NCBI GenBank assembly: GCA_037379345.1
Contig: CM074513.1
Span: forward strand, 35,956,885 to 36,020,884
Origin: Perna viridis
Taxonomy: Eukaryota
Direction of reading: 5' to 3'
DNA length: 64,000 bases
The notes beneath the pieces are model-generated. The model worked only from the letters and a program-made list of their open reading frames with translations, was not told the origin of the DNA and did not search any database. Position numbers and translations under genes: made by a program. This document shows, one piece after another, positions 1-64,000 of this stretch (the stretch's first letter is position 1; the number at the start of each line of letters is the position of its first letter).

Positions 1-162
1 CACAAGGATTGTTAAAAATAAGGAACATTCATGCAAAGTTTGGTTGCAATCTATCGAGCAGTTTCAAAGGAGAAGAATTTGGAAAAAAGTTTATGGACGA
101 CGACGACGACGGACACATAATGATGGCAATAGCTCACCTGGCCTTTCGGCCAGGTGAGCTTT
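1..162 (-). mobile_element. 5' end of a Helentron-associated non-autonomous element (HINE/DINE-1-like), cut by the window edge
   Basis: Perfect 13-bp stem AGCTCACCTGGCC-TTTC-GGCCAGGTGAGCT (131-160) next to a (GAC)n microsatellite (~97-113). The same end structure occurs at 3443-3477. Confidence 0.75.
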
Positions 163-1473
163 AAAGAGAGAAGCCTTCGTGCACGTTTTGTAATAAAATT
201 TTAACGAACTATTATTATTTAGAGTATCAGACAATAGGATCAGTATTTCCGATATTAGGCACATCGCTAGTACTGGAGAGGGAAACGTAATAGACTTCAC
301 ACATAGTCCTGACCAATGCAAAAACAAGACAGATGCTTGTTTAAATAGCTAAAACAATTACTTCCACCTCCTCCAGTTTCAACAGCTAAAACCAGCACAA
401 ATATCGGCAAAACATACCAAAGCATCAAACCAGAAGAACAGTTTTGGGGACGTCAGAACACAAAAGACATGACCATAACGTGGAAAATATATGTATATAC
501 AACTGTATAGAATCAATACTACAGAAACTTAAAAATGCATGACTATAGTGTTTCCTCCATCATGTTTTATCCCTTGCTTGTACTTTTGAGCAAATAAATA
601 TGTTAAAGCTAAACTATGTACAAAGAAACTAAGTTCTTAACAAACCTGAATATAGACATAATATAGATATTACACAATTCAGTGCACTACTAGGATGCCG
701 GAAGCATTATTTTAAAATATATTCAATTTACAATATAATTTAGATCCTACAAAGAAAGATGACACCCGGGATGAAACATGCACTGGTATAGAGAGCAGCC
801 CAAAATCACCAAGTTTTTTTTTTAAAGAAAAACGCACAAGCATTACAGAAAGTGAACTCAACCTACTGATAAAAAGATCAGATTCGGGTTTAACTCAGAC
901 AAATATAGCACACATTTTATCACAGAACATATACGTAGAAACGTTGAGACAATCCGACATAACAGCCATATTCGATCAAAAGTGTCCCATTCCATACATC
1001 GGAACTATTTCCAAAGATATCGGGTTTACAAGACACTTTTCTGACACAAGTGTTTGACATTAAAAAAAAGGAAGTGGTCATCTGGCATAAAAATAGAAAA
1101 AAGTGTCAGGCATACTAACACAATGCACCATACAGGCTAAAACGGCATTTGGTAACATCAGCGATTTTTGTGATTGCTTTTATTTCAAAGTCAGTAAGGA
1201 ATCAAAATTACAACAGTTGCAAGGGAAACAAATGATTGTTAACAATGAAAAATAAAGATAATCACAAGAAAGAAGGGAAGGAATGTTGTAAAACAATTTA
1301 ACAAACATTTTACTTTTTTTCCTTCCCTAATTAATCAATGTGTCGCCTATTTTTAAATTCCCCTTTAATCGACGAAAAACATTTGTTTTCATAATTTTCA
1401 TAAATGTATGAAACAGGAAAGTCTTCATAACACTACTTAGATTCCTTTGATCCATTTGTTGTTGGCACATTTC

Positions 1474-1598
1474 CCCGTATAATGAATACCTGTTCTTTGT
1501 TCTAATCACGGCCTCCCGTGTAATGAATATCCTGTTCTTTGTTCTAATCACGGCATCCCGTATAATGAATACCCTGTTCCTTGTTCTAATCACGGCCT
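1474..1598. repeat. Minisatellite, 3 copies of a 41-42 bp unit
   Basis: Unit CCCGTATAATGAATACC(C)TGTTCTTTGTTCTAATCACGGCCT. It accounts for the repetitive ORF 1327-1593. Confidence 0.9.
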
Positions 1599-3004
1599 CA
1601 TAGTTTTTTCTTTAATATGCAGTGTTCCATATAATGTAGTGCTTTTCATCTGTACTATGTTAATTTATTATCAAGACCAAAATTAAGGAATATATCAAAA
1701 CATAGATCCAAAAACATTATTTTAAAAGTGCTTTATGCATTTTTTTTTCAGTGTTTTTGTAAAGTATGAAATAAATGCAGAATACATATTTCTCAAATAC
1801 CCTTTGCATTCCAGTTAAAAAATACAGGATATTGAAACCTAAAATTAGAAAAATATAAATGTAACTTATTTTCGTGAAAGAAGCTTTTAATTTTAGCACA
1901 TTGTGACATGTCAACTTTCTGTAATCAGAAGAACGAAGCAGTTGCAATTATGGATTTTTAAAACACCACTTTGCTATAACTTCAACCATAAAATCTGATG
2001 CTGTATAATATTTTAAAAGTGTTTCTTCAGAAAATTGTTTCACTGGAAAGTCAACTAAAAATGCAGTTTATCTAAAATAAATGGGGAAAAAACACCGTTA
2101 TATCATTCCAAATTAATACAAGGTTTTTTTTTCATTCCAATAAACAGGATGGTGTTAGTTGGCAAACAAAAAATCAAGAAATCAAAATGAGATAAACAAG
2201 ATGAAAAAGGAGTTCACAAATAATCTTGTGTGAAATCAACATAGATATTACATACATTTTTTTGTTGTTCACCGACGCATAACATGTGTATACTTCCACA
2301 AAAAAATTGTTTTTGTTGTTCACCCACGCAAGTCATTGAAACATGCATAATGAAGTCAAAATATTTTTATTCTCCCTAATTGGCAAATGTTACTCGATTT
2401 AATCACATTTTCAATGGAGGGGATATTGGCCACATGGATCGACATTTTAAAAATCCAACTATGAAAGCGTATTATGTCAAGAAAACTTGAGACTAAATAT
2501 TTAGTTTGACGAACTATGTGTCTAATATGTCCGCACCAAAATAAAGCCACCGTCAATCTTCCAAATTTATCAAGAAATTAACTTATTTTCCATAGAAATG
2601 ACTTAGTGACGTCATTTTGTACATTGTAATAGCTCGTAATCTTTTTTGTTCGGGTTAGGTAATTTTTTACACAAAAATATGGCAACAAATGTTTTCAGTT
2701 AGATTGCTCGAATTTTCACTGAATGACAGGGCCGGTAAAAACGAATATACCCTTTTGTCTGCAGCGGAACAAACGAACAAAAAAATTACAGATATATATG
2801 ATCATTACACTTCAGAACTGTTCTGCTTCATTGTTTACTGTGTTATATTGCTCACTTTGAACACTTCTTATGACATTTTGAACTGGAATACGAAGCCTTG
2901 TTCCTAGACGAGACCGGTCAATGACAAACTAAAAATTAGAATTGGTTAACACATACTGAAATTGTATAAATTATAACTCTGAACAATAACTGTTTCTCCC
3001 AATA

Positions 3005-3477
3005 AACAATAGGCTCCCATGAGCCTGGATCGCTCACCTTGTTAAATTTTGTCTGTCAATGGGAATAATTTTAACAAGGAGTTGTCTTATTTTGACTCAA
3101 GTAGACTTTGGTAAGACTTATCATAAGGATCATTTCAGGCAGGGATGGGCACGATTACTGTCAAATGTAATCGATTAATAATCGATTACATGAAGGATTT
3201 TAGTGTAATCGATTAATAATCGATTACTCTGATTTTTGTTTATAATCGATTACAATCAATTATTTTATAGAATGTATAGATTTTGTAGATATATGTGAAA
3301 AACTACTGTCTGACCCCCAAGGTTGGCTTCAATTGGTCAAGTAGTGTCAGATGAGATGATTTTTGGAAGATGTAACATTAAAAATAGCAAACAAAAAACG
3401 ACGGACGACGACGACGAGGGACGAGAGACGCCAAGTGATGGCAAAAGCTCACTTGGCCATTGGCCAGGTGAACTAGA
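3005..3477 (-). mobile_element. Complete HINE-like element
   Basis: On the minus strand: 5' subTIR/IR hairpin (plus-strand AGCTCACTTGGCCATTGGCCAGGTGAACT), a (GTC)n tract, then 3' subTIR AGGTGAGCG followed by a short hairpin (AGGCTC-ATGG-GAGCCT) and a T-rich end. Confidence 0.7.
3140..3262 (+). mobile_element. End fragment of a hAT-like non-autonomous element nested in the HINE
   Basis: Starts CAGGGATGGGC (hAT-style terminus), followed by near-palindromic subterminal repeats GTAATCGATTAATAATCGATTAC at 3167-3189 and 3205-3227 and a half copy near 3243. No second end seen. Confidence 0.5.
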
Positions 3478-3635
3478 AATATTAGTAGTTAAATTAGGAA
3501 AAAGTAAAGCATTGATTTTTCCTTTGTTTAAAAAGCTATATTTGCATTGTTATTTTTTTCTATATCATTATTGATGCGACATACAACAGTCGGAAAGTTT
3601 TGAATTTTAAACATCGAATTTGACTTTGTTCTTAC

Positions 3636-4132
3636 CTGCCAAAAGTATTCGATAGGTTCAGGCAAAACAGGAATAACCATCAGACCACAGACTGACACAA
3701 TTCCCGAGAAATGCATTATTGAAATTCCTCTATGTTCCCAATATTCCGATTTACCTTTATTTTCCGCTTTGCGGTCTGTCCAATTATTTGCAAATCTTCC
3801 CTTGTTTTTGTATTAGTTAGGTAATAAACACCAGACGAAACAGAAATACATCGTATGATATACATAAAAGTAGTGCACAGTACATTTCTGTTTGTATTAT
3901 CTCAAAATGCAGAAAGCCGTACAAAATGAATGAAAATTTTGCCATATTATAGTATGAAGACTTTTGTTCCCTTACTACAATATATTCGACTGACCGAACC
4001 TATCCCAATGTTTATTTTAGGTTTCATGCATGGAATGTATCCTGTTTTAGGCAAGCTGTGCTTACCAATGATTCGGCTTGAGGCACAGCAAAGGCAACAC
4101 AAGGTAATGGAATCTTCATCAATCTTCTGATT
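3636..4132 (-). pseudogene. Decayed ARRDC paralogue: remnants of exons 4 and 5
   Basis: 4031-4132 reads ag|NQKIDEDSITLCCLCCASSRIIGKHSLPKTGYIP and then diverges (intact gene: NPASAEDSKTLCCLCCASGPIVGKHSLPKTGYVP). ~3636-3830 reads TKTREDLQIIGQTAKRKI/KGKSEYW...VIPVLP..IEYFWQ|GTAAG with frameshifts. Confidence 0.85.
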
Positions 4133-4754
4133 CTGTGAAATATGTGTTTAAAGACAAAAATCCAGTACTGAGTCTGGAAAGACTTTCTGCATTCAAATGT
4201 TTTATTTCTTCGAGGTACTATACATGAAATTACCTTTCTTAAAGAACAAATTAGTACGTATTTGAAATAGAGAACAAAACAAAAGCCTAAGGAAACGGTG
4301 TTTCCATTTGCAGTTTCAAGTATTGTTTTGTTGGTGCAAAAAAGTAAATATGGTAATAAAACATTTGGATCTTCCTATTGCATTGTCAGATATTATATAC
4401 AGTTTTGATATTGTATAACTTCATCTTGGTATAAAACTGCTGACTGAAACCACGGGGCAACTGGGTAAGAGAGCAGAACATCTTAATTTTAAAAGTAAAA
4501 ACGCATAGTAAAATAACAACACAATATTTGCACAGTTGACATTAATCTCAAATTATCCCTTGAGCTTCCACCAAAGAACGGGTAAAACATTTCAATCTAA
4601 AGGAAAAGTTACAATTGTAACATAATGCTCCTTTACTTTGTCGGTTTCTCTGAATACGATACTAAACCGAATAACATAATACTATATTAGTTAGGTTTTT
4701 CTTTAAAGTGACTATGTAGATGTACCGCTTTCAACTTGGTCGACAGTAAAAGTA

Positions 4755-6495
4755 AATATAACGAGATTAGGTATGGTGTATATGTCATGCAAAGAGACAA
4801 CAATCTCACCGGGAGATGAAAATATGTCAGCAAGGCCACCCATTGATCTTCGACAATTAAATCCTCATACCACAGGGCAGGCTGCAGCTGGCCTCAAAAC
4901 ATCATTATACACAGGTACAGCGAAGTTGCCCCAATATTCTCAAGTAACATAAAAAATAAACTGAAGGTGAAAACAAAACAAGACATACAGAGGTAAAAAA
5001 ATTCCTGATTAGGGACAGGCGCAAAAAATGCGGCGGAGTTAATCTACTTAAGCGTGATCACAACTCTCCCTCTTTAAAATCTGGCCACTGTGGAAAAAAA
5101 TATTACACAATTAAACACGCCTAAAAATCGGTTCAAGAAGATCTGAGACCCTTGTTACAACGGAAATCAAGGAACTGAATATAGATCAATTATTCCCATG
5201 CGGGGTTGAGAATCACGGTACATCATAAGTCATACAATAAGGATAAAACCCATGTCATGTCAAAAACTGCTTTTAAATACAGTGTTTTAATTTGTATGTA
5301 AAGACCCTATGAGCGAATCAATTTTAATACCAAAAATGCTACCCGCAACGATTTTGCAAGAATATCATAACTATTTCCCTTATGAATGAGCCTATTCAAA
5401 TTATCGAGCTTTCCGTGCTTTGTGTAGAATATTACCGTAAAACAAAGGATGAGAGATACCCCACACACGTATTAATCCTTTACTATTACATCTGTATTTG
5501 AGAGTGAGTTCCTTGTACCGGTTGAAACTTTTGTGAATGGTTTTATGAGCTTGTCATATCGAAAACCTTGATGAAGTAATTTCTCGGTTATATTAAAATT
5601 CCTTTCGATAAATTCCGAAACATAGTTACAATTTAAATACGAGCAAATTTAACCCATTGTGATATGTAAATATCATATGACGGTAACAAGGGGACGCCAC
5701 CATATAAAAACGAATAGTTGACAATAGGGAATCAAAATAGTAAATTTTAGTATTATGTTAAGCATATGAATACCAAGATCAAGAAACGGACATTCTTTAT
5801 TGTCAATATGTGATTTGTTCTAAGACAGTTCTACAGGATTTATATCTTCAGTATAAATATTAAAGTCATTATAATTTAGAGCCAAAATATCGTCCAAATT
5901 TAAAAAGGTGTTATTACCAAATAACCAAATATTTCTACCAAATATTGTTTGGAAGGGTCTTTATTTATTCTAGCCATAAAATGTGACTCGTAACAGTACA
6001 GAAATAGGTCCGAAATAAGTGGTGCACAATTGGTCCCCAATTACAATAACTTGACGATAAACGGTTTCACCAAAGCGTACGAAAATGTTGTCTAACAGGA
6101 ATTCCAGTGCTGTAAGCATACCAAAAGAAGTCCAATTAACGTAGTTTTTATGTTTTCGTTACTAAAAAATGATCGAAACGAATTCGAAAAAATATATTCA
6201 CACCTCTATTTATTAAATGAACATTTGACAAGATATGCGAATTTTTTGTTTTATGAGATTATGTGGAAGTGTAGTGAATAAAAGAGAAAAATCAAAACTT
6301 TGAATAGATTCGAAAGATCACACATGGGCATGTAATTCATTAAAACACTTCAAGTGAGTTTTTAAAACTCCTAAAAGAGTTAATTCCACTATTTTCATAA
6401 GCTTTATTACAAAAATTCATAATTAGATTTTTTATGGTATTGAGCGCAGTAGTAAGTAAAACAGAAAGTTGAGTTGTAGAGCAAGTGGCTGAATT
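4755..6495 (-). mobile_element. Penelope-like retroelement family 2 (Naiad-like, RT at the C-terminus), 5'-truncated and decayed
   Basis: Broken frames give SATCSTTQLSVLLTTALNTIK..SGINS..KNSLEV, SFDFSLY, LLDNIFVRFG..YRQ..GTNCAPLISDLFLYCYES, LDDILALN, FLDL, PIVNYSF..VP..PSY.IYISQ..FAR. The ORF ends near 5287 with no C-terminal GIY-YIG domain. The ~530-nt 3' UTR is homologous to the UTR part of 31330-32031. Confidence 0.85.
4992..5086 (-). ncRNA. Putative circularly permuted (P5-opened) twister ribozyme, decayed copy A
   Basis: GGCCAGA..GAGG-GAGAG-UUG..U^AA-CUCC-GCC-[GCA UUUUU UGC]-G-CCUG-UCCCUAAU-CAGG. Matches the twister core U^AA-P2-GCC-P3-P4-UCCCAAGY-P4' with the P2'-GAGGG strand placed 5'. 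Predicted scissile bond U5041/A5040. Confidence 0.6.
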
Positions 6496-6509
6496 GTGGA
6501 TATTATATG

Positions 6510-7520
6510 GAACAAGATATACTTGATTTCGCAAAGGCGTTCGACAAAGTATCCCACAGCCTATTATTTCACAAACTATCATGCTTTGTATGTGTGATTT
6601 TAGTAGCTTTATGTTCTTTGTTGTATATGTCTGTTTTCCATGTCTGGTCTTTGTCCCTGGATTACATTCTTTTGATTACCGCTATAACCTTGGTTCCCTT
6701 GATTACTCTTTCTATATCACTAATGAATCCGAGGGAAGACAAACCAATTGATATAAGCAGAACACGGAAGTTTCTGTAGGAGAAACATCAGACCAAGTTG
6801 AATCAGGTGTGCCATAAAGACCGACTTATTCCTTCAACTGCGAGACTTTCCGTCCATATTATTGTTTATTTACCATCTTATCCGAAAGTGCTTCCTACCA
6901 GTTCCAGATTTAGACAATCTTACATTATTGGAAGGAAGATGGACAATGAAGTTACATTCAGATAAATGAACAGTACTATCCATGAGTAAAAAGAAAAAAA
7001 AACAATAGAAAGGAAGTACAAACTACATGGACTCATACTCAAATATGAAGCGTCTACCAAATACCTAGGATGCATAATCACTAGTGACTTTGACTGGGGA
7101 GAGCACATCTCAAACGTCATAGATAAAATAAAGCAAGCAGAAGCTTAGAGTTTGTCAACCGTAACCTACATGTAAAATAAAAAACCACCGAATAACAGGC
7201 ATACATTTGTTTAGTAAGACCATAACTCGGTCCTAGTACTGATCGCCACAACAGAATGGGAACCGTACCATCAGACCCAAACAGACAAAGTAAGTAGAGA
7301 AGATACAAAAAAGGGTAGCGAGATTTGAAACCAATCGCCGCAGACAGAGAACTAGTGTAGCTGACATGATAAAAGATTTAGGGTTGAAAAGCCTAGAACA
7401 TGGAAGAAAAGCAGCCAGTCTAATCACTTTCTACAAGATCGTAAACAACATAGTAGCCATAGAAAAAGATACTGTTGCGAAGGTTAAGGCATTCAGAAGA
7501 CCATGCATATACTCAGCAAT
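6510..7520 (+). mobile_element. Decayed non-LTR retrotransposon (CR1/L2-group-like RT), interrupted by a PLE family 1 tail
   Basis: LDFAKAFDKVSHSLLFHKL (6510-6582). After the interruption: KYLGCIITSDFDWGEHI, AYICLVRP, EKIQKRVARF, SVADMIKDLGLKSLEHGRK..FYKIVN. Confidence 0.8.
6583..6712 (+). mobile_element. PLE family 1, 3'-terminal fragment
   Basis: Near-identical to the last ~130 nt of the copies at 9290, 18933, 19933, 38489 and 52819. Ends CCTTGATTACTCTT. Confidence 0.9.
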
Positions 7521-7912
7521 CAACAACCAAAGACTGACGGAAGTGTGAAAATTTTGTTCTTTTTCCAAGTTTCTACATTTCTTTCAACGCTATTTCAAAT
7601 TTTCGACACAGTTTTTTCGAACGCCGCTAAGTTAGCAGTATTTGGCCGATCGGGAAACATAATTGCGATCAGGTGATATACGTTTCCATAGAAGAGCGTC
7701 CTTAAGGTCAAAAGGTAAAAAGCGAAACTATACTGATTGCGTCGGAAAAACAAGAACACTCAACAACTGCACCGCAATTTATATTTGGCATCTAGGAAGA
7801 CTACGTATGTAATAAATATCATGAAGTAGAATTGTGCATTGAAAGTTAAATATCACTATCTCAAAGAATAATGCATTTCGATAATCCAAAACGATTGAGA
7901 AACCTGCTCTGT

Positions 7913-10900
7913 TCAATTCGCGGCAGGAGTGGGTTGGAACGATGAGTCAAATTTATTCCAGTTATAGTATGGATATTGTGGTGCAAAACTGTCACTGGAA
8001 TAGTCTGCTTGATCGGCTGGCTGAACAACATTTGGTGCCCCTTGCTGTCCGTTTGGTGCTGGAGGATACATAGCAGTTGAAAATGAAGTAAAAGACGGTT
8101 GGGCTAAAATGAAAAAAACATGACACGATATAAAAACAGTGCTAAAAATTATGTTCGATTCCCGTCTTACATCCGGGACGTTATAAATAATCAAAAACAA
8201 AACATGGGTAACAATTGAGAAAATAACGGTTGCTGATCAGTCAAGTTGCTTGTTTGACTGAAATGTGGATGGGAGTCCGTACAAGACACGGGATGACAGC
8301 TCTTAAAATTGGGCACACATGAACAATAGAAAACGTAAAGAAGTCAGAAATGTCATTATTTATACTTTGGTGCTGGAGGATACATAGCAGTTGAAAATGA
8401 AGTAAAAGATGGTTGGGCTAAAATAAAAACAAAACAAGATATGAATACACTGCTGACGGTATGAATAATCAAAAACTAAACATAGGTAACAGCTGAGAAA
8501 ATAACGGTTGCTAATTGGTCAAATCGCTTGTTGTGCTAAAATTTGGATGGGAGTCCGTTCGAGACACGGGATGGCGACTCTTAAATTAGGCACACATAAA
8601 CAACAGGAAAAGAAAAGAAGTCAAAAATATTATTATTTATGCTTAGAGGAGAAGGTAAATTAAAAAGACATAATTATCTTGTGTATATTTTCGATATTTT
8701 CGATGATAAAACCTAAAACAAATGTTACGGAGACATACGGAGTCGATCGAATATCACAAGGAAACAATATTTCGCGGGTTTGTTTCTACATTGGACGCCT
8801 GTAAATACAAATAAATAAGAAAGATCCTACTACGTTAGCCTTCATAATACCAATAGTTTCGTTATGAAAAAATGAATAGTTTTATTCTCGATATTCTAGA
8901 TAAAGCTTAGAGACCGATAAATTTTTAGGAAAGCTACTACTTGTCTCCTATATCAATAGCAAAATAAAACGTCGTCAAAACTTTAAAAGTAGTGTGTACA
9001 GAAGATGTTTGCATTTATGCCTTTGTCGGTTTTCCTTGTGCGTTAAAATGATTTTGGCTTACCACTAGAATGGATAAGGTAATCAATCGGGATTTAATTT
9101 GTTTAGTGGATCCGAAGTCGTCCTTTTTGTTTAAGGCATTTAAAGTCTTGCAGTGTCTCAGTTAATTATGTAATAGCCATTAGTTTTTACTCGTGTAAAA
9201 TAAAATTTTGAGGGTAAACGTGAGACTGTACTTTATTGTAGGGGCGTTGTCATATTTCCAACGCGTCTTGTTTTATAATATAATCCTCTTTTTTGTATCT
9301 TGCTAGAATTCTAACAAATAGGCTTCTGGAACAGGGTTATGTTGCTACAAGATTGAATGATTAATTCAATGTGTCATAGTTTTCCTTTCCTCGTTTGTCA
9401 ACCCCGGACTTGACTTTTATGAGCAACTCGGCGGGTATTTCTAGAAAAGCAGAGGACGCTTACCCTACCGGTGCACCTGATCTATGCTCCCAGTTTTTAG
9501 TGGAGTCCGAGTTGCTCATTCATGCTTTTGTTACTTTGTATGTATGATTATAGTTACTTTATATTCTTTGTTTTGTATGTCTGTTTTCCATGTCTGGTCT
9601 TTGTTCCTCGATTACATTCTTTTGATTACCGCTATAACCTTGGTTCCCTTGATTATTCTTTGTTTTACCGTACCGTTATATATAAAAACGAAATGATTTC
9701 TTTACCATCTACGCACAGTGAATTGTGTGTATTTGCTCTTGTTTAACATTTTAATCTGGCAATTCTATGTTCTAAGCGATTTTTTTGTCGAGATTGTAGT
9801 ATTTACAGGGCAATACATTGAGAGTTGATGTTTTTTTTATAAAATTAAACTGATTTGATTTTTTCATGCAAATTTACAAGACACAGATTTAATTATACTG
9901 CATCTACAATTCATGTTACATGATGGCGCATTGTAAAATACTTACGAACATTAGCAGGAAGTGACAGACCAGACAACATAGTCCCACCTCCTGAACTCGG
10001 TGCACCGTATTGTTGAGCAGACGATACAAGAGGAATACCTCCTATCATTACCGGAATGGCGACTCGAAGATTTATAGCTGGTCCCGAAGGATCCATTACA
10101 AACTGAAAAGTTACAGAATGTTAAAAAGACTTGTCGGAAATGCATCCATAAAACGACACAAGACATTTATTTTGTCTTTGCAATTTAATTCTCATATTGG
10201 TATATGAATATCCCTAAAAACTCGATTTGTACTTGTGATAAAATTTATCATATATATAACAATCTGCATGAATTGAATTAAGACAAAAATAAAAGGAACT
10301 AAAAAAGTTTATTATTAAGAACATAACACACCTCCATATTCCAAAATTTCGAAATAAAGACGGGCCATAAATGCAATACAAACTATGTATAACCAAAGTG
10401 TTCATGTTTCTTATTGTCCAAAGCAATGTTTTATTATTTAAATAGAAATCAACGCCCGAAACATAAGCAATGACTGACATAACTAGCGAAAATAGTCTAA
10501 ACACGAAAATGACTCTAAATTAAATCTCGTCAATCGGGGAAATAAATGTATCATTCACATTTTATAAAACTATAATATAATTCCTGATATTATGAAAATA
10601 AAAATGTTCCATTGTGTTGTAAAAAGAAAGTTTTTTTTTTAAATTGATAGCAGCGATAAAATTGGTAATTCTTATTTTACATTGCAAGATTAACTCTCTC
10701 ATGAATCTTACCTGCCAAAAATACTGGATGTCTATTATATTACAACCAACCAACCCAGAACCCGGTAAAGGAGGGACAATAATCTGTTCTCCGTCCCAGT
10801 AATCCGAGTCTCCTTTACCTATCTTCCGTTTCGTTGTCTGTGCTACTATAGTGGAAACTGTTCTGGTTTTTCTAGAAGTTATGTATCGGACTCTCTGAAG

Positions 10901-12563
10901 AAAAAAACATATTTAACTTTCAAGATTCTTCTTAAATAATCTTTATGACAATAAACAACGACTTCATTTTTTTATCGTTGTATTATGTATTTACATGACC
11001 CTACTTAGTATAAAGTAACATTAACACAGACATTTGTTTTGCAGAAGCATATGTGCATGAAAAAGTTGAGCATTTTGCTTATCAAATACATTAGAAGAGA
11101 AATAAATGAAGAATTCATTTTGATGTTTATATGGAAAAAAAACTTGCAAACTCGTTACCTGGACAAGTTCCATGAAAATTTCGCCGTTTCTGTTGCTATG
11201 GTTAATACATTCTGCTTTGATCGGTAATGCTTCCCCAGGGACGTATCCTGTCTTAGGCAAGCTGTGTTTACCGACAATAGGTCCAGAGGCACAACACAGG
11301 CAACATAATGTCTTAGAATCTTCGGCACTCGCTGGATTCTATGAGAATTTATAGATTTCTTTATTATTATTCAGTGAGTAAGTATTCAGTTTCTTACATA
11401 ATAAGATAATCTTAATGTGATTTCAATATGCATTCTGCATGCCTTATTATTAGTTTTGAGCCATAGCTGCAATATAAGTAGGAATGCGTGAGGTTTATAT
11501 TCATTGAAACTTCTACGCGATTCAAAATATTTGCATATCGAAGTGCACTGAGTATTCCTATAATTTTCAATTATAACACTTACATTTACATTAGGTTGTT
11601 GGTTTAAATCTAACAAATTGATAACTGTAAAAAACCGTTTATCAGTTTCGTCAAATGCCCATGGTCTGTCCATCTCCGCTGAGACATAATACCGAACTCT
11701 TCCACAGTGTCCTTCGAAAGAAGACGGACTAAAAGGGGGGGATTTGGAAGTTAAAAGGGTATCGGTATGCCCCTGGTTGAAGCATCATGGAGTCGCCGCC
11801 AGCTGTAACAATGTAGAGGAGCAATTTAAAAAATGAAATAAAAATGATAATAATAATTCCGAATTTGAATTATTTACTTCATTTTTACCTCATTTGCCTC
11901 TTTAGGAACACAATTTCATTTGCCAATTTTCTTCGCGACAAAAAAAAACTGCCAATAACTTTTATTCTTGTAACCAGTCTTGGATATTTCAAAATATTCG
12001 GTGATGTGTTACTTACGTGCAGTTAATACTGTAACATTTTGTTGGAAGTACTCCTCGTGCGATCTGTAATGGACCGTGTGTCTGTTATTTCCACTCCCAT
12101 GGCTTTCAGACCAATGAACATCACCAAAACCACAAAATTGTAATCTTATAGCTAAAAATTATGGAGACATGTGTATGCTCGGTAAAGCAAAATATAAAGA
12201 TACCTTAAAGATAGCAATGAAATAAAAACACATTTCAAACGTATTCATACTAAAAGTACATTATAAAGATATAGAAAAACACGACTCAGTGTCTTTAAAT
12301 GGTTTAAAATGTTATGTTGTTCCTATTGAGTTGAAAACATGTTCCTTTTTTGGATGGATGAGTTATACGTATATAGATTTAATGTAACCCAGTTTAAAGT
12401 CAAGATGTTTTCTGAGTTTATAAATGCTGTAGTTATCCAACATACCTCTGATCTTGACCTCTTGTTGAACTTGAAGGTTTACCTCTCCAGTGACCTGCTG
12501 GCCAGGGTTATAAATCCCCGCCTGGTTGGCAAAAGTAATCGTGAAATATTTAACTTTTCCCAT
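7913..12563 (-). CDS. Arrestin domain-containing protein (alpha-arrestin, ARRDC-like); 7 exons, ~393 aa if the G7 frameshift is corrected
   Basis: GT-AG exons: 12446-12563, 12017-12151, 11584-11802, 11159-11338, 10712-10894, 9946-10102, 7913-8103. Arrestin_N motifs YNPGQQVTGEV, G.GDVHWSE, EEYF, LQPGAYRYPFNFQIP, PSSFEGHCGRVRY, DRPW. Arrestin_C motifs KTGYVPGEAL, INHSNR, VPPLP.S.L.GCNIIDIQY, IPVMIG.IP. Phases are consistent except exon 3, which is 1 nt too long. Confidence 0.9.
8052..8642. repeat. Tandem duplication (~310/280 bp) containing the ARRDC last-exon acceptor and the first 52 coding nt
   Basis: 8052-8365 aligns with 8366-8642. The exon part differs by one base; the intron part has many substitutions and indels. 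Confidence 0.9.
9290..9661 (+). mobile_element. PLE family 1 3' fragment with an internal deletion, in the last ARRDC intron
   Basis: ARILTNRLLEQGYVATRL, then a deletion, the stop codon, and the full 3' UTR including the 9419-9519 structure. Confidence 0.9.
9419..9519 (+). ncRNA. PLE family 1 3'-UTR structured RNA (copy)
   Basis: Perfect 13-bp closing stem ATGAGCAACTCGG / CCGAGTTGCTCAT enclosing inner stems. Also present at 20074-20174 (-) and 38813-38913 (+). Confidence 0.55.
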
Positions 12564-14156
12564 CTGTCCTGTAGGATTGTTGTGGTTATTTCGGCATACT
12601 GCAAAGATTTTTCAATTCCTCAAAAAATCTTTTACACACAAAAATTTAAATTGTAATTCAAACTGTCAAAATCCCATTTAAATGGGTCTCTCTCACAAAG
12701 CCTATAGCAACAATGGAACATATATTGGTACGTATATATAATTACATATTGGGATTTGGGAGAATAAATATCGATTACACACTTATGATTAACGTATTGA
12801 AATCGCCATTCACAACCATGAACACGTAACTCGTTATACTCGTTTCATTTGCCACTATGTGGTACTTATAACAAATACAGTTGACAAGCATTTTTCCGAT
12901 TCTAAAATTATAGTTTGACTGGTTGAAATTTTACCATTACTTTTTCCTAGCTCCTCGCTTCGCGCCAAAATTCTTGACTTAGTCATTTTTGTTTATATAT
13001 TGTGATATCAAAGCAAATTTTCTAGCGCCACCTGATGAATAGACCTCCTCTGAGACGTTCCGGCATTTTTTTTCATGAAGAATTTTCCTTTCTGCATCCG
13101 AGGAATCGGGTGACTTCGTAACTGTTGTGACCCGAATACGACTGGCAACTTCTGAATCGGAGATTAGGCGTTTCTTAGCTATATTACAGAAAATTTAATG
13201 CTTACTGATCATTTCATCTTTTTTTTTTTTTGTAAATTCAAGTAAAAAACAAGTAAGGGGTACATTTTGATATTATATGAAGCTAGAACTACGAAGCTAT
13301 GACGGTAAACAGAGCACCGATCAGTAAACAAAAGGTGGTGTGGTATATAATTATACAAATCAAATACCATTGTACAGTCCGGATTTGAGTTTAGGGGGGG
13401 GGGGTGTTAATTGAATTAAATGCCGTGCAAGGCAAGGCAAAAAATATTATAGGGAGAAACTTATGAAAATTTTTCTTACCGATTTAGGAGGGGCGTACGC
13501 CCGGTACGCCAGTCCTTGGATCAGCGCTTGACAGTAATTGAAATTACGAGTGCAAGAAGTCCGTAACAATATTAGCGACTTTACTTTTTAATTGAACACT
13601 GGCTAAATGATAACAATATCAGCTTTCTGCAAGATATTGCAAATGATTTTCATATTTTACGGTGTAAGTACATGTAATGAGTGTGACAATAGTGTTAAAG
13701 GTTCTGGGGGACCGCATTGTTTGTTAAAAAATTCTGTAGATTCAAAGTAAAGTAATTGTGTATTCAGAGCGATAGATTTCTGTGTGTGTGATATTACCCC
13801 CTGAAAATTGTTATGATATCTGTGTTTTATGTATTATTACCTTCTACAAATCACTTACAAGATGAATTTCTGAATAATTTAGATTTTTTGTCACGTTTAT
13901 GTGATATTATGAGTAGTGACTATGTTATAATAGTAGAGAGTGATTTTAATGTTGACATTCCAAACGGATACCTTAAATGGAAAACGCAAGACTTTCGAAC
14001 ACTTTCTTTACGAAAGATACCTATAGGTAGCTCCTTCGTTAAAAAATAGGAAAGGTCAAATGTAAATTTTAAGAAACAAAGATATAACTCCAACTTCTAC
14101 CATGGATTATATTGTAATTTCTGAATGCATGCTTAATAGTGTTTCAGATTTACTTG

Positions 14157-14254
14157 CAATCTAATTAAAACTAGATCTTGTAATATGTCCACTATGTTTC
14201 TTTGAATGCGGGAACGTAGTGGACAAATTACAAGATCTAGTTATAATTAGATTG
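14157..14254. mobile_element. 98-bp foldback MITE with a 9-bp TSD
   Basis: 42-bp TIRs (CAATCTAATTAWAACTAGATCTTGTAATWTGTCCACTAYGTT, 3 mismatches). TSD ATTTACTTG at 14148-14156 and 14255-14263. Confidence 0.9.
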
Positions 14255-15207
14255 ATTTACTTGGTGACGGAAATTGTCAATATGAATATTCTGATCATTT
14301 TCCTATTTGTGTGTCTCTTTTACTGGTCTGCCATGCGTTACATCTTGCGGTCCTAAATCATATAGAAGTGCTATAAAATAGAAGCTGATGAATTTGAGTT
14401 CAAAGTGTATGAAACTGAGGCTGATAAACTAATGAAATTTGAAATATCAAATCATAATAGAGACTACGTCGAACATTATAACAGTATCATTACAAATATC
14501 CGTCAAATGTCAGCCAATGTCGGAAAATATCTACCTTACCTTTAATCATATTGGAATAGAAATAAGATAGGGACTTATCATTTTGAACAGTACAAAGCAA
14601 GGAGAGCATGGCAAGAAAATGACAAACCGAGAGACAAATCAAACAGACTTTACCAAGAATATAAAAACAAGAAAAGGGAATTCTGAGGTAGAAAACGACA
14701 AGCCGAAATAATGTAGAATGAAGAAAAGTACGAAGCATATAGGAATGCTGCCGAAATTGACATTGATAAATTTTACAAGAACGTTCGGAAATCAAACACT
14801 AGAGGTTCTCCAACGTGTAAGCTGGTATGTTAAGGAACTGCAAGTGTTTATCCGGTGAAAAATGGGGTAAATATATTTTGAGGAATAGCATTATGACAAA
14901 AGCCCTGATGACTACGATGAAGACTTCTATGTTAAAGTCGTCAAAAATGGACAAACATTATTTGACAACTATAAGTACATTGGAACATGAAATTGCATCT
15001 GAAGAATTTAGCTGTCAAATAAAAACCTATAAAGAGGGAAAATCAGGTCAAGATAGAATTTTAGACGAACATCTTAAGTATGGCGGAAAAACTCTATTGA
15101 AAGTTTCTTCAACTTGATACTAGAACATGAATACCTACCAATGGCCTTCAGACATGCAATTGTTATTCCTCTTTGTAAAAGGCCACAAAAAAGACGTCAG
15201 ATCCTAA

Positions 15208-16761
15208 TTGTACATGGTCTGAGATAAACGCCCCCCACCCCCATGCACCCTCCGCCCCAACTCATCAACCAAAATATGATTTTCAGGTACCCTTATACGT
15301 TCTATTTACGATTTTTTTGTCGCCAAAAATGAAACTGAAGCATTTTTTTTTAATTTCTGACTACCGTTGAGGCAAAATCCGTTTTTTACTTTTTTAATTC
15401 TCCGAACTTCTTCTTTTTACAAAACGAAGTAAACTATATATATATATATAGCCCAATGTCTTAGCCAGCCTTACAATGGTACCAAGAAAGTTGCAGTAAC
15501 ACTTAGGGTTTTGGGGTAAAATGAAAAAATGTACCCCGACCATCCGAAAAATCGCTTAAATTGACATATTTTTGCATGTCAAAACCCCTATAGTATTTAT
15601 GCTTCAGTAAAAATATAGGGGTTTGATTATTTGATATTTTCTGTTTAGTATTATCACAATTAATATTTCTGGGGTTCTTTTGATGAATTTGGCGATTTTC
15701 ATAGTCAGAATTTATCAAAAAAGCGAAAATGGGATTTTCGATTTTTGCGTAAAAGTCACATAAATTCGACTCTACAATTTATTGCTCGACTAAAACGTCT
15801 CAAATTTGATACCACTCGATAGATAATTACATTTTTACATACATAAACCACGAAAAACTAAATTTCAAGAAATAATTTTAAAAAAAATGTAAAAAATACT
15901 ACCCCTACCCCTAGAAAACCAGTCTCTGTATTGAATAGAATTCTCATTCACAGCATACCGATACCGTAAACTGAAAAATACGCGTCTGAAATGAGAAGAT
16001 ATGTTAGATACATCGATAATTAAAACAATAGTACCCAATATGTATATTGTACACCGTTTATATGCCAAAAAGTAACATTTTAGTTCATGTGGAGGTGTTT
16101 TTTTAATGGGCAGGGGTGGCAATTTTTCACCTAACTTGAAAAAAGTCCAAAAATCTATTACTTGGGCTCATTTGGAAGCGAAGACACCATATTAATGTAC
16201 CGTACTACACAAATGCTTGTTTAAACTACGGTATTATGAAAAAATGACAATAACGGGTGATACAAAAGAAATTCTGAAAATTCCCATTTTTTTTCGATTT
16301 TATATTAATTGTCACCCCCAAAAAAATCTAAGCGCCTGAATTGATAAGATATGTTAGGTACATCATAATCTTAATTGTGAAAGCTTAAAATATAAGTTCT
16401 ACAGTGGTGGTGTAGGGGGACAATTTTTTATTCATTTTACCCTCAAACCCTATGCGTTACCGCAACTTTCTTGGTACCATTGTAAAGCTGAGACATCGGG
16501 CTACATAATGATACCTAAATTGTGTAGTTTGTACACACATGCTTTCCCAGGAAGGCTTAAGCACTTAAACAATTGAGTCACAAAAATCTTGGCTTTTTGA
16601 CCCAGTGGGGTACAAATATAGGCTTTATACTGAAAAAGAATCCAAGAATATTCTTTGTCGACAAATATTGATTCGGTAATGGGAGGTATAAAGGAACCTA
16701 AATATCACCATGAAGTTGATGAGTGAGGGATACACGGTGGAGCCTCCCAGCCCACATACTA
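15208..16761. mobile_element. 1554-bp non-coding DNA-transposon derivative inserted in the LINE, TAA target duplication
   Basis: Removing it plus one TAA restores GAT CCT AAC AGT TTC CGA (DPNSFR). Termini match 12/17. Internal ~75-bp inverted repeats lie at 15449-15525 and 16431-16503. Confidence 0.75.
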
Positions 16762-17974
16762 TAACAGTTTCCGAGCTGCGACATTTACATTATCAATAGG
16801 GAAATTATTTGAAAAGGTTATCCTATGTCGTATTCAAAACTATCTAGAAATATCTAAGCTAATCATACCTCACCCACTATAATATGGACCTGTATAGGAA
16901 CACGGAGCGATCCCAGCTTTATTCATATTTGTTCGTATTCATATCAATTTGACTGAACACAGGCTTCTAAGACTTGCTTCACTATTTATTAACTCGAAAC
17001 TAAGAACTGTTATATAATTAGGTTCGACCCCAATCAGACATGGCATGTGATTTTTAGACATTATATAATTAGTTTCGAACAACTTTTAGATGTTCGATCG
17101 AAGATGTTTCATAAGATCGTTGACATGCTTCCTGTCCACGCATCCGTAATAGTTTTATAAGGATGATGATGACCTGATCGTTTCAATGTTGGGTGGAGTT
17201 ACGACTGCCATGAACTCATTATCGTCCGATAAATGGGGTCGCCTCATGTTGCATTTAGCATAAAATGTCACAAAAATGTATTAAACTTTTTCGTATGATC
17301 TTTTTCACCACTTACTTATTACGACTTTATAGCAAATCAACCGCATAGTTGATAAATAAGTGTGGTGATTTTCGTGTGTTTGGTTTAAAATTAAGGTTCA
17401 GATTGTTCAAATTTTGATTTCTTTATGGAAAACGTTTTGACCAATTATGTCAACTGTTTGTCCAGTAGAAATTTTGTTTTGATGGTCAGTTGTACACAGA
17501 TTATTATGTTTTGTGTAAAATTTATCATTTTTTTTCAAATTTATCTGTGAACCAGTTGCTTATTTAGATGGAATACTTTGGTTCGCTGGGCACTATTTAG
17601 TCATAATTTTGTGTCAATACTTTCTTTCTAGGTCCCTTTACGACATTTTCCAAGATATAGCCAGAATACTTTATGAACTGAAATTTGATGACCGAATGCA
17701 TTCAAGATAGTCATTTTTAATCAACATATAAGCACGAAAATAAGTGATCGATTCGAAAATCAGTGCATGCAATCTCACAACAGTCCAGCTTACAAACTCG
17801 AAATAATTATTAAAACGCTATATCGAATATGATTTTATTGGGTTATTGGGTTATTATACCCATTTAATGTTACATTCATACCTACTCTCGTGATACTTTG
17901 TCTTTAGTGTCGTGTGGAGACGGTAAAATGTTTATACTTAAGATGTATGCTCTTATATTATTTCAGTTATTGGG

Positions 17975-18080
17975 TTCATTGAAGACCGGTGGTTGGCCTT
18001 GGGCTGATATTTTCATCCTGTTTGTGTTTTATTGTCTCTTTGACATATATACCATACAATGTACCTATTCTTGTTATATT
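17975..18080 (+). mobile_element. PLE family 2, extreme 3' end
   Basis: CATTGAAGACC..GGTTGGCCTTGGGCTGA..TTGTCTCTTTGACATATA..ACCTATT..GTTATATT matches the ends of 31330-32031 and 4755-6495. Confidence 0.75.
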
Positions 18081-18495
18081 CCAAACAACAGCTGGTTTGG
18101 GGGAATATCTTTTTTTTTACTTTTGTTTTCTAATTTACAATTGCTTTCGGTTCATGTAGGGGAAATTCGCCGATATAGTTTACATTGAATTATCTCGCTT
18201 GCAACAATAAATCTAGTGTCTGAATAAACTTTTGACACCGTCAGTTTCAGACTTAACTCCCTTATAACCTTACAGCATATATTTTATCGTGGCTGTCGGT
18301 TCATCACAGACAGAACATTTTTATAATGGAACACTTCGATGTAGTGATGGTGCTTTAACATCAGTGCACCTCATCTTTTAATATAGAAAACAATTTTACC
18401 TGGTCTGTCTGTACCATGAAAGAAAAAACGAAATTCAAATAAAGTATAAGATGATTTCAAATTTGAAAAAAAAAAATTCTTTTGTCTTACACTTG

Positions 18496-18528
<33 letters not shown>

Positions 18529-18879
18529 GTTTTTTGTTTTTTTTTGTTTTTTTTTGTGTGTGTGTGTTTTTTTCGCAAGCATCTTATTTCCAACTTATCA
18601 ATACAAGCAAAAATTTTGGCAATCATTTTTTTAGATTCTATATGAATTGCATAAACTTCTCTATACTACTTTGTTTGACCCCATTTGAATATTTGAATTC
18701 TGTTATTTAGCGTGTTCTTGCAAATTATCTACGCTTGGTCTGTACCTGTTTTATGTCGGTATTTACAAAAGGGCGTAGGTTGAGTCCAGTTATTGTTTGT
18801 TGACTCTCTATATGCATTACAAGTTTTATCACCACTCTTTTTTGCTTTATGTGTTCACTTTCTGATACACGTTTGGTTT

Positions 18880-19425
18880 TGTCTAACTGTAAAACACAGA
18901 TTTGATTTTGCATTCATTTTGGATATTTGTTTGAAAGAGTAATCAAGGTAATAAGATTCTAGCGGAAATCAAAAGAATGTATTCCAGGGATAAATACTAG
19001 ACATGGAAAACTGAAATACACAACAAAGAATATAGAATAATCAAAATAATACATACAAAGTAACACAAGTAAATGAGCAACTTGGGCTCCACTAAAAACT
19101 GGGAGCATGGACCAGGTACGCCGGTAGGGTAAGTATTGTGTCAACTGTAAACACAAATTAAATTCTGTCATGTCTTGTTTGTGATTGTGGTACTCTGTGT
19201 TCACTGTAAAACAGTGATTTGATTTTGACACCCTGTGTTAACTGTAAAACAGGGATTTAATTGTGGTACTCTGTGTTCACTGTAAAACAGGGATTTGATT
19301 TCGACACTCTGTGTTCACTGTAAAACAGGGATTTGATTTCGACACTGTGTTCACTGTAAAACAGGGATTTGATTTTGACACTCTGTGTTCACTGTAAAAC
19401 ACGGAGATTTGATTTTGACACTCTA
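18880..19425. repeat. ~36-38 bp minisatellite interrupted by a PLE family 1 insertion
   Basis: Unit ACTCTGTGTTCACTGTAAAACAGGGATTTGATTTYGAC, about 7 copies at 19140-19425 plus one degenerate copy at 18880-18912. Confidence 0.85.
18933..19133 (-). mobile_element. PLE family 1 3' fragment, truncated inside the RNA structure
   Basis: The minus strand begins CTTACCCTACCGGCGTACCTGGTCC and runs to the common terminus GATTACTCTTTC. Confidence 0.9.
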
Positions 19426-19932
19426 TTTCGACACTCTCTTTACCAGAGAGAAGATGTTGGGTATTACTCTAGTTTTGGACCTTTTTGGTTATGCAATGTG
19501 TTTACGACGAAATAAGATAAAAGTTGGATTTGTCTGTGGTTTTTGTTCTCTACAAATGTTAGGTCTTGTTATTATGTCCCTGAGTTTACAATGTGATATA
19601 TAAGAGATTCTCTTTGGCTTGGTCTCCTATGTGTTAATAGTGTAGTTCAAGTGTAGGGTTTTAACCCTCCATGCTTACCTTAGAACATAAATCAGGTTTG
19701 ATATCATCTGTAGAAATCACATTAGATCTTAAGTAGATCCGTCCACTGTAGAACTAAAGTTTTGTCGTGTATGTAGCCCAATTGAACAACAGATAACTTA
19801 AATCCAATAAGTATTCCGAATCCTAACAAAACCCTGGAACCATGGTCCAAGTGTGCCTAAATGGTTAGCACCATCTGATGTTCTAAGGACTCCCATTTCG
19901 TTGTTTATTTCATGTCCTGTAAGAAGAATGGT

Positions 19933-20766
19933 GAAAGAGTAATCAAGGGGACCAAGGTTATAGCGGTAATCAAAAGAATGTAATCCAGGGACAAAGACCA
20001 GACATGGAAAACAGACATACACAACAAAGAACATATAGTAACTAAAATCATACATACGAAGTAACAACAGCAAATGAGAAACTCGGACTCCACTGAAAAC
20101 TGGGAGCATGGACCAGGTACACCGGTAGGGTAAGCGTCCTCTGCTTTTCTAGAAACACCCGCCGAGTTGCTCATAAAAAGTGAAGTCCGGGGTAGACAAA
20201 CGAGGAAAGGAAAACTATGACTCGTTGAATAAATCAGTTTTCATGGTGCAGATGGATACACCATAACGATCCACGAGTTCATGATGATGACCATAAAACT
20301 TCTGTAGTGATGACATCAATCTTGTAGCAACATAACCCTGTTCCAGAAGCCTATTTGTTAGAATTCTAGCGCGATACAAAAAGTCTGCGTAGTTTCGGCA
20401 AGCTCTGGCATAACGTATGAGTTGTGATATGAACACTCCATACGCAGGTGCTGAAGGGATGTTGCCACAGAGGAAAGGAAAGTTGACAATTCTGAATGAA
20501 AAGTCATCACGTTTGTCGTAAAGTTTGGTGAATAGTTTTCCTTTACCATCGATTTCTAAGTGAAGGTCAAGATATGAGGCTGACTTCACGGTATCTGTAG
20601 TATCCTTTATCTCAAGTTCTTTGGGGTAGATGCGATGTATCAAATCCCCGAAATTAGGATTGTTTAAAGATAATACGATCATCTATATAGCGGAAACTGA
20701 GACTAAAGGATCTAGCTGAACGATATTCTTTCTTTCGGATCAGATCAGCTATAAAGTCAGCCTCAA
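19933..20766 (-). mobile_element. PLE family 1 (Naiad-like), longest copy: RT catalytic motif, thumb and 3' UTR
   Basis: EADFIADL..SFRYIDD(+1)VLSLNNPNF..IYPKELEIKDTTD..ASYLDL..LYDKRDDFSF.IVNFPFLCGNIPSAPAYGVFISQLIRYARAC..QGY..L..SLQKFYG.H. Stop at 20215 with no downstream GIY-YIG domain. Confidence 0.92.
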
Positions 20767-23700
20767 ACTACGAATAATAGAATACATTTTCTAATATTGG
20801 AGATTTCCACAACATTACTGTTGATAAAGTTATATGATGGCGACTTTTGGACTGATTACTTTAAAATCTTGAAGTTACATAAACCAGCTCCAAGAGTTTT
20901 TGTAACATGTTTAGCAAAATAACAAAAAATAAAGGATCAAAACCAAGGCAAAACTTGTGTTTGACACAAACCAAAACAAGACAAAATTGTGCATGAAAAA
21001 CCGCGGCAAGACTGAATTTGTATTCTACGGAAAACACGGACGACAAAAAGCAAGACAATGACAAACGTACAAAGATAATAAATAGCAAATATGTGTCCTA
21101 TAGATATTAAAGAGGGTTTATAGCAAGGTGAATTCCAACCTGTGCCCTAAAGAAATCACACGGGGCTAAAAATGCACGACTAAACATGTGTCCTACAGAA
21201 AACGAAGATAAAACAAGTATACCACAAAAACTATACAGAGTTATGAAATTGGGAATATAAAAAGAACTAAACAGAATCAAGGCAAAACTCGTGTTCCACG
21301 GAAATTACACTGGAATAAAATAGAGGCAAGACAAAACATATGTCCTACATGAATTACAGAGGGTTTAAACCATGCATGGTTTATATACACCCGAGGCGAG
21401 ATCTACCTCGTTTTTTACATTTGCTCAGAGTACTTAAAACTACTTGTGTCTTGCTTTCTGAGTTTTGTCCATGTCTATATCATTGTCCATAATATGCATT
21501 TGGTTAAGTCATTACTTGTTTTGTATGAATTATGAGACGTTTCGTTCGGCCATGTGTTAATGCTCCATGATTGTCTCTTGTAAGCCGGAATAAATTAGTG
21601 TGCACATATATTTAATCATCAACAATACTATATTTAAACTCAAACCTGTCTGACGAGAAATCATTCATTAAGGAATCAATTGTTCAGCGTTTTTAAAAGA
21701 ACAGTTTTATAAATAATCTAAATGAAATATCAGCTCCTGTCGGATCCTCAATCGTATAAACCAAGGTTTCATCAATTTTTGACACTTAACGCATTTCAAA
21801 AAGCAAAACTGACAGGCTAAAATGATTAATTATGTAAGCCTATCCATTTGTGTTTACTTTAACCATTACACATGCTGCTTCGGCTCCTCAGCATACCTGT
21901 AATATCTGTTTGGCTGACTTTACATAGCAGAGCATTGTCATCGAGACGAAATATGTACGGGTGTTTTCCCTAGATAAATATTTACAAACTTCATTTTGCG
22001 TTCTGTGATCTTTTTGATAATATATTTTTTCCTCGAAATGTCACTGTTTTAATGATTTTCTGTCCTTTGAACGTTTGCGGATTGCTATTTGGTTTCTCTA
22101 AACACTCGTGGTATTGTTTTATAATACATTGTGTCTGCTGTGTTCATATTGATAAGTAATTGAAGAACGACAAATGTTCGTTGTTTCTATCTATTTTAGA
22201 TGCCAACAATTTTCTCTTCGATCAGAATCTTTTCCATTGGTGGTTGTCAATAGCTCAAATAGTTAAAAACTGATTCGACGAAACGGAAAAGCTATAAAAC
22301 TAACCTTTTCTATAACTTTAGTTTTTCATACATATATATATATATGGCTATTTGACATTCATAAAATATCCATTGTTTTCTTTTTCGTTTGATACTGAAA
22401 CCGTTACAGCAAATTCCTCGGTATAGCGTAGTGGTAGAAGAAATATGGACATTTCTAATGGCATCTTATACAATTTTAAGGATGTTTAACTATATATCCC
22501 AGGCACTGATCTCTACTTTTTACTTTCTGCACTCCTTTATAAACCTATTCAGTTGGAACCGACTGCCTTACATTGTGTTTCGGGACTGTTTTAGATCTGT
22601 TTCCATGCTGTTTATAGATTTGGAAGATATATGGTTCACAAAGTTGGTCATAAAAAAGGATGTTTTAATTTTGTATCAGGGTATGAAAATAATGTATGTG
22701 CTCTGCTGTTAGTATTTCCTGATAATTTTCACTGAGAGTAATTTTAGTTTTACTGTACATATACACACTCTAGAAACCATCGAGCGAAAATAATGTGCAA
22801 CCCTTAGCAGGGAACTAACTCTCATTTGAATATTTTTTGTCCCAAATTATTGTAAAGAGGATTTATTTCTTTTTAATGAATCTTGTTTCTTCTATCGCAT
22901 TAAACAACAATAAAAGTGGCGTAAATTCAAGAATATATTTCGAAAGAAATTAAAATTGAAATGTGTTTCCGCATATTTGGCAGCCAAATTTCTTGTCGGT
23001 TTGAAATCTGTATATTAAAATGCAATGTCACGAGATGAGGTTTCTTATTGCATTTTTTTTCCACTTGCTGTGAGAAACGTAAAAGGACATTTCATACCGT
23101 ACAGATTGGTAGTTTTAATATCAATTCTGTCAAACCACAAGTTTATGAATCAAGACTTTGTTGGAAACCTTTAATTTTTAATCTTATTCAAATTCACATC
23201 CTTCGCATTATATAATTTTATACGATTCTCAAAGGTATGTTACTAAATACATGTATCGAATTTCATGCCCAGTGGGTCTTCACTTAGATTATTTGTCATT
23301 GAAACGTTAATTCTAGATACAACTAGGACATTATAAATAGGGATATAACACTATGTCCGTACATTACAGACTACCCATATATCATTGCCCCTAACACATC
23401 AAAACTATGTCTGACTTGTATAGGATTAACATACATGTATATATTTTAGCTTTTTTTGATACATGTATATATTTTAGCTTTTTTTAACTTCTGGATAAGT
23501 ACAGTTCTACTTAAATTTATTTCCAAAATACCATTCTCTGAAGTCACTGCAACTCTGATGACAACATTGTACATAAACAAAGATTGCTTTTGCATTGTGT
23601 TAAGACATTTAAGTTTCTTTCTGTGTAAGTTGCAAAGAACATAAAATTTTGTTTCAAATCAGCAAATCTGTATTTTTTTTTTCAGTAAATTAAAACAATT

Positions 23701-25849
23701 CAACATGTACATGTGTCAATTAACGGTGTTTGCGTCTTCCTGGTATGTGTTTTTAGGTCATTTGATGATAAACTACATGTTTGTACATCTTCGTCTTGTA
23801 ACGTGCGAGTATGTGATGGAAGAGCTGATTATACCGATTCGAGCGATTTTTCATCGAATACGAACAGACAAACGACAAAACCAACACATGTCTCTCACCA
23901 TTCTCTTAGTTGAGTGGAATAGGGCCAGTTCTATTGTATTTTATATGTGGTATTCCTTTCTTGTTTCCCAAGCTTTAAATACGTTATAACTACTGTGATT
24001 ATTGTCTGGATTTCACTCCCGTATGTTAAATGATATTTTAATAAGAGTCTATCATTGCTGCAAAATGTCAGTTGAATACGGAATGTAGGTAATGAATCCA
24101 TGTTTGATAGGCTTAGTGTTCATTTAGGTATACATTTTTTTTAAGTAGGACAAAATAAGAAATAAAGCTAGATGATTCTTTGTTGTAGTTGTGTCGCCTC
24201 ACGTCCCTGTACCCTATTTGTAATTATTGTCAGTGTTTGTTTGAAAAAAAAACTGATTTTCCGCTAACTTCCAATAAAACGTAAGAACCACAATGGACAA
24301 ACACTGAATTCTGACCATTTTGTTGTATTGACTGAAATGCTAGAATGCCGATATTGTCTGTTATTACATCTCGTGATCAATGTCATTATTGAATTTCTGA
24401 ATTAAACAGATGTGGTTCTTTGTTTTATGGTACTTTATTTTCAGATTGTTACAGTTAGTAGAAAGTGTATAGTGGATAGAAAAATGCAAAGAAGTCTCTA
24501 AAAAGTGTCTCATTGACAATCCACTATTGATTTACTGTCATATGTATAATAGTGTTAAAAATAAATTTCACGAGTATTAATTTTTGCGGTTTTCTAACCA
24601 CCGTGAAAATAGCGAAAATTAATACCTTTAAAGTATATTTACGAACAAGAAGAAATCGCGGAAAATGAATCGGCGCGAATATGGAAAAGACAGAACGTAA
24701 GTCGTGATTTAGCAGCGAAATTCAAATAAAGTCCCGAGGGTAGATTAATAATATAACTGGAGGTTTCAACATGATCTCTATTTTGTCGCTGTGTCATGTA
24801 AATGCGTTGCTTAATTAGGACTTTAACTATTGTTATCTATCGAGAATAAAAAAAAAGTGAGCCATTAGCTCGAATCTTATCTTCCTCAGAGATCCCGACT
24901 TAGATCACGCATTTGAACGAAACCAGGTGAACTTGATCAAAAAGGAAGAATCTCTTTCATCAGGTGCAATTAATTAGTTATTATCAAAATCGGTTTCAAA
25001 ACTGATATGTATTACATAATGACTTACAGACTGGGAGGAATTCTTGGTAGATATCACCCTTCAGATGCAGTTCTTGAGATAAACTTTTCACAAACCAAAG
25101 CCCAGAGGATACAGCTACTTAACACCAGTAAATCTCTCATTTTATATTTTGGTTACAGTAATGTAGTACAGTTTGCAGCTTGTTCATGGCAACAAAAAAA
25201 AACATACGCCTTTACACTGATCAATAATCAATTGTTATTATCATGTTTTCTAGTCATGTTTGTAAGAACTCCAACTTAGTTTTCATATTTGTTTTATATT
25301 TGGATGAAAAGAAAAAAACATACCAAACAGACATACTCAGCATAAAGATTCATTTCTACCCGACACTATTACCACTAAAACAAAATTACATATACATAGC
25401 ACACAAAATAACCAAGGTTGGCGATCAAAGCTTTTTTTGACATTCCACTCAAAAACAAAATTAGTAATACCCTCGTTGATAATATGTTTTTGAGTGGAAT
25501 GAAGAGAACATTTTTTGATGAAATCAAGTATTTAGGAGTATTTGCATAACCGAGAAAGACTGTTCTTCATTTGTATACACAAACTTGTTTTTGAACAGAT
25601 ACACATAGCAGTGACAATTGTCTGTCCTCTAAAATTAAAAAAATAAATATCAAAATCCGTGCATCGCTGATCTTTTGCCTTTATTCGTAACATAAACTAC
25701 ACAGTTATCCATACAAGCAACAATATATGACTAAATTGTCCATGTGAACACCATTTTTTTTCGAATCTTTCCATCAATGCTTAGCACTGTCAAAACTGGC
25801 GTTTAGAGGAAAAACAAACTAGAGGTCATGAAATGAAAATGGAACGAAA

Positions 25850-26310
25850 AATGCAACAATTATTTGGTGTTACTGTCTCCATTTCTATGCAGCAACAAAT
25901 TATTTGGTATTCTAAGCAGAACACATTATTTGGTGTTCTAAACAGCAACACATTATTCGGTGCTCGAAGCAGCAACAGATTATTTGGTGTTCAAACAGCA
26001 ACACATTATTTGATGTTCTAAGCAGCAACAATTTATTCGGTGTTCTAAGCAGCAACAATTTATTTTTTGTTCTATGCAGCAACACATTATTTGGTGTTCA
26101 AACAGCAACACATTATTTGGTGTTCTAAACAGCAACACATTATTCGGTGCTCGAAGCAGCAACAGATTATTCGGTGTTCTGAGCAGCAACAATTTATTTG
26201 GTGCTCTATGCAGCTACACATTATTTGGTGTTCAAACAGCAACAAATTATTCGGTGTTCTAAACAGCAACAATTTATTCGGTGATCTAAGCAGCAAACAA
26301 TGATTTGGTG
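25850..26310. repeat. 26-27 bp minisatellite, about 16 copies
   Basis: Unit AGCAACACATTATTTGGTGTTCTAAAC. It produces the overlapping repetitive ORFs at 25833-26320. Confidence 0.95.
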
Positions 26311-26935
26311 TTGTCGCCATTTATTACTTATTATTTAAAGTTTCTGTCTTAATTCTCTGTGTTTTACTGTCTCCATTTTCTGTCGGTTGTTTGTTCTTAC
26401 TGTCTCCATTTATATTTGTTATGTAATGTTTCTGTCGCTATTCTCCTTGTGTTATTTGGTTTTACTCTCGGACTGTACATTTTCTGCGTTTTATACCTTC
26501 ATCTTCTGAATGTTTTTTAGTGTTAATATCTCCATTTTTGTGTGTTGTTTAATGTTATTGTCTCTATTATTTGGTGTTGCAGTCTACATTTTCTATGTTT
26601 TTTATGGTTTTAAAATCTCCATTTTATATGTATTATTTGGTGTTAATATTTCTCCATTTTCTATGTACTGTTTTCTGTAAAAATATATCCATTTTCTATG
26701 TGTTATTTAGTGTTACTGTCTACATTTTCTATGAGTTGTTTGGTGGTAATATCTCTCTATTTTTTGTGCGTTATTTGATGTTAATATCTCCTTTTCTGTG
26801 TGTTGTTCGGTGTTAATTTCTCACTATTTTCTATGCGTTGTTTGGTAGTAATATCTCTCCATCTTCTGTGTGTTATTTGGTGTTACCGTCTACATTTTAT
26901 ATTTGTTGTTTGTTGTTAATATCCCCATTTTCTTA
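26300..26935. repeat. Degenerate ~33 bp minisatellite
   Basis: Unit approximately TTATTTGGTGTTAMTRTCTCCATTTTCTATGTG. Confidence 0.85.
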
Positions 26936-29458
26936 CTTCTATATTTCTCTATACTCTGAATGTAGTTTTATATGTACTTTTTAAAATATATATTTTTTTC
27001 AAACAAAAAGATCGTTGCCAATCAACTATAATTATCTTAAGTATGTAGATTTATCATGCAATTCAATAAAAAATTTCAATTTTGTCAAAGACTTTCATCT
27101 CTGTAAACCTTAATTGTTGTTGTTTTTTTTTTTGTTTTTTTTTTCATTTGCCTTTTTCGACTAATATAAAGATAATGTCGTCATTTGAAAAAAAAATGCA
27201 CTTAAAACAATTTAATGCAATCAAGATGTCTGTACATACATATGATAAATTGGAATAATTTGTCATTTACAAAATTCACACTCTGATCAATCCAGATCTT
27301 TATTCTGAAAGTCAGATATAATTAGTTACTTCATTGTAAAGCTAATATTACCAAACGAGTTTAATTGAATTTCCTCACAAATAAGGAAAGTGCATTGGAA
27401 TTGGAGAAAACTTTTTCAAATGTAATTGAGAAGAAGTTCCTTAAGATATTCCCAAATCAAAGTATGAAATAATAATTACAAATCAACTACGTGATGATTT
27501 ATGTCCCGCTGTCAGCTGCCGTGAATCATTCTATCGATTCCTTTCATAATCACCCGGTAGTTGCTTCTCCAGAATTTGCTGTTTATGCAAGTCGCTTTAA
27601 CAGATGGAAATATGCTTCAAAAGATACCATCACGTCCTTTTACTCTGTTTGATATGTCTGTAAATCTCGTTAAACTCTCGCATCAGAGGGAAGTAGACGT
27701 CTGAACGTGAGTGCAAATCTCGTATGCATCGAGAAATAGTGCTGTCTTGTTGTTTTCTCTTGTTTTGCCATTAACAATATTCTTAAAATCGACAAAAGCA
27801 GATTAAGTTTTTACTTCACGGAAAATTAACCGTCTGCACAAACCTGCAAATTTCCTATGCATGGTTAAGTAACGCTGTCTTGTTTTAAGCAATCATGCCA
27901 TTTACAAAGTCCTTAAAATCGACAAAATGCACATTTTATTTGCTTTTTGTCTTTCACTTCAATTAATTCTAGTTTAAGTTAGTTTATGCAAGTCGTTTGG
28001 CTGCATCAATCTAAGGAAATATTATACTTCCCACAAACGGAGTCAACCATCTGAACAAACATTTTATTTAGCAGGATAAATGAAAAGTGGTAAAGAAAAT
28101 AAACGGACGGTAGACATGCCGCCTGCTTTCTTTATAAAGAAAGTTGTTATAAGTTTGATTCATTGCCGAGTCTTTATGTTAGACTCACTCCTTTATTTTT
28201 GTCATTTGTGTTTTAATTTTAAGAAACCGCCGATCACTTTTTAAACCACTTAGAAACTTCAAAATTCAACGCTTTAAGTGTAAGTGCTTCCAACATGCTG
28301 TCTCCGTGTGTTTGTCTGGCTATAATGGTAATTTACGCCACAAGCCTCAACATTTGCGGAGTCTGTCGAGAAACCGTCATTGGTTTATGCTAGTTTTGTA
28401 GCCGTTGATGCCTTGTTCGAGTAGTTTACTTGTAAAACAACGTATATTTTAGACTGCTTGGGAACATAAAACCTTTACATGAACCTCTCATTAAAATATT
28501 CCTGGACAGGGTAAATTAATGACTGCAAGTAAGTTACATAATTATCAAGACGAAGATAAGCCTAACATAGCATTCCGTATGCAAATAAATTTGTTTCTTG
28601 GTTTGCTAGTGTGTGTGTGTGGTTGTGTGTTTGTGTGTGTGTGTCTAATAATCTCGAAGTGATAATTATTGTGGATACAAATCAAGCCGTAGATACCAAG
28701 AATTAAAGTGATATTAAAAGTCGTCGTTCTTTTTTATCTTTGTTTTATATGTTATATGAAAGCTGAACTGGTGCATATGATTTAATTTTAATGTTTCAAA
28801 TAGTATTTGAGAAACTTGGGTAAGGGTATTTCAGTTTAGCTGCAAATGCATATATGCTAATTCACATTACCCATACTATCAGTTTATATTAAATTAAAAC
28901 CCACCTGAACCCCTGGGTATTTTCGTGCCTTATCATGTTTGAACATCGCTGTAGGAGATGAACCCGGCTATTGAAATCTCGACACTTTATGAATTATTAT
29001 GTGTAATAAATGATAATACTGTTTCAATATAAGATTTTATTGTTTTAAACATGCCCTGCTATCACAACCCAAAAGAACGGTTGAAGTTTCTCGCCATGGT
29101 CCTCTTTGCCATTACTAGGCGAGTAAGATTGTAATACCGCGTGACTCCGAAACACTGGTGCAAGCAATATTTCTGTTGCCCTTTTCTTGTGCAACACTTG
29201 AATCTTAGACACCTAGTTACAAGTATGATAGCAAGCGTGTATGCAGAGAGTATTACTTATATATGACAATATAACGAGACGTCGTCAGCTCAGCTCTAAT
29301 ACATCTAGGAAATTAACTATGCCTGATGTGGTGTGATAAGTACATACTCAAAAGTATCATTTTCCTGAAGTCAATATTGAGGTGTTCGTACGGTCGCGTG
29401 TAAAAAATGTCAGATTTATCTAAGTTTTTTCTCAACATTTGTCAGCCATTTGCACGTT

Positions 29459-29462
29459 TCTT

Positions 29463-29492
<30 letters not shown>
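29459..29492. repeat. (CTT)n microsatellite
   Basis: About 11 CTT units. Confidence 0.95.
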
Positions 29493-29493
<1 letters not shown>

Positions 29494-31329
29494 AAGTACT
29501 TATTTGACTGTCACAGTGTATGAAACTTCGAAGTCTGCAATCTGTAGTTGTCATTTCAGATTTTCGATGTAGTTTTGAGGAGGCTTTTCCTGGGTCCAAA
29601 AGACATAGATTTGTTTAGACTGCAGTATAACTGATGAGTCCATAAATAAGTTAAGAAAGAATAAATGTGTTATTTATACAATGTAAGCAGCCATGCACTG
29701 TTTGGTACCAGTGCAGTGTGAAATGACTTAACATTTTACTGTGCAGATAAAAAAAGATTTACACAACTGTGAATTTCCTTTGAGGTTGGAAATCAGTTTA
29801 GATCTTGTGGAATGCCAAAGCATACAGATCACGCTAGCTGTCATATTCAACCCTATATATTAGAAAAAGATCGCAGTATTGGTTTTATGTAAACAAATTG
29901 TGGAGGTAATTCACAGAGATAAATAAAGCCTTAGTTGCCAATTTCCACACCTGTTTCACACCTGTGTTGAATTAATTACCAGATTTTTTTGTTTATTACT
30001 GGAAGAACGTGCCAAATCTGCAGTCAGGAGATTACCTTACACAAAATGAAACATTTATGTATTGTGAACTAAGAATTTTAAATTCAGAATGAATGCTCGT
30101 ATAGGTTAGTTGGTAAGGATGCATTTATCATCAAATCTGACAGAAAAAAATACATCAATCAATGATGTGTACAAGTACCTTAAACAGATTCTTAACATCC
30201 TATTTTCATATATTTTATTTTTCGCGGCCAATTCCATTCACATTGTGAAATAGGCTTTTATAGACATTTATAAGCCGATGACGTGTAAAATCGTCATCAA
30301 ATTTATAACTATAGGTACACGTTGTCTGTTCTTTCTTCTTCCGGCTTGACGTGTAGATACCAAATATGGTTTTATAGAAGTACCCCTGAAGTGATTTACC
30401 ATAAAGCGCATGTTTTCATTTTGGACTAAATTAGCCCGTGTCAAGTTGTGTCAGATACATAGGCGTCTTGGTTATACTTCTCTGTTTTGAATAGTCAATA
30501 TTTGAGCTTAGTTGAAGAGGCTGTTGAAATAAAATACAACTTTTATTTTCTTTATGGCTTGTTTACATTGCACACATCATAAATAGAACTGTCTGTTCCG
30601 TCTTTTATCTCTATTTCATATGCGTTAAATGGAACTTATTTTCCAGGGCTATGTCAATAGAAAGCCGAGAAAAATCGAAAATATCGACTCGATACTGATA
30701 ATAACAGTTCACACTTGTTATAATAAGTCTTTGTGTTAGAATTGGCACTTATTTGTTCACGTTCAATAGCAGTATATAGAGTTATTAACCGTATATTATC
30801 TCCACTTAAACACCTGTATAAATATTATCCACCGTTTCACTAAACTACTTGAGAATAAGGTGTGATACCATTTAATTGGGGGATACAAACAGGTCACGTC
30901 TGGACATATTCTTCAGACTGCAAACGGTAATTAAATTCGTTATTATTCAATTAGCATTGTGAGCATATTCGATTTTTCTATGGCATTACACAAGCCATAT
31001 AGTCAACTATTTATTCAGAGAACTTTTTGAAAGCAATTAGTTCTCAAGACCTTGTCAAAGAGTTCACAACACGAAAAGCATTAAAAATGACAAGAATGCT
31101 GCCAAAAATTGGGTAACTTAGTATCTTAAAGTTGACACTTAGTGGGACTTAGCATCACGTGGCCAGCACAGGCCGTTTGACGAACTGAATCGAAGGGAAA
31201 CATGAATATATTTGATACCCTCGAGTGACTCCTTTGATAATACCAGAAATTAACCAAATCCATGTCCGAGGTCCATATTGAGTGTACACTAAAATCCATG
31301 TCCGAGGCTATAGTGTATACTAGAAGCAA

Positions 31330-32031
31330 ACCTTTTTCTACCGATAAAAGGGACTCGCTCTCAAATACATATGTAAAGAATTAATACGTGCGGGTATCTC
31401 TCATCCTTTGTTTTACGGTAATGTTCTACACATGGTATGACATGGGTTGTGTCCTTATTGTATGACTTATGATGCACCGTGATTATCAACACCGCATGGG
31501 AAGAATTGGTCTTGATTTTACATACGATGGGGACATAACTTTTTTGTAGGTTTAAACTGGCCTGGAGCTGGCTGGCATGTCAAATAACTGCTAGTAGTCC
31601 TTAGTCTGTACATCTGTGTAATTGATATTCACTTTTTTATTTCCGTTGCAACAAGGGACTCGGATCTTTTTGAACTGATTTTAGGTGGGGTTAATTGTGT
31701 AATATTTTATCTACAGTGGCCAGATTTTAAAAGGGAGGTTATATGATAACGCCGAAGTTATTTTACCCTGCCGCATTTTTTAGCCTTCCCAAGTCGGTAA
31801 TTTCTGGCCTCTGTATGTCTTGTTTCGTTTTCACCTTAAGTTTATTTGTTGTTACTTGCGTTTACAGGGGCAACTCTTTCGCTGTACCAGTCTGTAATGC
31901 TGTTTGGGGCCAACTGCAGCCTGTCCTGTGGTATGAGGGTTTCCTCGTCTTTCATTGAAGACCACTGGGCTGACATCCCGGAAGGGTTGTTGTCTCTTTG
32001 ACATATACAAAATACCTATTTTCGTTATATT
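31330..32031 (+). mobile_element. PLE family 2 3' fragment
   Basis: Collinear with the reverse complement of 4755-5530 (LIRAGISHPLFYGNVL, then UTR). Each copy carries a deletion the other lacks. Confidence 0.85.
31718..31809 (+). ncRNA. Putative circularly permuted twister ribozyme, decayed copy B
   Basis: Perfect closing stem GGCCAGA/UCUGGCC; AAGG-GAGGU..UUA-CCCU-GCC-GCAUUUUUUA-GCCU-UCCCAAGU-CGG. The L4 loop is intact; the A following the scissile bond is changed to U (31764). Confidence 0.55.
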
Positions 32032-32058
32032 AATGTATAGATACATCGAAATGGGCGT

Positions 32059-32573
32059 CATGGTTTTGTGCCAATTTCTTTTTTAAATATTTACTATTTT
32101 ATATGCGCCAAAGACTAATTATTTTATTTGCGCCGTTGGGTAAAGATATATAAATAAAGTTAAATGTAGATAGTTTTAACGATTTGTACTCAAACAAAAC
32201 TGTAAGCCTCCAATGTAGAACCAGGGACTACACATTACTAGTAAAATCAAGTCCTTGTCAGAACAGACCTGTAAAGTGATTGCTGGATTATACTACACAA
32301 ACATGTGTATAGTTTTGTGATAATTTTATGGTTACTAAACATACCCAGTCTGTTTTATGCAATTTTAGTATTTTAACCAATTTAACTTCAGATGATTTAT
32401 CCTGCTCAAAATTTAACCTGCACCTCCCCGTGGTGAGCAAGAAAAAAAAAGAGTTACATGTAAAATAATGATATATAAAGCATTACTTTGTTATAATATA
32501 TTCACCTGCAATTGGCGCATATGATATAATTTATTTTAGCGCAAATGAAATACTAATTGACACAAAAGCAATG
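32059..32573. mobile_element. Possible MITE with imperfect TIRs and a 3-bp TSD (CGT)
   Basis: Left CATGGTTTTGTGCCAATT..ATATGCGCCAA versus right (reverse complement) CATTGCTTTTGTGTCAATT..ATATGCGCCAA. CGT flanks both ends. Confidence 0.45.
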
Positions 32574-33592
32574 CGTCGATCGAAATATCTTTACCCAAAG
32601 GATTCGGTAATCTTTATAAATGGCTAAAAAGGTGATATCCAAAACTCTATTACATTTACTTTTCATCAACTGTCCAGGGAGAACTTCATGGGTCATGTTT
32701 CATAGTCAAAGTAATTCAGATTTTACATAAGAGGGGTTCCGGTACGAACACATTTTGTTTTGCGTGGTTCAACTTTTTTCTTACTGATTTATGTTTCTTT
32801 CATTGGCTACAAATCCGATTTAAGGATTTTATAAAATTTTAAATCGTCCTTTTGTTTCGGATTTACTAGGGGAATTAGAAAGGTGTTGAAGTATGCCAAT
32901 TACAATCTGTAGAAAAAATATGAATAATCTTTTAAAATTGCTTTTTAACACATGTTTCCTTTTAATCAACACCCATTGAAATGTAACTATAAAGTAAAAC
33001 ACCACATTAATTCTGGTTACAAAAGGTTTTAGATCTATAATGTACTTAGAAACAGATGTTTTAACGCCAATAGCCCACCTGCATACGGGTGGAACTAGGT
33101 ATATCATGTTCCCTTTTATGTTGATCACAATAAACGTGGTATTTGAAGCACGCAATCCTAGGAATATTTCTATACACTGGCATGACAAACCATTAAATTA
33201 CATTCTTATGTACATATTTGCCTACAATAAAAATGTACACAGAATCTTAAATCGACGAAATGCAGTTATATCTTAGCTGTGATCATTGATAAGGTATTAG
33301 TTGATACTTTCTTCAAGAAAGCGAAGGACACTGTTGAAACCATTTGAAGTGTGACAAAGTTAACCAGAGGGTTAACAAAAATCGGACGATAGAAATTTGA
33401 TTCTGGTAGAAAGTTTTTATCAACTTTTAAGAGATAAGTGACTTTTTCAGTTAAAGTTATTGTTTTTATTGGGGTCAGTGTTGTTTGTTTTTTTTCTGTT
33501 CTTTTGGGTTGTACGATTGTTCCCTGTAGTTCGGTGTCCCTGGAGTTAAGTCCATGGAATTCCAATCTATAGTGCTCTCGGGTTTACTATTC

Positions 33593-33757
33593 TACGGAGA
33601 CCCGGAGCAAAAAAAAAGCAAAGTCTGTGCGTAGAAGAACTTATATTACGCACACAAAAAACTGTAATTTCCGTGCAAAAAATAATGATGTGCGCATAAT
33701 ATAATATGATAGAGTCGAAAGATATTATGATGTGCGCACTTAATACAATATAATTGT
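33593..33757. mobile_element. Possible short non-autonomous DNA element with internal TGTGCG(C/T)A repeats
   Basis: TACGG..CCGT-type ends and repeated ATGATGTGCGCA units; degenerate. Confidence 0.3.
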
Positions 33758-35504
33758 TTTCCACACACATTTTTGCCTGACCTAATCAGACCGCCGTTCT
33801 TTTCTGCACTTATCTAGAAATCACACTATTGCCGGTTTATTGGACACTTACAATATAATGATTAAGAGATATATTTCACTTGTTTCTGCAAGAAAAAGTA
33901 GGACCCCAACTTTTCTGTCATGCCAATGTCTAGCGGGTATATACATTTAGACTAGGACAAACTATCCGTCAAGTCCATATAGTGTGAAAATTCTATATAT
34001 GTTGACATTTAATGATCCGGTGTTTTATTTATTACCTAATATTGCCGAGTTTTGGATAATTAATAACTCGTAAATTACCTTTTTTGTTGTGGTGTCTGAT
34101 TTCGATGGTATACAAATGATTGCACTTTTAAAGAGTTGATTTTTACACCGAGATGTTAAAATCTATACATTATACCTGATTGTACAATTTCCATATTTCA
34201 TAACATAATGTTAAAAGTCACACAATTATTACATTACCATATCAATACATTTACAAATAAGATTTTGTTCATTTCTCAGACTTTAAAACACTATCTTTAG
34301 TTGTTTATTCGACATTTGAAGTCACCCAGTGTATAAATAAAGGTCTAACCACTCATTTATATTGATGCTTGAGAGTGCTCGAATATAAATATGGATGCAC
34401 GAAGCAACAAAAAAGTACTCGTGTGAATAAACAAAATTAATTTATGTTATTAGTATTCTATTTTAATTTTTACATTACATCTAAGTGGTCCTTATACGCA
34501 ATTTAGAATTATTGGCAATCATGTCGCCATGGCATCTTGGATTAAACGTATTGTCCAAAAGAAAGTTAACTTCCAGTTTTCATTCTGGTTTTAGCTATGA
34601 CCGCTAATGTGAGAAAATACCAGTCATCAAGAGTCTAATATCTGGAACATAGTTCCGGGAACCAGTCATCAAGAGTCAAACTATGGAATCAGAACATAGA
34701 CTGGAAAAAAAGGTGTACCAAAAAACTTCAATTCTGAATGTGTTGCAAAATTAAAACATGACGAACAAAATGATCAACCTAAAACAAAAATAATAAATTC
34801 ATTTTATTAATGATCATATCATGTAAAAGATATTTGAATACAGTTATACATTGATACCAAACAAAGTAATAAATCCCAACTGATAATTGATTTTTAAACA
34901 TAACATGACACATGTTATTGGGAAACAATTCCAATGTGATAAAACAAATATAGCCCTTGGGGGAGCTTAATGTCCATTTGCCTTACAAAAACTCCTTTGA
35001 AATAATTGAACAAAACACAAAATTAATCATACCAAATACATTTACTAGTGAGGTAATCCTGTCATAACTATCCATAATACATTACTCTGGTTATGCAACA
35101 TAATAACAAATTTAATACTTCATTCCTCTGTATTGTAAAGCGGTGAATAATAGGCGCAATCATCGTTTTTATACAAAGAAATCGGTATAAATGTAATTTT
35201 CGTTTATATGAAATAAAATCAGAAAGTAATTACATAACGATTGAGATTCTTGTAACATTTGTCAGCGCAGATGGTCAGAACTACTGAATGTCTACTATTA
35301 TGACTACTGATTATGCTTTAAAGCAGTTTTCTTCAGATTTCTTTACTCTCTTATTTTGTAAATTTCTTTGAGTTCTGAATTTTCATTTAAGGATTCTAAA
35401 ATTGATTATTACTAAACATATTAATTCTAATTTTGTGAAAGTGAAGAGAGTTTATAAGATTGATTACCATTCCGTTTGTCTTTGGTCCTGTTTTGTTTTG
35501 TTGG

Positions 35505-35575
35505 GATAGGGTGTCACAGATTTTCCTGAGAATAGGGTGTCAGATTTTCCTGAGGATAGTATGTCGCAGATTTTC
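35505..35575. repeat. Three copies of a ~21-23 bp unit
   Basis: ATAGGGTGTC(A)CAGATTTTCC repeated. Confidence 0.75.
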
Positions 35576-38488
35576 CATTCATTACCTGGAATTGTTTAAG
35601 GATATCTCCACGCTTGTGATATCATGCTACCCTTTATGCTCACCGCTAGAAACAAAGTAATTTTGGATAATTAAAATTTCTAACATTTTTAATGAATCAA
35701 TGAATTCAATTTTAATTTCACACATTTTCCTCTTGGTTCGCAACAAATAGTTGGCTCAGAGCAGTTCATGTTTGATCACTTTAATTGGTCAACACACTTC
35801 TAACTGTCATCCTTCCGATTCTGATTTACCAATATTTATAGAATGGACTACCAGTCAATCTGTAAAACAAACACACTAAAATCGAGAGCAAGTAAACCTG
35901 AATGGGGAAACATTCGTAGATTGAACAACAAACCCTGTAGCATCAAAGGGACTTCAGCCGAGGTAAAAAGGGTTGAAAAGGAATTGACATAATGCAGAGC
36001 TACTAAGCCGTTTGTACAAATAAAATTTTCAGTGCCCAAACCATAAATTAGAAGCACGACCCTTTCAACGCCTTCCTTTGTTACAATTACGCGAGATTTC
36101 TCTTCAAATAGACTATATTGGTTTTCCATTTACTTGTGTTTGAAGACGAGAAATGAATATAAACATAGAGATGGTACATGATATAATTAGATCCGGATTT
36201 CTTTTCATACAATCACGAAATTGTCCAGTGCAACGACAGGAACTATAGAAAAGTTCATTCGGGGAGTAGAACCGATTTAAATTGATGAAATACTTCAATA
36301 AAATTCACAGCTGGAATAAGCAAAAACCTTGTACATTTTCTCAACGACACCCTTTCTTTAAACGAAAGGAAATTACTTGTCATACAAGATTTTATAATCC
36401 GAGTAAAAGAAACTCACCAAAGGATAATTAAACACAGACTATTTCACTCTTAGTAGAGAGTTACGTTGGAACAAAGATGAGAATTTGGTTCAACAAACAG
36501 AGAATAACAGAATTTTCTCAGACGGCATAGAGGTTTTTTTTTTTATAAAACTTCGACTTTCATTCCTGACTATTTCATTCCTGACTATTTACAAATAAAA
36601 TCAATAAAATAACACATTTAATATGCACTATATTTTCACTTAGTCCATATTCGGCTACTGTTTCATACAGCCACTGCTTTCTGCTAATAAAGAAAAAAAC
36701 TAAGTTCACAGATCTGCCAACCTTATCACAACATGAATGAACAATTATTTGTTCAGGAAATAAAAGGATTTTGCAGTTGATAAACTAAAAAAAAATATTT
36801 TTATTTCATATAAATGGTAGATTTCATTGTTCAACAACACCAACTACTAGCCGACAATAGATTATATGTATACTCTTGCTAGACATACACATTGGAAGAC
36901 AAAGTAAAATAGCTATGGAAAAGTTAGATATCTTACCTTTCGGGAACCACAGAAAATTTTAACAGAAAAATAAATGAATGAAGATGGCAAAATCGTGTAA
37001 AAACAGTACTTGATACCAGAGGTTGAAGGTAAAACTTTAAAAGACAAATGGTCATGGCTCTAAGCAAAGAAATGGTTTAAAGGTGAGGCGAGTTTTCTGG
37101 TTTTAAGAACATGGTTTAATCTACAAGTTTAGCCTAATCCAGCGATAACTTGTTGTACTGAGATCACTCGAATTACACACGTCTCCCTGATCTGTACCAT
37201 AGAGGGTCTTATATTAGTTCGTAACTATAGAAATAAGCCGTATCTTCGTAACGTCTCGTGTGGGGGCAATTGTGGAAAACCGTCAATAACAATAGATTCA
37301 TAGCATACCACATGTACACCTGATGGAGTGAGGAGAAACAGTTGCAATGGTTACGTAATAATTCCCCATAAGAACCTCAATAATGAACACGTCTCTAAAC
37401 ATACGAAAAAATCAATTTTGACGCGTTAGGCTTTAGTTTTACACCCTTGTTAACCATCCAGACTCAACTTAGTAAACAAAACTTATACTTTGTACGGCGA
37501 CTAACTAATCTAAACTGTCATTCGCTATTTGATAAATTGGATTATATTTACAAAAATATGTAAAATTAAGCTGTTAAACCTGTATTATGCGTTATATTCT
37601 TTCATTAAAGATATCCGTTTATGTGACAACTGAGGAATTCTGAAGAGTAATTCATCCTGATAGATCTACCCTATAGCCTATTTGTGGTTGTGTCAGATTG
37701 ATTCTCAATTGTCTCAGATAAAAGTTCATGTCAACCTTTTCTTGGTTGTTTAGTTACTTGGTACAGTCATCTTTTAATTTCTGTTTCCGTCTACGTTGAA
37801 TGTATTTGATTCGTTTGTTTCTTTAAATTGTCACATAATTCTCGTTATGTTATCAGATATGGTGTCGTGAAAGTAATAATGTTTGAAATTGTTACACTGT
37901 ACTGGTATAATCCTACTCGTTGGTATACCTTTTTTATATAACTTCCTTGTGTTTTGTCCGTAGTTAAAGAATGTTTCTCCTGATATGTTGTGGTGCTCCC
38001 ATGTGCTAACACTTTCTTCGATCAGTGCCATTTTGTGTCTGGCGTTGTTTGTAATGTTGTTTATTACAATTCAATGCTGGTTTACACTGTATAGGTCAAT
38101 AAATTCCTGATTTTTATTCTTCTTTCTGTGTTGCCAATGAATATCTTCTGTTTAAGCCTAAGAATGAAAACAATTGCTTCATAGGATTCATGTCAGAATT
38201 TAGACAACAAAGTTTTTCACAAGTGCTTTTTTACTCCTTAGACTTCTTAAAACCCTGAAACCAAGGTAATTTCACAGACAACAATATTTTATAATCGGGG
38301 TTTTCTGAAATGATTGTGTTAATTTATATACATAACGAGAACCCTTCTGTGAAAAAAAAAATCATTAGTACCAATGCATGTATACATGTGACATGATACC
38401 TCACAAAACCCTATATTTCTTAATCAAACATATACATTTTGTATCTCGGAATCAATCAAATCATGGTCTATTACTGTTTAGGAATTCC

Positions 38489-39052
38489 AATGACTTTTCA
38501 TTCACTTTCCTTTCATCGGTGGCAATATCCCTTCAGCACCTGCGTATGGAGTGTTCATATCACAATTCATACGTTATGCCAGAGCTTGCCGAGACTACGC
38601 AGACTTTTTGTATTGCGCTAGAATTCTAACAAAAAGGCTTCTGAAGCAGGGTTATGTTGCTACAAGATCGAGGTCATCACTACAGAAGTTTTATGGCCGT
38701 CATCATGAACTCGTGGATCGTTACGGTGTATCCATCTGCGCCATGAAAACTGATTTGTTCAACGTGTCATAGTTTTCCTTTCCTCTTTCGTCTACCCCGG
38801 ACTTCACTTTTTATGAGCAACTCGGCGGGTGTTTCTAGAAAAGCAGAGGACGCTTACCCTACCGGTGCACCTGGTCCATACTCCCAGTTTTTAGTGGAAT
38901 CCGAGTTTCTCATTTGCTTTTGTTATTTTGTATATATGATTTTGGTTACTCTATGTTCTTTGTTGTGTATGTTTGTTTTCCATCTCCGGTCTTTGTCCCT
39001 GGATTACATTCTTTTGATTACCGCTATAACCTTGGTTCCCTTGATTACTCTT
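38489..39052 (+). mobile_element. PLE family 1 3' fragment (RT thumb and UTR)
   Basis: GNIPSAPAYGVFISQFIRYARACRDYADFL..QGYVATRSRSSLQKFYGRHHELVDRYG, stop at 38772, structure at 38813-38913. Confidence 0.92.
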
Positions 39053-42000
39053 CCAAGCAAGTTTAATGGGTCTACGTCTACTCGGACTTTGATGAAGTTT
39101 TGATTGCCTAGAAATGACAGCAGTGCATGCATTTTGAATTCAGTAAACTCATTCAATGCAGTGTTTCTTAGTTTATTCGGGCTACAATTTCAGCAATCTG
39201 GTATAATTGGCGCCGGTCTTTCATTCAGGTTTCGTCCTATTAAAAGAGACCCAGTTCAGCAGCAAATGTGCAACTGAAAGCATTCTTTAGACCGATGCCA
39301 ATTACGAAATAAGCAATTGCTCCATATTTAGGTAAATCTACATTATTTGAACAGTAAATATCTCTGCAAGCATAAAAACTATCTGTGTGTTTATTAACTG
39401 TGACAATTTAATACATAGGTCACTGGGCATGGTTGACTGCGAACATTTGTCTTCAGGTAACACACCAGGTGCTTAATTAGTTTAAGTTCCTTTGAAGAAG
39501 GTATTTGTACAAATATGTTATGGTATTATAATTGTCGAATAAAGCGGTGTTGCGCTGGATTATCACGAAATCTGAGAGATGATCCCGACTTAATAAGATT
39601 CACGACAGTGGCCACTGCAGCGTATATATACACCGTTGAGCTAAAAAATTTCGTTGAAACTAAAGTATGGATGCTTCCAGTACGATCATCTTTGGGCGCG
39701 TATTGTCATGACCGTCTGAATTTAGTGTCTCTTGCCAGATTGTTTGTAACTATGTATAAACTAATTTTCTACGAAAAATAACTGTTTTTTCCGTTCGCCA
39801 TTTCTCTCTTTTTTTTAACATTAATTACTTTGCAATAACACACAATATCGTGCACCTGTGTGTGACACGCTAAAGAAATAGACTTGAACAGCTGAACAGA
39901 ATTAATGTGATGGATCAATTTCGTATATTTCTTCCAAAAAAAACCCAAAAAAACACATGACTGTCAGAGTCTTGGCTTTGGGATAACAAGTATGAAAGCC
40001 GAAAGATCACACATTTCAAAGGCAAAACCATATGTCTTCACTCGTATAATATAAAACAATATGAAACCATAAAGCCTGATTAGTTCTTGGTGATTCTGAA
40101 ATGTATACTGTTATGAAATACATGACAGATGTTCAAGTTAAGCAAATATGCGTCGGTAAAGACTCAGGAAACGTATGTAAACGGTTTAGTACTTCACGAA
40201 TCGCTGGAAGAACCATAAAACTTTCTGATGAGTTACTTGATAATATAAGCGTCATGATAGATTGGAAGGAACTATAACTTTGATCAAGTTTGGCAGATGC
40301 GTGTTCTATATTGAAACATTTAATTTGAAAGAGACCATTTAATTGTTGTGATTTCTGATATAATGTCGTTAATCAACGAATCGTACGCTTTGATATAGCT
40401 AAGTTCTCAGTGCCAACCTTGTACATAATTATTTCATAGTCTTTCAACCCCCCAAAACTTTTAACTTGCCTATTAATTGCATTTTCATTTTACCATCGGT
40501 TCGATCAGGTGTGAATCGGTTTCCAGACATGCCAAAACTCTCTGGTTTTGCCATGACAGTCGAGTCATCTAGTGCCTCTTGTATGTTACGTTAACTAGAC
40601 TACGATGTAGAGTTTGGATTCGTACCAGGTTTCGTCTTTAAAAAGGGATACTCCATGCATGTACACGTACCGTACAGATAATTCTTTACAGAATACTGCA
40701 ACTTCATCTTGAAAGATATTTATAAGAACATTAGTCAGTTTGTCCTATAGAGAACATTCATGAGCGCAATGCTTCTTCGCGACAGGTTACTGTCACCGCC
40801 TGCATTTTTGCAAAAACATCTTGCCATCTAAATATATAAAGCATAATATTTTTTTTATATTTAGGTATTTCAACTTTCTTCTCAGCCATTTTAGTAGTTT
40901 ATAGCAGAGATAGCTGTCAGTTAATTTCAAAATTAATCAGTTTAATAGATTGTATCAATATTAAAAACTTAATAGTGCTCCTAAGATGCATTTTTAATGC
41001 TTTTTATTTTCGGATGCCTCCTTATCTGACACATCGACACTTCACCCTTTTCTTGACAAAAACATTATATAACTCATGTACAACGTCGATATTGTTTACA
41101 TGTACAATGTTACATTTGAGAACAAGTCAAATTGTTTTCTTTTCTTGCCCTATTGTAAAGTAAATAATTTTAAAATATTGACAAATACTTCAAAATATAT
41201 ATATTTATTTTTGGTCGTTCCCTCCGTGGGACTCGTACTGCTGTGACATCTATGGCAACACCTTTAATTTATAAAAATTTTTGAATTATTATTTTGGTTA
41301 AGTTTTAAGTCTTAAACAATGTCTAGATGCACCGATTAAGAAATAACATTGTAAGCTTCTATAGTATAGATCTGCAGTACAAGATGACAGACGAATGACG
41401 GATGGCCCAGACAAAACTAGGTGTAAATCATATGTTTATCATTAACCATGCAGTGATTGATCGGTGAAAGTAACTTGTTCCGCATTAAAAGTACATGCAC
41501 CCAGCCTGGAATTATTTCCAGAAAACCATTGGCATTGAATTTGGTCTACAGTTCTTTTATATTTACCCCTTCTCCGTGAAAATGGACAAAAAAACGGAAT
41601 GTAACATGTACCATAAGCGGCAGCATACACATTGGCATGATTCGAAATTAGTGTATCCGAAAACGTAAAAAAAAACAGTGACACTTTTTTTCTACAACTA
41701 GGCGCTTAATTCTAAGAGTCAGGTATGCTTATTATTCTTTTTGTTTTTTGTTTTTTGGTATTGTGATATGCTTCGATCACTATAAACTACACTTGTTATG
41801 TGCCTTACCAGAGTGCTACGTTTACACTGGTTCTATTGTTAGGAAGTTGTGCTTACAATTAAGGGTATAGTCAACTCAAATATCCTAAACACAACCTATA
41901 AATAAAGTATTTGATAAAAATCGCCGCATTGATTTTTAATGATAAGTTGTATTTTTGTTAGAAACTGGCTAATGTTTAATATCATGGCGTGGTTCACATT

Positions 42001-45000
42001 GCAGAGAACAATGGCTCAACTTTAAAATGCACCCTGTCCACTGGTTCGTGTGCTATTCTATCTAGCCTGTGTTTATTCGTGCTGAAAACTATAAGCTTTT
42101 ATGTTTCAACTTCGTGGGTCGTTGGTTTACGACCCAAGAACCTAAAAGTCATCCATGTAAATGGCTATTGTCAAACCCAAGATGTGAATATGTTCTTAAA
42201 AGCCCATAGAACGGTATTGTTCGAAACCATGCTCAATGTTAACATTTTAAAGTATGTTTTGGCACACAAGGTAAAGACCAACTAAAGGGTGTCAAGCTTG
42301 AGAACATCGTGAAATGTTATATTTTAATTGTTTTTACATACACTTTAATTTAAATGGAACAGTTTTAAAATGTACAATAGTCCTATGTGCAAATAATGCA
42401 TTATATAAGGAACATGAGAAGGTTGCACTATGTTGCGAAAATGATTATTTTAGATTCTGTGGGTCTTGTTTACAAATAAATGGTATTTCGGCAAACAGTG
42501 TTAGGTGTATAGAAAGCTGTATGTCGTGAAACTTTATAATGTTAAAAACCTTTTAAAATTCTATTTTGAATCATATAATTGTCGAATTGAATATCGAATT
42601 CACATAGTAAATATATCAGGGCAGTCAGATGTTGTTTAAAGCGCCATAATGTCGACAGAAAGGATAGAACTTAGGAGCAAGTAGGAGAAAAACAAATATG
42701 ATCCGTCATATGAAATAACTGTTTTAAAAGCCCTGCCAGTTACACTCGGTCGGGGAGCCACGCATGCAGCGTCGCTATTATGCATGTCCAACTTGTGAAG
42801 TGTCACACCTTACGAACTCCACGTTCCGGAATTTGGCACACCAAGTTAAAAAGCTATGATTTATATAGAAAAAATACCGTTCGGACAGTTAAAACATACT
42901 GCACCAAGTTGAAGCGTCTCTGAAGTTTACCATGTCTTAATACCATCTGTTCGATAAAAAAGTCACAACAAATACATGCTGTCTATATATACAGTTCAGT
43001 TGTATTTTTCCAATTTACCAAAACCATTACACATTATAGACGTGCAGGAGTGTATTCTTATGAACTGCTTTTAGAAATCAATGATCTATGACTATCGTGT
43101 CTTTTGAAAAAAAATGTTGGAGAGTAAACTTGCATCAAAGCTAAGTACATATGTATACCTTTGTACGACTTGATGGTTGTCTGTGGAACAAAGGATAGCA
43201 TATATTCGAAATTACCCATTTCTAACACAAGCATAGTGGTTCGGCGAAACAGTAACAAAGTACATTATATTTCAATCATTTATTTCAATAATAATTCTAG
43301 TGGATTATCAGAACCGTTCACACAAATCTCTGCCAGTTAAAGCCATAAAATAAATGCTATCATACAATACTGACGAGTTGAGGTAGATACGGTACTGACT
43401 GCTGAGGGTTTCACTCCTACACGTTTTTACTATCCTTGTCATGACCCCCCTGATGACGGAAATAACAAGGAATTCAAATACGTTGGATGCAACAGTTATA
43501 CTGCACCAAAAACAATGAATATAATTGTTAGCCTTGACTTGGATAGTTATTACTCAATAACAAGAAAGTGCAGCAAGTAATCTGCGAAGATGAACTGCAT
43601 CATCTGTGTATAAGGGTATAGTGTATTCAACGTGAAACACTACATCCCATTCTTTCTTTAACTGCCAGCTTTTGTTTTTAAATAAACAATTATCCATCAA
43701 AATCTTCCAACATGACAATCTTCTGTCAAAGATAATACACAATTTAAATTTCTTTCAGTATGGATCAAGTTGGTTTTAAATTTATGTTACTGGAGGCCTC
43801 AAATCTCAAGCTTTAGTTGATATCTAACATTCAATATGATAACAGACCTGACCTTTCTCCACGTTTTGTTTATTGCCAAGATTTTATGTGGGGATCCTTT
43901 TGGGAACACGTCTACACGCATGGCTTACCATGTTCTGTATGCCTAATTGGTACACATTTTTAATTCCATTCATACAAAACTAAAATAAAATCGCATGTTT
44001 TTGTCAAATACTTGCATGCCTTTAAAAAGTTGTGAAAAACACAATGTGAAACTTTGCCAAATCAAACAAAAATATCTTTAAATACAACAAAATAATGCCA
44101 TATTTAAATTTACACTGCTTGTTTTTGTCATAAATCTCAGTAGAGACTCACATGCATAACTTTTAACACTTGATTGTTTGAAATGGATTTTAAGTTTTCT
44201 CTTGATGAAAAATAGTTTATGATATATCAAAAGAATTTCTCTTCCTACCATGTGCTGCATTAAACATAAAATTTTCAAAGCAAGAAAAAAAACTTTTGAA
44301 AATGATAAAAAGTTAACTGAGTGCCTATGAAAGTGATAACATAAGAAATTGTATTGCATGTTCTTTGTGAGAAGAATTCCCAGATGTTTTTATGTTATCC
44401 CATTAAACCCAGAAAGGAATATGGCTTCTTTATGATTCATGGTTCGCTTAGGACTCACTCAACCTCACCTTATTGTAGTCAACTGACAAACAAAAAACTT
44501 GAACTACCAAAATATTCTCTTCTTTCATTTCAAGTTCCATCTCATTAAATTTTACAGTCAATATTATTTAAAATGTAAATTACTTTTAGTATTTTTACAT
44601 ATTTTTGTTACCCTTTAAAGCAATTTGATAAAATATTTCAAAGCATAAAAACAAACTATCGCCTGCCATGAAATGGAAGGCTATGAGTTGCTCTTTAAAA
44701 GTCATTATAATCTGTGAAACATTATATTTGAGCTTCCAACCTAACCATAACTGAAAGAAAAAATACTTTCTAACATTATTTATGACATATTTCATTTTAA
44801 GCAGAAGCACATGCATAATCATTTAATGGCCATACTGTTGTATATGAAAAATTGATTTATAGTTATAATGTTGTGTGTGTGTATATATTAACACGAAAAG
44901 GGGGTAATATTTCAAGCCAAGTATTTGAGGTTCTAATTGGGGTGAAATTGCCCCACACAAAAAACGTTGTAGTATCAAAATATCTAAAACTCAATAAAAT

Positions 45001-47647
45001 TTCAATGTTCTGATAACAAATCATGATAAATTTGACAATTGTATTTAAGAGAAGCTACAGTTTGACAAGTGCAATATTTTTCCTGGGGACTGTAACAATG
45101 CACCCATACTTAAGGCCAGCAGCAATGTATAGATTATTGTTTACACAGTATAACTGGGTTTTATATTGAATATTAAACAGGGTAGAGTCAATATTTGCCA
45201 AATCACATCAACATGGCCATAAACATAATACTCTAACAAGGTGTATGTCAACAAAGTACTCATTCCAATTGGCATGTCCAATTACAATTCCATGCCAATC
45301 TTTATCATACAAAAGTTAGTTCAACTAATTCAATTATAATCATGAGAAAGACTTTGATTTCTCCCATTGTGAGCCCCATCTATGAATGCCTGTATGCAGG
45401 TGTGCACATAAGAAAGATTATAGTGAGATAAGACCAGAAACACATTCTGAGAGGCCCAATAACTTATCTTTCAGAATTAAATGTAAACCTACTTAACTGT
45501 TTTACCAAGACAAAACAGCCTTTCCTTCATGATAAAGATTTTGGAAAAGATTTTAAGTAAAATCAAGGTGCTGAGACACACATCTGTACAAAGCATCTAT
45601 TCTTTGTTTACAACACCTGTAACAAAATTGACAATTTACTCATTATGTATGGAATCATTTAACAACACATTCAGATAAATATTTTCAAAAACAAATTAAC
45701 TTTAATCTCCTCTTCACAACAATGAATATAGAGATTAAGTTTTTATTTTTTATCAGTGACCTAACTTAATTTTAACAAAATTGTACTTAGAGGACTTTTA
45801 ACACATTCAAAACCTCCACTTTCAACCTAACATAAGATGAATAGAGGATTAAGGAGTAAGCAGGGCCTATCTATTCAACTAACTTTCAGATTTCAAATTA
45901 AACATTCAAGAAAGACGCTTTGAACTTTTAAAAGCGGTCAACTTAAGAAAAGGTGAATTCAAAGGCAATACTTGAGAAAAATTTAATTAAGAAATAAGTG
46001 AAACTAACACATTTTTGAAGGCTATGTCAACAATAAGCCTGTCCACTTGGTCAATGTAACCACATTATTTCCAATGGAGTGGACACAGTAATTGTGCCGG
46101 GAAACACTGGAAAATTCATACAAAACATGGTATTCACAGGTCATCGTCTCAACCTGACAATAAAGCTGTATTCATTTGAATGAAGGATCAGAATATTTCT
46201 GTGTGTTAATTGTGATAGAAAATCAACCCCTTTCCCCTTGTATTGTATAAACAAGACAAAAGCCTACTTTTCTTACCAACCATATTCATTGCCTTTGAGC
46301 AGCTAACAGTCTGCCATTATGGATTTGAGTTTCAATTTATGATCACTTAGGTCAAGAATTTTAAACTTGAATGACAAAAGATTTGGGAACGGTTCTTTAT
46401 CCAATTTTACACTTGTAATTTTATTACAAGTTAAGTATCAGTCCACATAAAATTCAGACACTGCCAATGGTACAGTGATTCATGATGAAGAAAAACCAAC
46501 CACACAAAAGATGCTTTTTCAGTCTATAAGCGCTATACTTTCACAGAACGATAATCATTTCAGCATTCAGATCTGCACTTTTTAGAAAATCATACATTCT
46601 TCTCCAACTGAAATCAACCAAATGAAATCAAATCAAGAGTGATAACTCTTGCAAAGTGCCAATTTCATGTACAATCTATATAACTCTTATCTCAAAAGCG
46701 CAACAACCAAATGAAAAACTAAGACTGGTCATGTGATCAGTAGCTGTTTCTGAACAAGAAATAAAACTGAGTTTGATGGGTTTTTGACATGCATGAATCA
46801 TCTGTCTGATTTTTAAAAAGACTGATACTTAAATGTTCATTAGGTGTCATTATGTGAAGCAAGGGACCTGAAAAATACACTAGCCTAGGTTTAATGGCTT
46901 TATTTTTGTTTTTGTGTATTTTGCACTTCAATACACCTCTATAAAAATCTCCCCTTCTAAACTGACTTACTAATTTAGCTCACATTAGTATAAATCTTTA
47001 CCTTTAGATGTTTAGAGTAAACATCACACTCTGATTTGCCTAAAAAAGATTCAAAAATGTTGCCCCTCAGTTCACATAACAACAAAGCTCAAACTAAGAT
47101 TTTTAACATCAACATAGGTCTTTCTGCATTCAAATCTCTCAAACAGTAGACATCCATTTACATATGCTCTCACTCTCATATAAAACCTTACCAAGACACC
47201 CTTATATAAACCTACTGACACTTGATTCATCCATTACACAAGCATACATGTAAATTTGCACATTATTTCATGAAAATAACAGCTTGTATATCACTGCAAC
47301 AACCATACATTAATAAGGTTCAAAACAATACAACAAATATCACTTCTCACTTCTATATACATGTACAATTTCTATAATCAGAGGAGAACATTTCATTCAA
47401 CTCTGAATTTGTTTTAGCTCCAGTTATAAAAATTGGAAATTTGAAAATTGCTTTCGAAACATTGAAGACAGATGTATATTACAGCACTGTATACTTAAAC
47501 TAATAAAAGTTAAGTAAATTTTCCCATGAGGTATAGATTGCTAAAAATGAGAGAGAAGCCAATATCACTGTATCATTTCAACCTATGCACCTTAAATATA
47601 TAGATCTCTATACTGTAACAACAAAACAGAATAATTCCCAAAGTTTA

Positions 47648-50600
47648 TCATGATGGTATGGATAATAAAACACATAATAGCACTGAAATAAGTAGTATCC
47701 TTGATGTATACCAAGGGTTAGTCCAAACTGACAATGCACTACTTCTAATTGGTAAATCGGTTCGATTGCCCTGAGTTTTGCTTAGTTCTGGGTTTAATTC
47801 TATTAGGTCCTGCCATGCTTGATAAGCCGCCGCTGTGAAATTCTCATCACCCGTTGTTAAGAGATCAAAAACACAAGAATCGAAGTAAAAATCCATAACA
47901 CTAGCATCACGGCATATTTTAATCGCTCTGTTTAATCCCATTTTTCCTAGATGTCCTTTGTTTTGCACCTCACTGAAAAACTTTGTGTAATCAATTCTCT
48001 CATTATTTGGACATCCTTGAACACACAATTCAAGATTGTCTTTTATTTTACTGGAATTCAAAACTTCTTCTGGCATTTTTATGGCAAATGTAAAATATCG
48101 TCCTATTTGTTGCACTTTGATAGTTGTGTCTATATATCGCAGATAAATTTCCACTTTTTTACCAGGTTCTTTCTCAATAATTTCCACACTTTTTTCGGGA
48201 CCATAGTGTGTCTGTCCTGATGAGAAGGAACCTGGCAGATTGTCTGTTTGAGCTGTATACGTAATAAACTTTTCTGATGCACAGTCTTCATTTTTCTTAA
48301 TGATCACTGTAAGCTGAAAAAGAAATGGAGAGAAAATGAAATATCAACATCACAAAAGCAGCTAAATGTATTACGATGATAAAAAATAGGGATAATTGCT
48401 TTCTATGTACAAATGGCTAAAAGCTAATTTTGTCAAATACCCTAAGGAATAGAAATTCACCAAAACAAACCATAAAATCCCCCTCCACTACTAAGAATTT
48501 CAGTTTCTTTCATTTTTGTCATTTTTTTTACTTATTTAACTTGGAAACTGGATTTAAAGGTTTCAGCAGTGACTAGATTTTTGACTGCCCTTCAAAGAGC
48601 ATGTAGCAAGCATGTCTACATGTAAATGATATATAACCTACATGATACATGTACATATATTTGGGTATGTCAAAAGAGAGAAGAAATTTAGACAAGACAG
48701 TCAACAACTACCTATGTTTTCCTGTTTAGTTATTACAGTCTTTTTGACCTTTAGTCTATTTTTAAGTTCAAACAAACAATGATTTGGGAATTTGTTAAGA
48801 TTTATCTTATCATTTCCACATACCTTGGTAAGGTTTAATACATGTACATGTATTTGTAAACTCCAAAATATTTGTCTTTTATCAGACTGCCAAAAATGAA
48901 AATTGCATCAACATATAGATAAATGACCTGATGGCCATAAAGACTAGCAGGGATACACCTACTCCACGACTCATCTATAAACTTTTTATAAAAAAGTGAG
49001 AACTGCTACTTCTTAAGGATATTCCACTTTTACAGTGATGGATCAAGGGGGCTTGGGGGGCAGGGGGTGGTGGGGGAAGGGAATTGGAGGCCCCTGTTTG
49101 TTGGAAAAATATGTTAATTTCAAGGGAACTTTTGGCAAAGCAAGTAATAGCCTGGAACCCCTCCTTTCCATCTCTAGATCCATTACTGTATTACATGTAC
49201 TTGTACATTACTATCTGTATCAAATATTCCCAGTGCTTTAACTTTTGCCAGCCATTCAATACATTCTTTAACTTAAACACTTTACTTCAGAAATGTACAT
49301 TTAACTAATCATTTTTCTCTGTTTCTAAAGCATATACATACATGCACTTACTTTAGTTTTTCTATGTTTATCAAATATTTGGCAAAGTTTATTAACTGTT
49401 TTAGTAAGTCAAGACCTAAACTAGTTTACAAGACACTGTACATGTGTAGTTCAACTGACTTCAGTGAAATTACAGATTTTCCAAAATTCGGAGATTTCAC
49501 TATCAGTATCTAGGCAAGAAATACATGTAAATGTATGTGCATATTTACTACATACCTCTCTAGAGAGACCATCTAATACCTTTAGAAATAGTACAGTGTA
49601 ATCCCCATTTTCAGGTTAAGAGGTTACTTTCCCCCTTGCCCTACATGTACATGTACTTAACTTGTTTTGACATAACAATGGTTAAGTGAGTATAATCCCC
49701 CTAAATATCTTGAACCATGTCTAATGTATATGCACTGGACAGATGACTGTTGTAAATACTTGTTTAAATCATTTATGGTAATTAATTCTACTCCTTCGGT
49801 GTCAGTGTTGTCATGTACACACCTTTACATTAATACACATGTGTACACACAAAATAAACTACATTGTAAATATTCTACAAGTTTCTCACATTTTATAGAC
49901 AATACTGAAAACTAGTACAAGTAGGGAATTTCAAAATATGAAAGTCTAGATCAGTTATACATCTTTAAACTACATGATACTAAATATATGTTCACTGGTA
50001 CTATACTGTATATACTAAATAAAATATGTTCTATCTTACATGTAGGACCTCTTATAAAATGTTTCAATTTTAGAGTAAGAAATACATGTACAATGTACAT
50101 GCACTGTCAATTTGTTATACTTAAGCATGTATCTGCAGTCTGGTAGAAAAGGGTAGATGGTCAAATTTGTCAACTTGGGAAAATCATATTTACATATGTA
50201 TGTACAGCAAAACTTGTACATATATATGACTTGGTTGTAAAATAAATGCTTTAAATGGTATAATAATGATTTATGTCATGGAAAAAAACACACAACATGG
50301 ATTTCATTTTGAGAACACTCTTCACTGTAGTAACATCATTTTTACCAAGATCAATACCCACAGATAAACTTTTGGTACAGCATATTTTACTGAACACAAA
50401 CCAATACCCCAAAACATTGTCAAAAAAAAAAAAACTTTTATAAAATATTTTAATAACATACATAAAACCTTCATTAAGTAGCTACATTTATATTATATCC
50501 CCTTCTCATAAAGCACATCAGTCTTTCTATGCAATTCATAAACCTTATAATAATTTCCAAAATAAATCTAGCTACAATGAAAGTGCAGTTTTTGTCTTTT

Positions 50601-53600
50601 AAAGATGTTTATCCTCCACTCATTTTCTTCAGTACAATGTATGTTATAAATTGTAATGTCAATGTACACATGAAGACTGAATACTGGAAAAAATGAATTG
50701 TCTTATGAATTTCAAAAGTAGACAAAGAGTGGGTGTATACATCCATGTACATGTATCAATATATAATATCATTTATTGCTAAAAAAATCTAAATGTCATT
50801 GCTTTTTAAGATATTTCACAACTTATCAATTTAAAACATTCAGATTCAAAAACTTACATGCATGTGTTCAAAATGCTCAAATCAATCTCAGCCCATGGTA
50901 TATGAAGTTCCATGGGTAAGAATTGTTGGAACTTACGAATTTTATTCTTACATTGTAGATCCCTGTTAACTTTTAAAAAATACATGTACATGTATGCACT
51001 AAGACACACATGAAATAAAAAATAAGATTATGTTACATGTAAGGTAGTGTATCTAGGACCGTCAAGTAATATAAAAAAAAATCATAACATCTTAACCCAG
51101 GATGTTAAAAAACTAAAAATCAAAGCAAAAACAAAACATTGATACTACACAAAAGGTTAACACCTTCATCTAGTGTGTAGTAAGTGTATAATATGTGTGT
51201 GTTAAAATCTCTGGCAAGGCTGTGTAGTTTAATTTTACAGATTGCTAGATTTATGTTCATTAAACATTTTATACCCATTAATGTATTTTAAACTTTGGAG
51301 AGTAGTGTACTAAGTTAATCCTAATATAACTGAATTTTACAATGTGTAGAGGTAAACAAAGACATGAAAATCCATTCATCTTGTGTTTGACCTAGAAAAT
51401 GGATGTTTATCATATCAACACTAACTTATCCAGAGATTTTGTTTGAATAAGAAATATAACAGTGATCTAAAACTTAATATAAGAATATTGATGTGAGTTC
51501 ATGTGTGTACATATGGTCATTGAAAAAGTATTTTATTAAAATTGGTTTTAAACCAATTATGGAAATCAGTCACTCCTAGTGAATATTTCATGTACTATCT
51601 ACAAACTTCACTGTACATACAATGTTGCTTTAGATGTTGGGTAGAATTGTGTTATTTGGAAAATAAAAAACTAAAAAGACATAAGATGTACATGTTCATT
51701 AAATGTACACGAGTAATGGTACAGTACCTGTACTTTCCCATCTATTACATGTATATTGTACATTTGTACATCAAGTACACATACTTCATTGTACATGTAC
51801 ATTTGTACATGCAAAAATATACAAAAAAGCATCTTAAGTCTTTTTTTTTTTTATATTTTTAGTTTTTGTAATAAACATATTCAGGATGAAACAAATATGG
51901 CATGAACAAACGTAATGGTTGACATCTCGTATTTTCAAAATCTTTAATTGTTGTTTAAACTTTGTTTTCTGAGTTGATACATGTACAATGTACATGTACA
52001 TATTTTTACATGACTACAAATGTTTACATATACAAAGTCATTAAGAGAAATGGTAAAATTAGTCTAACCAGAAATTACTACATATATTCTTGTAAGGTTG
52101 AGAATCTCACTGAGAACACTAAGTTTAAGCTGCATGGTTCTAATAAGACAACAAAACTTTTTTCATGTCTTGCGATATTCTGGATATACTAATCATCTGC
52201 TTTGGGCACTGAGTTCAATATTATGAGCTGGATATAATGTGTGGCTTTGATTTTTAAAAATAATACACTGGTATAGTGCATGTAAAATGTTGAATATAAT
52301 ACATACATGGCATACAATATACATATAAATGTTACACATGGTTCAAAACTTTGTTGTAAAATGTGTGCAACATGTTGAGCAACAATCGCTTTAAACCACC
52401 ATCAAATTCTAAACATGCTTCATTTCATAAGAAATTATTGTTTTCTAGTATGCTCTTTGTGGTAACTTAGCTCTTTTGCATTTTTTTTATGAAGGTGTAA
52501 CAGCTTTCACTTTCAGATAATTGTTTTCATTTGAAATGGAATAAATTCATAAGAAACTGTATAAAGAACCTAATTATACATGTATATGTCATGTAATATA
52601 CATTTTGTATGTACAGACTGTAGTATAAATCTGAAACATCTAATCAAATACTTCTTACATGGAGGCTAAAAAAAAATATGTGTGTTTCCTGTTACCCTAC
52701 ATACCCTAGTTTTCTGTGCCTACCCTGAACGTTTTATGGCCATTTTGGCTATAGTACTGTTAGTCTTGACTGTTTCCCCATTAACTCAATGTAAAGTGTT
52801 TTTAAAAAATAAAATAATTACCGGTGCACCTGGTCCATGCTCCCAGTTTTTAGTGGAGTCTGAGTTGCTCATTTACTTTTGTTACTTTGTATGTATGATT
52901 TTAGTTACTTTATGTTCTTTGTTGTGTATGTCTGTTTTCCATGTCTGGTCTTTGTACCTGGATTACATTCTTTTGATTACCGCTATAACCTTGGTTCCCT
53001 TGATAACTCCTTACTACCTACCCTATTTCGTTCATGTAGGTATCAGGAAACAAAACTACTAATTTGTTTTTTGCCATAACAAAAATAACAAGATATGATT
53101 ACCTTGCTTGTAGCAGTAGCTGCCTCACTTTTTATCACCCGATCATTTGTAACTTGAACTGTCAAATGTTTATTGTCTACAAGAGCCCAAGCACCCTCTA
53201 CTTTACAAGTCTGAAAGTCCTCATGAAACGTCCTCAAATGAGGATCACCAAATAATCCACACTGTTTATATTTCTGCTGTCCGCTAAATGAACACATCCT
53301 ATCATCTCTTGGTGGAAGAGGACCTACAACCTTCATTGTATCCTGATTAAACACTTTGGCTGCTGGGTCAGCTGAACAACGATGTCGACGCATGTTCTCT
53401 TTCAATCCAGCAATAATTCCATTATAAGTCAGATCAGATATGCAGTATCTTCTCTGCTTTGTTAAACAGTCTATATAAGTCCTGAGAGAAATACAATGTG
53501 GTTTTTCAGCTTGTTGTGCAGCTATAAGTGTCACTTTTACAGTCCCTTCCGCATCTTTTGCTGTACTAAATAAAGCTTGACAATGAGCAATATCACATGC

Positions 53601-56554
53601 TGAACCTGAAACAAAGGATAATAATAAAATAATTGAACTGATAGACAAAATCTAGGCAATCGTCAAAAGAAATTGTAAAAAGAAGGAAAGTCCAAATAAC
53701 AAATGGCAATATCAAGGAAGAAATCAGATATTTGGAAACTACCACAATGGTCATGACTTCCAACAAAAATCTTCAATTTCTATATAAAATCCACAACCCT
53801 TAGTTCAACAAAGGAGTTAAGTAAAAAGTTAATAACAAGAGAAAAAAATGTACACATAAACATTGTACCTGTTTACAAGTACATGTAGTTAATCACTTTA
53901 CTTTACAAGGTTCCAAAACTTTCCATTTGTCTAACGCTATTTTAAGCCTTTTGAGAATTAATTCACTTCTAAGTGATATAAATGTTCTTAGCCATTTTGC
54001 ATACAGTCATACTTTTCCTACATGTTCTGTATAAAAAGTGTTTTTTTTAAATCATTTGTTCAATCTACCTTAAATATAATAAGTACATACATGTACATGT
54101 ACTACAAAAACACAAACCGTTTTGTGCATTTATTACATACATGTACATTTCGGTTTTGGTATATGTATATTAAGAGTTAACTGGAATTTAAATTATATTT
54201 TCCTTATTGTGAACAATTAAAATTCTGAGCTGTAATTCCAAAATTTTGGATGCATGTATAGCCATTGTAAATGTACATGTACATGTAAATGCACAATTCA
54301 AATGCAGTCACATCATTCATAATACTTTTTTAAATGTACTATTTAATTTAATAAAGTATTATGCACACATGTTCATGTACATTTATTTACTTATACATTT
54401 TTGTACATGGGAAAAAAAATATATACATGTATATATAAGTCACACTTGATTAAATGCAGTAATATATGTATAATAATATCTGTATACAGTTGACCTTTGT
54501 TTTACAGAGTCATCATTTATCATATTACCATAAATGTATAAGGCCCATTTACTTGGGGTGATGCTGACAGTACTCAATTCAAAATGCACATCCATTATAA
54601 TTTCTTTAGGGTTTTCAAGAAAAAAAATAAATAAATACAAAGAAAAGATTTTTTTGGATTTTTCTGTTTTGTATAGATAGATAATGTTACCATATGTTCT
54701 TTCTCTAGTATTTAATGGTTGTCAAAGTACAAAAACACCCCCAACCCCAAAAGAACTAAAATAAATTTTCAACTGTCATACATGTACAGTAACAAATATA
54801 GTATACAAAGTCAGCAGAGACTTACTTTACATAAACATGATTTTTAAGCATTCTATCAAAATGAATAAATTTAAAGCTTCCAAATACAAACGCATAAGTA
54901 AAATTGGGTATTTTACTTTAAATATCAGATACTTTTAAGATTAAGAATGACTGAGTTGATCTGGAAAATATCTAAAAGTAAATTTAGAAGATAACACTAC
55001 TATGTCCGTAGTTTTCCCTGTAAAACGAACCAAGACGAATTTGAAAGCATATTGACATTTGCACAAATTTTTAATTTGAGCTTAGTTGTTGTAGTAACAA
55101 GTTCGGTGTGTGCACAGTTAGCCCCCTTGAATACCAAATGTTTTGTGTATTGTGTGAAAATGGAGTCAAGATATTTTAACTTACCGAATGAAATGCACAT
55201 TACAAATATTGCTGTAATAAATAACCTGTTGATCGGGGGCTTGGGTGGGTAACAGAATCGATTGATACCCATGCCCTTCCATTCGTGAGCAACAGGGTGC
55301 AAAATTCTCCAAACCTTCCGAACACCCGAACCGCTCGTCAAAACACTGTAAAGAAGCAAAAGAATGTCACTCAATAATCCACGATTCCAAAGCACAATTC
55401 ACATGTAAATATATTATTGTATCCGTAACTACATGGTGTGTTTACCAATCAATTGTCTAATTAAGTGAATTCCATGAAATTAATTGACTAATTAGCACAT
55501 TCACTATCTGTCCAACCAGCACATAATCCACAACTGATCTACCGATAGTTGTTCTACAACAAAATAGGTCAGGAGGCGGGGTTTACATGTCATTCTAACA
55601 CTATCTTACGAATCGCGCCTTTTCATTGGTCAAAGCCTGCTAAATTTATTACCAAGATGTTTTAGCTGTCATATTTTTTTATTGCTGTAAAAATGCTTCG
55701 ATGATATGAGAAAGTGTTGAACCTTACTCCAAAATTTTTACCATTCTTAGTGTGAACATAAATAAATTCTTTATTTTAACAATTAAATTCAACAATTGTA
55801 TTGGAAAGAGTAACGGACCATATATATATATATCCCAAAGCACGAACTTTTAAGAAACAAATGAAAAAAAACTTGGTATTCTAGTTGTAACAACAAACAA
55901 ATTAAACAAATAAAAAGGAAGCAAACTACCGTTTACACATTTTCCTGGGAATTTTTGCGAAAACAGTATTTTTGCGCTTGAATATATGTTTACATTACAT
56001 GTACATGTATTATACAGATATGCAATTATTCATATCATAATGACAAGTTTGCCACATTTGATTTAATTTAGTAAATGGTCGCGTGTCACTCAATTCGGAT
56101 GTCATCCACAGATCTATACAGTTCATAATTTTGACACTGCTTGGACATTCCAAATCAAATAAATCAGATTAATAATAAAATTGAAAATTGTGTTAAATAC
56201 AGACTTTTTTCTTCCCACAACTTCATGTGTGTTTGTTTTGGAGCGCTAAAAGAACGACAAATGTAACTTTACCGGAATGTTAGGTGAATAAAATAATTTT
56301 TGAGTTTGACGTTCTCGGTAAGTATATGAAATACTGAATTACAAAAAATAGCTGTATTATTTTGGTCAAAGAAAAATTGCTACAACATACGAAAAGAGCA
56401 GTTCCAAATATGGCAGTATTTTATGTTTTAAAGAGATAGCACAGAGAAACATCATCACTTAATGAACGTTTTTTGCCACGAAAAACGGAATAACCCTTTA
56501 AGTTAATTTTTTCGGTCCACGCACTCACCTTTTAACTTGGATATGTAAAGCCAT
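47648..56554 (-). CDS. RGM: Repulsive guidance molecule (RGM family, GPI-anchored BMP co-receptor/neogenin ligand); 4 coding exons, 451 aa
   Basis: Exons 56529-56554 (MALHIQVK, phase 2, GTGAGT donor), 55185-55345, 53103-53605 and 47648-48313; all GT-AG and phase-compatible, total 1356 nt. Signal peptide LFITAIFVMCISFGSA|C; RGM_N cysteines; CGLFGDPHLRTF..FQTCKVEGAWALVDN autocleavage region; LCVQGCP, YFDSCVFDLLTTGD; hydrophobic GPI-type tail. The small first exon is less certain than the other three. Confidence 0.95.
49033..49188. mobile_element. 156-bp MITE in an RGM intron, flanked by TA
   Basis: TIRs CAGTGATGGATCAAG / CTAGATCCATTACTG (13/15), TA on both sides, G-rich interior. Related decayed elements are probably at ~59768-59901 and ~13375-13530. 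Confidence 0.7.
52819..53011 (+). mobile_element. PLE family 1 3' fragment in an RGM intron, truncated inside the RNA structure
   Basis: Begins TACCGGTGCACCTGGTCC and ends CCTTGATAACTCCT. Antisense to RGM, about 90 nt from the 53103 donor. Confidence 0.9.
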
Positions 56555-58159
56555 CTTTGGACAAGTTTTATTATTTGCTACACTTTTTTGAAGAAGCCTA
56601 AGTGCAAAATTATTCATTAAAATTTTGGGTCTGAATCTGTATTACCACTTTATATATGAAAGGAAGCCATACATGTATTTGACCAATTACTTGAGCCGTT
56701 TTAATAAGCCTTTCTGTTTTTCGACAAACCTACTTTCGGCTTGGCACGAGCTCCCAAATTTACAGACTGCACCCAAGCCCGTTCTTTGATTTCCAAGAAC
56801 AAAGAATAATAATTACAATACATAAAAGAAAAAGTTCATAAAATTATGCAAATATGACATACTTTAAAGTACGACAACAAAAAAAACAACCCAAAAACAA
56901 CGCTCAGGCACCATTGACACAAAATGAAACAGTCAGAACTTCCTTTATCCTGCAAGTCTCGATCCTCGTTTCATTATTGTTGGATATTTATATGTAGGCT
57001 TGGGGGACGTAGCACTATCCAAATAAAAAAGGAGAGGGTTGCAGGGTCAGTAGAAACTCGGACTAGAGATGATGCAGCCGTGTTTCTGTACGTCGCTATG
57101 TTTCAATACAACGGAGTTGATCACGGTGAACGAACTTGTGAATGAAAAGAAACACTGCTTACACACCAAAAAGCATGGAGACAATGTTGACAGTCATCCA
57201 AAAAGCCTGAGTCATGAGTCTGTCAACTGACTATGATTGAGACAGTGCTAGATTTCCCCGTTTTACAATAATTAAAGAAGTCGTTTCTTTGTATTTCTTT
57301 CTCATTCCATTTATTTTCTTGGAAATATCGCCGATAAAGTAATCCTGAATTGAATGTATAATTTTCCAAGCGTTGATATGAAATAGCTATTAGGTTGTTT
57401 TACGGCCTGGATAACTGCAATTGAACAAGCTTCTAAGAATGTGTGCTCCCTAAAGACACATTCAAATTACTGAGTCTTCGTTATGCAATTTGTTTATCAC
57501 GATATTCCTGAATAAAGCAGTTGCTTTATTTGAATGCATGATATATGGAATTGGTTCTTAAAAAGGAAAGAAATGGTGCGGAAAATAAGCTTTCAGCGGA
57601 AATAATGAATTTGATATTTTCCTGTTGCCAATTGATGGATGTCCCCGGTATGCATGGAACCAAAAAAAAAAAGTCAGGAAAGTACAAATGTAGGAAGTAT
57701 ATGTATAAATACACAATATACAGATAATTTGGCTGCGTAGATTTTGACTATATTGCACACTACATCACAAGGAAGTGTTCTGTTATTCAGCTGAGTTAAC
57801 CTTTATGAAAATAAAATAAAACCACACACACACAAAATACAAAAAAATACACATGAACAACTAAAACAAACAAACAAACAAACAAAACGGCAAACATAGA
57901 AGTAAGTTCTTTAATGTATATCTCCTAGAGTGAGTGTAAAGATCGCAAAAATACAAGGTTACAAAATAAAATTATGGAAGTTTACCCATTATGAGCACAT
58001 CATAAACTTTTCTGATTAAATTGAAAATTCTGTACCTTCAGTGCTGATTTGACTTGACAAAGATAGAACTGAATGTCATCACTAATATATTCTGATTAGT
58101 AGATATTTTAGCATTTGACACCAATGTTCTATCATCTAAAGATTAAGATTTAGACCAAT

Positions 58160-59135
58160 GAATTGATTCAACAGACCCGTTATAAAGGTTAAAGAAACTT
58201 CTGTTGAAGTAGAGCCTGTCTGAAAAGTTGAAATAAAGGGACACCAAAGTTTTGATAGGACCGGACCAAAAAGGGGGAATCAGGAAATCGTACCAGGCAT
58301 TTACAGTAACAGGAGGAATTGAGGGAAACCAAGGATTATAACATGTATAACCTGACAGAAAAGTGGGAAAAAGGGAAACCAAGGTTTCGACGGAAACAGA
58401 TACTCTCGGAAAAGGGGTAATCAGGAAATACTATCAGCCAGTAAAAAGTGATATCGAAGGAAACCAAGATTTTGATATAAGGAGGTCTAACGGTAGCCCA
58501 CATTTCATACAAATACACCCTACAGAAAAGGAGAGAATCAAGCGAAACTATTGTTTTAATAGAACTTAACAAAAATTGGTGAAAACAAGGGATAACATGT
58601 TTTTTTATTGAAAATGATAGAACTGACAGAAAAGAAGAGAATCGAGAAAAAAAACTCTTGTTATGATAGATTCAGGCAGAAAAGGGTGGTAATCATGGGA
58701 AACGACCTGACAGAACTGGGGAAGGGTTAAAGAAAGACCACAGTTTTAATGGAACCCAACAGAGAAGGAGGAAAATAAAGCAAAACCATAATTCGAATAA
58801 AACATGGCAGAAAAGGGGTCAATGGAATCCACAGATAGAGTAGAACCAGACAGAAAAGAAGAGAATCAACAGGAAGGTTCAGTGTTAATAAACATGACAA
58901 AAATGGGGAAACACGGCTATAATAGAACCTGACCAAAAAAATGTAGAAACAAACAAGAGAAAATATCTGTTACATAAAATCTGACAGGAAAGGAAAAGGG
59001 GGGGGGGTCAAGAGAAACCACACTTTCTATTGGAACCTGACACAAAAGGAAAGAATCAAGGAGAACCAAGATTTCATTAAAACCTGACAGAAAATTGGGA
59101 AGTCAAGTGAAATAGTGGTTTTGATAGAAAAAAAA
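58160..59135. repeat. Old degenerate ~44-46 bp minisatellite
   Basis: Recurrent ATAGAACCTGACAGAAAAGGGGAGAATCAAGGGAAACCA-like units. Confidence 0.8.
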
Positions 59136-62100
59136 TTATGATAGAATTTACCAACAATCCTTTAACTACCTTGTCCCCGTGAACTTACATAGATACTAAC
59201 ACATGCATGCATATATTCAGTTAAAAACTCGAACAGATTCACTGACTTTAGTCGTTAAAAATAGGAGTGGAAATAGCTTTTGGATTTTTTTATGAAGATG
59301 ATAACTATAAAAACAATAAATTTGATAATGTACACGTATAATGACCGACGAGTCGAAGGGCCTTGCATGTTTGTACTTTTGTTAAATATTTTTTAACTAG
59401 TAAAATTCAAGCTCACGTCTCCTGTGGTGAAATAAAAACAATGTCTTTTCTTGTAACGAGTAATACATAAACTCAACTTTAAAAGGAAAATAGGCAATGG
59501 AATTTATTTATTTCCTAATTGAGTTTATATGATATATATCTGCAGGTGTGCTGTACACCTGGGCACACCTGAGGCTTAAAACGACATGGATTTATACTTT
59601 GACACTTTCTTGTTTAAAATAAATATTTTTATAAACAACAATGTTTACATGAATTAGCGAGATTTTTATTTTATTAATTATTCTTAAATTACCAGACAGT
59701 TTTTATTCCTTCTGGAAGAATTGTACAAAACTGGCGTAACAGATTACTTTGCTAACATAAATCTCCTTATTGGCAGATTCAAAGGGGGTGTCCGCCGCAC
59801 CGCCCCCCTCGTCTGAATGCTCAAAAATGTTTGTTGGTAAAACTGGCATTCTAAGGCCAATCAGCGGACTCCTAGTTTAGGAATTTCTGGATCCGCTGCT
59901 GGCAATTAAACTATTCATCGTATATGCATAAATGAGTTAAAACAGACCCAATGGATCTCTCTTTGTTCGAAAATTTTGGTTGATTGTGTATAAATCACTG
60001 GAATGAGCTCCATTTTTCGTAATCTCTCCTTCACATGCATTTTCTCCAATATACAAATATGGAGTGAATTAACCATTCCTGCTGACTTCAGTTACCTATG
60101 TCCCTTTATCTATGTTCCGTCATCCCACAAGACATGCTAGGAGAAGGCCTCCAAGATCTCAATTTTAATCCACCAAATTTCTGCTCTAGCTTTTTGTATT
60201 GAACTCGTCAACATTTGTTGTAGTACTGAAGAGCCATCACTGGCTCACATCTTTGTACAGTACCTCACCATCACTGGCTCACATCTTTGTAACATATGAT
60301 GCAATCTAAATGATTGCTGAGAATAGATCATTTATATTAACATATAGTGCGAAGCCATTTAAGGGCAAAAATTTCGTCATTTTGAAATCCGCTCTGTTCA
60401 TTCTTATCAAACACACACGTAATGTTTTCTCATATGTTACAAAAAATCTTTGATGTAACGATACATGAAGCGATGGAAAATATATCTACTGGGTAAAAAA
60501 GAGCCATAAGACACGTGGTTAGCTCATTAGCAAAGTTTCTTCCGTCATTAGGGACAAATTTGTTCCATATGAGTGAAAGAATGCTGGAATGATCGGTCTT
60601 TGGTGGGTATCAGATTTAGACACAAATGCAGATTTCAGGTAGCATCTGCAAGTTCCAGGCTCCTTAACCTCAATCAATCTTATTTCTGTTTGTTTGTTTT
60701 GTAAGAATTGGTGTGTTTTTATCATAAGTTTATCATACGTTTTTTATTCAGATGTTTCATCTCAAGGTGGGTGAAGAAAAGAATGAGCTATTTTACCCAG
60801 ATTTTCCGATGAAGTGCTCATTACGTCTAGACAAATAGGTTGCGAAATTCAGTATAGAAAATTAAACTGTCCAGAAATTCAGTTTAGTTGGGTGGAAACA
60901 TTATTTTCATACTTAAAAAAATGTACCGTCACCTTGTCGTGCAAATTAAAGCTTCCACTTTTTCTTCATTAAAGATGAGTGGTACTTCAGGGGAAAGTTA
61001 AAGTCTCTTAGATCATGTAAGATATATTCAAGAACTTGCAAAAGGTCTAATTTTCAGAATCAAAAAGACCCGAGAACTAAAGTTGAAATACGAGTTTCCC
61101 ATACCAATATCTTCATGGGAATTTTTAACGAAGGTCGAATTCGTACTAATTGCGTCTGTGTAAGCAATACTTATTTACTGAAGATAAATAGAATTCGCTT
61201 CAATTTTCTTTCTCAGATCAGGAGTGCTACTATTAACATCGCCAATGGTGAAAATGTAAATACCCCTTAGATCTCATTTACAACTTGAAAATTGTTTACT
61301 TTTTGAGTCACAAGGTTTCATATTTGTTACGATGTTGACAATTCATTTGAGGATATTAAATTTCATTGTTATAATTTCAATGCAAGAAGAAACTGAAGAA
61401 AAATTCAAAGCAAGTATACGACAATACGAGACGATAAATTTAATTAAATATAACTTTTGTCCCATAAGAATTCGATTTCAATAAAACCCTTTCTCAAAAC
61501 GAACACTGAGCAAATTCTCCTTATTGGGTTTTGAGTGCTTTTTAATGAGACGGCATCAATTGGAAGGCCCGTTTCACACATTGTGATGCTTAGCGTCATC
61601 ATTCCCAAACTAAGATCTAATTGAAAAGCAACAAACACTAAAGCACATCGTTAAAATATTTGAACTTTCGATATCTCATTCAAGACTAATAATGATATTC
61701 AGGAAACTGCTTTAGAACGAGACATGCATTTTTAAGTGATCTTATTTGAGAAAACGAATGTATAACGATGGTTCGAGTAAAGTTTACAAATTAAAAGGTT
61801 TGTATGTCATTAAATTAAAAAAGTTTACCGAACTCTTTGTAGATCTCTATGTATATAATAATGACCTCCTCAAGGTATGAGCACTTTTGTTGTGTACAAC
61901 ATGCTAAAATCATATATAGCAACAAGGCAACAAGCCAAGGGAGACAATTTGTTGAAAAACTACTATGACATGCCTTCAATATTATTGCAATAGCTCACCA
62001 CATTTATTGCTGCATTGTTAAGTTTGATGTAGAGTACATGTGTCCATGAAGTTCCATAATGACCACTCTTTATATAGTCCCTGTATTATTGCTTTGATTT

Positions 62101-64000
62101 GTATTTTAAAGTTTTTTTTAGCTATTTCTGTACAATAATCTTTTATATAGCCATTAACATTAAGAGAACTTGCCTTAAGATTTGACAATATAGAAACACT
62201 CTAACTTAAGCAGCTACAATGTACGTTTATCTACAATAAACTATTGACCAATGTCTTGTGATCTTATATTAAGTGACTCCGAAGTAACCATAACTTTACT
62301 GTTCCGACAGCTTATTGCTTGGGGTTTTTCATTGGTCAAAATTTAAAAAAAATTGAAACAAAAAGGTAACAGACAAAACATCAGAGGAATGTAGTAAACT
62401 GTGCATCAGTACGTTTTTCTAGTAGTTAGTCATGTCGTCTTTGAACTTTTGTTCGACACTTTTCTTGTTGATAACACAAAAGAACAAAAGTGGACTTTGG
62501 TTAAATGCTCTTAAAAGTTACTTCGTACAGCTGTAAGAAGTTTACTACACCGGTTGGCCCTTGAGCATGTATTTCCATACAAAGATCGAAAGGTTTCAAA
62601 TTTGACAAGGCTTATCAGGAATTCCCTTTCATAAATTTTATTTACACTCAATATAAAATATGGTAAATTCTCCAATATTGCTAATAAGAAATGTGAAATA
62701 AATCTAAGAAGGTTAATTCTGACGGGCAAACATCTAAGTCGATTGTTACTTTAAGAGGTCCAATGTTTACTTTGTCTAGCCCTTCTCTATACACTTAAAC
62801 ATAGAATAGCGTTGATGGCTGTATTCATCAAGTCCTTCAGATATTAAAAGGGTAAATCACGCCCATAAACCGATAAAATCTCATCAACGGCATGATCGTG
62901 GTATAGATTAATTTCTTATAATTTTTGTTTTAGTCAGGACTATCTTTAAAGGACCACTTTCATTCTGACCTTAACATATTGGGATCTAAAGACCAAATAC
63001 AAAAATGTAAATCAAAATAATTATCATCCGGTAACTGAAAATGATTTTTCATAAGAAATTTTCTCAGATATTTTGTAAGTAATCATTTAATTTTTCAAAC
63101 TTTGGACAACCAAAGAGGTGATAAGAAAAACCTTTATAGTTCTTAACTTAGTCAAGCACCCAAACCCATTAATGAAATGCTGTAAAATGTAGGATAAGTT
63201 GACTTTTCAAACAAAATACTCGCGTGATGAATTTTATCTGATTAATATTTTGTATTATTTTTCATTGATATAAATGTATCCGTTAATATCTATAGAAAAT
63301 CTAAAAGTACATGTAATTCTTTACCTTTTAAGGAGAGCATATACACATTCCATCACATTACTTCATGCTATCGAGATATCAAGAGGAAGAAATTTTGAAT
63401 TCTGGAAACTTGCTAAGTAAAATAAAAGATTTGAAATGTGGTTTTTATTTCTACTATCAACCGGATGGCACAGGTGTTCACTATACCTGCCCCTTCTAAA
63501 TGTGTTTCTTACATAGACTAGGAAATTCTCATTTTCATCTGTAGGTACACTTAATCTGTTATTATGCAAAATAATTGAAATAAAATATGTAGCTTGTTCT
63601 GAATATACGGCAACTACACGCAAACCAGAAACCGATACTTCAGAAATGCCTTGGCTATATATTTCTTTTAATGCTATAAAATAACCATCAAGATGGATCA
63701 TTTCACAATATTAAAGCCATGAACCTATTATTTAGCAATTTTAGATTTGACATGGCAATATGCATAAGGGGAAGTAACTCAGAAATTTAATCAGCCAAAG
63801 CGTACTAGTAGTAAAAGTGTAATTTACTATCGCATTTTGCAACAACTTAAACCATATTTTCTCAAGATCAAAGAAATTAGATGTGAGAACAAGGGAAGTA
63901 ATTCATCATTCGATTGTTATCATTTTATCAACATTTTAGGAAGTGCCTTGAGGGTTGAAAAAAAAATGTTACTTTACATTGTTACTGAGCTAGATTTTAT

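What the first reader, a model, noticed from the sequence alone, without database searches (positions are those of the whole stretch)
4992..5086. Twister-ribozyme-like motif in the 3' UTR of a Naiad-type Penelope-like retroelement (copy A)
Seen: the minus strand reads GGCCAGA-UUUUAAA-GAGG-GAGAG-UUG-(linker)-U^AA-CUCC-GCC-GCA(U5)UGC-G-CCUG-UCCCUAAU-CAGG, about 200 nt after the RT stop. Established: the twister core is U^AA-P2-GCC-(P3)-P4-UCCCAAGC-P4'-(P5)-P2'-GAGGG, with pseudoknots CCC/GGG and GC/GC, and it occurs in P1-, P3- and P5-opened permutations. Canonical PLEs carry hammerheads in their UTR/pseudo-LTR, whereas the permuted-domain Naiad clade was described as lacking canonical hammerheads. 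Inference: this family uses a P5-opened twister as its RNA-processing module in place of a hammerhead. This copy keeps UAA, GCC, P3 and P4 but has substitutions in L4 and GAGGG, so it is probably inactive; the family consensus is the predicted active form. I cannot confirm that the association is unreported.
Basis: partly seen in the sequence, partly recalled or inferred. Interest (0 to 1): 0.9.

Follow-up and report, generated by a model that had tools for sequence, protein, structure and literature searches.

The report
Decayed twister ribozyme in Naiad retroelement
This is a worn-out copy of a self-cutting "twister" RNA motif in the tail of a Naiad-type Penelope-like jumping gene; better-kept copies in the same genome carry the complete twister core, which suggests what these hammerhead-less elements use instead of a hammerhead.

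Summary
This copy is dead. It has at least 7 substitutions at core positions: GAGGG reads GAGAG, L4 reads UCCCUAAU, the P5 3' strand is lost, and P2 has a mismatch.

It belongs to a repeat family with thousands of copies. The majority letters of 28-30 copies restore every conserved twister position in the P5-opened order: AAA-P2'-GAGGG, U^AA-P2-GCC-P3-G-P4-UCCCAAGU-P4', enclosed by a 6+4 bp P5.

A second, short family keeps the same core, with the canonical UCCCAAGC. Its P3 and P5 sequences differ but still pair.

Rfam's Twister-P5 model aligns full length but below its threshold (17.8 vs 37.6 bits). There is no P1 helix; two palindromes that covary between the families take its place.

The linked RT has the Naiad DKA motif. 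Full-length relatives have an N-terminal GIY-YIG domain and a C-terminal RT.

Self-cleavage is not shown. RNA-seq gave no end pile-up, and element boundaries at the predicted site are only suggestive.

I found no paper linking twister to Penelope-like elements. The scan has already noted this motif on other DNA of this genome.

The parts
5081..5091 (-). P5 5' strand (ACAG-U-GGCCAG), intact in this copy
   Evidence: Pairs in 85% of cells over 28 copies. Recovered by RNAfold in L021, L019 and L014.
5073..5080 (-). Junction AUUUUAAA. Its final AAA matches the conserved UAAA before P2' in twister.
   Evidence: Invariant or nearly invariant columns. Rfam twister-P1 consensus ...UAAA-P2'-GAGGG.
5069..5072 (-). 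P2' strand, GAGG here (family majority GGGG)
5064..5068 (-). GAGGG box, mutated to GAGAG here. The change breaks the pseudoknot with the CCC of L4.
   Evidence: Majority GAGGG. The pseudoknot pairs form in 81% of cells.
5042..5063 (-). Linker in the place of P1. It holds palindrome 1 (GUGAUCAC, 5061-5054) and a decayed palindrome 2 (family AAAGUACUUU, 5050-5041). There is no P1 helix.
   Evidence: Family B has GAGCGCUC and AAACAUGUUU at the same places.
5039..5041 (-). U^AA. The predicted scissile bond lies between U5041 and A5040.
   Evidence: Aligned to UAA of Rfam RF02684 in copy L019.
5035..5038 (-). P2 strand, CUCC here (majority CCCC)
5020..5034 (-). GCC followed by the P3 hairpin (C-GCA / UGC-G, U5 loop), intact
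   Evidence: P3 pairs in 91% of cells. Family B has a 6-bp P3 of different sequence.
5004..5019 (-). P4 (CCUG/CAGG) closing L4. L4 reads UCCCUAAU here; the majority is UCCCAAGU and family B has UCCCAAGC.
4987..4997 (-). P5 3' strand. The inner part is destroyed here (UUUACC, majority CUGGCC); the outer CUGU is kept.
   Evidence: RNAfold of the window copy no longer forms P5.
4756..4986 (-). 3' tail of the element, down to its common 3' end ...TCGTTATAT
   Evidence: Homology with other copies stops at 4756.
5307..6522 (-). Decayed, 5'-truncated reverse-transcriptase remnant. It corresponds to residues ~309-671 of relative P0085.
   Evidence: tblastn; ORF pieces.
31437..32031 (+). Second decayed copy of the same family in the window. 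It keeps P5 and UCCCAAGU but has lost UAA and part of P4.

Best explanation
Window 5091-4987 (minus strand) is a mutationally dead copy of a type-P5 (P5-opened) twister self-cleaving ribozyme. The ribozyme is built into the 3' region of a high-copy Naiad-type Penelope-like retroelement, about 215-320 nt after the RT stop and about 285 nt before the element's 3' end.

Shown:
- The ancestral sequence of the family has all conserved twister nucleotides and helices P2, P3, P4 and P5, plus both pseudoknots.
- The core was held constant while the flanks, P3 and P5 diverged with compensation between two repeat families.
- The motif travels as part of the retrotransposed unit.

Inferred:
- In transcripts of source copies the RNA cut itself between U and A of UAA. 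This would leave a 2',3'-cyclic phosphate on ...AAAGUACUUU and a 5'-OH on AACCCC...
- In the partial-tandem (pseudo-LTR) arrangement typical of Penelope-like elements, such cuts would trim read-through or multimeric transcripts to unit length. That is the role proposed for hammerheads in canonical Penelope-like elements.
- P1 is replaced by two palindromes, so two ribozyme units may need to pair.
For: - Majority letters of 30 and of 28 copies give GGCCAG-AUUUUAAA-GGGG-GAGGG-(22 nt)-U^AA-CCCC-GCC-P3-G-CCUG-UCCCAAGU-CAGG-AAUUU-CUGGCC.
- The named structure, including both pseudoknots, pairs in 86% of cells against 30-45% for slid controls.
- RNAfold of the natural near-majority copy L021 returns exactly P5, P2, P3 and P4 as both MFE and centroid structure.
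- Rfam Twister-P5 aligns end to end (positions 1-58 of 58) on L019 with E=0.09 for that stretch. Twister-P1 aligns the UAA-to-P4' half on family B.
- The 18-letter descriptor finds 149 places against 2 for the reversed control.
- Family B keeps the core with the canonical UCCCAAGC. Its P3 is 6 bp rather than 4 bp and of different sequence. Its P5 is CCACUG..CAGG / CCUG..CAGUGG, where family A has ACAG-GGCCAG / CUGGCC-CUGU.
- Identity between the families is 0.79 in the core, equal to the 0.80 within family A. It is 0.39 in P5, 0.50 in the P1 region and 0.35 in the tail.
- Family A copies form a 5'-truncation series reaching into the RT, with one common 3' end.
- Family A copies read VPADKAANN, the DKA motif. 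Relatives have CxC and DKA. Full-length relatives have GIY-YIG at residues ~40-195 and RVT_1 at ~540-840.
- PMC8557442 gives DKA and CxC as Naiad diagnostics and reports no canonical hammerhead.
Against: - No copy reached an Rfam gathering score: 17.8 vs 37.6 bits and 22.9 vs 67.2 bits.
- RNAalifold on the decayed copies does not recover the fold.
- There is no covariation within the family beyond shuffles, as expected for dead copies.
- Between-family covariation rests on only two lineages, and family B was picked with a pattern that required the core.
- There is no P1 helix. Family A has U rather than C at the last L4 position, giving a G-U in pseudoknot 2.
- In several copies a competing GGGUU/AACCC helix is the MFE choice.
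- RNA-seq reads cover both strands about equally and show no place where molecules begin or end.
- Only about 3-6 of 100 sampled copies have a 5' boundary within 8 nt of the site, and none is clean.
- All examined copies are decayed, so no source copy was seen.
- An N-terminal GIY-YIG domain could not be checked in this family itself.
Confidence: 0.75

Rival explanations
1. The conserved twister-shaped fold is a 3'-end recognition structure for the element's reverse transcriptase, like the shared 3' tails of LINE/SINE partners. On this reading it never cleaved, or no longer cleaves.
For: - It lies in the 3' region that the RT-coding family A shares with the short family B. The two families also have homologous 3' tails and similar termini.
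- There is no P1 helix.
- No RNA ends appear at the site.
- Genomic copies run about 285 nt past the site, so the retrotransposition template was uncut there.
Against: - Every nucleotide that defines the catalytic core is kept, including U^AA, GAGGG and the L4 letters that form both pseudoknots. Neighbouring helices were free to change sequence.
- A mere protein-binding fold would not be expected to coincide with the whole twister consensus.
Confidence: 0.12
2. The twister belongs to an independent short non-autonomous element (family B-like). It was captured once in the 3' UTR of one Naiad lineage, so the link to Naiads is secondary and says nothing about Naiad biology.
For: - Family B copies have no adjacent RT.
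- Two other Naiad copies in the same window have a different 3' UTR with no twister-like motif.
Against: - In family A the RT, spacer, twister and tail are colinear in many independently truncated copies, so the motif has been part of the mobile unit through its whole expansion.
- Families A and B are homologous along the entire ~400-nt 3' region, not only in the ribozyme. That fits B being a derivative of a Naiad tail.
Confidence: 0.1
3. It is a chance look-alike with no twister ancestry.
For: - The window copy has no Rfam match.
- All Rfam scores are below the gathering cut-offs.
- Another twister-like call in this genome was judged a chance look-alike by an earlier follow-up (s1-753427).
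Against: - About 22 conserved letters and 14 or more base pairs fall in the right order and spacing.
- They are restored rather than eroded when copies are compared.
- They are held between two diverged families.
- The descriptor gives 149 hits against 2 for the control.
Confidence: 0.03

Closest known systems
Twister ribozyme, type P5 (Rfam RF02684, clan CL00120)
   Same: - Same order of elements: P2' - GAGGG - linker - U^AA - P2 - GCC - (P3) - P4 - UCCCAAGY - P4', closed by P5.
- Both pseudoknots are possible.
- A full-length alignment to the model is obtained.
   Different: - The score is below the gathering cut-off.
- A P3 hairpin is present where the model has a short loop.
- The P1 hairpin is replaced by a 22-nt linker holding two palindromes.
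- Family A has U at the last L4 position.
- The motif is embedded in an animal retroelement.
Twister variants at the 5' end of Perere-3/RTE non-LTR retrotransposons of Schistosoma mansoni (PMC8501958; also PMC7761336)
   Same: - A twister is tied to a retrotransposon.
- The P1 stem is weak or missing but cleavage is retained.
- The proposed role is processing of the element's RNA.
   Different: - Those are type-P1 ribozymes at the 5' terminus of a non-LTR element. They cut the element free from upstream transcript, and target-site duplications form P1.
- Here the ribozyme is P5-opened, internal, and in the 3' region of a Penelope-like element, about 285 nt from the 3' end.
Hammerhead ribozymes in the pseudo-LTRs of canonical Penelope-like elements (Cervera and de la Pena 2014; Lunse et al. 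2017, as cited in PMC6765202 and PMC8557442)
   Same: - Same kind of host element and same position near the 3' end/pLTR.
- Possibly the same need to pair two units: those hammerheads cleave as dimers, and here palindromes stand where P1 should be.
   Different: - A different ribozyme class.
- Naiads were reported to lack canonical hammerheads, and Rfam finds none in the window or in 20 loci.
Computationally found and tested type-P1 twisters of many animals, bivalves included (CHiTA, PMC11662667)
   Same: Twister ribozymes exist in bivalve genomes, and natural twisters tolerate many imperfections.
   Different: That survey covered type-P1 permutations only and does not discuss a retroelement context.

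Membership tests
Twister ribozyme (type P5) | Cleavage-site U^AA directly followed by the 5' strand of P2 | tested here: met
   UAA is present in the window copy and in most copies. It aligns to UAA of RF02684.
Twister ribozyme (type P5) | P2 helix (about 4 bp) between the strand after UAA and the strand before GAGGG | tested here: met
   Family majority CCCC/GGGG; 82% of cells paired. The window copy has CUCC/GAGG, with one A-C mismatch and one G-U.
Twister ribozyme (type P5) | GAGGG box whose GGG pairs with the CCC of L4 (pseudoknot 1) | tested here: met
   Met in the family majority and in family B. NOT met in the window copy, which reads GAGAG.
Twister ribozyme (type P5) | L4 loop UCCCAAGC closed by P4, with its GC pairing to the GC of GCC (pseudoknot 2) | tested here: met
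   Family B has UCCCAAGC. Family A has UCCCAAGU, giving a G-U. The window copy has UCCCUAAU, so it is not met there. P4 pairs in 93% of cells.
Twister ribozyme (type P5) | P5 formed by the outermost strands (the open helix of this permutation) | tested here: met
   Family A has GGCCAG/CUGGCC plus ACAG/CUGU. Family B has a different sequence that also pairs. It is destroyed in the window copy.
Twister ribozyme (type P5) | P1 helix next to the cleavage site | tested here: not met
   No conserved pairing exists between the strand after GAGGG and the strand before U^AA in either family. Two palindromes occupy the place. P1 is reported to be dispensable, although cleavage is then inefficient (PMC8501958).
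Twister ribozyme (type P5) | Score at or above Rfam's gathering cut-off | tested here: not met
   17.8 vs 37.6 bits (RF02684). 22.9 vs 67.2 bits (RF03160). Nothing at gathering level in the window or in 20 loci.
Twister ribozyme (type P5) | Site-specific self-cleavage giving 5'-OH and 2',3'-cyclic phosphate ends | not testable with these tools
   RNA-seq showed no end pile-up. Genomic boundaries near the site are only suggestive.
Naiad clade of Penelope-like elements | DKG motif changed to DKA | tested here: met
   Family A copies read VPADKAANN. Relatives P0023, P0085 and P0141 have DKA. The criterion comes from PMC8557442.
Naiad clade of Penelope-like elements | CxC motif in the linker before the RT | tested here: inconclusive
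   Relative P0023 has CQC...HGHIVTG. Decayed family A copies align there, with a stop in the first position of the motif.
Naiad clade of Penelope-like elements | GIY-YIG endonuclease N-terminal to the RT, with none at the C-terminus | tested here: inconclusive
   Five full-length relatives have GIY-YIG at residues ~40-195 and RVT_1 at ~540-840. In family A there is no room for a C-terminal endonuclease, since the RT stop lies about 216-320 nt before the twister. The N-terminus of family A could not be fetched.
Naiad clade of Penelope-like elements | No canonical hammerhead ribozyme | tested here: met
   No Rfam hammerhead in the window or in 20 family loci at gathering level.

The most novel reading that the evidence does not exclude
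Some Naiad retroelements carry a twister in which P1 has been replaced by two self-complementary boxes that covary between families: GUGAUCAC to GAGCGCUC, and AAAGUACUUU to AAACAUGUUU. The central, adjacent letters of each box also stay complementary. A hairpin cannot use adjacent letters, but a duplex between two RNAs can. On this reading the ribozyme cuts only when two units pair, for example in tandem transcripts. That would be convergent with the dimer-dependent hammerheads of canonical Penelope-like elements, and it would make unit-length or circular RNAs part of Naiad replication.
Probability: 0.25. Interest if true: 0.8.

Novelty: new variant of a known kind. Interest (0 to 1): 0.65.

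Why it matters
- Naiads are among the most abundant retroelements of marine invertebrates. They were described as the Penelope-like clade that does without hammerhead ribozymes, which left the role of ribozymes in these elements in doubt (PMC8557442).
- If at least some Naiad families carry a different self-cleaving ribozyme at the same place, RNA self-cleavage would look like a recurrent requirement of this replication style rather than a hitch-hiker.
- It would add a second retroelement class, after RTE/Perere-3, that uses twister. It would also be a eukaryotic type-P5 twister without P1.
- It gives concrete natural sequences for a cleavage assay.
- The window copy itself is an inert relic.

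Tried and rejected
- Rfam at gathering level on the window and on 20 loci: nothing.
- Rfam family search over the whole genome: only 79 of 8367 candidates were scored, so it is uninformative.
- Pfam on the short open RT pieces: nothing.
- Search for an intact ORF of the family: none among 12 + 30 loci; all are decayed.
- RNAalifold on 28 decayed copies: a weak, different fold.
- Covariation within the family: equal to shuffles, as expected for dead copies.
- RNA-seq (raw-read run X11 and three contig sets) laid on copy L006 at 80% likeness: reads on both strands, a shallow dip around the site, and no place where molecules begin or end. This gives no support and is no evidence against.
- Test for copies that begin at the cleavage site: about 3-6 of the 100 listed places have unrelated sequence within 8 nt upstream, all ambiguous because the last family letters are T's. 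L095 begins at -1, and an upstream fragment in L016 ends at +1. This is suggestive only.
- RNAcofold of whole units: the dimers formed by trivial strand swapping, which is uninformative.
- Other Naiad copies in the window (20224 minus, 38763 plus): no twister-like motif in their tails.
- No full-length consensus of the element or its RT was built.

Full report
**Observation.** The elements, in order, are:
- P5 5' strand ACAG-U-GGCCAG (5091-5081)
- AUUUUAAA (5080-5073)
- GAGG (5072-5069)
- GAGAG (5068-5064)
- a 22-nt linker (5063-5042)
- U^AA, with the predicted bond between U5041 and A5040
- CUCC (5038-5035)
- GCC and a 4-bp P3 hairpin (5034-5020)
- CCUG-UCCCUAAU-CAGG (5019-5004)
- a T-rich stretch where the P5 3' strand should be (4997-4992), followed by CUGU (4990-4987)

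Rfam finds nothing in the whole window at gathering level. It finds no twister on 4700-5400 even at E<=10. Taken alone, this copy is not recognisable as a ribozyme.

**The repeat family.** The stretch is one copy of a repeat with at least 2826 first-look candidates in a 723-Mb, 46-contig genome of about 33% G+C. Copies share a sharp 3' end...TCGTTATAT at window 4756. Their 5' ends are scattered from about 100 nt to more than 1500 nt upstream of the motif, running into the RT. This is the pattern of target-primed reverse transcription with 5' truncation, so the motif is part of the mobile unit. The window copy is about 85% identical to others here and 76-81% in the RT region. It has a ~108-nt deletion at 5187/5186. 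No intact ORF was found among 42 loci, so the family is old.

**What the copies say about the motif.** The majority letters of 30 copies and of 28 copies restore the complete twister consensus in the P5-opened order: GGCCAG, AUUUUAAA, GGGG, GAGGG, a 22-nt linker, U^AA, CCCC, GCC, C-GCA/UGC-G with a U5-6 loop, CCUG, UCCCAAGU, CAGG, AAUUU, CUGGCC. A further ACAG/CUGU extension lies across a U-U mismatch.

I named this structure, including both pseudoknots (GGG of GAGGG with CCC of L4; GC of GCC with the last two letters of L4). With it, 86% of 739 cells form standard pairs, against 30-45% when partners are slid by 1-3 columns. Within the family there is no covariation beyond shuffles. That is expected, because these are dead copies decaying neutrally, so the within-family test is silent rather than negative. 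RNAalifold on the decayed copies fails to find the fold. RNAfold on single near-majority natural copies does find it. For L021 both the MFE and the centroid structure are exactly P5 (5+7 bp), P2, P3 and P4 (-38.8 kcal/mol, z -1.96). L019 and L014 give P5, P3 and P4. The window copy has lost P5.

**Rfam.** Twister-P5 (RF02684) aligns end to end (positions 1-58 of 58) on L019. L019 has a one-base deletion in GAGGG. The score is 17.8 bits, against a gathering score of 37.6, with E=0.09 for that 161-nt search. On ten short loci the twister-P1 model aligns the half from UAA to P4' at 17-23 bits, against a gathering score of 67.2. The shortfall is explained by the inserted P3 hairpin and the missing P1. 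It remains a failed criterion and I report it as such.

**A second family.** A descriptor of only the invariant letters (GAGGG, TAA, GCC, TCCCAAG with spacers) finds 149 places in the genome, against 2 for the reversed control. Besides family A it picks up a distinct family B. Family B compares with family A as follows:
- It has the same GGGG-GAGGG, U^AA-CCCY-GCC and CCUG-UCCCAAG-CAGG blocks.
- Its L4 is the canonical UCCCAAGC.
- Its P3 is 6 bp (C-ACAUA/UAUGU-G) rather than 4 bp.
- Its P5 is CCACUG..CAGG with CCUG..CAGUGG.

RNAfold recovers P5, P3 and P4 in its copies. Family B copies have no adjacent RT. They are nonetheless homologous to family A along the whole ~400-nt 3' region, including a similar terminus.

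I counted identity over all A-by-B pairs of natural copies:

| Region | Between A and B | Within A |
|---|---|---|
| 36 core columns | 0.79 | 0.80 |
| P5 strands | 0.39 | 0.81 |
| P1 region | 0.50 | 0.86 |
| 3' tail | 0.35 | 0.62 |

So the core was held fixed while everything around it diverged, and the helices changed sequence but kept pairing. There are two caveats. Family B was selected with a pattern that required the core, which inflates its side. And two lineages are few.

**No P1.** Neither family can pair the strand after GAGGG with the strand before U^AA. Instead both have two palindromes there: GUGAUCAC and AAAGUACUUU in A, GAGCGCUC and AAACAUGUUU in B. Rarer variants have GUGCAC, GAAUUC, CAACGUUG and AAACUAGUUU. 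Four symmetric pairs differ between A and B with palindromy preserved. These include the central adjacent letters, which a hairpin cannot pair. This points to a duplex between two molecules (duplex energies -8 to -14 kcal/mol) or to a DNA-level site. Hammerheads of canonical Penelope-like elements are reported to cleave as dimers (Lunse et al., cited in PMC6765202). P1 is reported to be dispensable for twister, though cleavage is then inefficient (PMC8501958). This is a lead, not a result.

**The host element.**
- RT remnants lie at 6522-5307 on the minus strand.
- A search of 1.8 billion representatives with a 165-residue open piece found 563 relatives.
- Three longer relatives carry CxC-type and DKA motifs.
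- Family A copies themselves read VPADKAANN and align weakly to the CxC region.
- A second search found many relatives of 850-1000 residues. Five that I scanned have GIY-YIG at residues ~40-195 and RVT_1 at ~540-840. This is the permuted order that defines Naiad/Chlamys.
- PMC8557442 names CxC and DKA as practical Naiad diagnostics. It states that Naiads lack canonical hammerheads, that bivalve genomes are dominated by Naiads, and it never mentions twister.
- The N-terminus of family A itself could not be fetched.

**Is it cut in vivo?** One raw-read RNA-seq run and three contig sets were laid on copy L006 at 80% likeness. About 2458 reads map, on both strands in similar numbers. There is a shallow dip around the site but no position where molecules begin or end. 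Most reads will come from read-through of dead copies, so this neither supports nor refutes cleavage.

I also sampled 100 of 288 places that keep the 16 letters after the site. About 3-6 have unrelated sequence starting within 8 nt upstream. This is perhaps above the ~1.6% expected from the spread of 5' ends, but every case is ambiguous. One copy (L095) begins at -1, and one tandem junction (L016) ends at +1.

**Literature.** Twister variants are known at the 5' end of RTE/Perere-3 non-LTR elements (PMC8501958, PMC7761336). Type-P1 twisters have been predicted and tested in many animals, bivalves among them, without retroelement context (PMC11662667). Searches for twister together with Penelope-like, Naiad, pLTR, mollusc or bivalve found no paper that links twister to Penelope-like elements. 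The library is incomplete, so this is absence in what could be searched.

**Earlier notes of this scan.** The same motif has been flagged on several other pieces of this genome. Two follow-ups reached the same reading, palindromes included. I treat them as leads. Everything above was tested here independently.

**Verdict.** The window copy is an inert relic of a type-P5, P1-less twister that is an integral part of a Naiad-type Penelope-like element's tail and of a related short repeat. Catalysis and biological role remain inferred. The motif is not universal among Naiads, even within this window.

I built no consensus of the element or of its RT, and I propose natural copies for the bench tests.

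Noticed in passing
window 5061-5054 and 5050-5041 (minus); L074-L081, L092, L093, L094: Two palindromes stand where twister P1 should be. They change between families while staying palindromic: GUGAUCAC to GAGCGCUC, GUGCAC or GAAUUC; AAAGUACUUU to AAACAUGUUU or AAACUAGUUU. This may be a dimerisation signal.
   Followed up: partly
L074-L081, L084-L091 (family B; e.g. G000:C4:40638393, C3:3111424): A short repeat without an adjacent RT carries the same twister core with the canonical UCCCAAGC. Its 3' tail is homologous to that of the Naiad family. It is probably a non-autonomous partner. L077 meets the whole descriptor.
   Followed up: partly
L016:1250-1499; L095:242-8: In L016 a partial copy ends 1 nt after the predicted cleavage site and is followed 5 nt later by another copy. 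L095 is a copy that begins at position -1. These are possible traces of cut RNA being copied.
   Followed up: partly
L021, L019, L014, L074, L077 (ribozyme region): A competing helix, GGGUU (end of GAGGG plus UU) with AACCC (cleavage-site AA plus P2), is often the MFE choice. It would mask the active site. It may be an alternative inactive conformer.
   Followed up: no
window 20803-20224 (minus) and 38497-38763 (plus), with tails to ~19900 and ~39050: Two copies of another Naiad family (47-61% identical to relatives at the C-terminus) share a different 3' UTR with no twister-like motif. Fragments of that UTR also lie at 6507-6779 and 9484-9696.
   Followed up: partly
G000:C2:33970283, C3:54725542, C1:19277821, C3:12459138 (places listed): Several copies have internal deletions within the palindrome-bearing linker just upstream of the cleavage site. 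In C2:33970283 the first palindrome is joined straight to the last letters of the second.
   Followed up: no
L006:1290-1870 (RNA-seq): The family is present in RNA-seq at similar depth on both strands. The commonest differences are C>T and G>A, consistent with CpG decay among many transcribed dead copies.
   Followed up: no
loci L045-L073: RT matches contain many in-frame TGA codons alongside TAA and TAG. I did not examine this here.
   Followed up: no

Follow-up and report, generated by a model that had tools for sequence, protein, structure and literature searches.

A decayed twister-like motif, with two palindromes predicted to stand in for P1 in its family, in the tail of a Naiad retroelement of Perna viridis

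The described RNAs closest to the motif analysed here are the type-P5 twister, a class reportedly treated by Roth et al. in 2014, and the minimal or palindromic type I hammerheads of Penelope-like elements, which are said to be the subject of Lunse et al. in 2017. With the type-P5 twister (RF02684) our motif shares the block order, GAGGG, UAA, GC, the L4 loop UCCCAAGY, P2, P4 and two pseudoknots, whereas it lacks a P1 stem, carries two tandem palindromes in its stead, combines P3 with a long P5, and scores under the family cut-off. With the Penelope-like hammerheads it shares the position in a pseudo-LTR, the replacement of a helix by a palindrome and a predicted dimer (PMC4209133), but it belongs to an unrelated ribozyme class and has two palindromes instead of one. 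A twister core with a weak or missing P1 is also shared with the Perere-3 variants of Schistosoma, which likewise lie in a retrotransposon (PMC8501958), and with truncated twisters found at the 5' ends of RTE elements, described as work in preparation (PMC7761336). The twisters of RTE-type LINEs lie at the 5' end and have P1 completed by the target site, whereas the present motif is permuted and lies in the 3' UTR/pseudo-LTR of a Penelope-like element.

Selenoprotein Naiads are characterized by GIY-YIG, CxC, DKA, RT, in-frame UGA codons at cysteines and a SECIS after the ORF, and the absence of hammerhead ribozymes is named as a notable difference of Naiads from other Penelope-like elements, in which ribozyme function is described as open (PMC8557442). 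Naiad_Scon and Naiad_Mmer of that paper have this protein layout, in-frame UGA and SECIS and, by eye, the motif described below; no ribozyme is reported for them in the available portion, and the word 'twister' occurs 0 times in its text and supplement as available. A literature search with thin coverage of subscription journals returned no twister in a Penelope-like element and no palindromic twister. Type-P1 twisters have been tested and bivalve candidates listed (PMC11662667), and these candidates may bear on novelty.

The window, by which we mean the whole stretch of 64,000 nucleotides analysed here, has about 33% GC and contains two copies of the motif, referred to as copy A and copy B. 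Their features, together with those of selected relatives and of the surroundings, are listed in Table 1.

Table 1. Features of the two copies, of related loci and of the rest of the window (window positions unless a locus is named).
Feature	Sequence	Position	Strand	Remarks
Copy B: decayed twister-like motif, type-P5 block order	window	31718-31809	+	from letters; 28.3 bits, E 5e-8 (outside-relative model; E rough)
P5 closing stem, 5' arm GGCCAGA	window	31718-31724	+	7 bp with UCUGGCC 31803-31809; intact in B, broken in A
GAGG, copy B	window	31735-31738	+	predicted general-base G at 31735; part of pseudoknot 2
P1 region, copy B	window	31739-31763	+	family: two tandem palindromes, 8-10 nt each; both destroyed in B
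Predicted cleavage site U^AA, copy B	window	31763-31765	+	between 31763 and 31764; reads UUA
P2 5' arm, GCC (pseudoknot 1), broken P3, damaged P4, intact L4	window	31766-31798	+	from letters, host contigs and model
GCC (pseudoknot 1), copy B	window	31770-31772	+
L4 UCCCAAGU, copy B, intact	window	31787-31794	+
Naiad ORF-end remnant (C-terminal extension after RT thumb)	window	31333-31431	+	tblastn to L004 protein: 54% over 35 aa, E 2e-6
Decayed SECIS remnant	window	31459-31525	+	limits approximate; aligns to SECIS-scoring stretch of L004; without its own Rfam hit
Whole copy B: 5'-truncated, internally deleted Naiad fragment	window	31333-32031	+	motif about 220 nt before 3' end
Copy A motif	window	4990-5086	-	62.7 bits, E 9e-21 (same model; E rough); UAA, P3, P4, first palindrome kept; both pseudoknots and P5 damaged
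Whole copy A: broken RT, ORF end, SECIS remnant, 3' module	window	4755-6603	-	70% DNA identity over 1.3 kb to L002-L004
SECIS-like hairpin	L004	3562-3626		about 55 nt after stop
Intact family motif	L004	3817-3919
Intact family motif	L011	1279-1378
Intact family motif	L007	2157-2256
Third fragment of the twister-bearing family	window	17897-17961		75-80% to its 5' body
Second, younger Naiad family	window	19932-20803, 18934-19133	-	82-95% between copies
Second, younger Naiad family	window	38482-39055, 9290-9661, 52819-53012, 6584-6712	+	82-95% between copies
RGM (repulsive guidance molecule) gene, exons	window	47651-53651	-
Two arrestin-domain genes in tandem, exons	window	10565-11784, 3630-4138	-
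Tandem repeats	window	25840-26950		units of about 27 and 33-35 nt
Tandem repeats	window	19184-19424		38-nt unit
Tandem repeats	window	1455-1599		41-42-nt unit

The original prediction had described copy B as an independent insertion of a twister-bearing element, and the letters that it quoted for this stretch are all present. Copies A and B align in three blocks at 76-91% (4755-5527 with 31335-32031), their flanks are unrelated and their internal deletions differ, and they are thus separate insertions, as had been stated. The reading of the damage needs correction in places. Copy B does retain UCCCAAGU in L4 and the closing stem, and GAGG is kept, but the fifth G of the family's GAGGG is replaced by U (31739), so that pseudoknot 2 is hit too; the change of UAA to UUA and the broken P3 were rightly recognised as losses, whereas three positions of P4 are changed (G missing after 31786, A to G at 31796, G to U at 31798) where a single one had been given. 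Copy B forms three of the four P2 pairs, with one mismatch, and two of the four P4 pairs, while pseudoknot 1 is intact and pseudoknot 2 is one G short. Copy A reads UAA and GAGAG, with intact P3 and P4, UCCCUAAU in L4 and a broken closing stem. The complementary damage of the two copies is no special signal, being expected from any two independently mutated copies; among the differences listed, there are 26 positions at which copy B departs from the family letter, and at 19 of them copy A retains it, as independent decay predicts.

A covariance model made only from six relatives outside the window gave 24 matches on the 64 kb, in which copies A and B (Table 1) were followed by a next best match of 9.2 bits; the Rfam scan of the window and of both copies gave no twister match. 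Energy folding, which is uninformative for a pseudoknotted RNA, gave P5 plus non-native stems for copy B (z -2.6) and a z of -0.4 for copy A. In copy B the predicted general-acid A is lost to U (31764). This A-to-U change abolished activity in five of five natural twisters, and activity was lowered by damage next to L4 and in pseudoknot 2 (PMC11662667). Because copy B carries the general-acid change together with damage at both of these places, it is almost certainly a mutated, inactive twister-like copy in the tail of a Naiad.

The broken reverse transcriptase upstream of copy A matches Naiad proteins, and 11 metagenome loci (referred to by L numbers) were fetched by protein alone, through an alignment of relatives of its C-terminal end. 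The ORF of L002-L004 runs from an N-terminal GIY-YIG through CxC and DKA to a C-terminal RT, of which the window copies hold fragments of the RT and of the ORF end only. In L004 the features that define Naiads were all found, namely GIY-YIG at the N-terminus, a CxC linker, DKA, and RT as the last domain with no endonuclease after it. Each of L002-L004 has four in-frame TGA codons, one of them eight residues after DKA, and SECIS_1 scores of 28-32 bits, under the cut-off of 35, were obtained in 6 of the 11 loci (L002-L005, L007 and L008), the window having a remnant only. The 3' module is a pseudo-LTR, since in L002 and L008 it continues into the 5' body known from L003 and L004; a pseudo-LTR arising from partial tandem copies and 5' truncation, both typical of the Naiad clade of Penelope-like elements, are thus present, the latter in both window copies. 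We therefore assign copy B to the 3' UTR/pseudo-LTR of a Naiad, probably of selenoprotein type. The six loci with a SECIS score are probably selenoprotein Naiads, with a C-terminal extension after the RT thumb, and exact searches of the available supplement of PMC8557442 with their core motif gave no match. A word-based protein search with the 50-aa ORF end returned no match, the Rfam search found no hammerhead in the window or the 11 loci, and no RNA records containing the stretch of copy B were listed.

All nine loci that reach the site (L009 and L010 end before it) have an intact core, in six measured loci 313-364 nt after the ORF stop; the predicted protein P0132, from another copy, reads through the UTR with residues that fit GAGGG. 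The type-P5 order P2(3')-GAGGG-P1-UAA-P2(5')-GC-P4-L4 was found in these nine loci and in both window copies. Sixteen core pairs, from P2, P3, P4 and the two pseudoknots, were scored in six distinct relatives (the near-duplicates L003, L005 and L008 being omitted), and 96 of 96 cells were paired, with G-U, G-C or A-U in pseudoknot 1 and G-C or A-U in P3. The nucleotide detail of the pseudoknot pairs follows crystal structures. Their naming follows PMC11662667, and the role of the predicted general-base G is taken from PMC8501958. Covariation in the core is weak, since 12 of the 16 pairs are invariant and 25 of 500 shuffles reach the score, the six loci amounting to about four independent families. 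P5 forms in six of six relatives with differing sequences. L006 aligns to positions 1-58 of the 58 of RF02684 with GAGGG, UAA, GC and GUCCCAAGC matched, at 23.1 bits (E 0.0039), and does not reach the gathering score of 37.6 bits. As neither P1 nor the score cut-off is attained, we do not file the family under RF02684 and call it a twister-like variant. Nine of nine loci and, by eye, five of five published consensuses with the motif in the available supplement retain the catalytic letters, namely the scissile A, the second A and the general-base G. From the intact core we infer that the family very probably self-cleaves at U^AA.

The state of the family in the host was assessed by placing 3516 and 2982 contigs from two DNA runs, together with 673 and 667 raw reads from two RNA runs, on positions 31650-31910 at 80% likeness; contigs are not equivalent to copies, and agreement among the loose ends was 0.5-0.8. 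A is the majority letter at 31764 (depth 2018/3126 with 16 contigs in X1, 1512/1830 with 21 contigs in X4), and host contigs have A at 31796 in 93-94% and G at 31798 in 90%. Among the loose ends listed, the consensus has P3, P4 and L4 intact (153 and 131 contigs before 31799; 207 and 198 before 31787), GAGGG is followed by two palindromes and then UAA in 45 contigs of X4, and GAGGG with the first palindrome is found in 62 reads of the RNA run X17. This majority is conservative, because the reference is the damaged copy B and placement is biased toward its letters. UAA, GAGGG and CCUG-UCCCAAGU-CAGG, which the original prediction had put together from two copies, were accordingly the majority letters in host contigs and reads, and none of UUA, GAGAG and UCCCUAAU appeared as consensus there or in the nine of nine informative relatives. 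The supposition of a canonical source element thus holds for the core, whereas 'canonical' is too strong for the whole, which has no P1 stem and scores under the Rfam cut-off. Depth summed over the flanks exceeds the depth of the contig identical to copy B by a factor of thousands; depth is not a copy number, but this excess suggests that the Naiad family carrying the motif is very large.

The RNA runs came from other individuals, and reads at least 99% like copy B numbered 0 of 673 and 1 of 667. In the raw RNA reads neither starts nor ends pile up; since copy B is too diverged at the core, the depth there is only 3-8 reads per strand. One expressed subfamily (62 reads of X17, at the loose end behind 31731) carries GGGA in place of GGGG in the 3' arm of P2, so that an A-C mismatch adjoins the catalytic loop. 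Behind P5, most relatives have a GT donor-like hexamer (window 31813-31818), and a polypyrimidine-AG acceptor-like site lies behind the end of the pseudo-LTR (about 3682 in L002); a 5'-UTR intron as in Penelope and Chlamys-3 could be imagined, but the reads lend it no support. A splice donor directly after P5 found no support, as RNA depth does not drop and no listed loose end falls there.

The main point was missed in the earlier reading: P1 cannot form as a stem, and two palindromes are found instead. No consecutive pairs occurred in four registers in eight of eight sequences, which rules out a canonical P1. The 21-23 nt between GAGGG and the cut contain two palindromes of 10 nt and 8-10 nt in a fixed register in six of six relatives, and the host family adds the palindrome variants GUGAUCAC and AAAGUACUUU. 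The palindromes total 18-20 nt (shuffle p 0.0001-0.001 each), a sum of 18 being reached by 104 of the 63,978 22-mers of the window. They are complementary in 53 of 53 cells, and 0 of 500 shuffles reach their score when kinship is ignored. Three of the nine pairs change on both sides, including both central pairs, which are AU or CG in the first palindrome and AU, UA or CG in the second. Folding of each palindrome into a hairpin is disfavoured, because the central bases covary and yet cannot pair within a hairpin, and it was rejected on computed energies also: self-duplexes (-15 to -20 kcal/mol) are 14-19 kcal/mol more stable than hairpins (0 to -1.5 kcal/mol). In three published consensuses the second palindrome is odd, with one unpaired centre, and could form a small hairpin (by eye, in the supplement as available).

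The covarying palindromes point to pairing between two RNA copies, and it is probable that two copies do pair in this way, most simply the two pseudo-LTRs of a tandem transcript. In the proposed mechanism, the twister in the element RNA would cleave at U^AA, the palindromes would supply P1 in trans from a second RNA copy, most simply the other pseudo-LTR, and cutting would thereby be tied to tandem transcripts, with unit-length element RNA released. For the whole of this, we lean towards a likely inactive copy B in a family that keeps the twister core, likely cuts at U^AA and has P1 replaced by the predicted palindrome pairing. Its strictest form, an obligate-dimer twister of bivalve Naiads in which the role of P1 falls to two intermolecular helices of about 10 and 8 bp and only tandem pseudo-LTR copies cut, is put forward tentatively as a model. 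It is by analogy with the dimeric Penelope hammerheads that palindrome pairing might tie cutting to tandem transcripts and release unit-length RNA, and we regard this step with some doubt. The hammerheads of other Penelope-like elements have a palindromic helix III and, as dimers, show weak cleavage (PMC4209133). On the other side, if two helices joined two P2-closed loops, the two RNAs would become interlinked, an obstacle to folding. The cut RNA would not be a plain template, as the copies in the genome continue past the cut site and share a common 3' end. For a Poseidon element, mutation of the hammerhead left in vitro insertion unaffected, and none of the reads ended at the site (PMC11167929).

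The alternative that survives best, though we judge it unlikely, is that the monomer cleaves without P1 and that the palindromes have a role separate from catalysis, in which they pair element RNAs or their cut 3' ends for RT packaging or for template jumps that give tandem and inverted insertions. P1 has been reported as dispensable, with imperfections fully tolerated (PMC11662667), and inefficient cleavage without it is cited as well (PMC8501958), so that cutting may do without a dimer; furthermore, the second palindrome reaches just as far as the predicted cut, so that cut 3' ends would finish in both palindromes, and a different Naiad motif in which the twister core is absent also has two palindromes. 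However, the palindromes stand in a fixed register relative to GAGGG and UAA, at exactly the place at which P1 stacks on the core, and the base immediately before the cut often has no partner, a state that catalysis would require; both observations fit palindrome pairing in place of P1 better.

That different motif belongs to the second, younger Naiad family of the window (Table 1), whose 3' UTR holds, within a long stem, palindromes of 10 nt (20155-20146) and 6 nt (20126-20121), with no Rfam hit; two of its window copies are 5'-truncated inside the motif. By eye, several consensuses in the available supplement of PMC8557442 (Naiad_CGi, Sglo, Olur, Tgra and Pmar) also show it in their tails, with other palindromes and without the twister. 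It is a candidate for an undescribed dimerising RNA or ribozyme.

For copy B alone, it may be asked whether it was silenced by selection after insertion in a host transcript, and this we consider quite unlikely. Changes are some 2.5 times as dense in the core of copy B as in its flanks (about 15/67 against 17/194 in a hand tally among the differences listed, Fisher p 0.008 with indels), and copy A shows an excess too (12/66 against 14/191, p 0.017, among the differences listed), which is inflated by three to four alignment artefacts. With substitutions only, the p value for copy B is 0.056; moreover, one change would suffice for silencing, no host gene is shown over copy B, and the core, rich in GC and CpG, lies in an AT-rich genome. 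The excess may therefore reflect the GC-rich core or selection against cleavage, and the neutral decay assumed in the original prediction is borne out in part, the core excess with indels speaking against it.

A non-cleaving structural element derived from a twister, serving as a protein, splicing or stability signal with palindromes that are small hairpins or DNA binding sites, would account for the low Rfam score, the missing P1 and the copying of the element through the site. We hold this to be very improbable, since the catalytic letters named above are kept throughout the loci and the published consensuses, and since the letters of the palindromes change while self-complementarity stays, the adjacent central bases included, which is a misfit to a protein site. 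That the likeness to twister arose by chance from picking bases between two copies can be dismissed: copies A and B have no Rfam hit and loose patterns do match by chance, as in eight viral contigs, but majority letters and outside relatives are canonical, and these eight matches, rejected as candidates and serving as a negative control, have no closed P4, no palindrome of at least 6 nt and no Rfam hit. Viral contigs otherwise gave neither an exact match nor relatives, and the prokaryote genomes searched for the motif yielded nothing.

Among the 11 bivalve Naiad consensuses of PMC8557442, inspected by eye in the available supplement, five (Naiad_Mgal, Bpla, Mphi, Scon and Mmer) have the same motif near the 3' end, with two palindromes; P2, P4 and the two pseudoknots show compensatory changes among them, a stronger covariation than that within the six loci. 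The final 600 characters of CGi, Sglo, Olur, Tgra, Pmar and Mcor did not show the motif, and short exact terms gave nothing convincing in non-bivalve Naiads. In Mgal the motif lies beyond the end of the close relative Mcor and may be an attached module.

Copy B itself is a fossil of the motif. The presence of a twister-like motif at the same position in Naiads of mussel and clam type suggests that in these elements the ribozyme was swapped and not lost, and that palindrome pairing arose twice in unrelated ribozyme classes. If true, a twister with two palindromes would add to the natural architectures a new one, which Rfam overlooks. If the obligate-dimer model holds as well, these Naiads would contain the first twister in Penelope-like elements, a convergent stand-in for the dimeric hammerheads, in thousands of copies per genome.

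What the first reader, a model, noticed from the sequence alone, without database searches (positions are those of the whole stretch)
38813..38913. A different, unclassified ~101-nt multi-junction RNA occupies the equivalent UTR position in PLE family 1
Seen in three full copies (9419-9519, 20074-20174 minus, 38813-38913), about 40 nt after the RT stop. It has a 13-bp outer stem AUGAGCAACUCGG/CCGAGUUGCUCAU (perfect in the 9419 copy, one mismatch in the other two). An inner stem CGGGUG/CACCUG encloses the palindrome UUUCUAGAAA, a small AGC..GCU hairpin, UACCCU and the palindrome ACCGGU. A side hairpin CUCC-CAGUUUUUAGU-GGAG follows. GGGUG can alternatively pair with UACCC, which would allow a switch or dimer. 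It is a GC-rich island in a U-rich UTR, and I recognise no hammerhead, HDV, twister, pistol or SECIS core in it. Inference: since family 2 carries a twister-like motif in its UTR, this is a candidate new self-cleaving RNA or an RT-recognition element analogous to a telomerase-RNA domain.
Basis: partly seen in the sequence, partly recalled or inferred. Interest (0 to 1): 0.8.

Follow-up and report, generated by a model that had tools for sequence, protein, structure and literature searches.

The report
Conserved folded RNA in Naiad retroelement tails
A roughly 100-base RNA fold just after the reverse-transcriptase gene of a very abundant Naiad-type Penelope-like jumping gene is real and kept by compensating mutations across many lineages; it matches no described RNA family and shows no sign of cutting itself, so it is most likely the handle by which these hammerhead-less elements are recognised, paired and copied.

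Summary
The 101-nt segment is at 38813-38913, 9419-9519 and 20074-20174(-), 40 nt after the RT stop, with the 13-bp outer stem as described. The element is a Naiad-type Penelope-like retroelement with thousands of ~95% identical copies.

The same module follows the RT gene in relatives down to about 57-60% C-terminal identity, in other assemblies and in an older family of this genome. It is absent in relatives at 49% or less.

On a 48-sequence MAFFT alignment, 89% of cells pair (34-48% when partners are slid) and 27 of 30 pairs show changes on both sides.

- **Palindromes:** the 10-nt one stays self-complementary through at least six different sequences, centre included, which points to pairing between two copies.
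- **Invariant blocks:** CGGGUG, AGCAG, GCUUACCCU and GCACCUG. GGGUG can only form a pseudoknot, and its partner is unresolved.

Rfam gives no match. RNA-seq shows smooth coverage with no pile-up of ends, which argues against efficient self-cleavage.

Best reading: a cis-acting RT-recognition and self-pairing module. Function is untested. This scan found the same module before on other pieces of this genome.

The parts
38551..38772 (+). C-terminal remnant of the Naiad reverse-transcriptase ORF, stop TAG at 38770-38772
   Evidence: 76% tblastn identity to the family's RT C-terminus
38813..38913 (+). the whole RNA module (copy given in the finding)
   Evidence: (101.8 bits)
38813..38825 (+). P1 5' strand (pairs with 38901-38913; 13 bp, one C.U mismatch in this copy)
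   Evidence: 12 of 13 pairs show changes on both sides across lineages
38826..38831 (+). invariant CGGGUG; can pair with UACCC (38855-38859) or CACCUG (38868-38873), in both cases crossing P3 as a pseudoknot
   Evidence: 95% column conservation; no covariation either way
38832..38841 (+). pal1, a 10-nt self-complementary segment UUUCUAGAAA
   Evidence: all 5 symmetric pairs covary, centre included
38842..38846 (+). invariant AGCAG
   Evidence: 99% conserved; partly forced by the search pattern
38847..38851 (+). P3 5' strand AGGAC, pairs with 38874-38879 GUCC(A)U (A38878 bulged)
   Evidence: found by RNAalifold; 5 of 5 pairs with changes on both sides
38852..38860 (+). invariant GCUUACCCU in the P3 loop
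   Evidence: 97% conserved; partly forced by the search pattern
38861..38866 (+). pal2, a 6-nt palindrome ACCGGU (UCCGGA in most other lineages)
   Evidence: outer pair UA:36 AU:6 CG:1 UG:2
38867..38873 (+). conserved GCACCUG
   Evidence: 92% conserved and not part of the search pattern
38874..38879 (+). P3 3' strand
38881..38899 (+). P4 hairpin CUCC / loop CAGUUUUUAGU / GGAA (GGAG in the family's common form)
   Evidence: CUCC/GGAG changes to CCCC/GGGG; pair CG:24 UA:17; U-rich loop conserved
38901..38913 (+). P1 3' strand
38914..39052 (+). U/G-rich 3' tail up to the element's 3' end
   Evidence: about 3,000 reads per run leave into unrelated AT-rich flanks at 39052; 38-nt tail duplications
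9419..9519 (+). second full copy of the module (perfect P1; GGGUA instead of GGGUG)
   Evidence: 108.4 bits
20074..20174 (-). third full copy of the module
   Evidence: 97.6 bits
52819..53009 (+). 5'-truncated copy that starts inside the module (equivalent to 38860) and keeps only its 3' half plus the tail
18953..19133 (-). 5'-truncated copy that starts inside the module (equivalent to 38853), 1 kb from the 20074 copy as a partial tandem

Best explanation
The segment is a cis-acting structured RNA module of one subclade of Naiad-type Penelope-like retroelements. It folds as a three-way junction. P1 closes it, P3 and P4 branch from it, and four invariant single-stranded blocks (CGGGUG, AGCAG, GCUUACCCU, GCACCUG) sit around the junction. 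GGGUG can form a pseudoknot with the P3 loop. Proposed mechanism (inferred, not shown): the invariant blocks and the junction are the surface that the element's telomerase-like RT binds on its own transcript. This would hold the RNA about 135-180 nt from its 3' end, so that target-primed reverse transcription starts on the right template. The two self-complementary segments, pal1 (10 nt) and pal2 (NCCGGN), would pair with the same segments of a second copy. That second copy is either a second RNA molecule or the copy carried by the upstream pseudo-LTR of the same transcript. Shown here: the fold's helices, their covariation, the invariance of the blocks, the self-complementarity of pal1 through many sequence changes, the restriction to one Naiad subclade, and the absence of a cleavage signature.
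For: **Structure.** On MAFFT alignments not fitted to any structure, 88-89% of cells pair against 34-50% for slid partners. 23 of 30 pairs (A1) and 27 of 30 (A2) have changes on both sides. The covariation score is 0.45-0.48 against at most 0.12. No shuffle out of 500 reaches the observed values.

**Variable helices, fixed blocks.** Helices are 69-82% conserved, while the unpaired blocks are 92-99% conserved.

**pal1.** It reads UUUCUAGAAA, UUUCAUGAAA, CCACUAGUGG/UCACUAGUGG, CCACAUGUGG, CCGUCGACGG and CCGCUGGCGG/CCACUGGUGG in different lineages. The central pair changes UA to AU twice independently, and also to CG and U.G. A hairpin cannot pair those central bases, so the pairing must be between two copies.

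**Strand.** G.U outnumbers A.C, 219:159 in P1 and 110:58 in pal1. Common U.G variants break the DNA palindrome but not an RNA duplex, which points to the sense-strand RNA.

**Position.** The distance to the element's 3' end is kept: 139 nt in this family, about 133 in L035, about 180 in family B. The distance to the stop is not: 40, about 50, and about 750-820 nt.

**Background.** Naiads lack the hammerhead that all other PLE clades carry in the terminal repeat (PMC8557442). Those hammerheads have palindromic helix III and are thought to work as dimers (PMC4209133).
Against: No binding, dimerisation or retrotransposition assay exists, so function is inferred from anatomy. Most sampled sequences were found with a pattern that fixed GGGUG, AGCAG, UACCCU and CCGG, which overstates the invariance of those bases; GCACCUG and C26 were free. 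Many rows are decayed copies from one metagenome organism, so the number of independent lineages is about six to eight, not 48. I found no non-autonomous element that keeps the module. The older family B, which at first looked like one, has decayed RT homology upstream. The pseudoknot partner of GGGUG is unresolved. Thermodynamic folding of the alignment prefers a nested alternative.
Confidence: 0.5

Rival explanations
1. It is a new class of self-cleaving ribozyme, perhaps active only as a dimer or in tandem transcripts, that replaces the hammerhead of other Penelope-like elements.
For: It sits in the terminal-repeat region where every other PLE clade carries a hammerhead (PMC8557442). Covarying helices around invariant junction bases with a possible pseudoknot are typical of small ribozymes. 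PLE hammerheads also carry palindromes, act as dimers and cleave poorly in vitro (PMC4209133).
Against: Raw RNA-seq reads (two runs, depth 1,000-2,000) cover the module without a dip, and no position has 20% or more of molecules starting or ending there. There is no match to any Rfam ribozyme model at E<=10 in three lineages. There is no CUGANGA...GAAA core, and the GAAA in this family's pal1 is not conserved.
Confidence: 0.12
2. It is an RNA element with another post-transcriptional role: stabilising or exporting a non-polyadenylated transcript, or promoting translation of the downstream ORF when it lies in the 5' UTR of a tandem copy.
For: The structure is on the sense RNA (G.U excess). The element ends without a poly(A) tail, since flanks begin directly at 39052. 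In partial tandems the module also lies upstream of the next ORF.
Against: This does not explain why pal1 must stay self-complementary through its centre. The kept distance is to the 3' end, not to either ORF boundary. No known stability or IRES family matches.
Confidence: 0.2
3. It acts at the DNA level, as a promoter or a binding site for a dimeric protein in the pseudo-LTR, and the palindromes are half-site pairs.
For: In Penelope and Chlamys the pseudo-LTR holds the promoter and transcription start (PMC8557442). TTCTAGAA and CACCTG resemble known transcription-factor sites (my own knowledge, not tested).
Against: The palindrome sequence changes freely while its complementarity is kept, the opposite of a protein site. 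Abundant U.G variants (UCACUAGUGG, CCGCUGGCGG) break the DNA symmetry. P1, P3 and P4 covary as RNA helices.
Confidence: 0.08
4. It has no function of its own. The similarity between copies reflects recent common descent, and the stems are chance.
For: Copies within this genome's family are about 95% identical, so they say nothing by themselves. Folding z-scores are weak.
Against: Lineages whose RT C-termini are only about 57-70% identical keep the module with many compensatory changes, while the flanks diverge.
Confidence: 0.03

Closest known systems
Hammerhead ribozymes in the pseudo-LTRs of canonical Penelope-like elements (Cervera and de la Pena 2014, PMC4209133)
   Same: Same kind of element and same place, the non-coding terminal repeat after the ORF. 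Both are small structured RNAs, carry a palindromic segment that implies pairing between two copies, and show extensive compensatory variation within genomes.
   Different: No CUGANGA/GAAA core, a different helix layout (P1/P3/P4 plus pseudoknot), no Rfam hammerhead hit at E<=10, and no cleavage signature in RNA-seq.
3' UTR recognition structures of site- or sequence-specific non-LTR retrotransposons (R2 3' UTR pseudoknotted fold; stem-loops of stringent L2-clade LINEs such as UnaL2); from my own knowledge
   Same: A conserved fold near the 3' end of the transcript, with structure kept and helix sequence free. The presumed role is to let the RT pick its own RNA for target-primed reverse transcription.
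   Different: No sequence or structural homology. The RT here is telomerase-like (PLE), not LINE-like. The module carries self-complementary segments and lies 135-180 nt from the end rather than at it.
Retroviral dimerisation initiation sites (for example the HIV-1 DIS palindromes GCGCGC/GUGCAC); from my own knowledge
   Same: A short palindrome whose sequence differs between lineages but always stays self-complementary. This is expected to give lineage-specific RNA-RNA pairing.
   Different: pal1 is 10 nt and is not shown to lie in a hairpin loop. There are two palindromes. No dimer has been demonstrated.
SECIS elements found 1-21 nt after the stop in selenoprotein-encoding Naiads (Craig et al. 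2021, PMC8557442)
   Same: A structured RNA directly downstream of the Naiad ORF. This family's P1 even begins with AUGA.
   Different: The 3' partner of AUGA is UCAU (Watson-Crick), so there is no G.A quartet. AUGA is not conserved (UAGA and ACUU in other lineages). There is no Rfam SECIS hit.
Telomerase RNA pseudoknot and three-way-junction (CR4/5) domains; from my own knowledge
   Same: The RT is the sister group of TERT. The module combines a three-way junction with a possible pseudoknot and invariant single-stranded bases.
   Different: No homology shown, no template function shown, and the pseudoknot has no covariation support.

Membership tests
Hammerhead ribozyme | Conserved core CUGANGA ... 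GAAA ... UH at a three-helix junction | tested here: not met
   No CUGA in 38813-38913. GAAA occurs only inside this family's pal1 and is absent in other lineages. No Rfam hammerhead hit at E<=10.
Twister, twister-sister, pistol, hatchet, HDV-like, hairpin, VS, hovlinc ribozymes | Match to the family covariance model | tested here: not met
   cmscan against Rfam 15 found nothing at gathering score in the window and nothing at E<=10 on the module in three lineages.
Any self-cleaving ribozyme | Site-specific cleavage of the transcript | tested here: inconclusive
   Raw RNA-seq shows smooth depth and no place where a fifth or more of molecules begin or end. This argues against efficient cleavage but cannot exclude weak or conditional activity.
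SECIS element | AUGA/GA non-Watson-Crick quartet at the base of helix II, with an apical AA motif | tested here: not met
   AUGA pairs with UCAU by Watson-Crick pairs and is not conserved across lineages. No SECIS hit.
Naiad clade of Penelope-like elements (host element) | GIY-YIG endonuclease N-terminal to a PLE-type RT in one ORF | tested here: met
   Contig L215 (80% identical C-terminus, carries the module) has GIY-YIG at aa 147-236 (E=0.0018, below Pfam's cut-off) upstream of the RT part. Relative P0160 shows the same layout. No full-length copy of the window's own family was examined.
Naiad clade of Penelope-like elements (host element) | No canonical hammerhead; 5' truncation, partial tandems, 30-40-nt tail extension, AT-rich targets | tested here: met
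   No hammerhead. Truncated and tandem copies are present. There are 38-nt 'goes back' joints at the 3' end and AT-rich flanks. These features are as listed in PMC8557442.
RT-recognition 3' UTR element (R2/LINE type, functional class) | Structure conserved by covariation near the transcript's 3' end | tested here: met
   The distance to the 3' end is 133-180 nt in three lineages.
RT-recognition 3' UTR element (R2/LINE type, functional class) | Specific binding by the element's RT and requirement in cis for retrotransposition | not testable with these tools
   Needs biochemistry or a retrotransposition assay.
Dimerisation (DIS-like) element | Self-complementary sequence kept through sequence change | tested here: met
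   pal1 has at least six sequence forms, all self-complementary, with 5 of 5 symmetric pairs changed on both sides. Predicted self-duplex energy is -9 to -18.9 kcal/mol.
Dimerisation (DIS-like) element | RNA dimer formation | not testable with these tools
   Needs native gels or SEC with pal1 mutants and compensatory pairs.

The most novel reading that the evidence does not exclude
The module is a previously unknown class of self-cleaving (or self-ligating) ribozyme that works only when two copies pair through the palindromes. It would be the Naiad counterpart of the dimeric hammerheads of other Penelope-like elements.
Probability: 0.1. Interest if true: 0.9.

Novelty: new variant of a known kind. 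Interest (0 to 1): 0.62.

Why it matters
Naiads are among the most abundant transposable elements of bivalves and other marine invertebrates. They are also the one animal PLE clade without the hammerhead ribozyme, and how they are recognised and copied is unknown. A conserved, covariation-supported RNA module with invariant junction bases and self-pairing palindromes gives a concrete, mutable target. It can be used to test how a telomerase-related RT chooses its template. It can also be used to test whether pairing between two terminal repeats, rather than cleavage, is the feature shared with hammerhead-bearing PLEs, and whether it underlies their odd tandem and inverted insertions. Finally, it is a candidate new Rfam family and a handy marker for annotating this Naiad subclade.

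Tried and rejected
- **Rfam.** Searched at gathering score (window) and at E<=10 (module in three lineages). Only chance snoRNA/miRNA hits below threshold appeared.
- **tRNA-like origin.** ARAGORN found nothing.
I put it in my first model. It has no covariation and 3-5 broken rows per inner pair, so I replaced it with P3.
- **Pseudoknot partner of GGGUG.** Both UACCC and CACCUG are invariant, so this is undecidable.
- **Mutual-information scan of 272 instances.** Dominated by lineage signal; it added only P3 and pal1.
- **Family B as a non-autonomous element.** This would have argued for a cis requirement. Rejected, because long copies have decayed RT homology upstream.
- **Telomere-template reading of UACCCU.** ACCCUA occurs only in this family; other lineages have ACCCUU. 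Not conserved, so dropped.
- **Conserved ORF starting at the AUG of P1.** Other lineages have no AUG there.
- **Literature.** No paper prints the core sequence or describes the motif. The supplements of PMC8557442 are not held, so named Naiad consensus sequences could not be checked.
- **Mid-range relatives.** Four of twelve contig look-ups returned no DNA, so the 50-56% identity range stays unsampled.

Full report
**Observation.** The 101-nt segment is present at 38813-38913 (+), 9419-9519 (+) and 20074-20174 (-). The reading frame upstream ends with TAG at 38770-38772, 40 nt before the segment. The 13-bp outer stem is perfect in the 9419 copy and has one C.U mismatch in the other two. The side hairpin reads GGAA instead of GGAG in the 38813 copy. 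RNA reads pooled from the whole family show G at 38899 and 38908, so the family's common form has both helices intact. Folding energy alone is not striking, with z = -1.5 and -2.6. Two further copies, 52819-53009 (+) and 18953-19133 (-), are 5'-truncated inside the module.

**Host element.**
- The upstream frame encodes the C-terminus of a Penelope-like RT (YIDD, then YLDL...LYDKRDDF...NFPF...KFYGRHHELVDRY; weak RVT_1).
- A contig with an 80% identical C-terminus and the same module (L215) has a GIY-YIG domain N-terminal to the RT part. This is the layout that defines Naiads (PMC8557442). I did not examine a full-length copy of the window's own family.
- The family is very abundant. The first look found 7,912 candidates for the 283-nt UTR, and the best are about 95% identical. 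All 150 scored covariance-model candidates in the genome were significant.
- Reads leave the element at 39052 into unrelated AT-rich flanks. 38-nt 'goes back' joints at the end match the 30-40-nt tail extension described for Naiads.

**Not a known RNA.** Rfam 15 gives nothing at gathering score in the whole window. At E<=10 on the module in three lineages it gives nothing relevant. ARAGORN finds no tRNA-like gene. There is no CUGANGA core. The AUGA at the foot of P1 pairs by Watson-Crick pairs with UCAU and is not conserved, so it is not a SECIS. No paper in the library prints the core sequence or describes such a motif. Craig et al. state that Naiads lack canonical hammerheads.

**Relatives.**
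- The RT C-terminus has 7,509 relatives in the protein collection.
- Contigs encoding relatives at 80%, 69% and 68% identity carry the same module 37-50 nt after their stop, with different helix sequences.
- The same kind of pattern found 310 places of non-family-1 type in this genome, against 0 for the reversed control. These include an older family B.
- A covariance model found 261 instances in 571 kb of those contigs.
- Relatives at 49% identity or less (L187-L190, and the window's own 'family 2') have no module. The 50-56% range could not be sampled because no DNA was served.
- The module therefore marks one Naiad subclade, down to about 57-60% C-terminal identity.

**Structure.**
- This helix reads GAACU/AGUUC, GACAU/AUGUC and GAUCU/AGAUC in other lineages.
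- With P1, P3, P4 and the two palindromes, 88.1% of cells pair on that alignment, against 38-50% for slid partners. 23 of 30 pairs have changes on both sides.
- On a 48-sequence MAFFT alignment the figures are 89.2% against 34-48%, 27 of 30 pairs, and a covariation score of 0.479 against at most 0.117. No shuffle out of 500 reaches the observed values.
- The rows are not 48 independent lineages. Many are decayed copies from one organism, and I count about six to eight distinct lineages.
- Helices are 69-82% conserved per column, whereas CGGGUG, AGCAG, GCUUACCCU and GCACCUG are 92-99% conserved. Part of that invariance was imposed by my search pattern; GCACCUG was not.
- GGGUG can pair with UACCC or with CACCUG. 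Either pairing crosses P3, so it would be a pseudoknot. Both partners are invariant, so covariation cannot decide between them.
- Thermodynamic folding of the alignment prefers the nested alternative, CGGGUG/CACCUG plus the small hairpin. A conformational switch is therefore possible but unproven.

**Palindromes.**
- pal1 reads UUUCUAGAAA here. Elsewhere it reads UUUCAUGAAA, CCACUAGUGG/UCACUAGUGG, CCACAUGUGG, CCGUCGACGG and CCGCUGGCGG/CCACUGGUGG.
- All five symmetric pairs change on both sides. The central pair flips UA to AU in two separate backgrounds.
- A hairpin cannot pair the central bases. The simplest reading is pairing between two copies of the module.
- Predicted self-duplexes have energies of -9 to -18.9 kcal/mol.
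- U.G variants are common (56 UG against 17 CA at the outer pair), and G.U exceeds A.C in P1 by 219:159. This fits an RNA duplex on the sense strand and not a DNA half-site pair.
- pal2 (NCCGGN) changes ACCGGU to UCCGGA, essentially one compensatory event, so the evidence for it is thinner.

**Function.**
- Raw RNA-seq reads of two runs cover the module at depth 1,000-2,000 on both mate orientations. Depth rises smoothly towards the 3' end, as expected from 5'-truncated copy numbers. No position has a fifth or more of molecules beginning or ending there. That argues against efficient self-cleavage, although weak or conditional activity cannot be excluded.
- The distance from the module to the element's 3' end is kept: 139 nt here, about 133 in L035, about 180 in family B.
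- The distance from the stop varies from 40 nt to about 0.75-0.8 kb in family B. This ties the module to the 3' end rather than to translation.
- Canonical PLE hammerheads at the equivalent place also carry palindromes, are thought to act as dimers and cleave poorly in vitro (PMC4209133).
- I therefore commit, at about 0.5, to a cis-acting RT-recognition and self-pairing module. The binding and pairing steps are inferences.

**Earlier notes and housekeeping.** This scan's earlier notes describe the same module on other pieces of this genome. My tests agree with them. They add the RNA-seq negative for cleavage, the rule that distance to the 3' end is kept, and the limit of the clade.

Noticed in passing
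That family's RT is only about 30-40% identical to family 1 over short pieces.
   Followed up: partly
window 38795-38806; same position in L035, L125 and L205: A short box UACC(C)CGGRYUU lies 12-25 nt 5' of P1 in all lineages. It repeats the UACCC..CCGG of the P3 loop and could be a second binding or pairing site.
   Followed up: no
window 39013-39052: RNA and contig joints 39050->39013 and 39052->39015 show 38-nt duplications of the element's end. This is the Naiad 'tail' extension. Flanks after 39052 are AT-rich.
   Followed up: partly
L191, L192, L194 (own genome, family B): An older Naiad family carries the module about 0.75-0.8 kb after its decayed RT C-terminus. The spacer (L186:930-1364) also occurs as a repeat on its own at many loci.
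   Followed up: partly
window 25840-26339: A minisatellite of about 27-nt units, 13 or more overlapping registers.
   Followed up: no
L187:3028-3230: A Naiad relative at 49% identity lacks the module. Its UTR instead has GUGCAC twice, plus CCUAGG and GAUCUAAGAUC. With a single sequence, significance cannot be judged.
   Followed up: no
L197 (G000:C14:31503652-31503769): One family-1 copy has pal1 UCUCUAGAGA, a double change that keeps the pairing. L199 has only one of the two changes.
   Followed up: no
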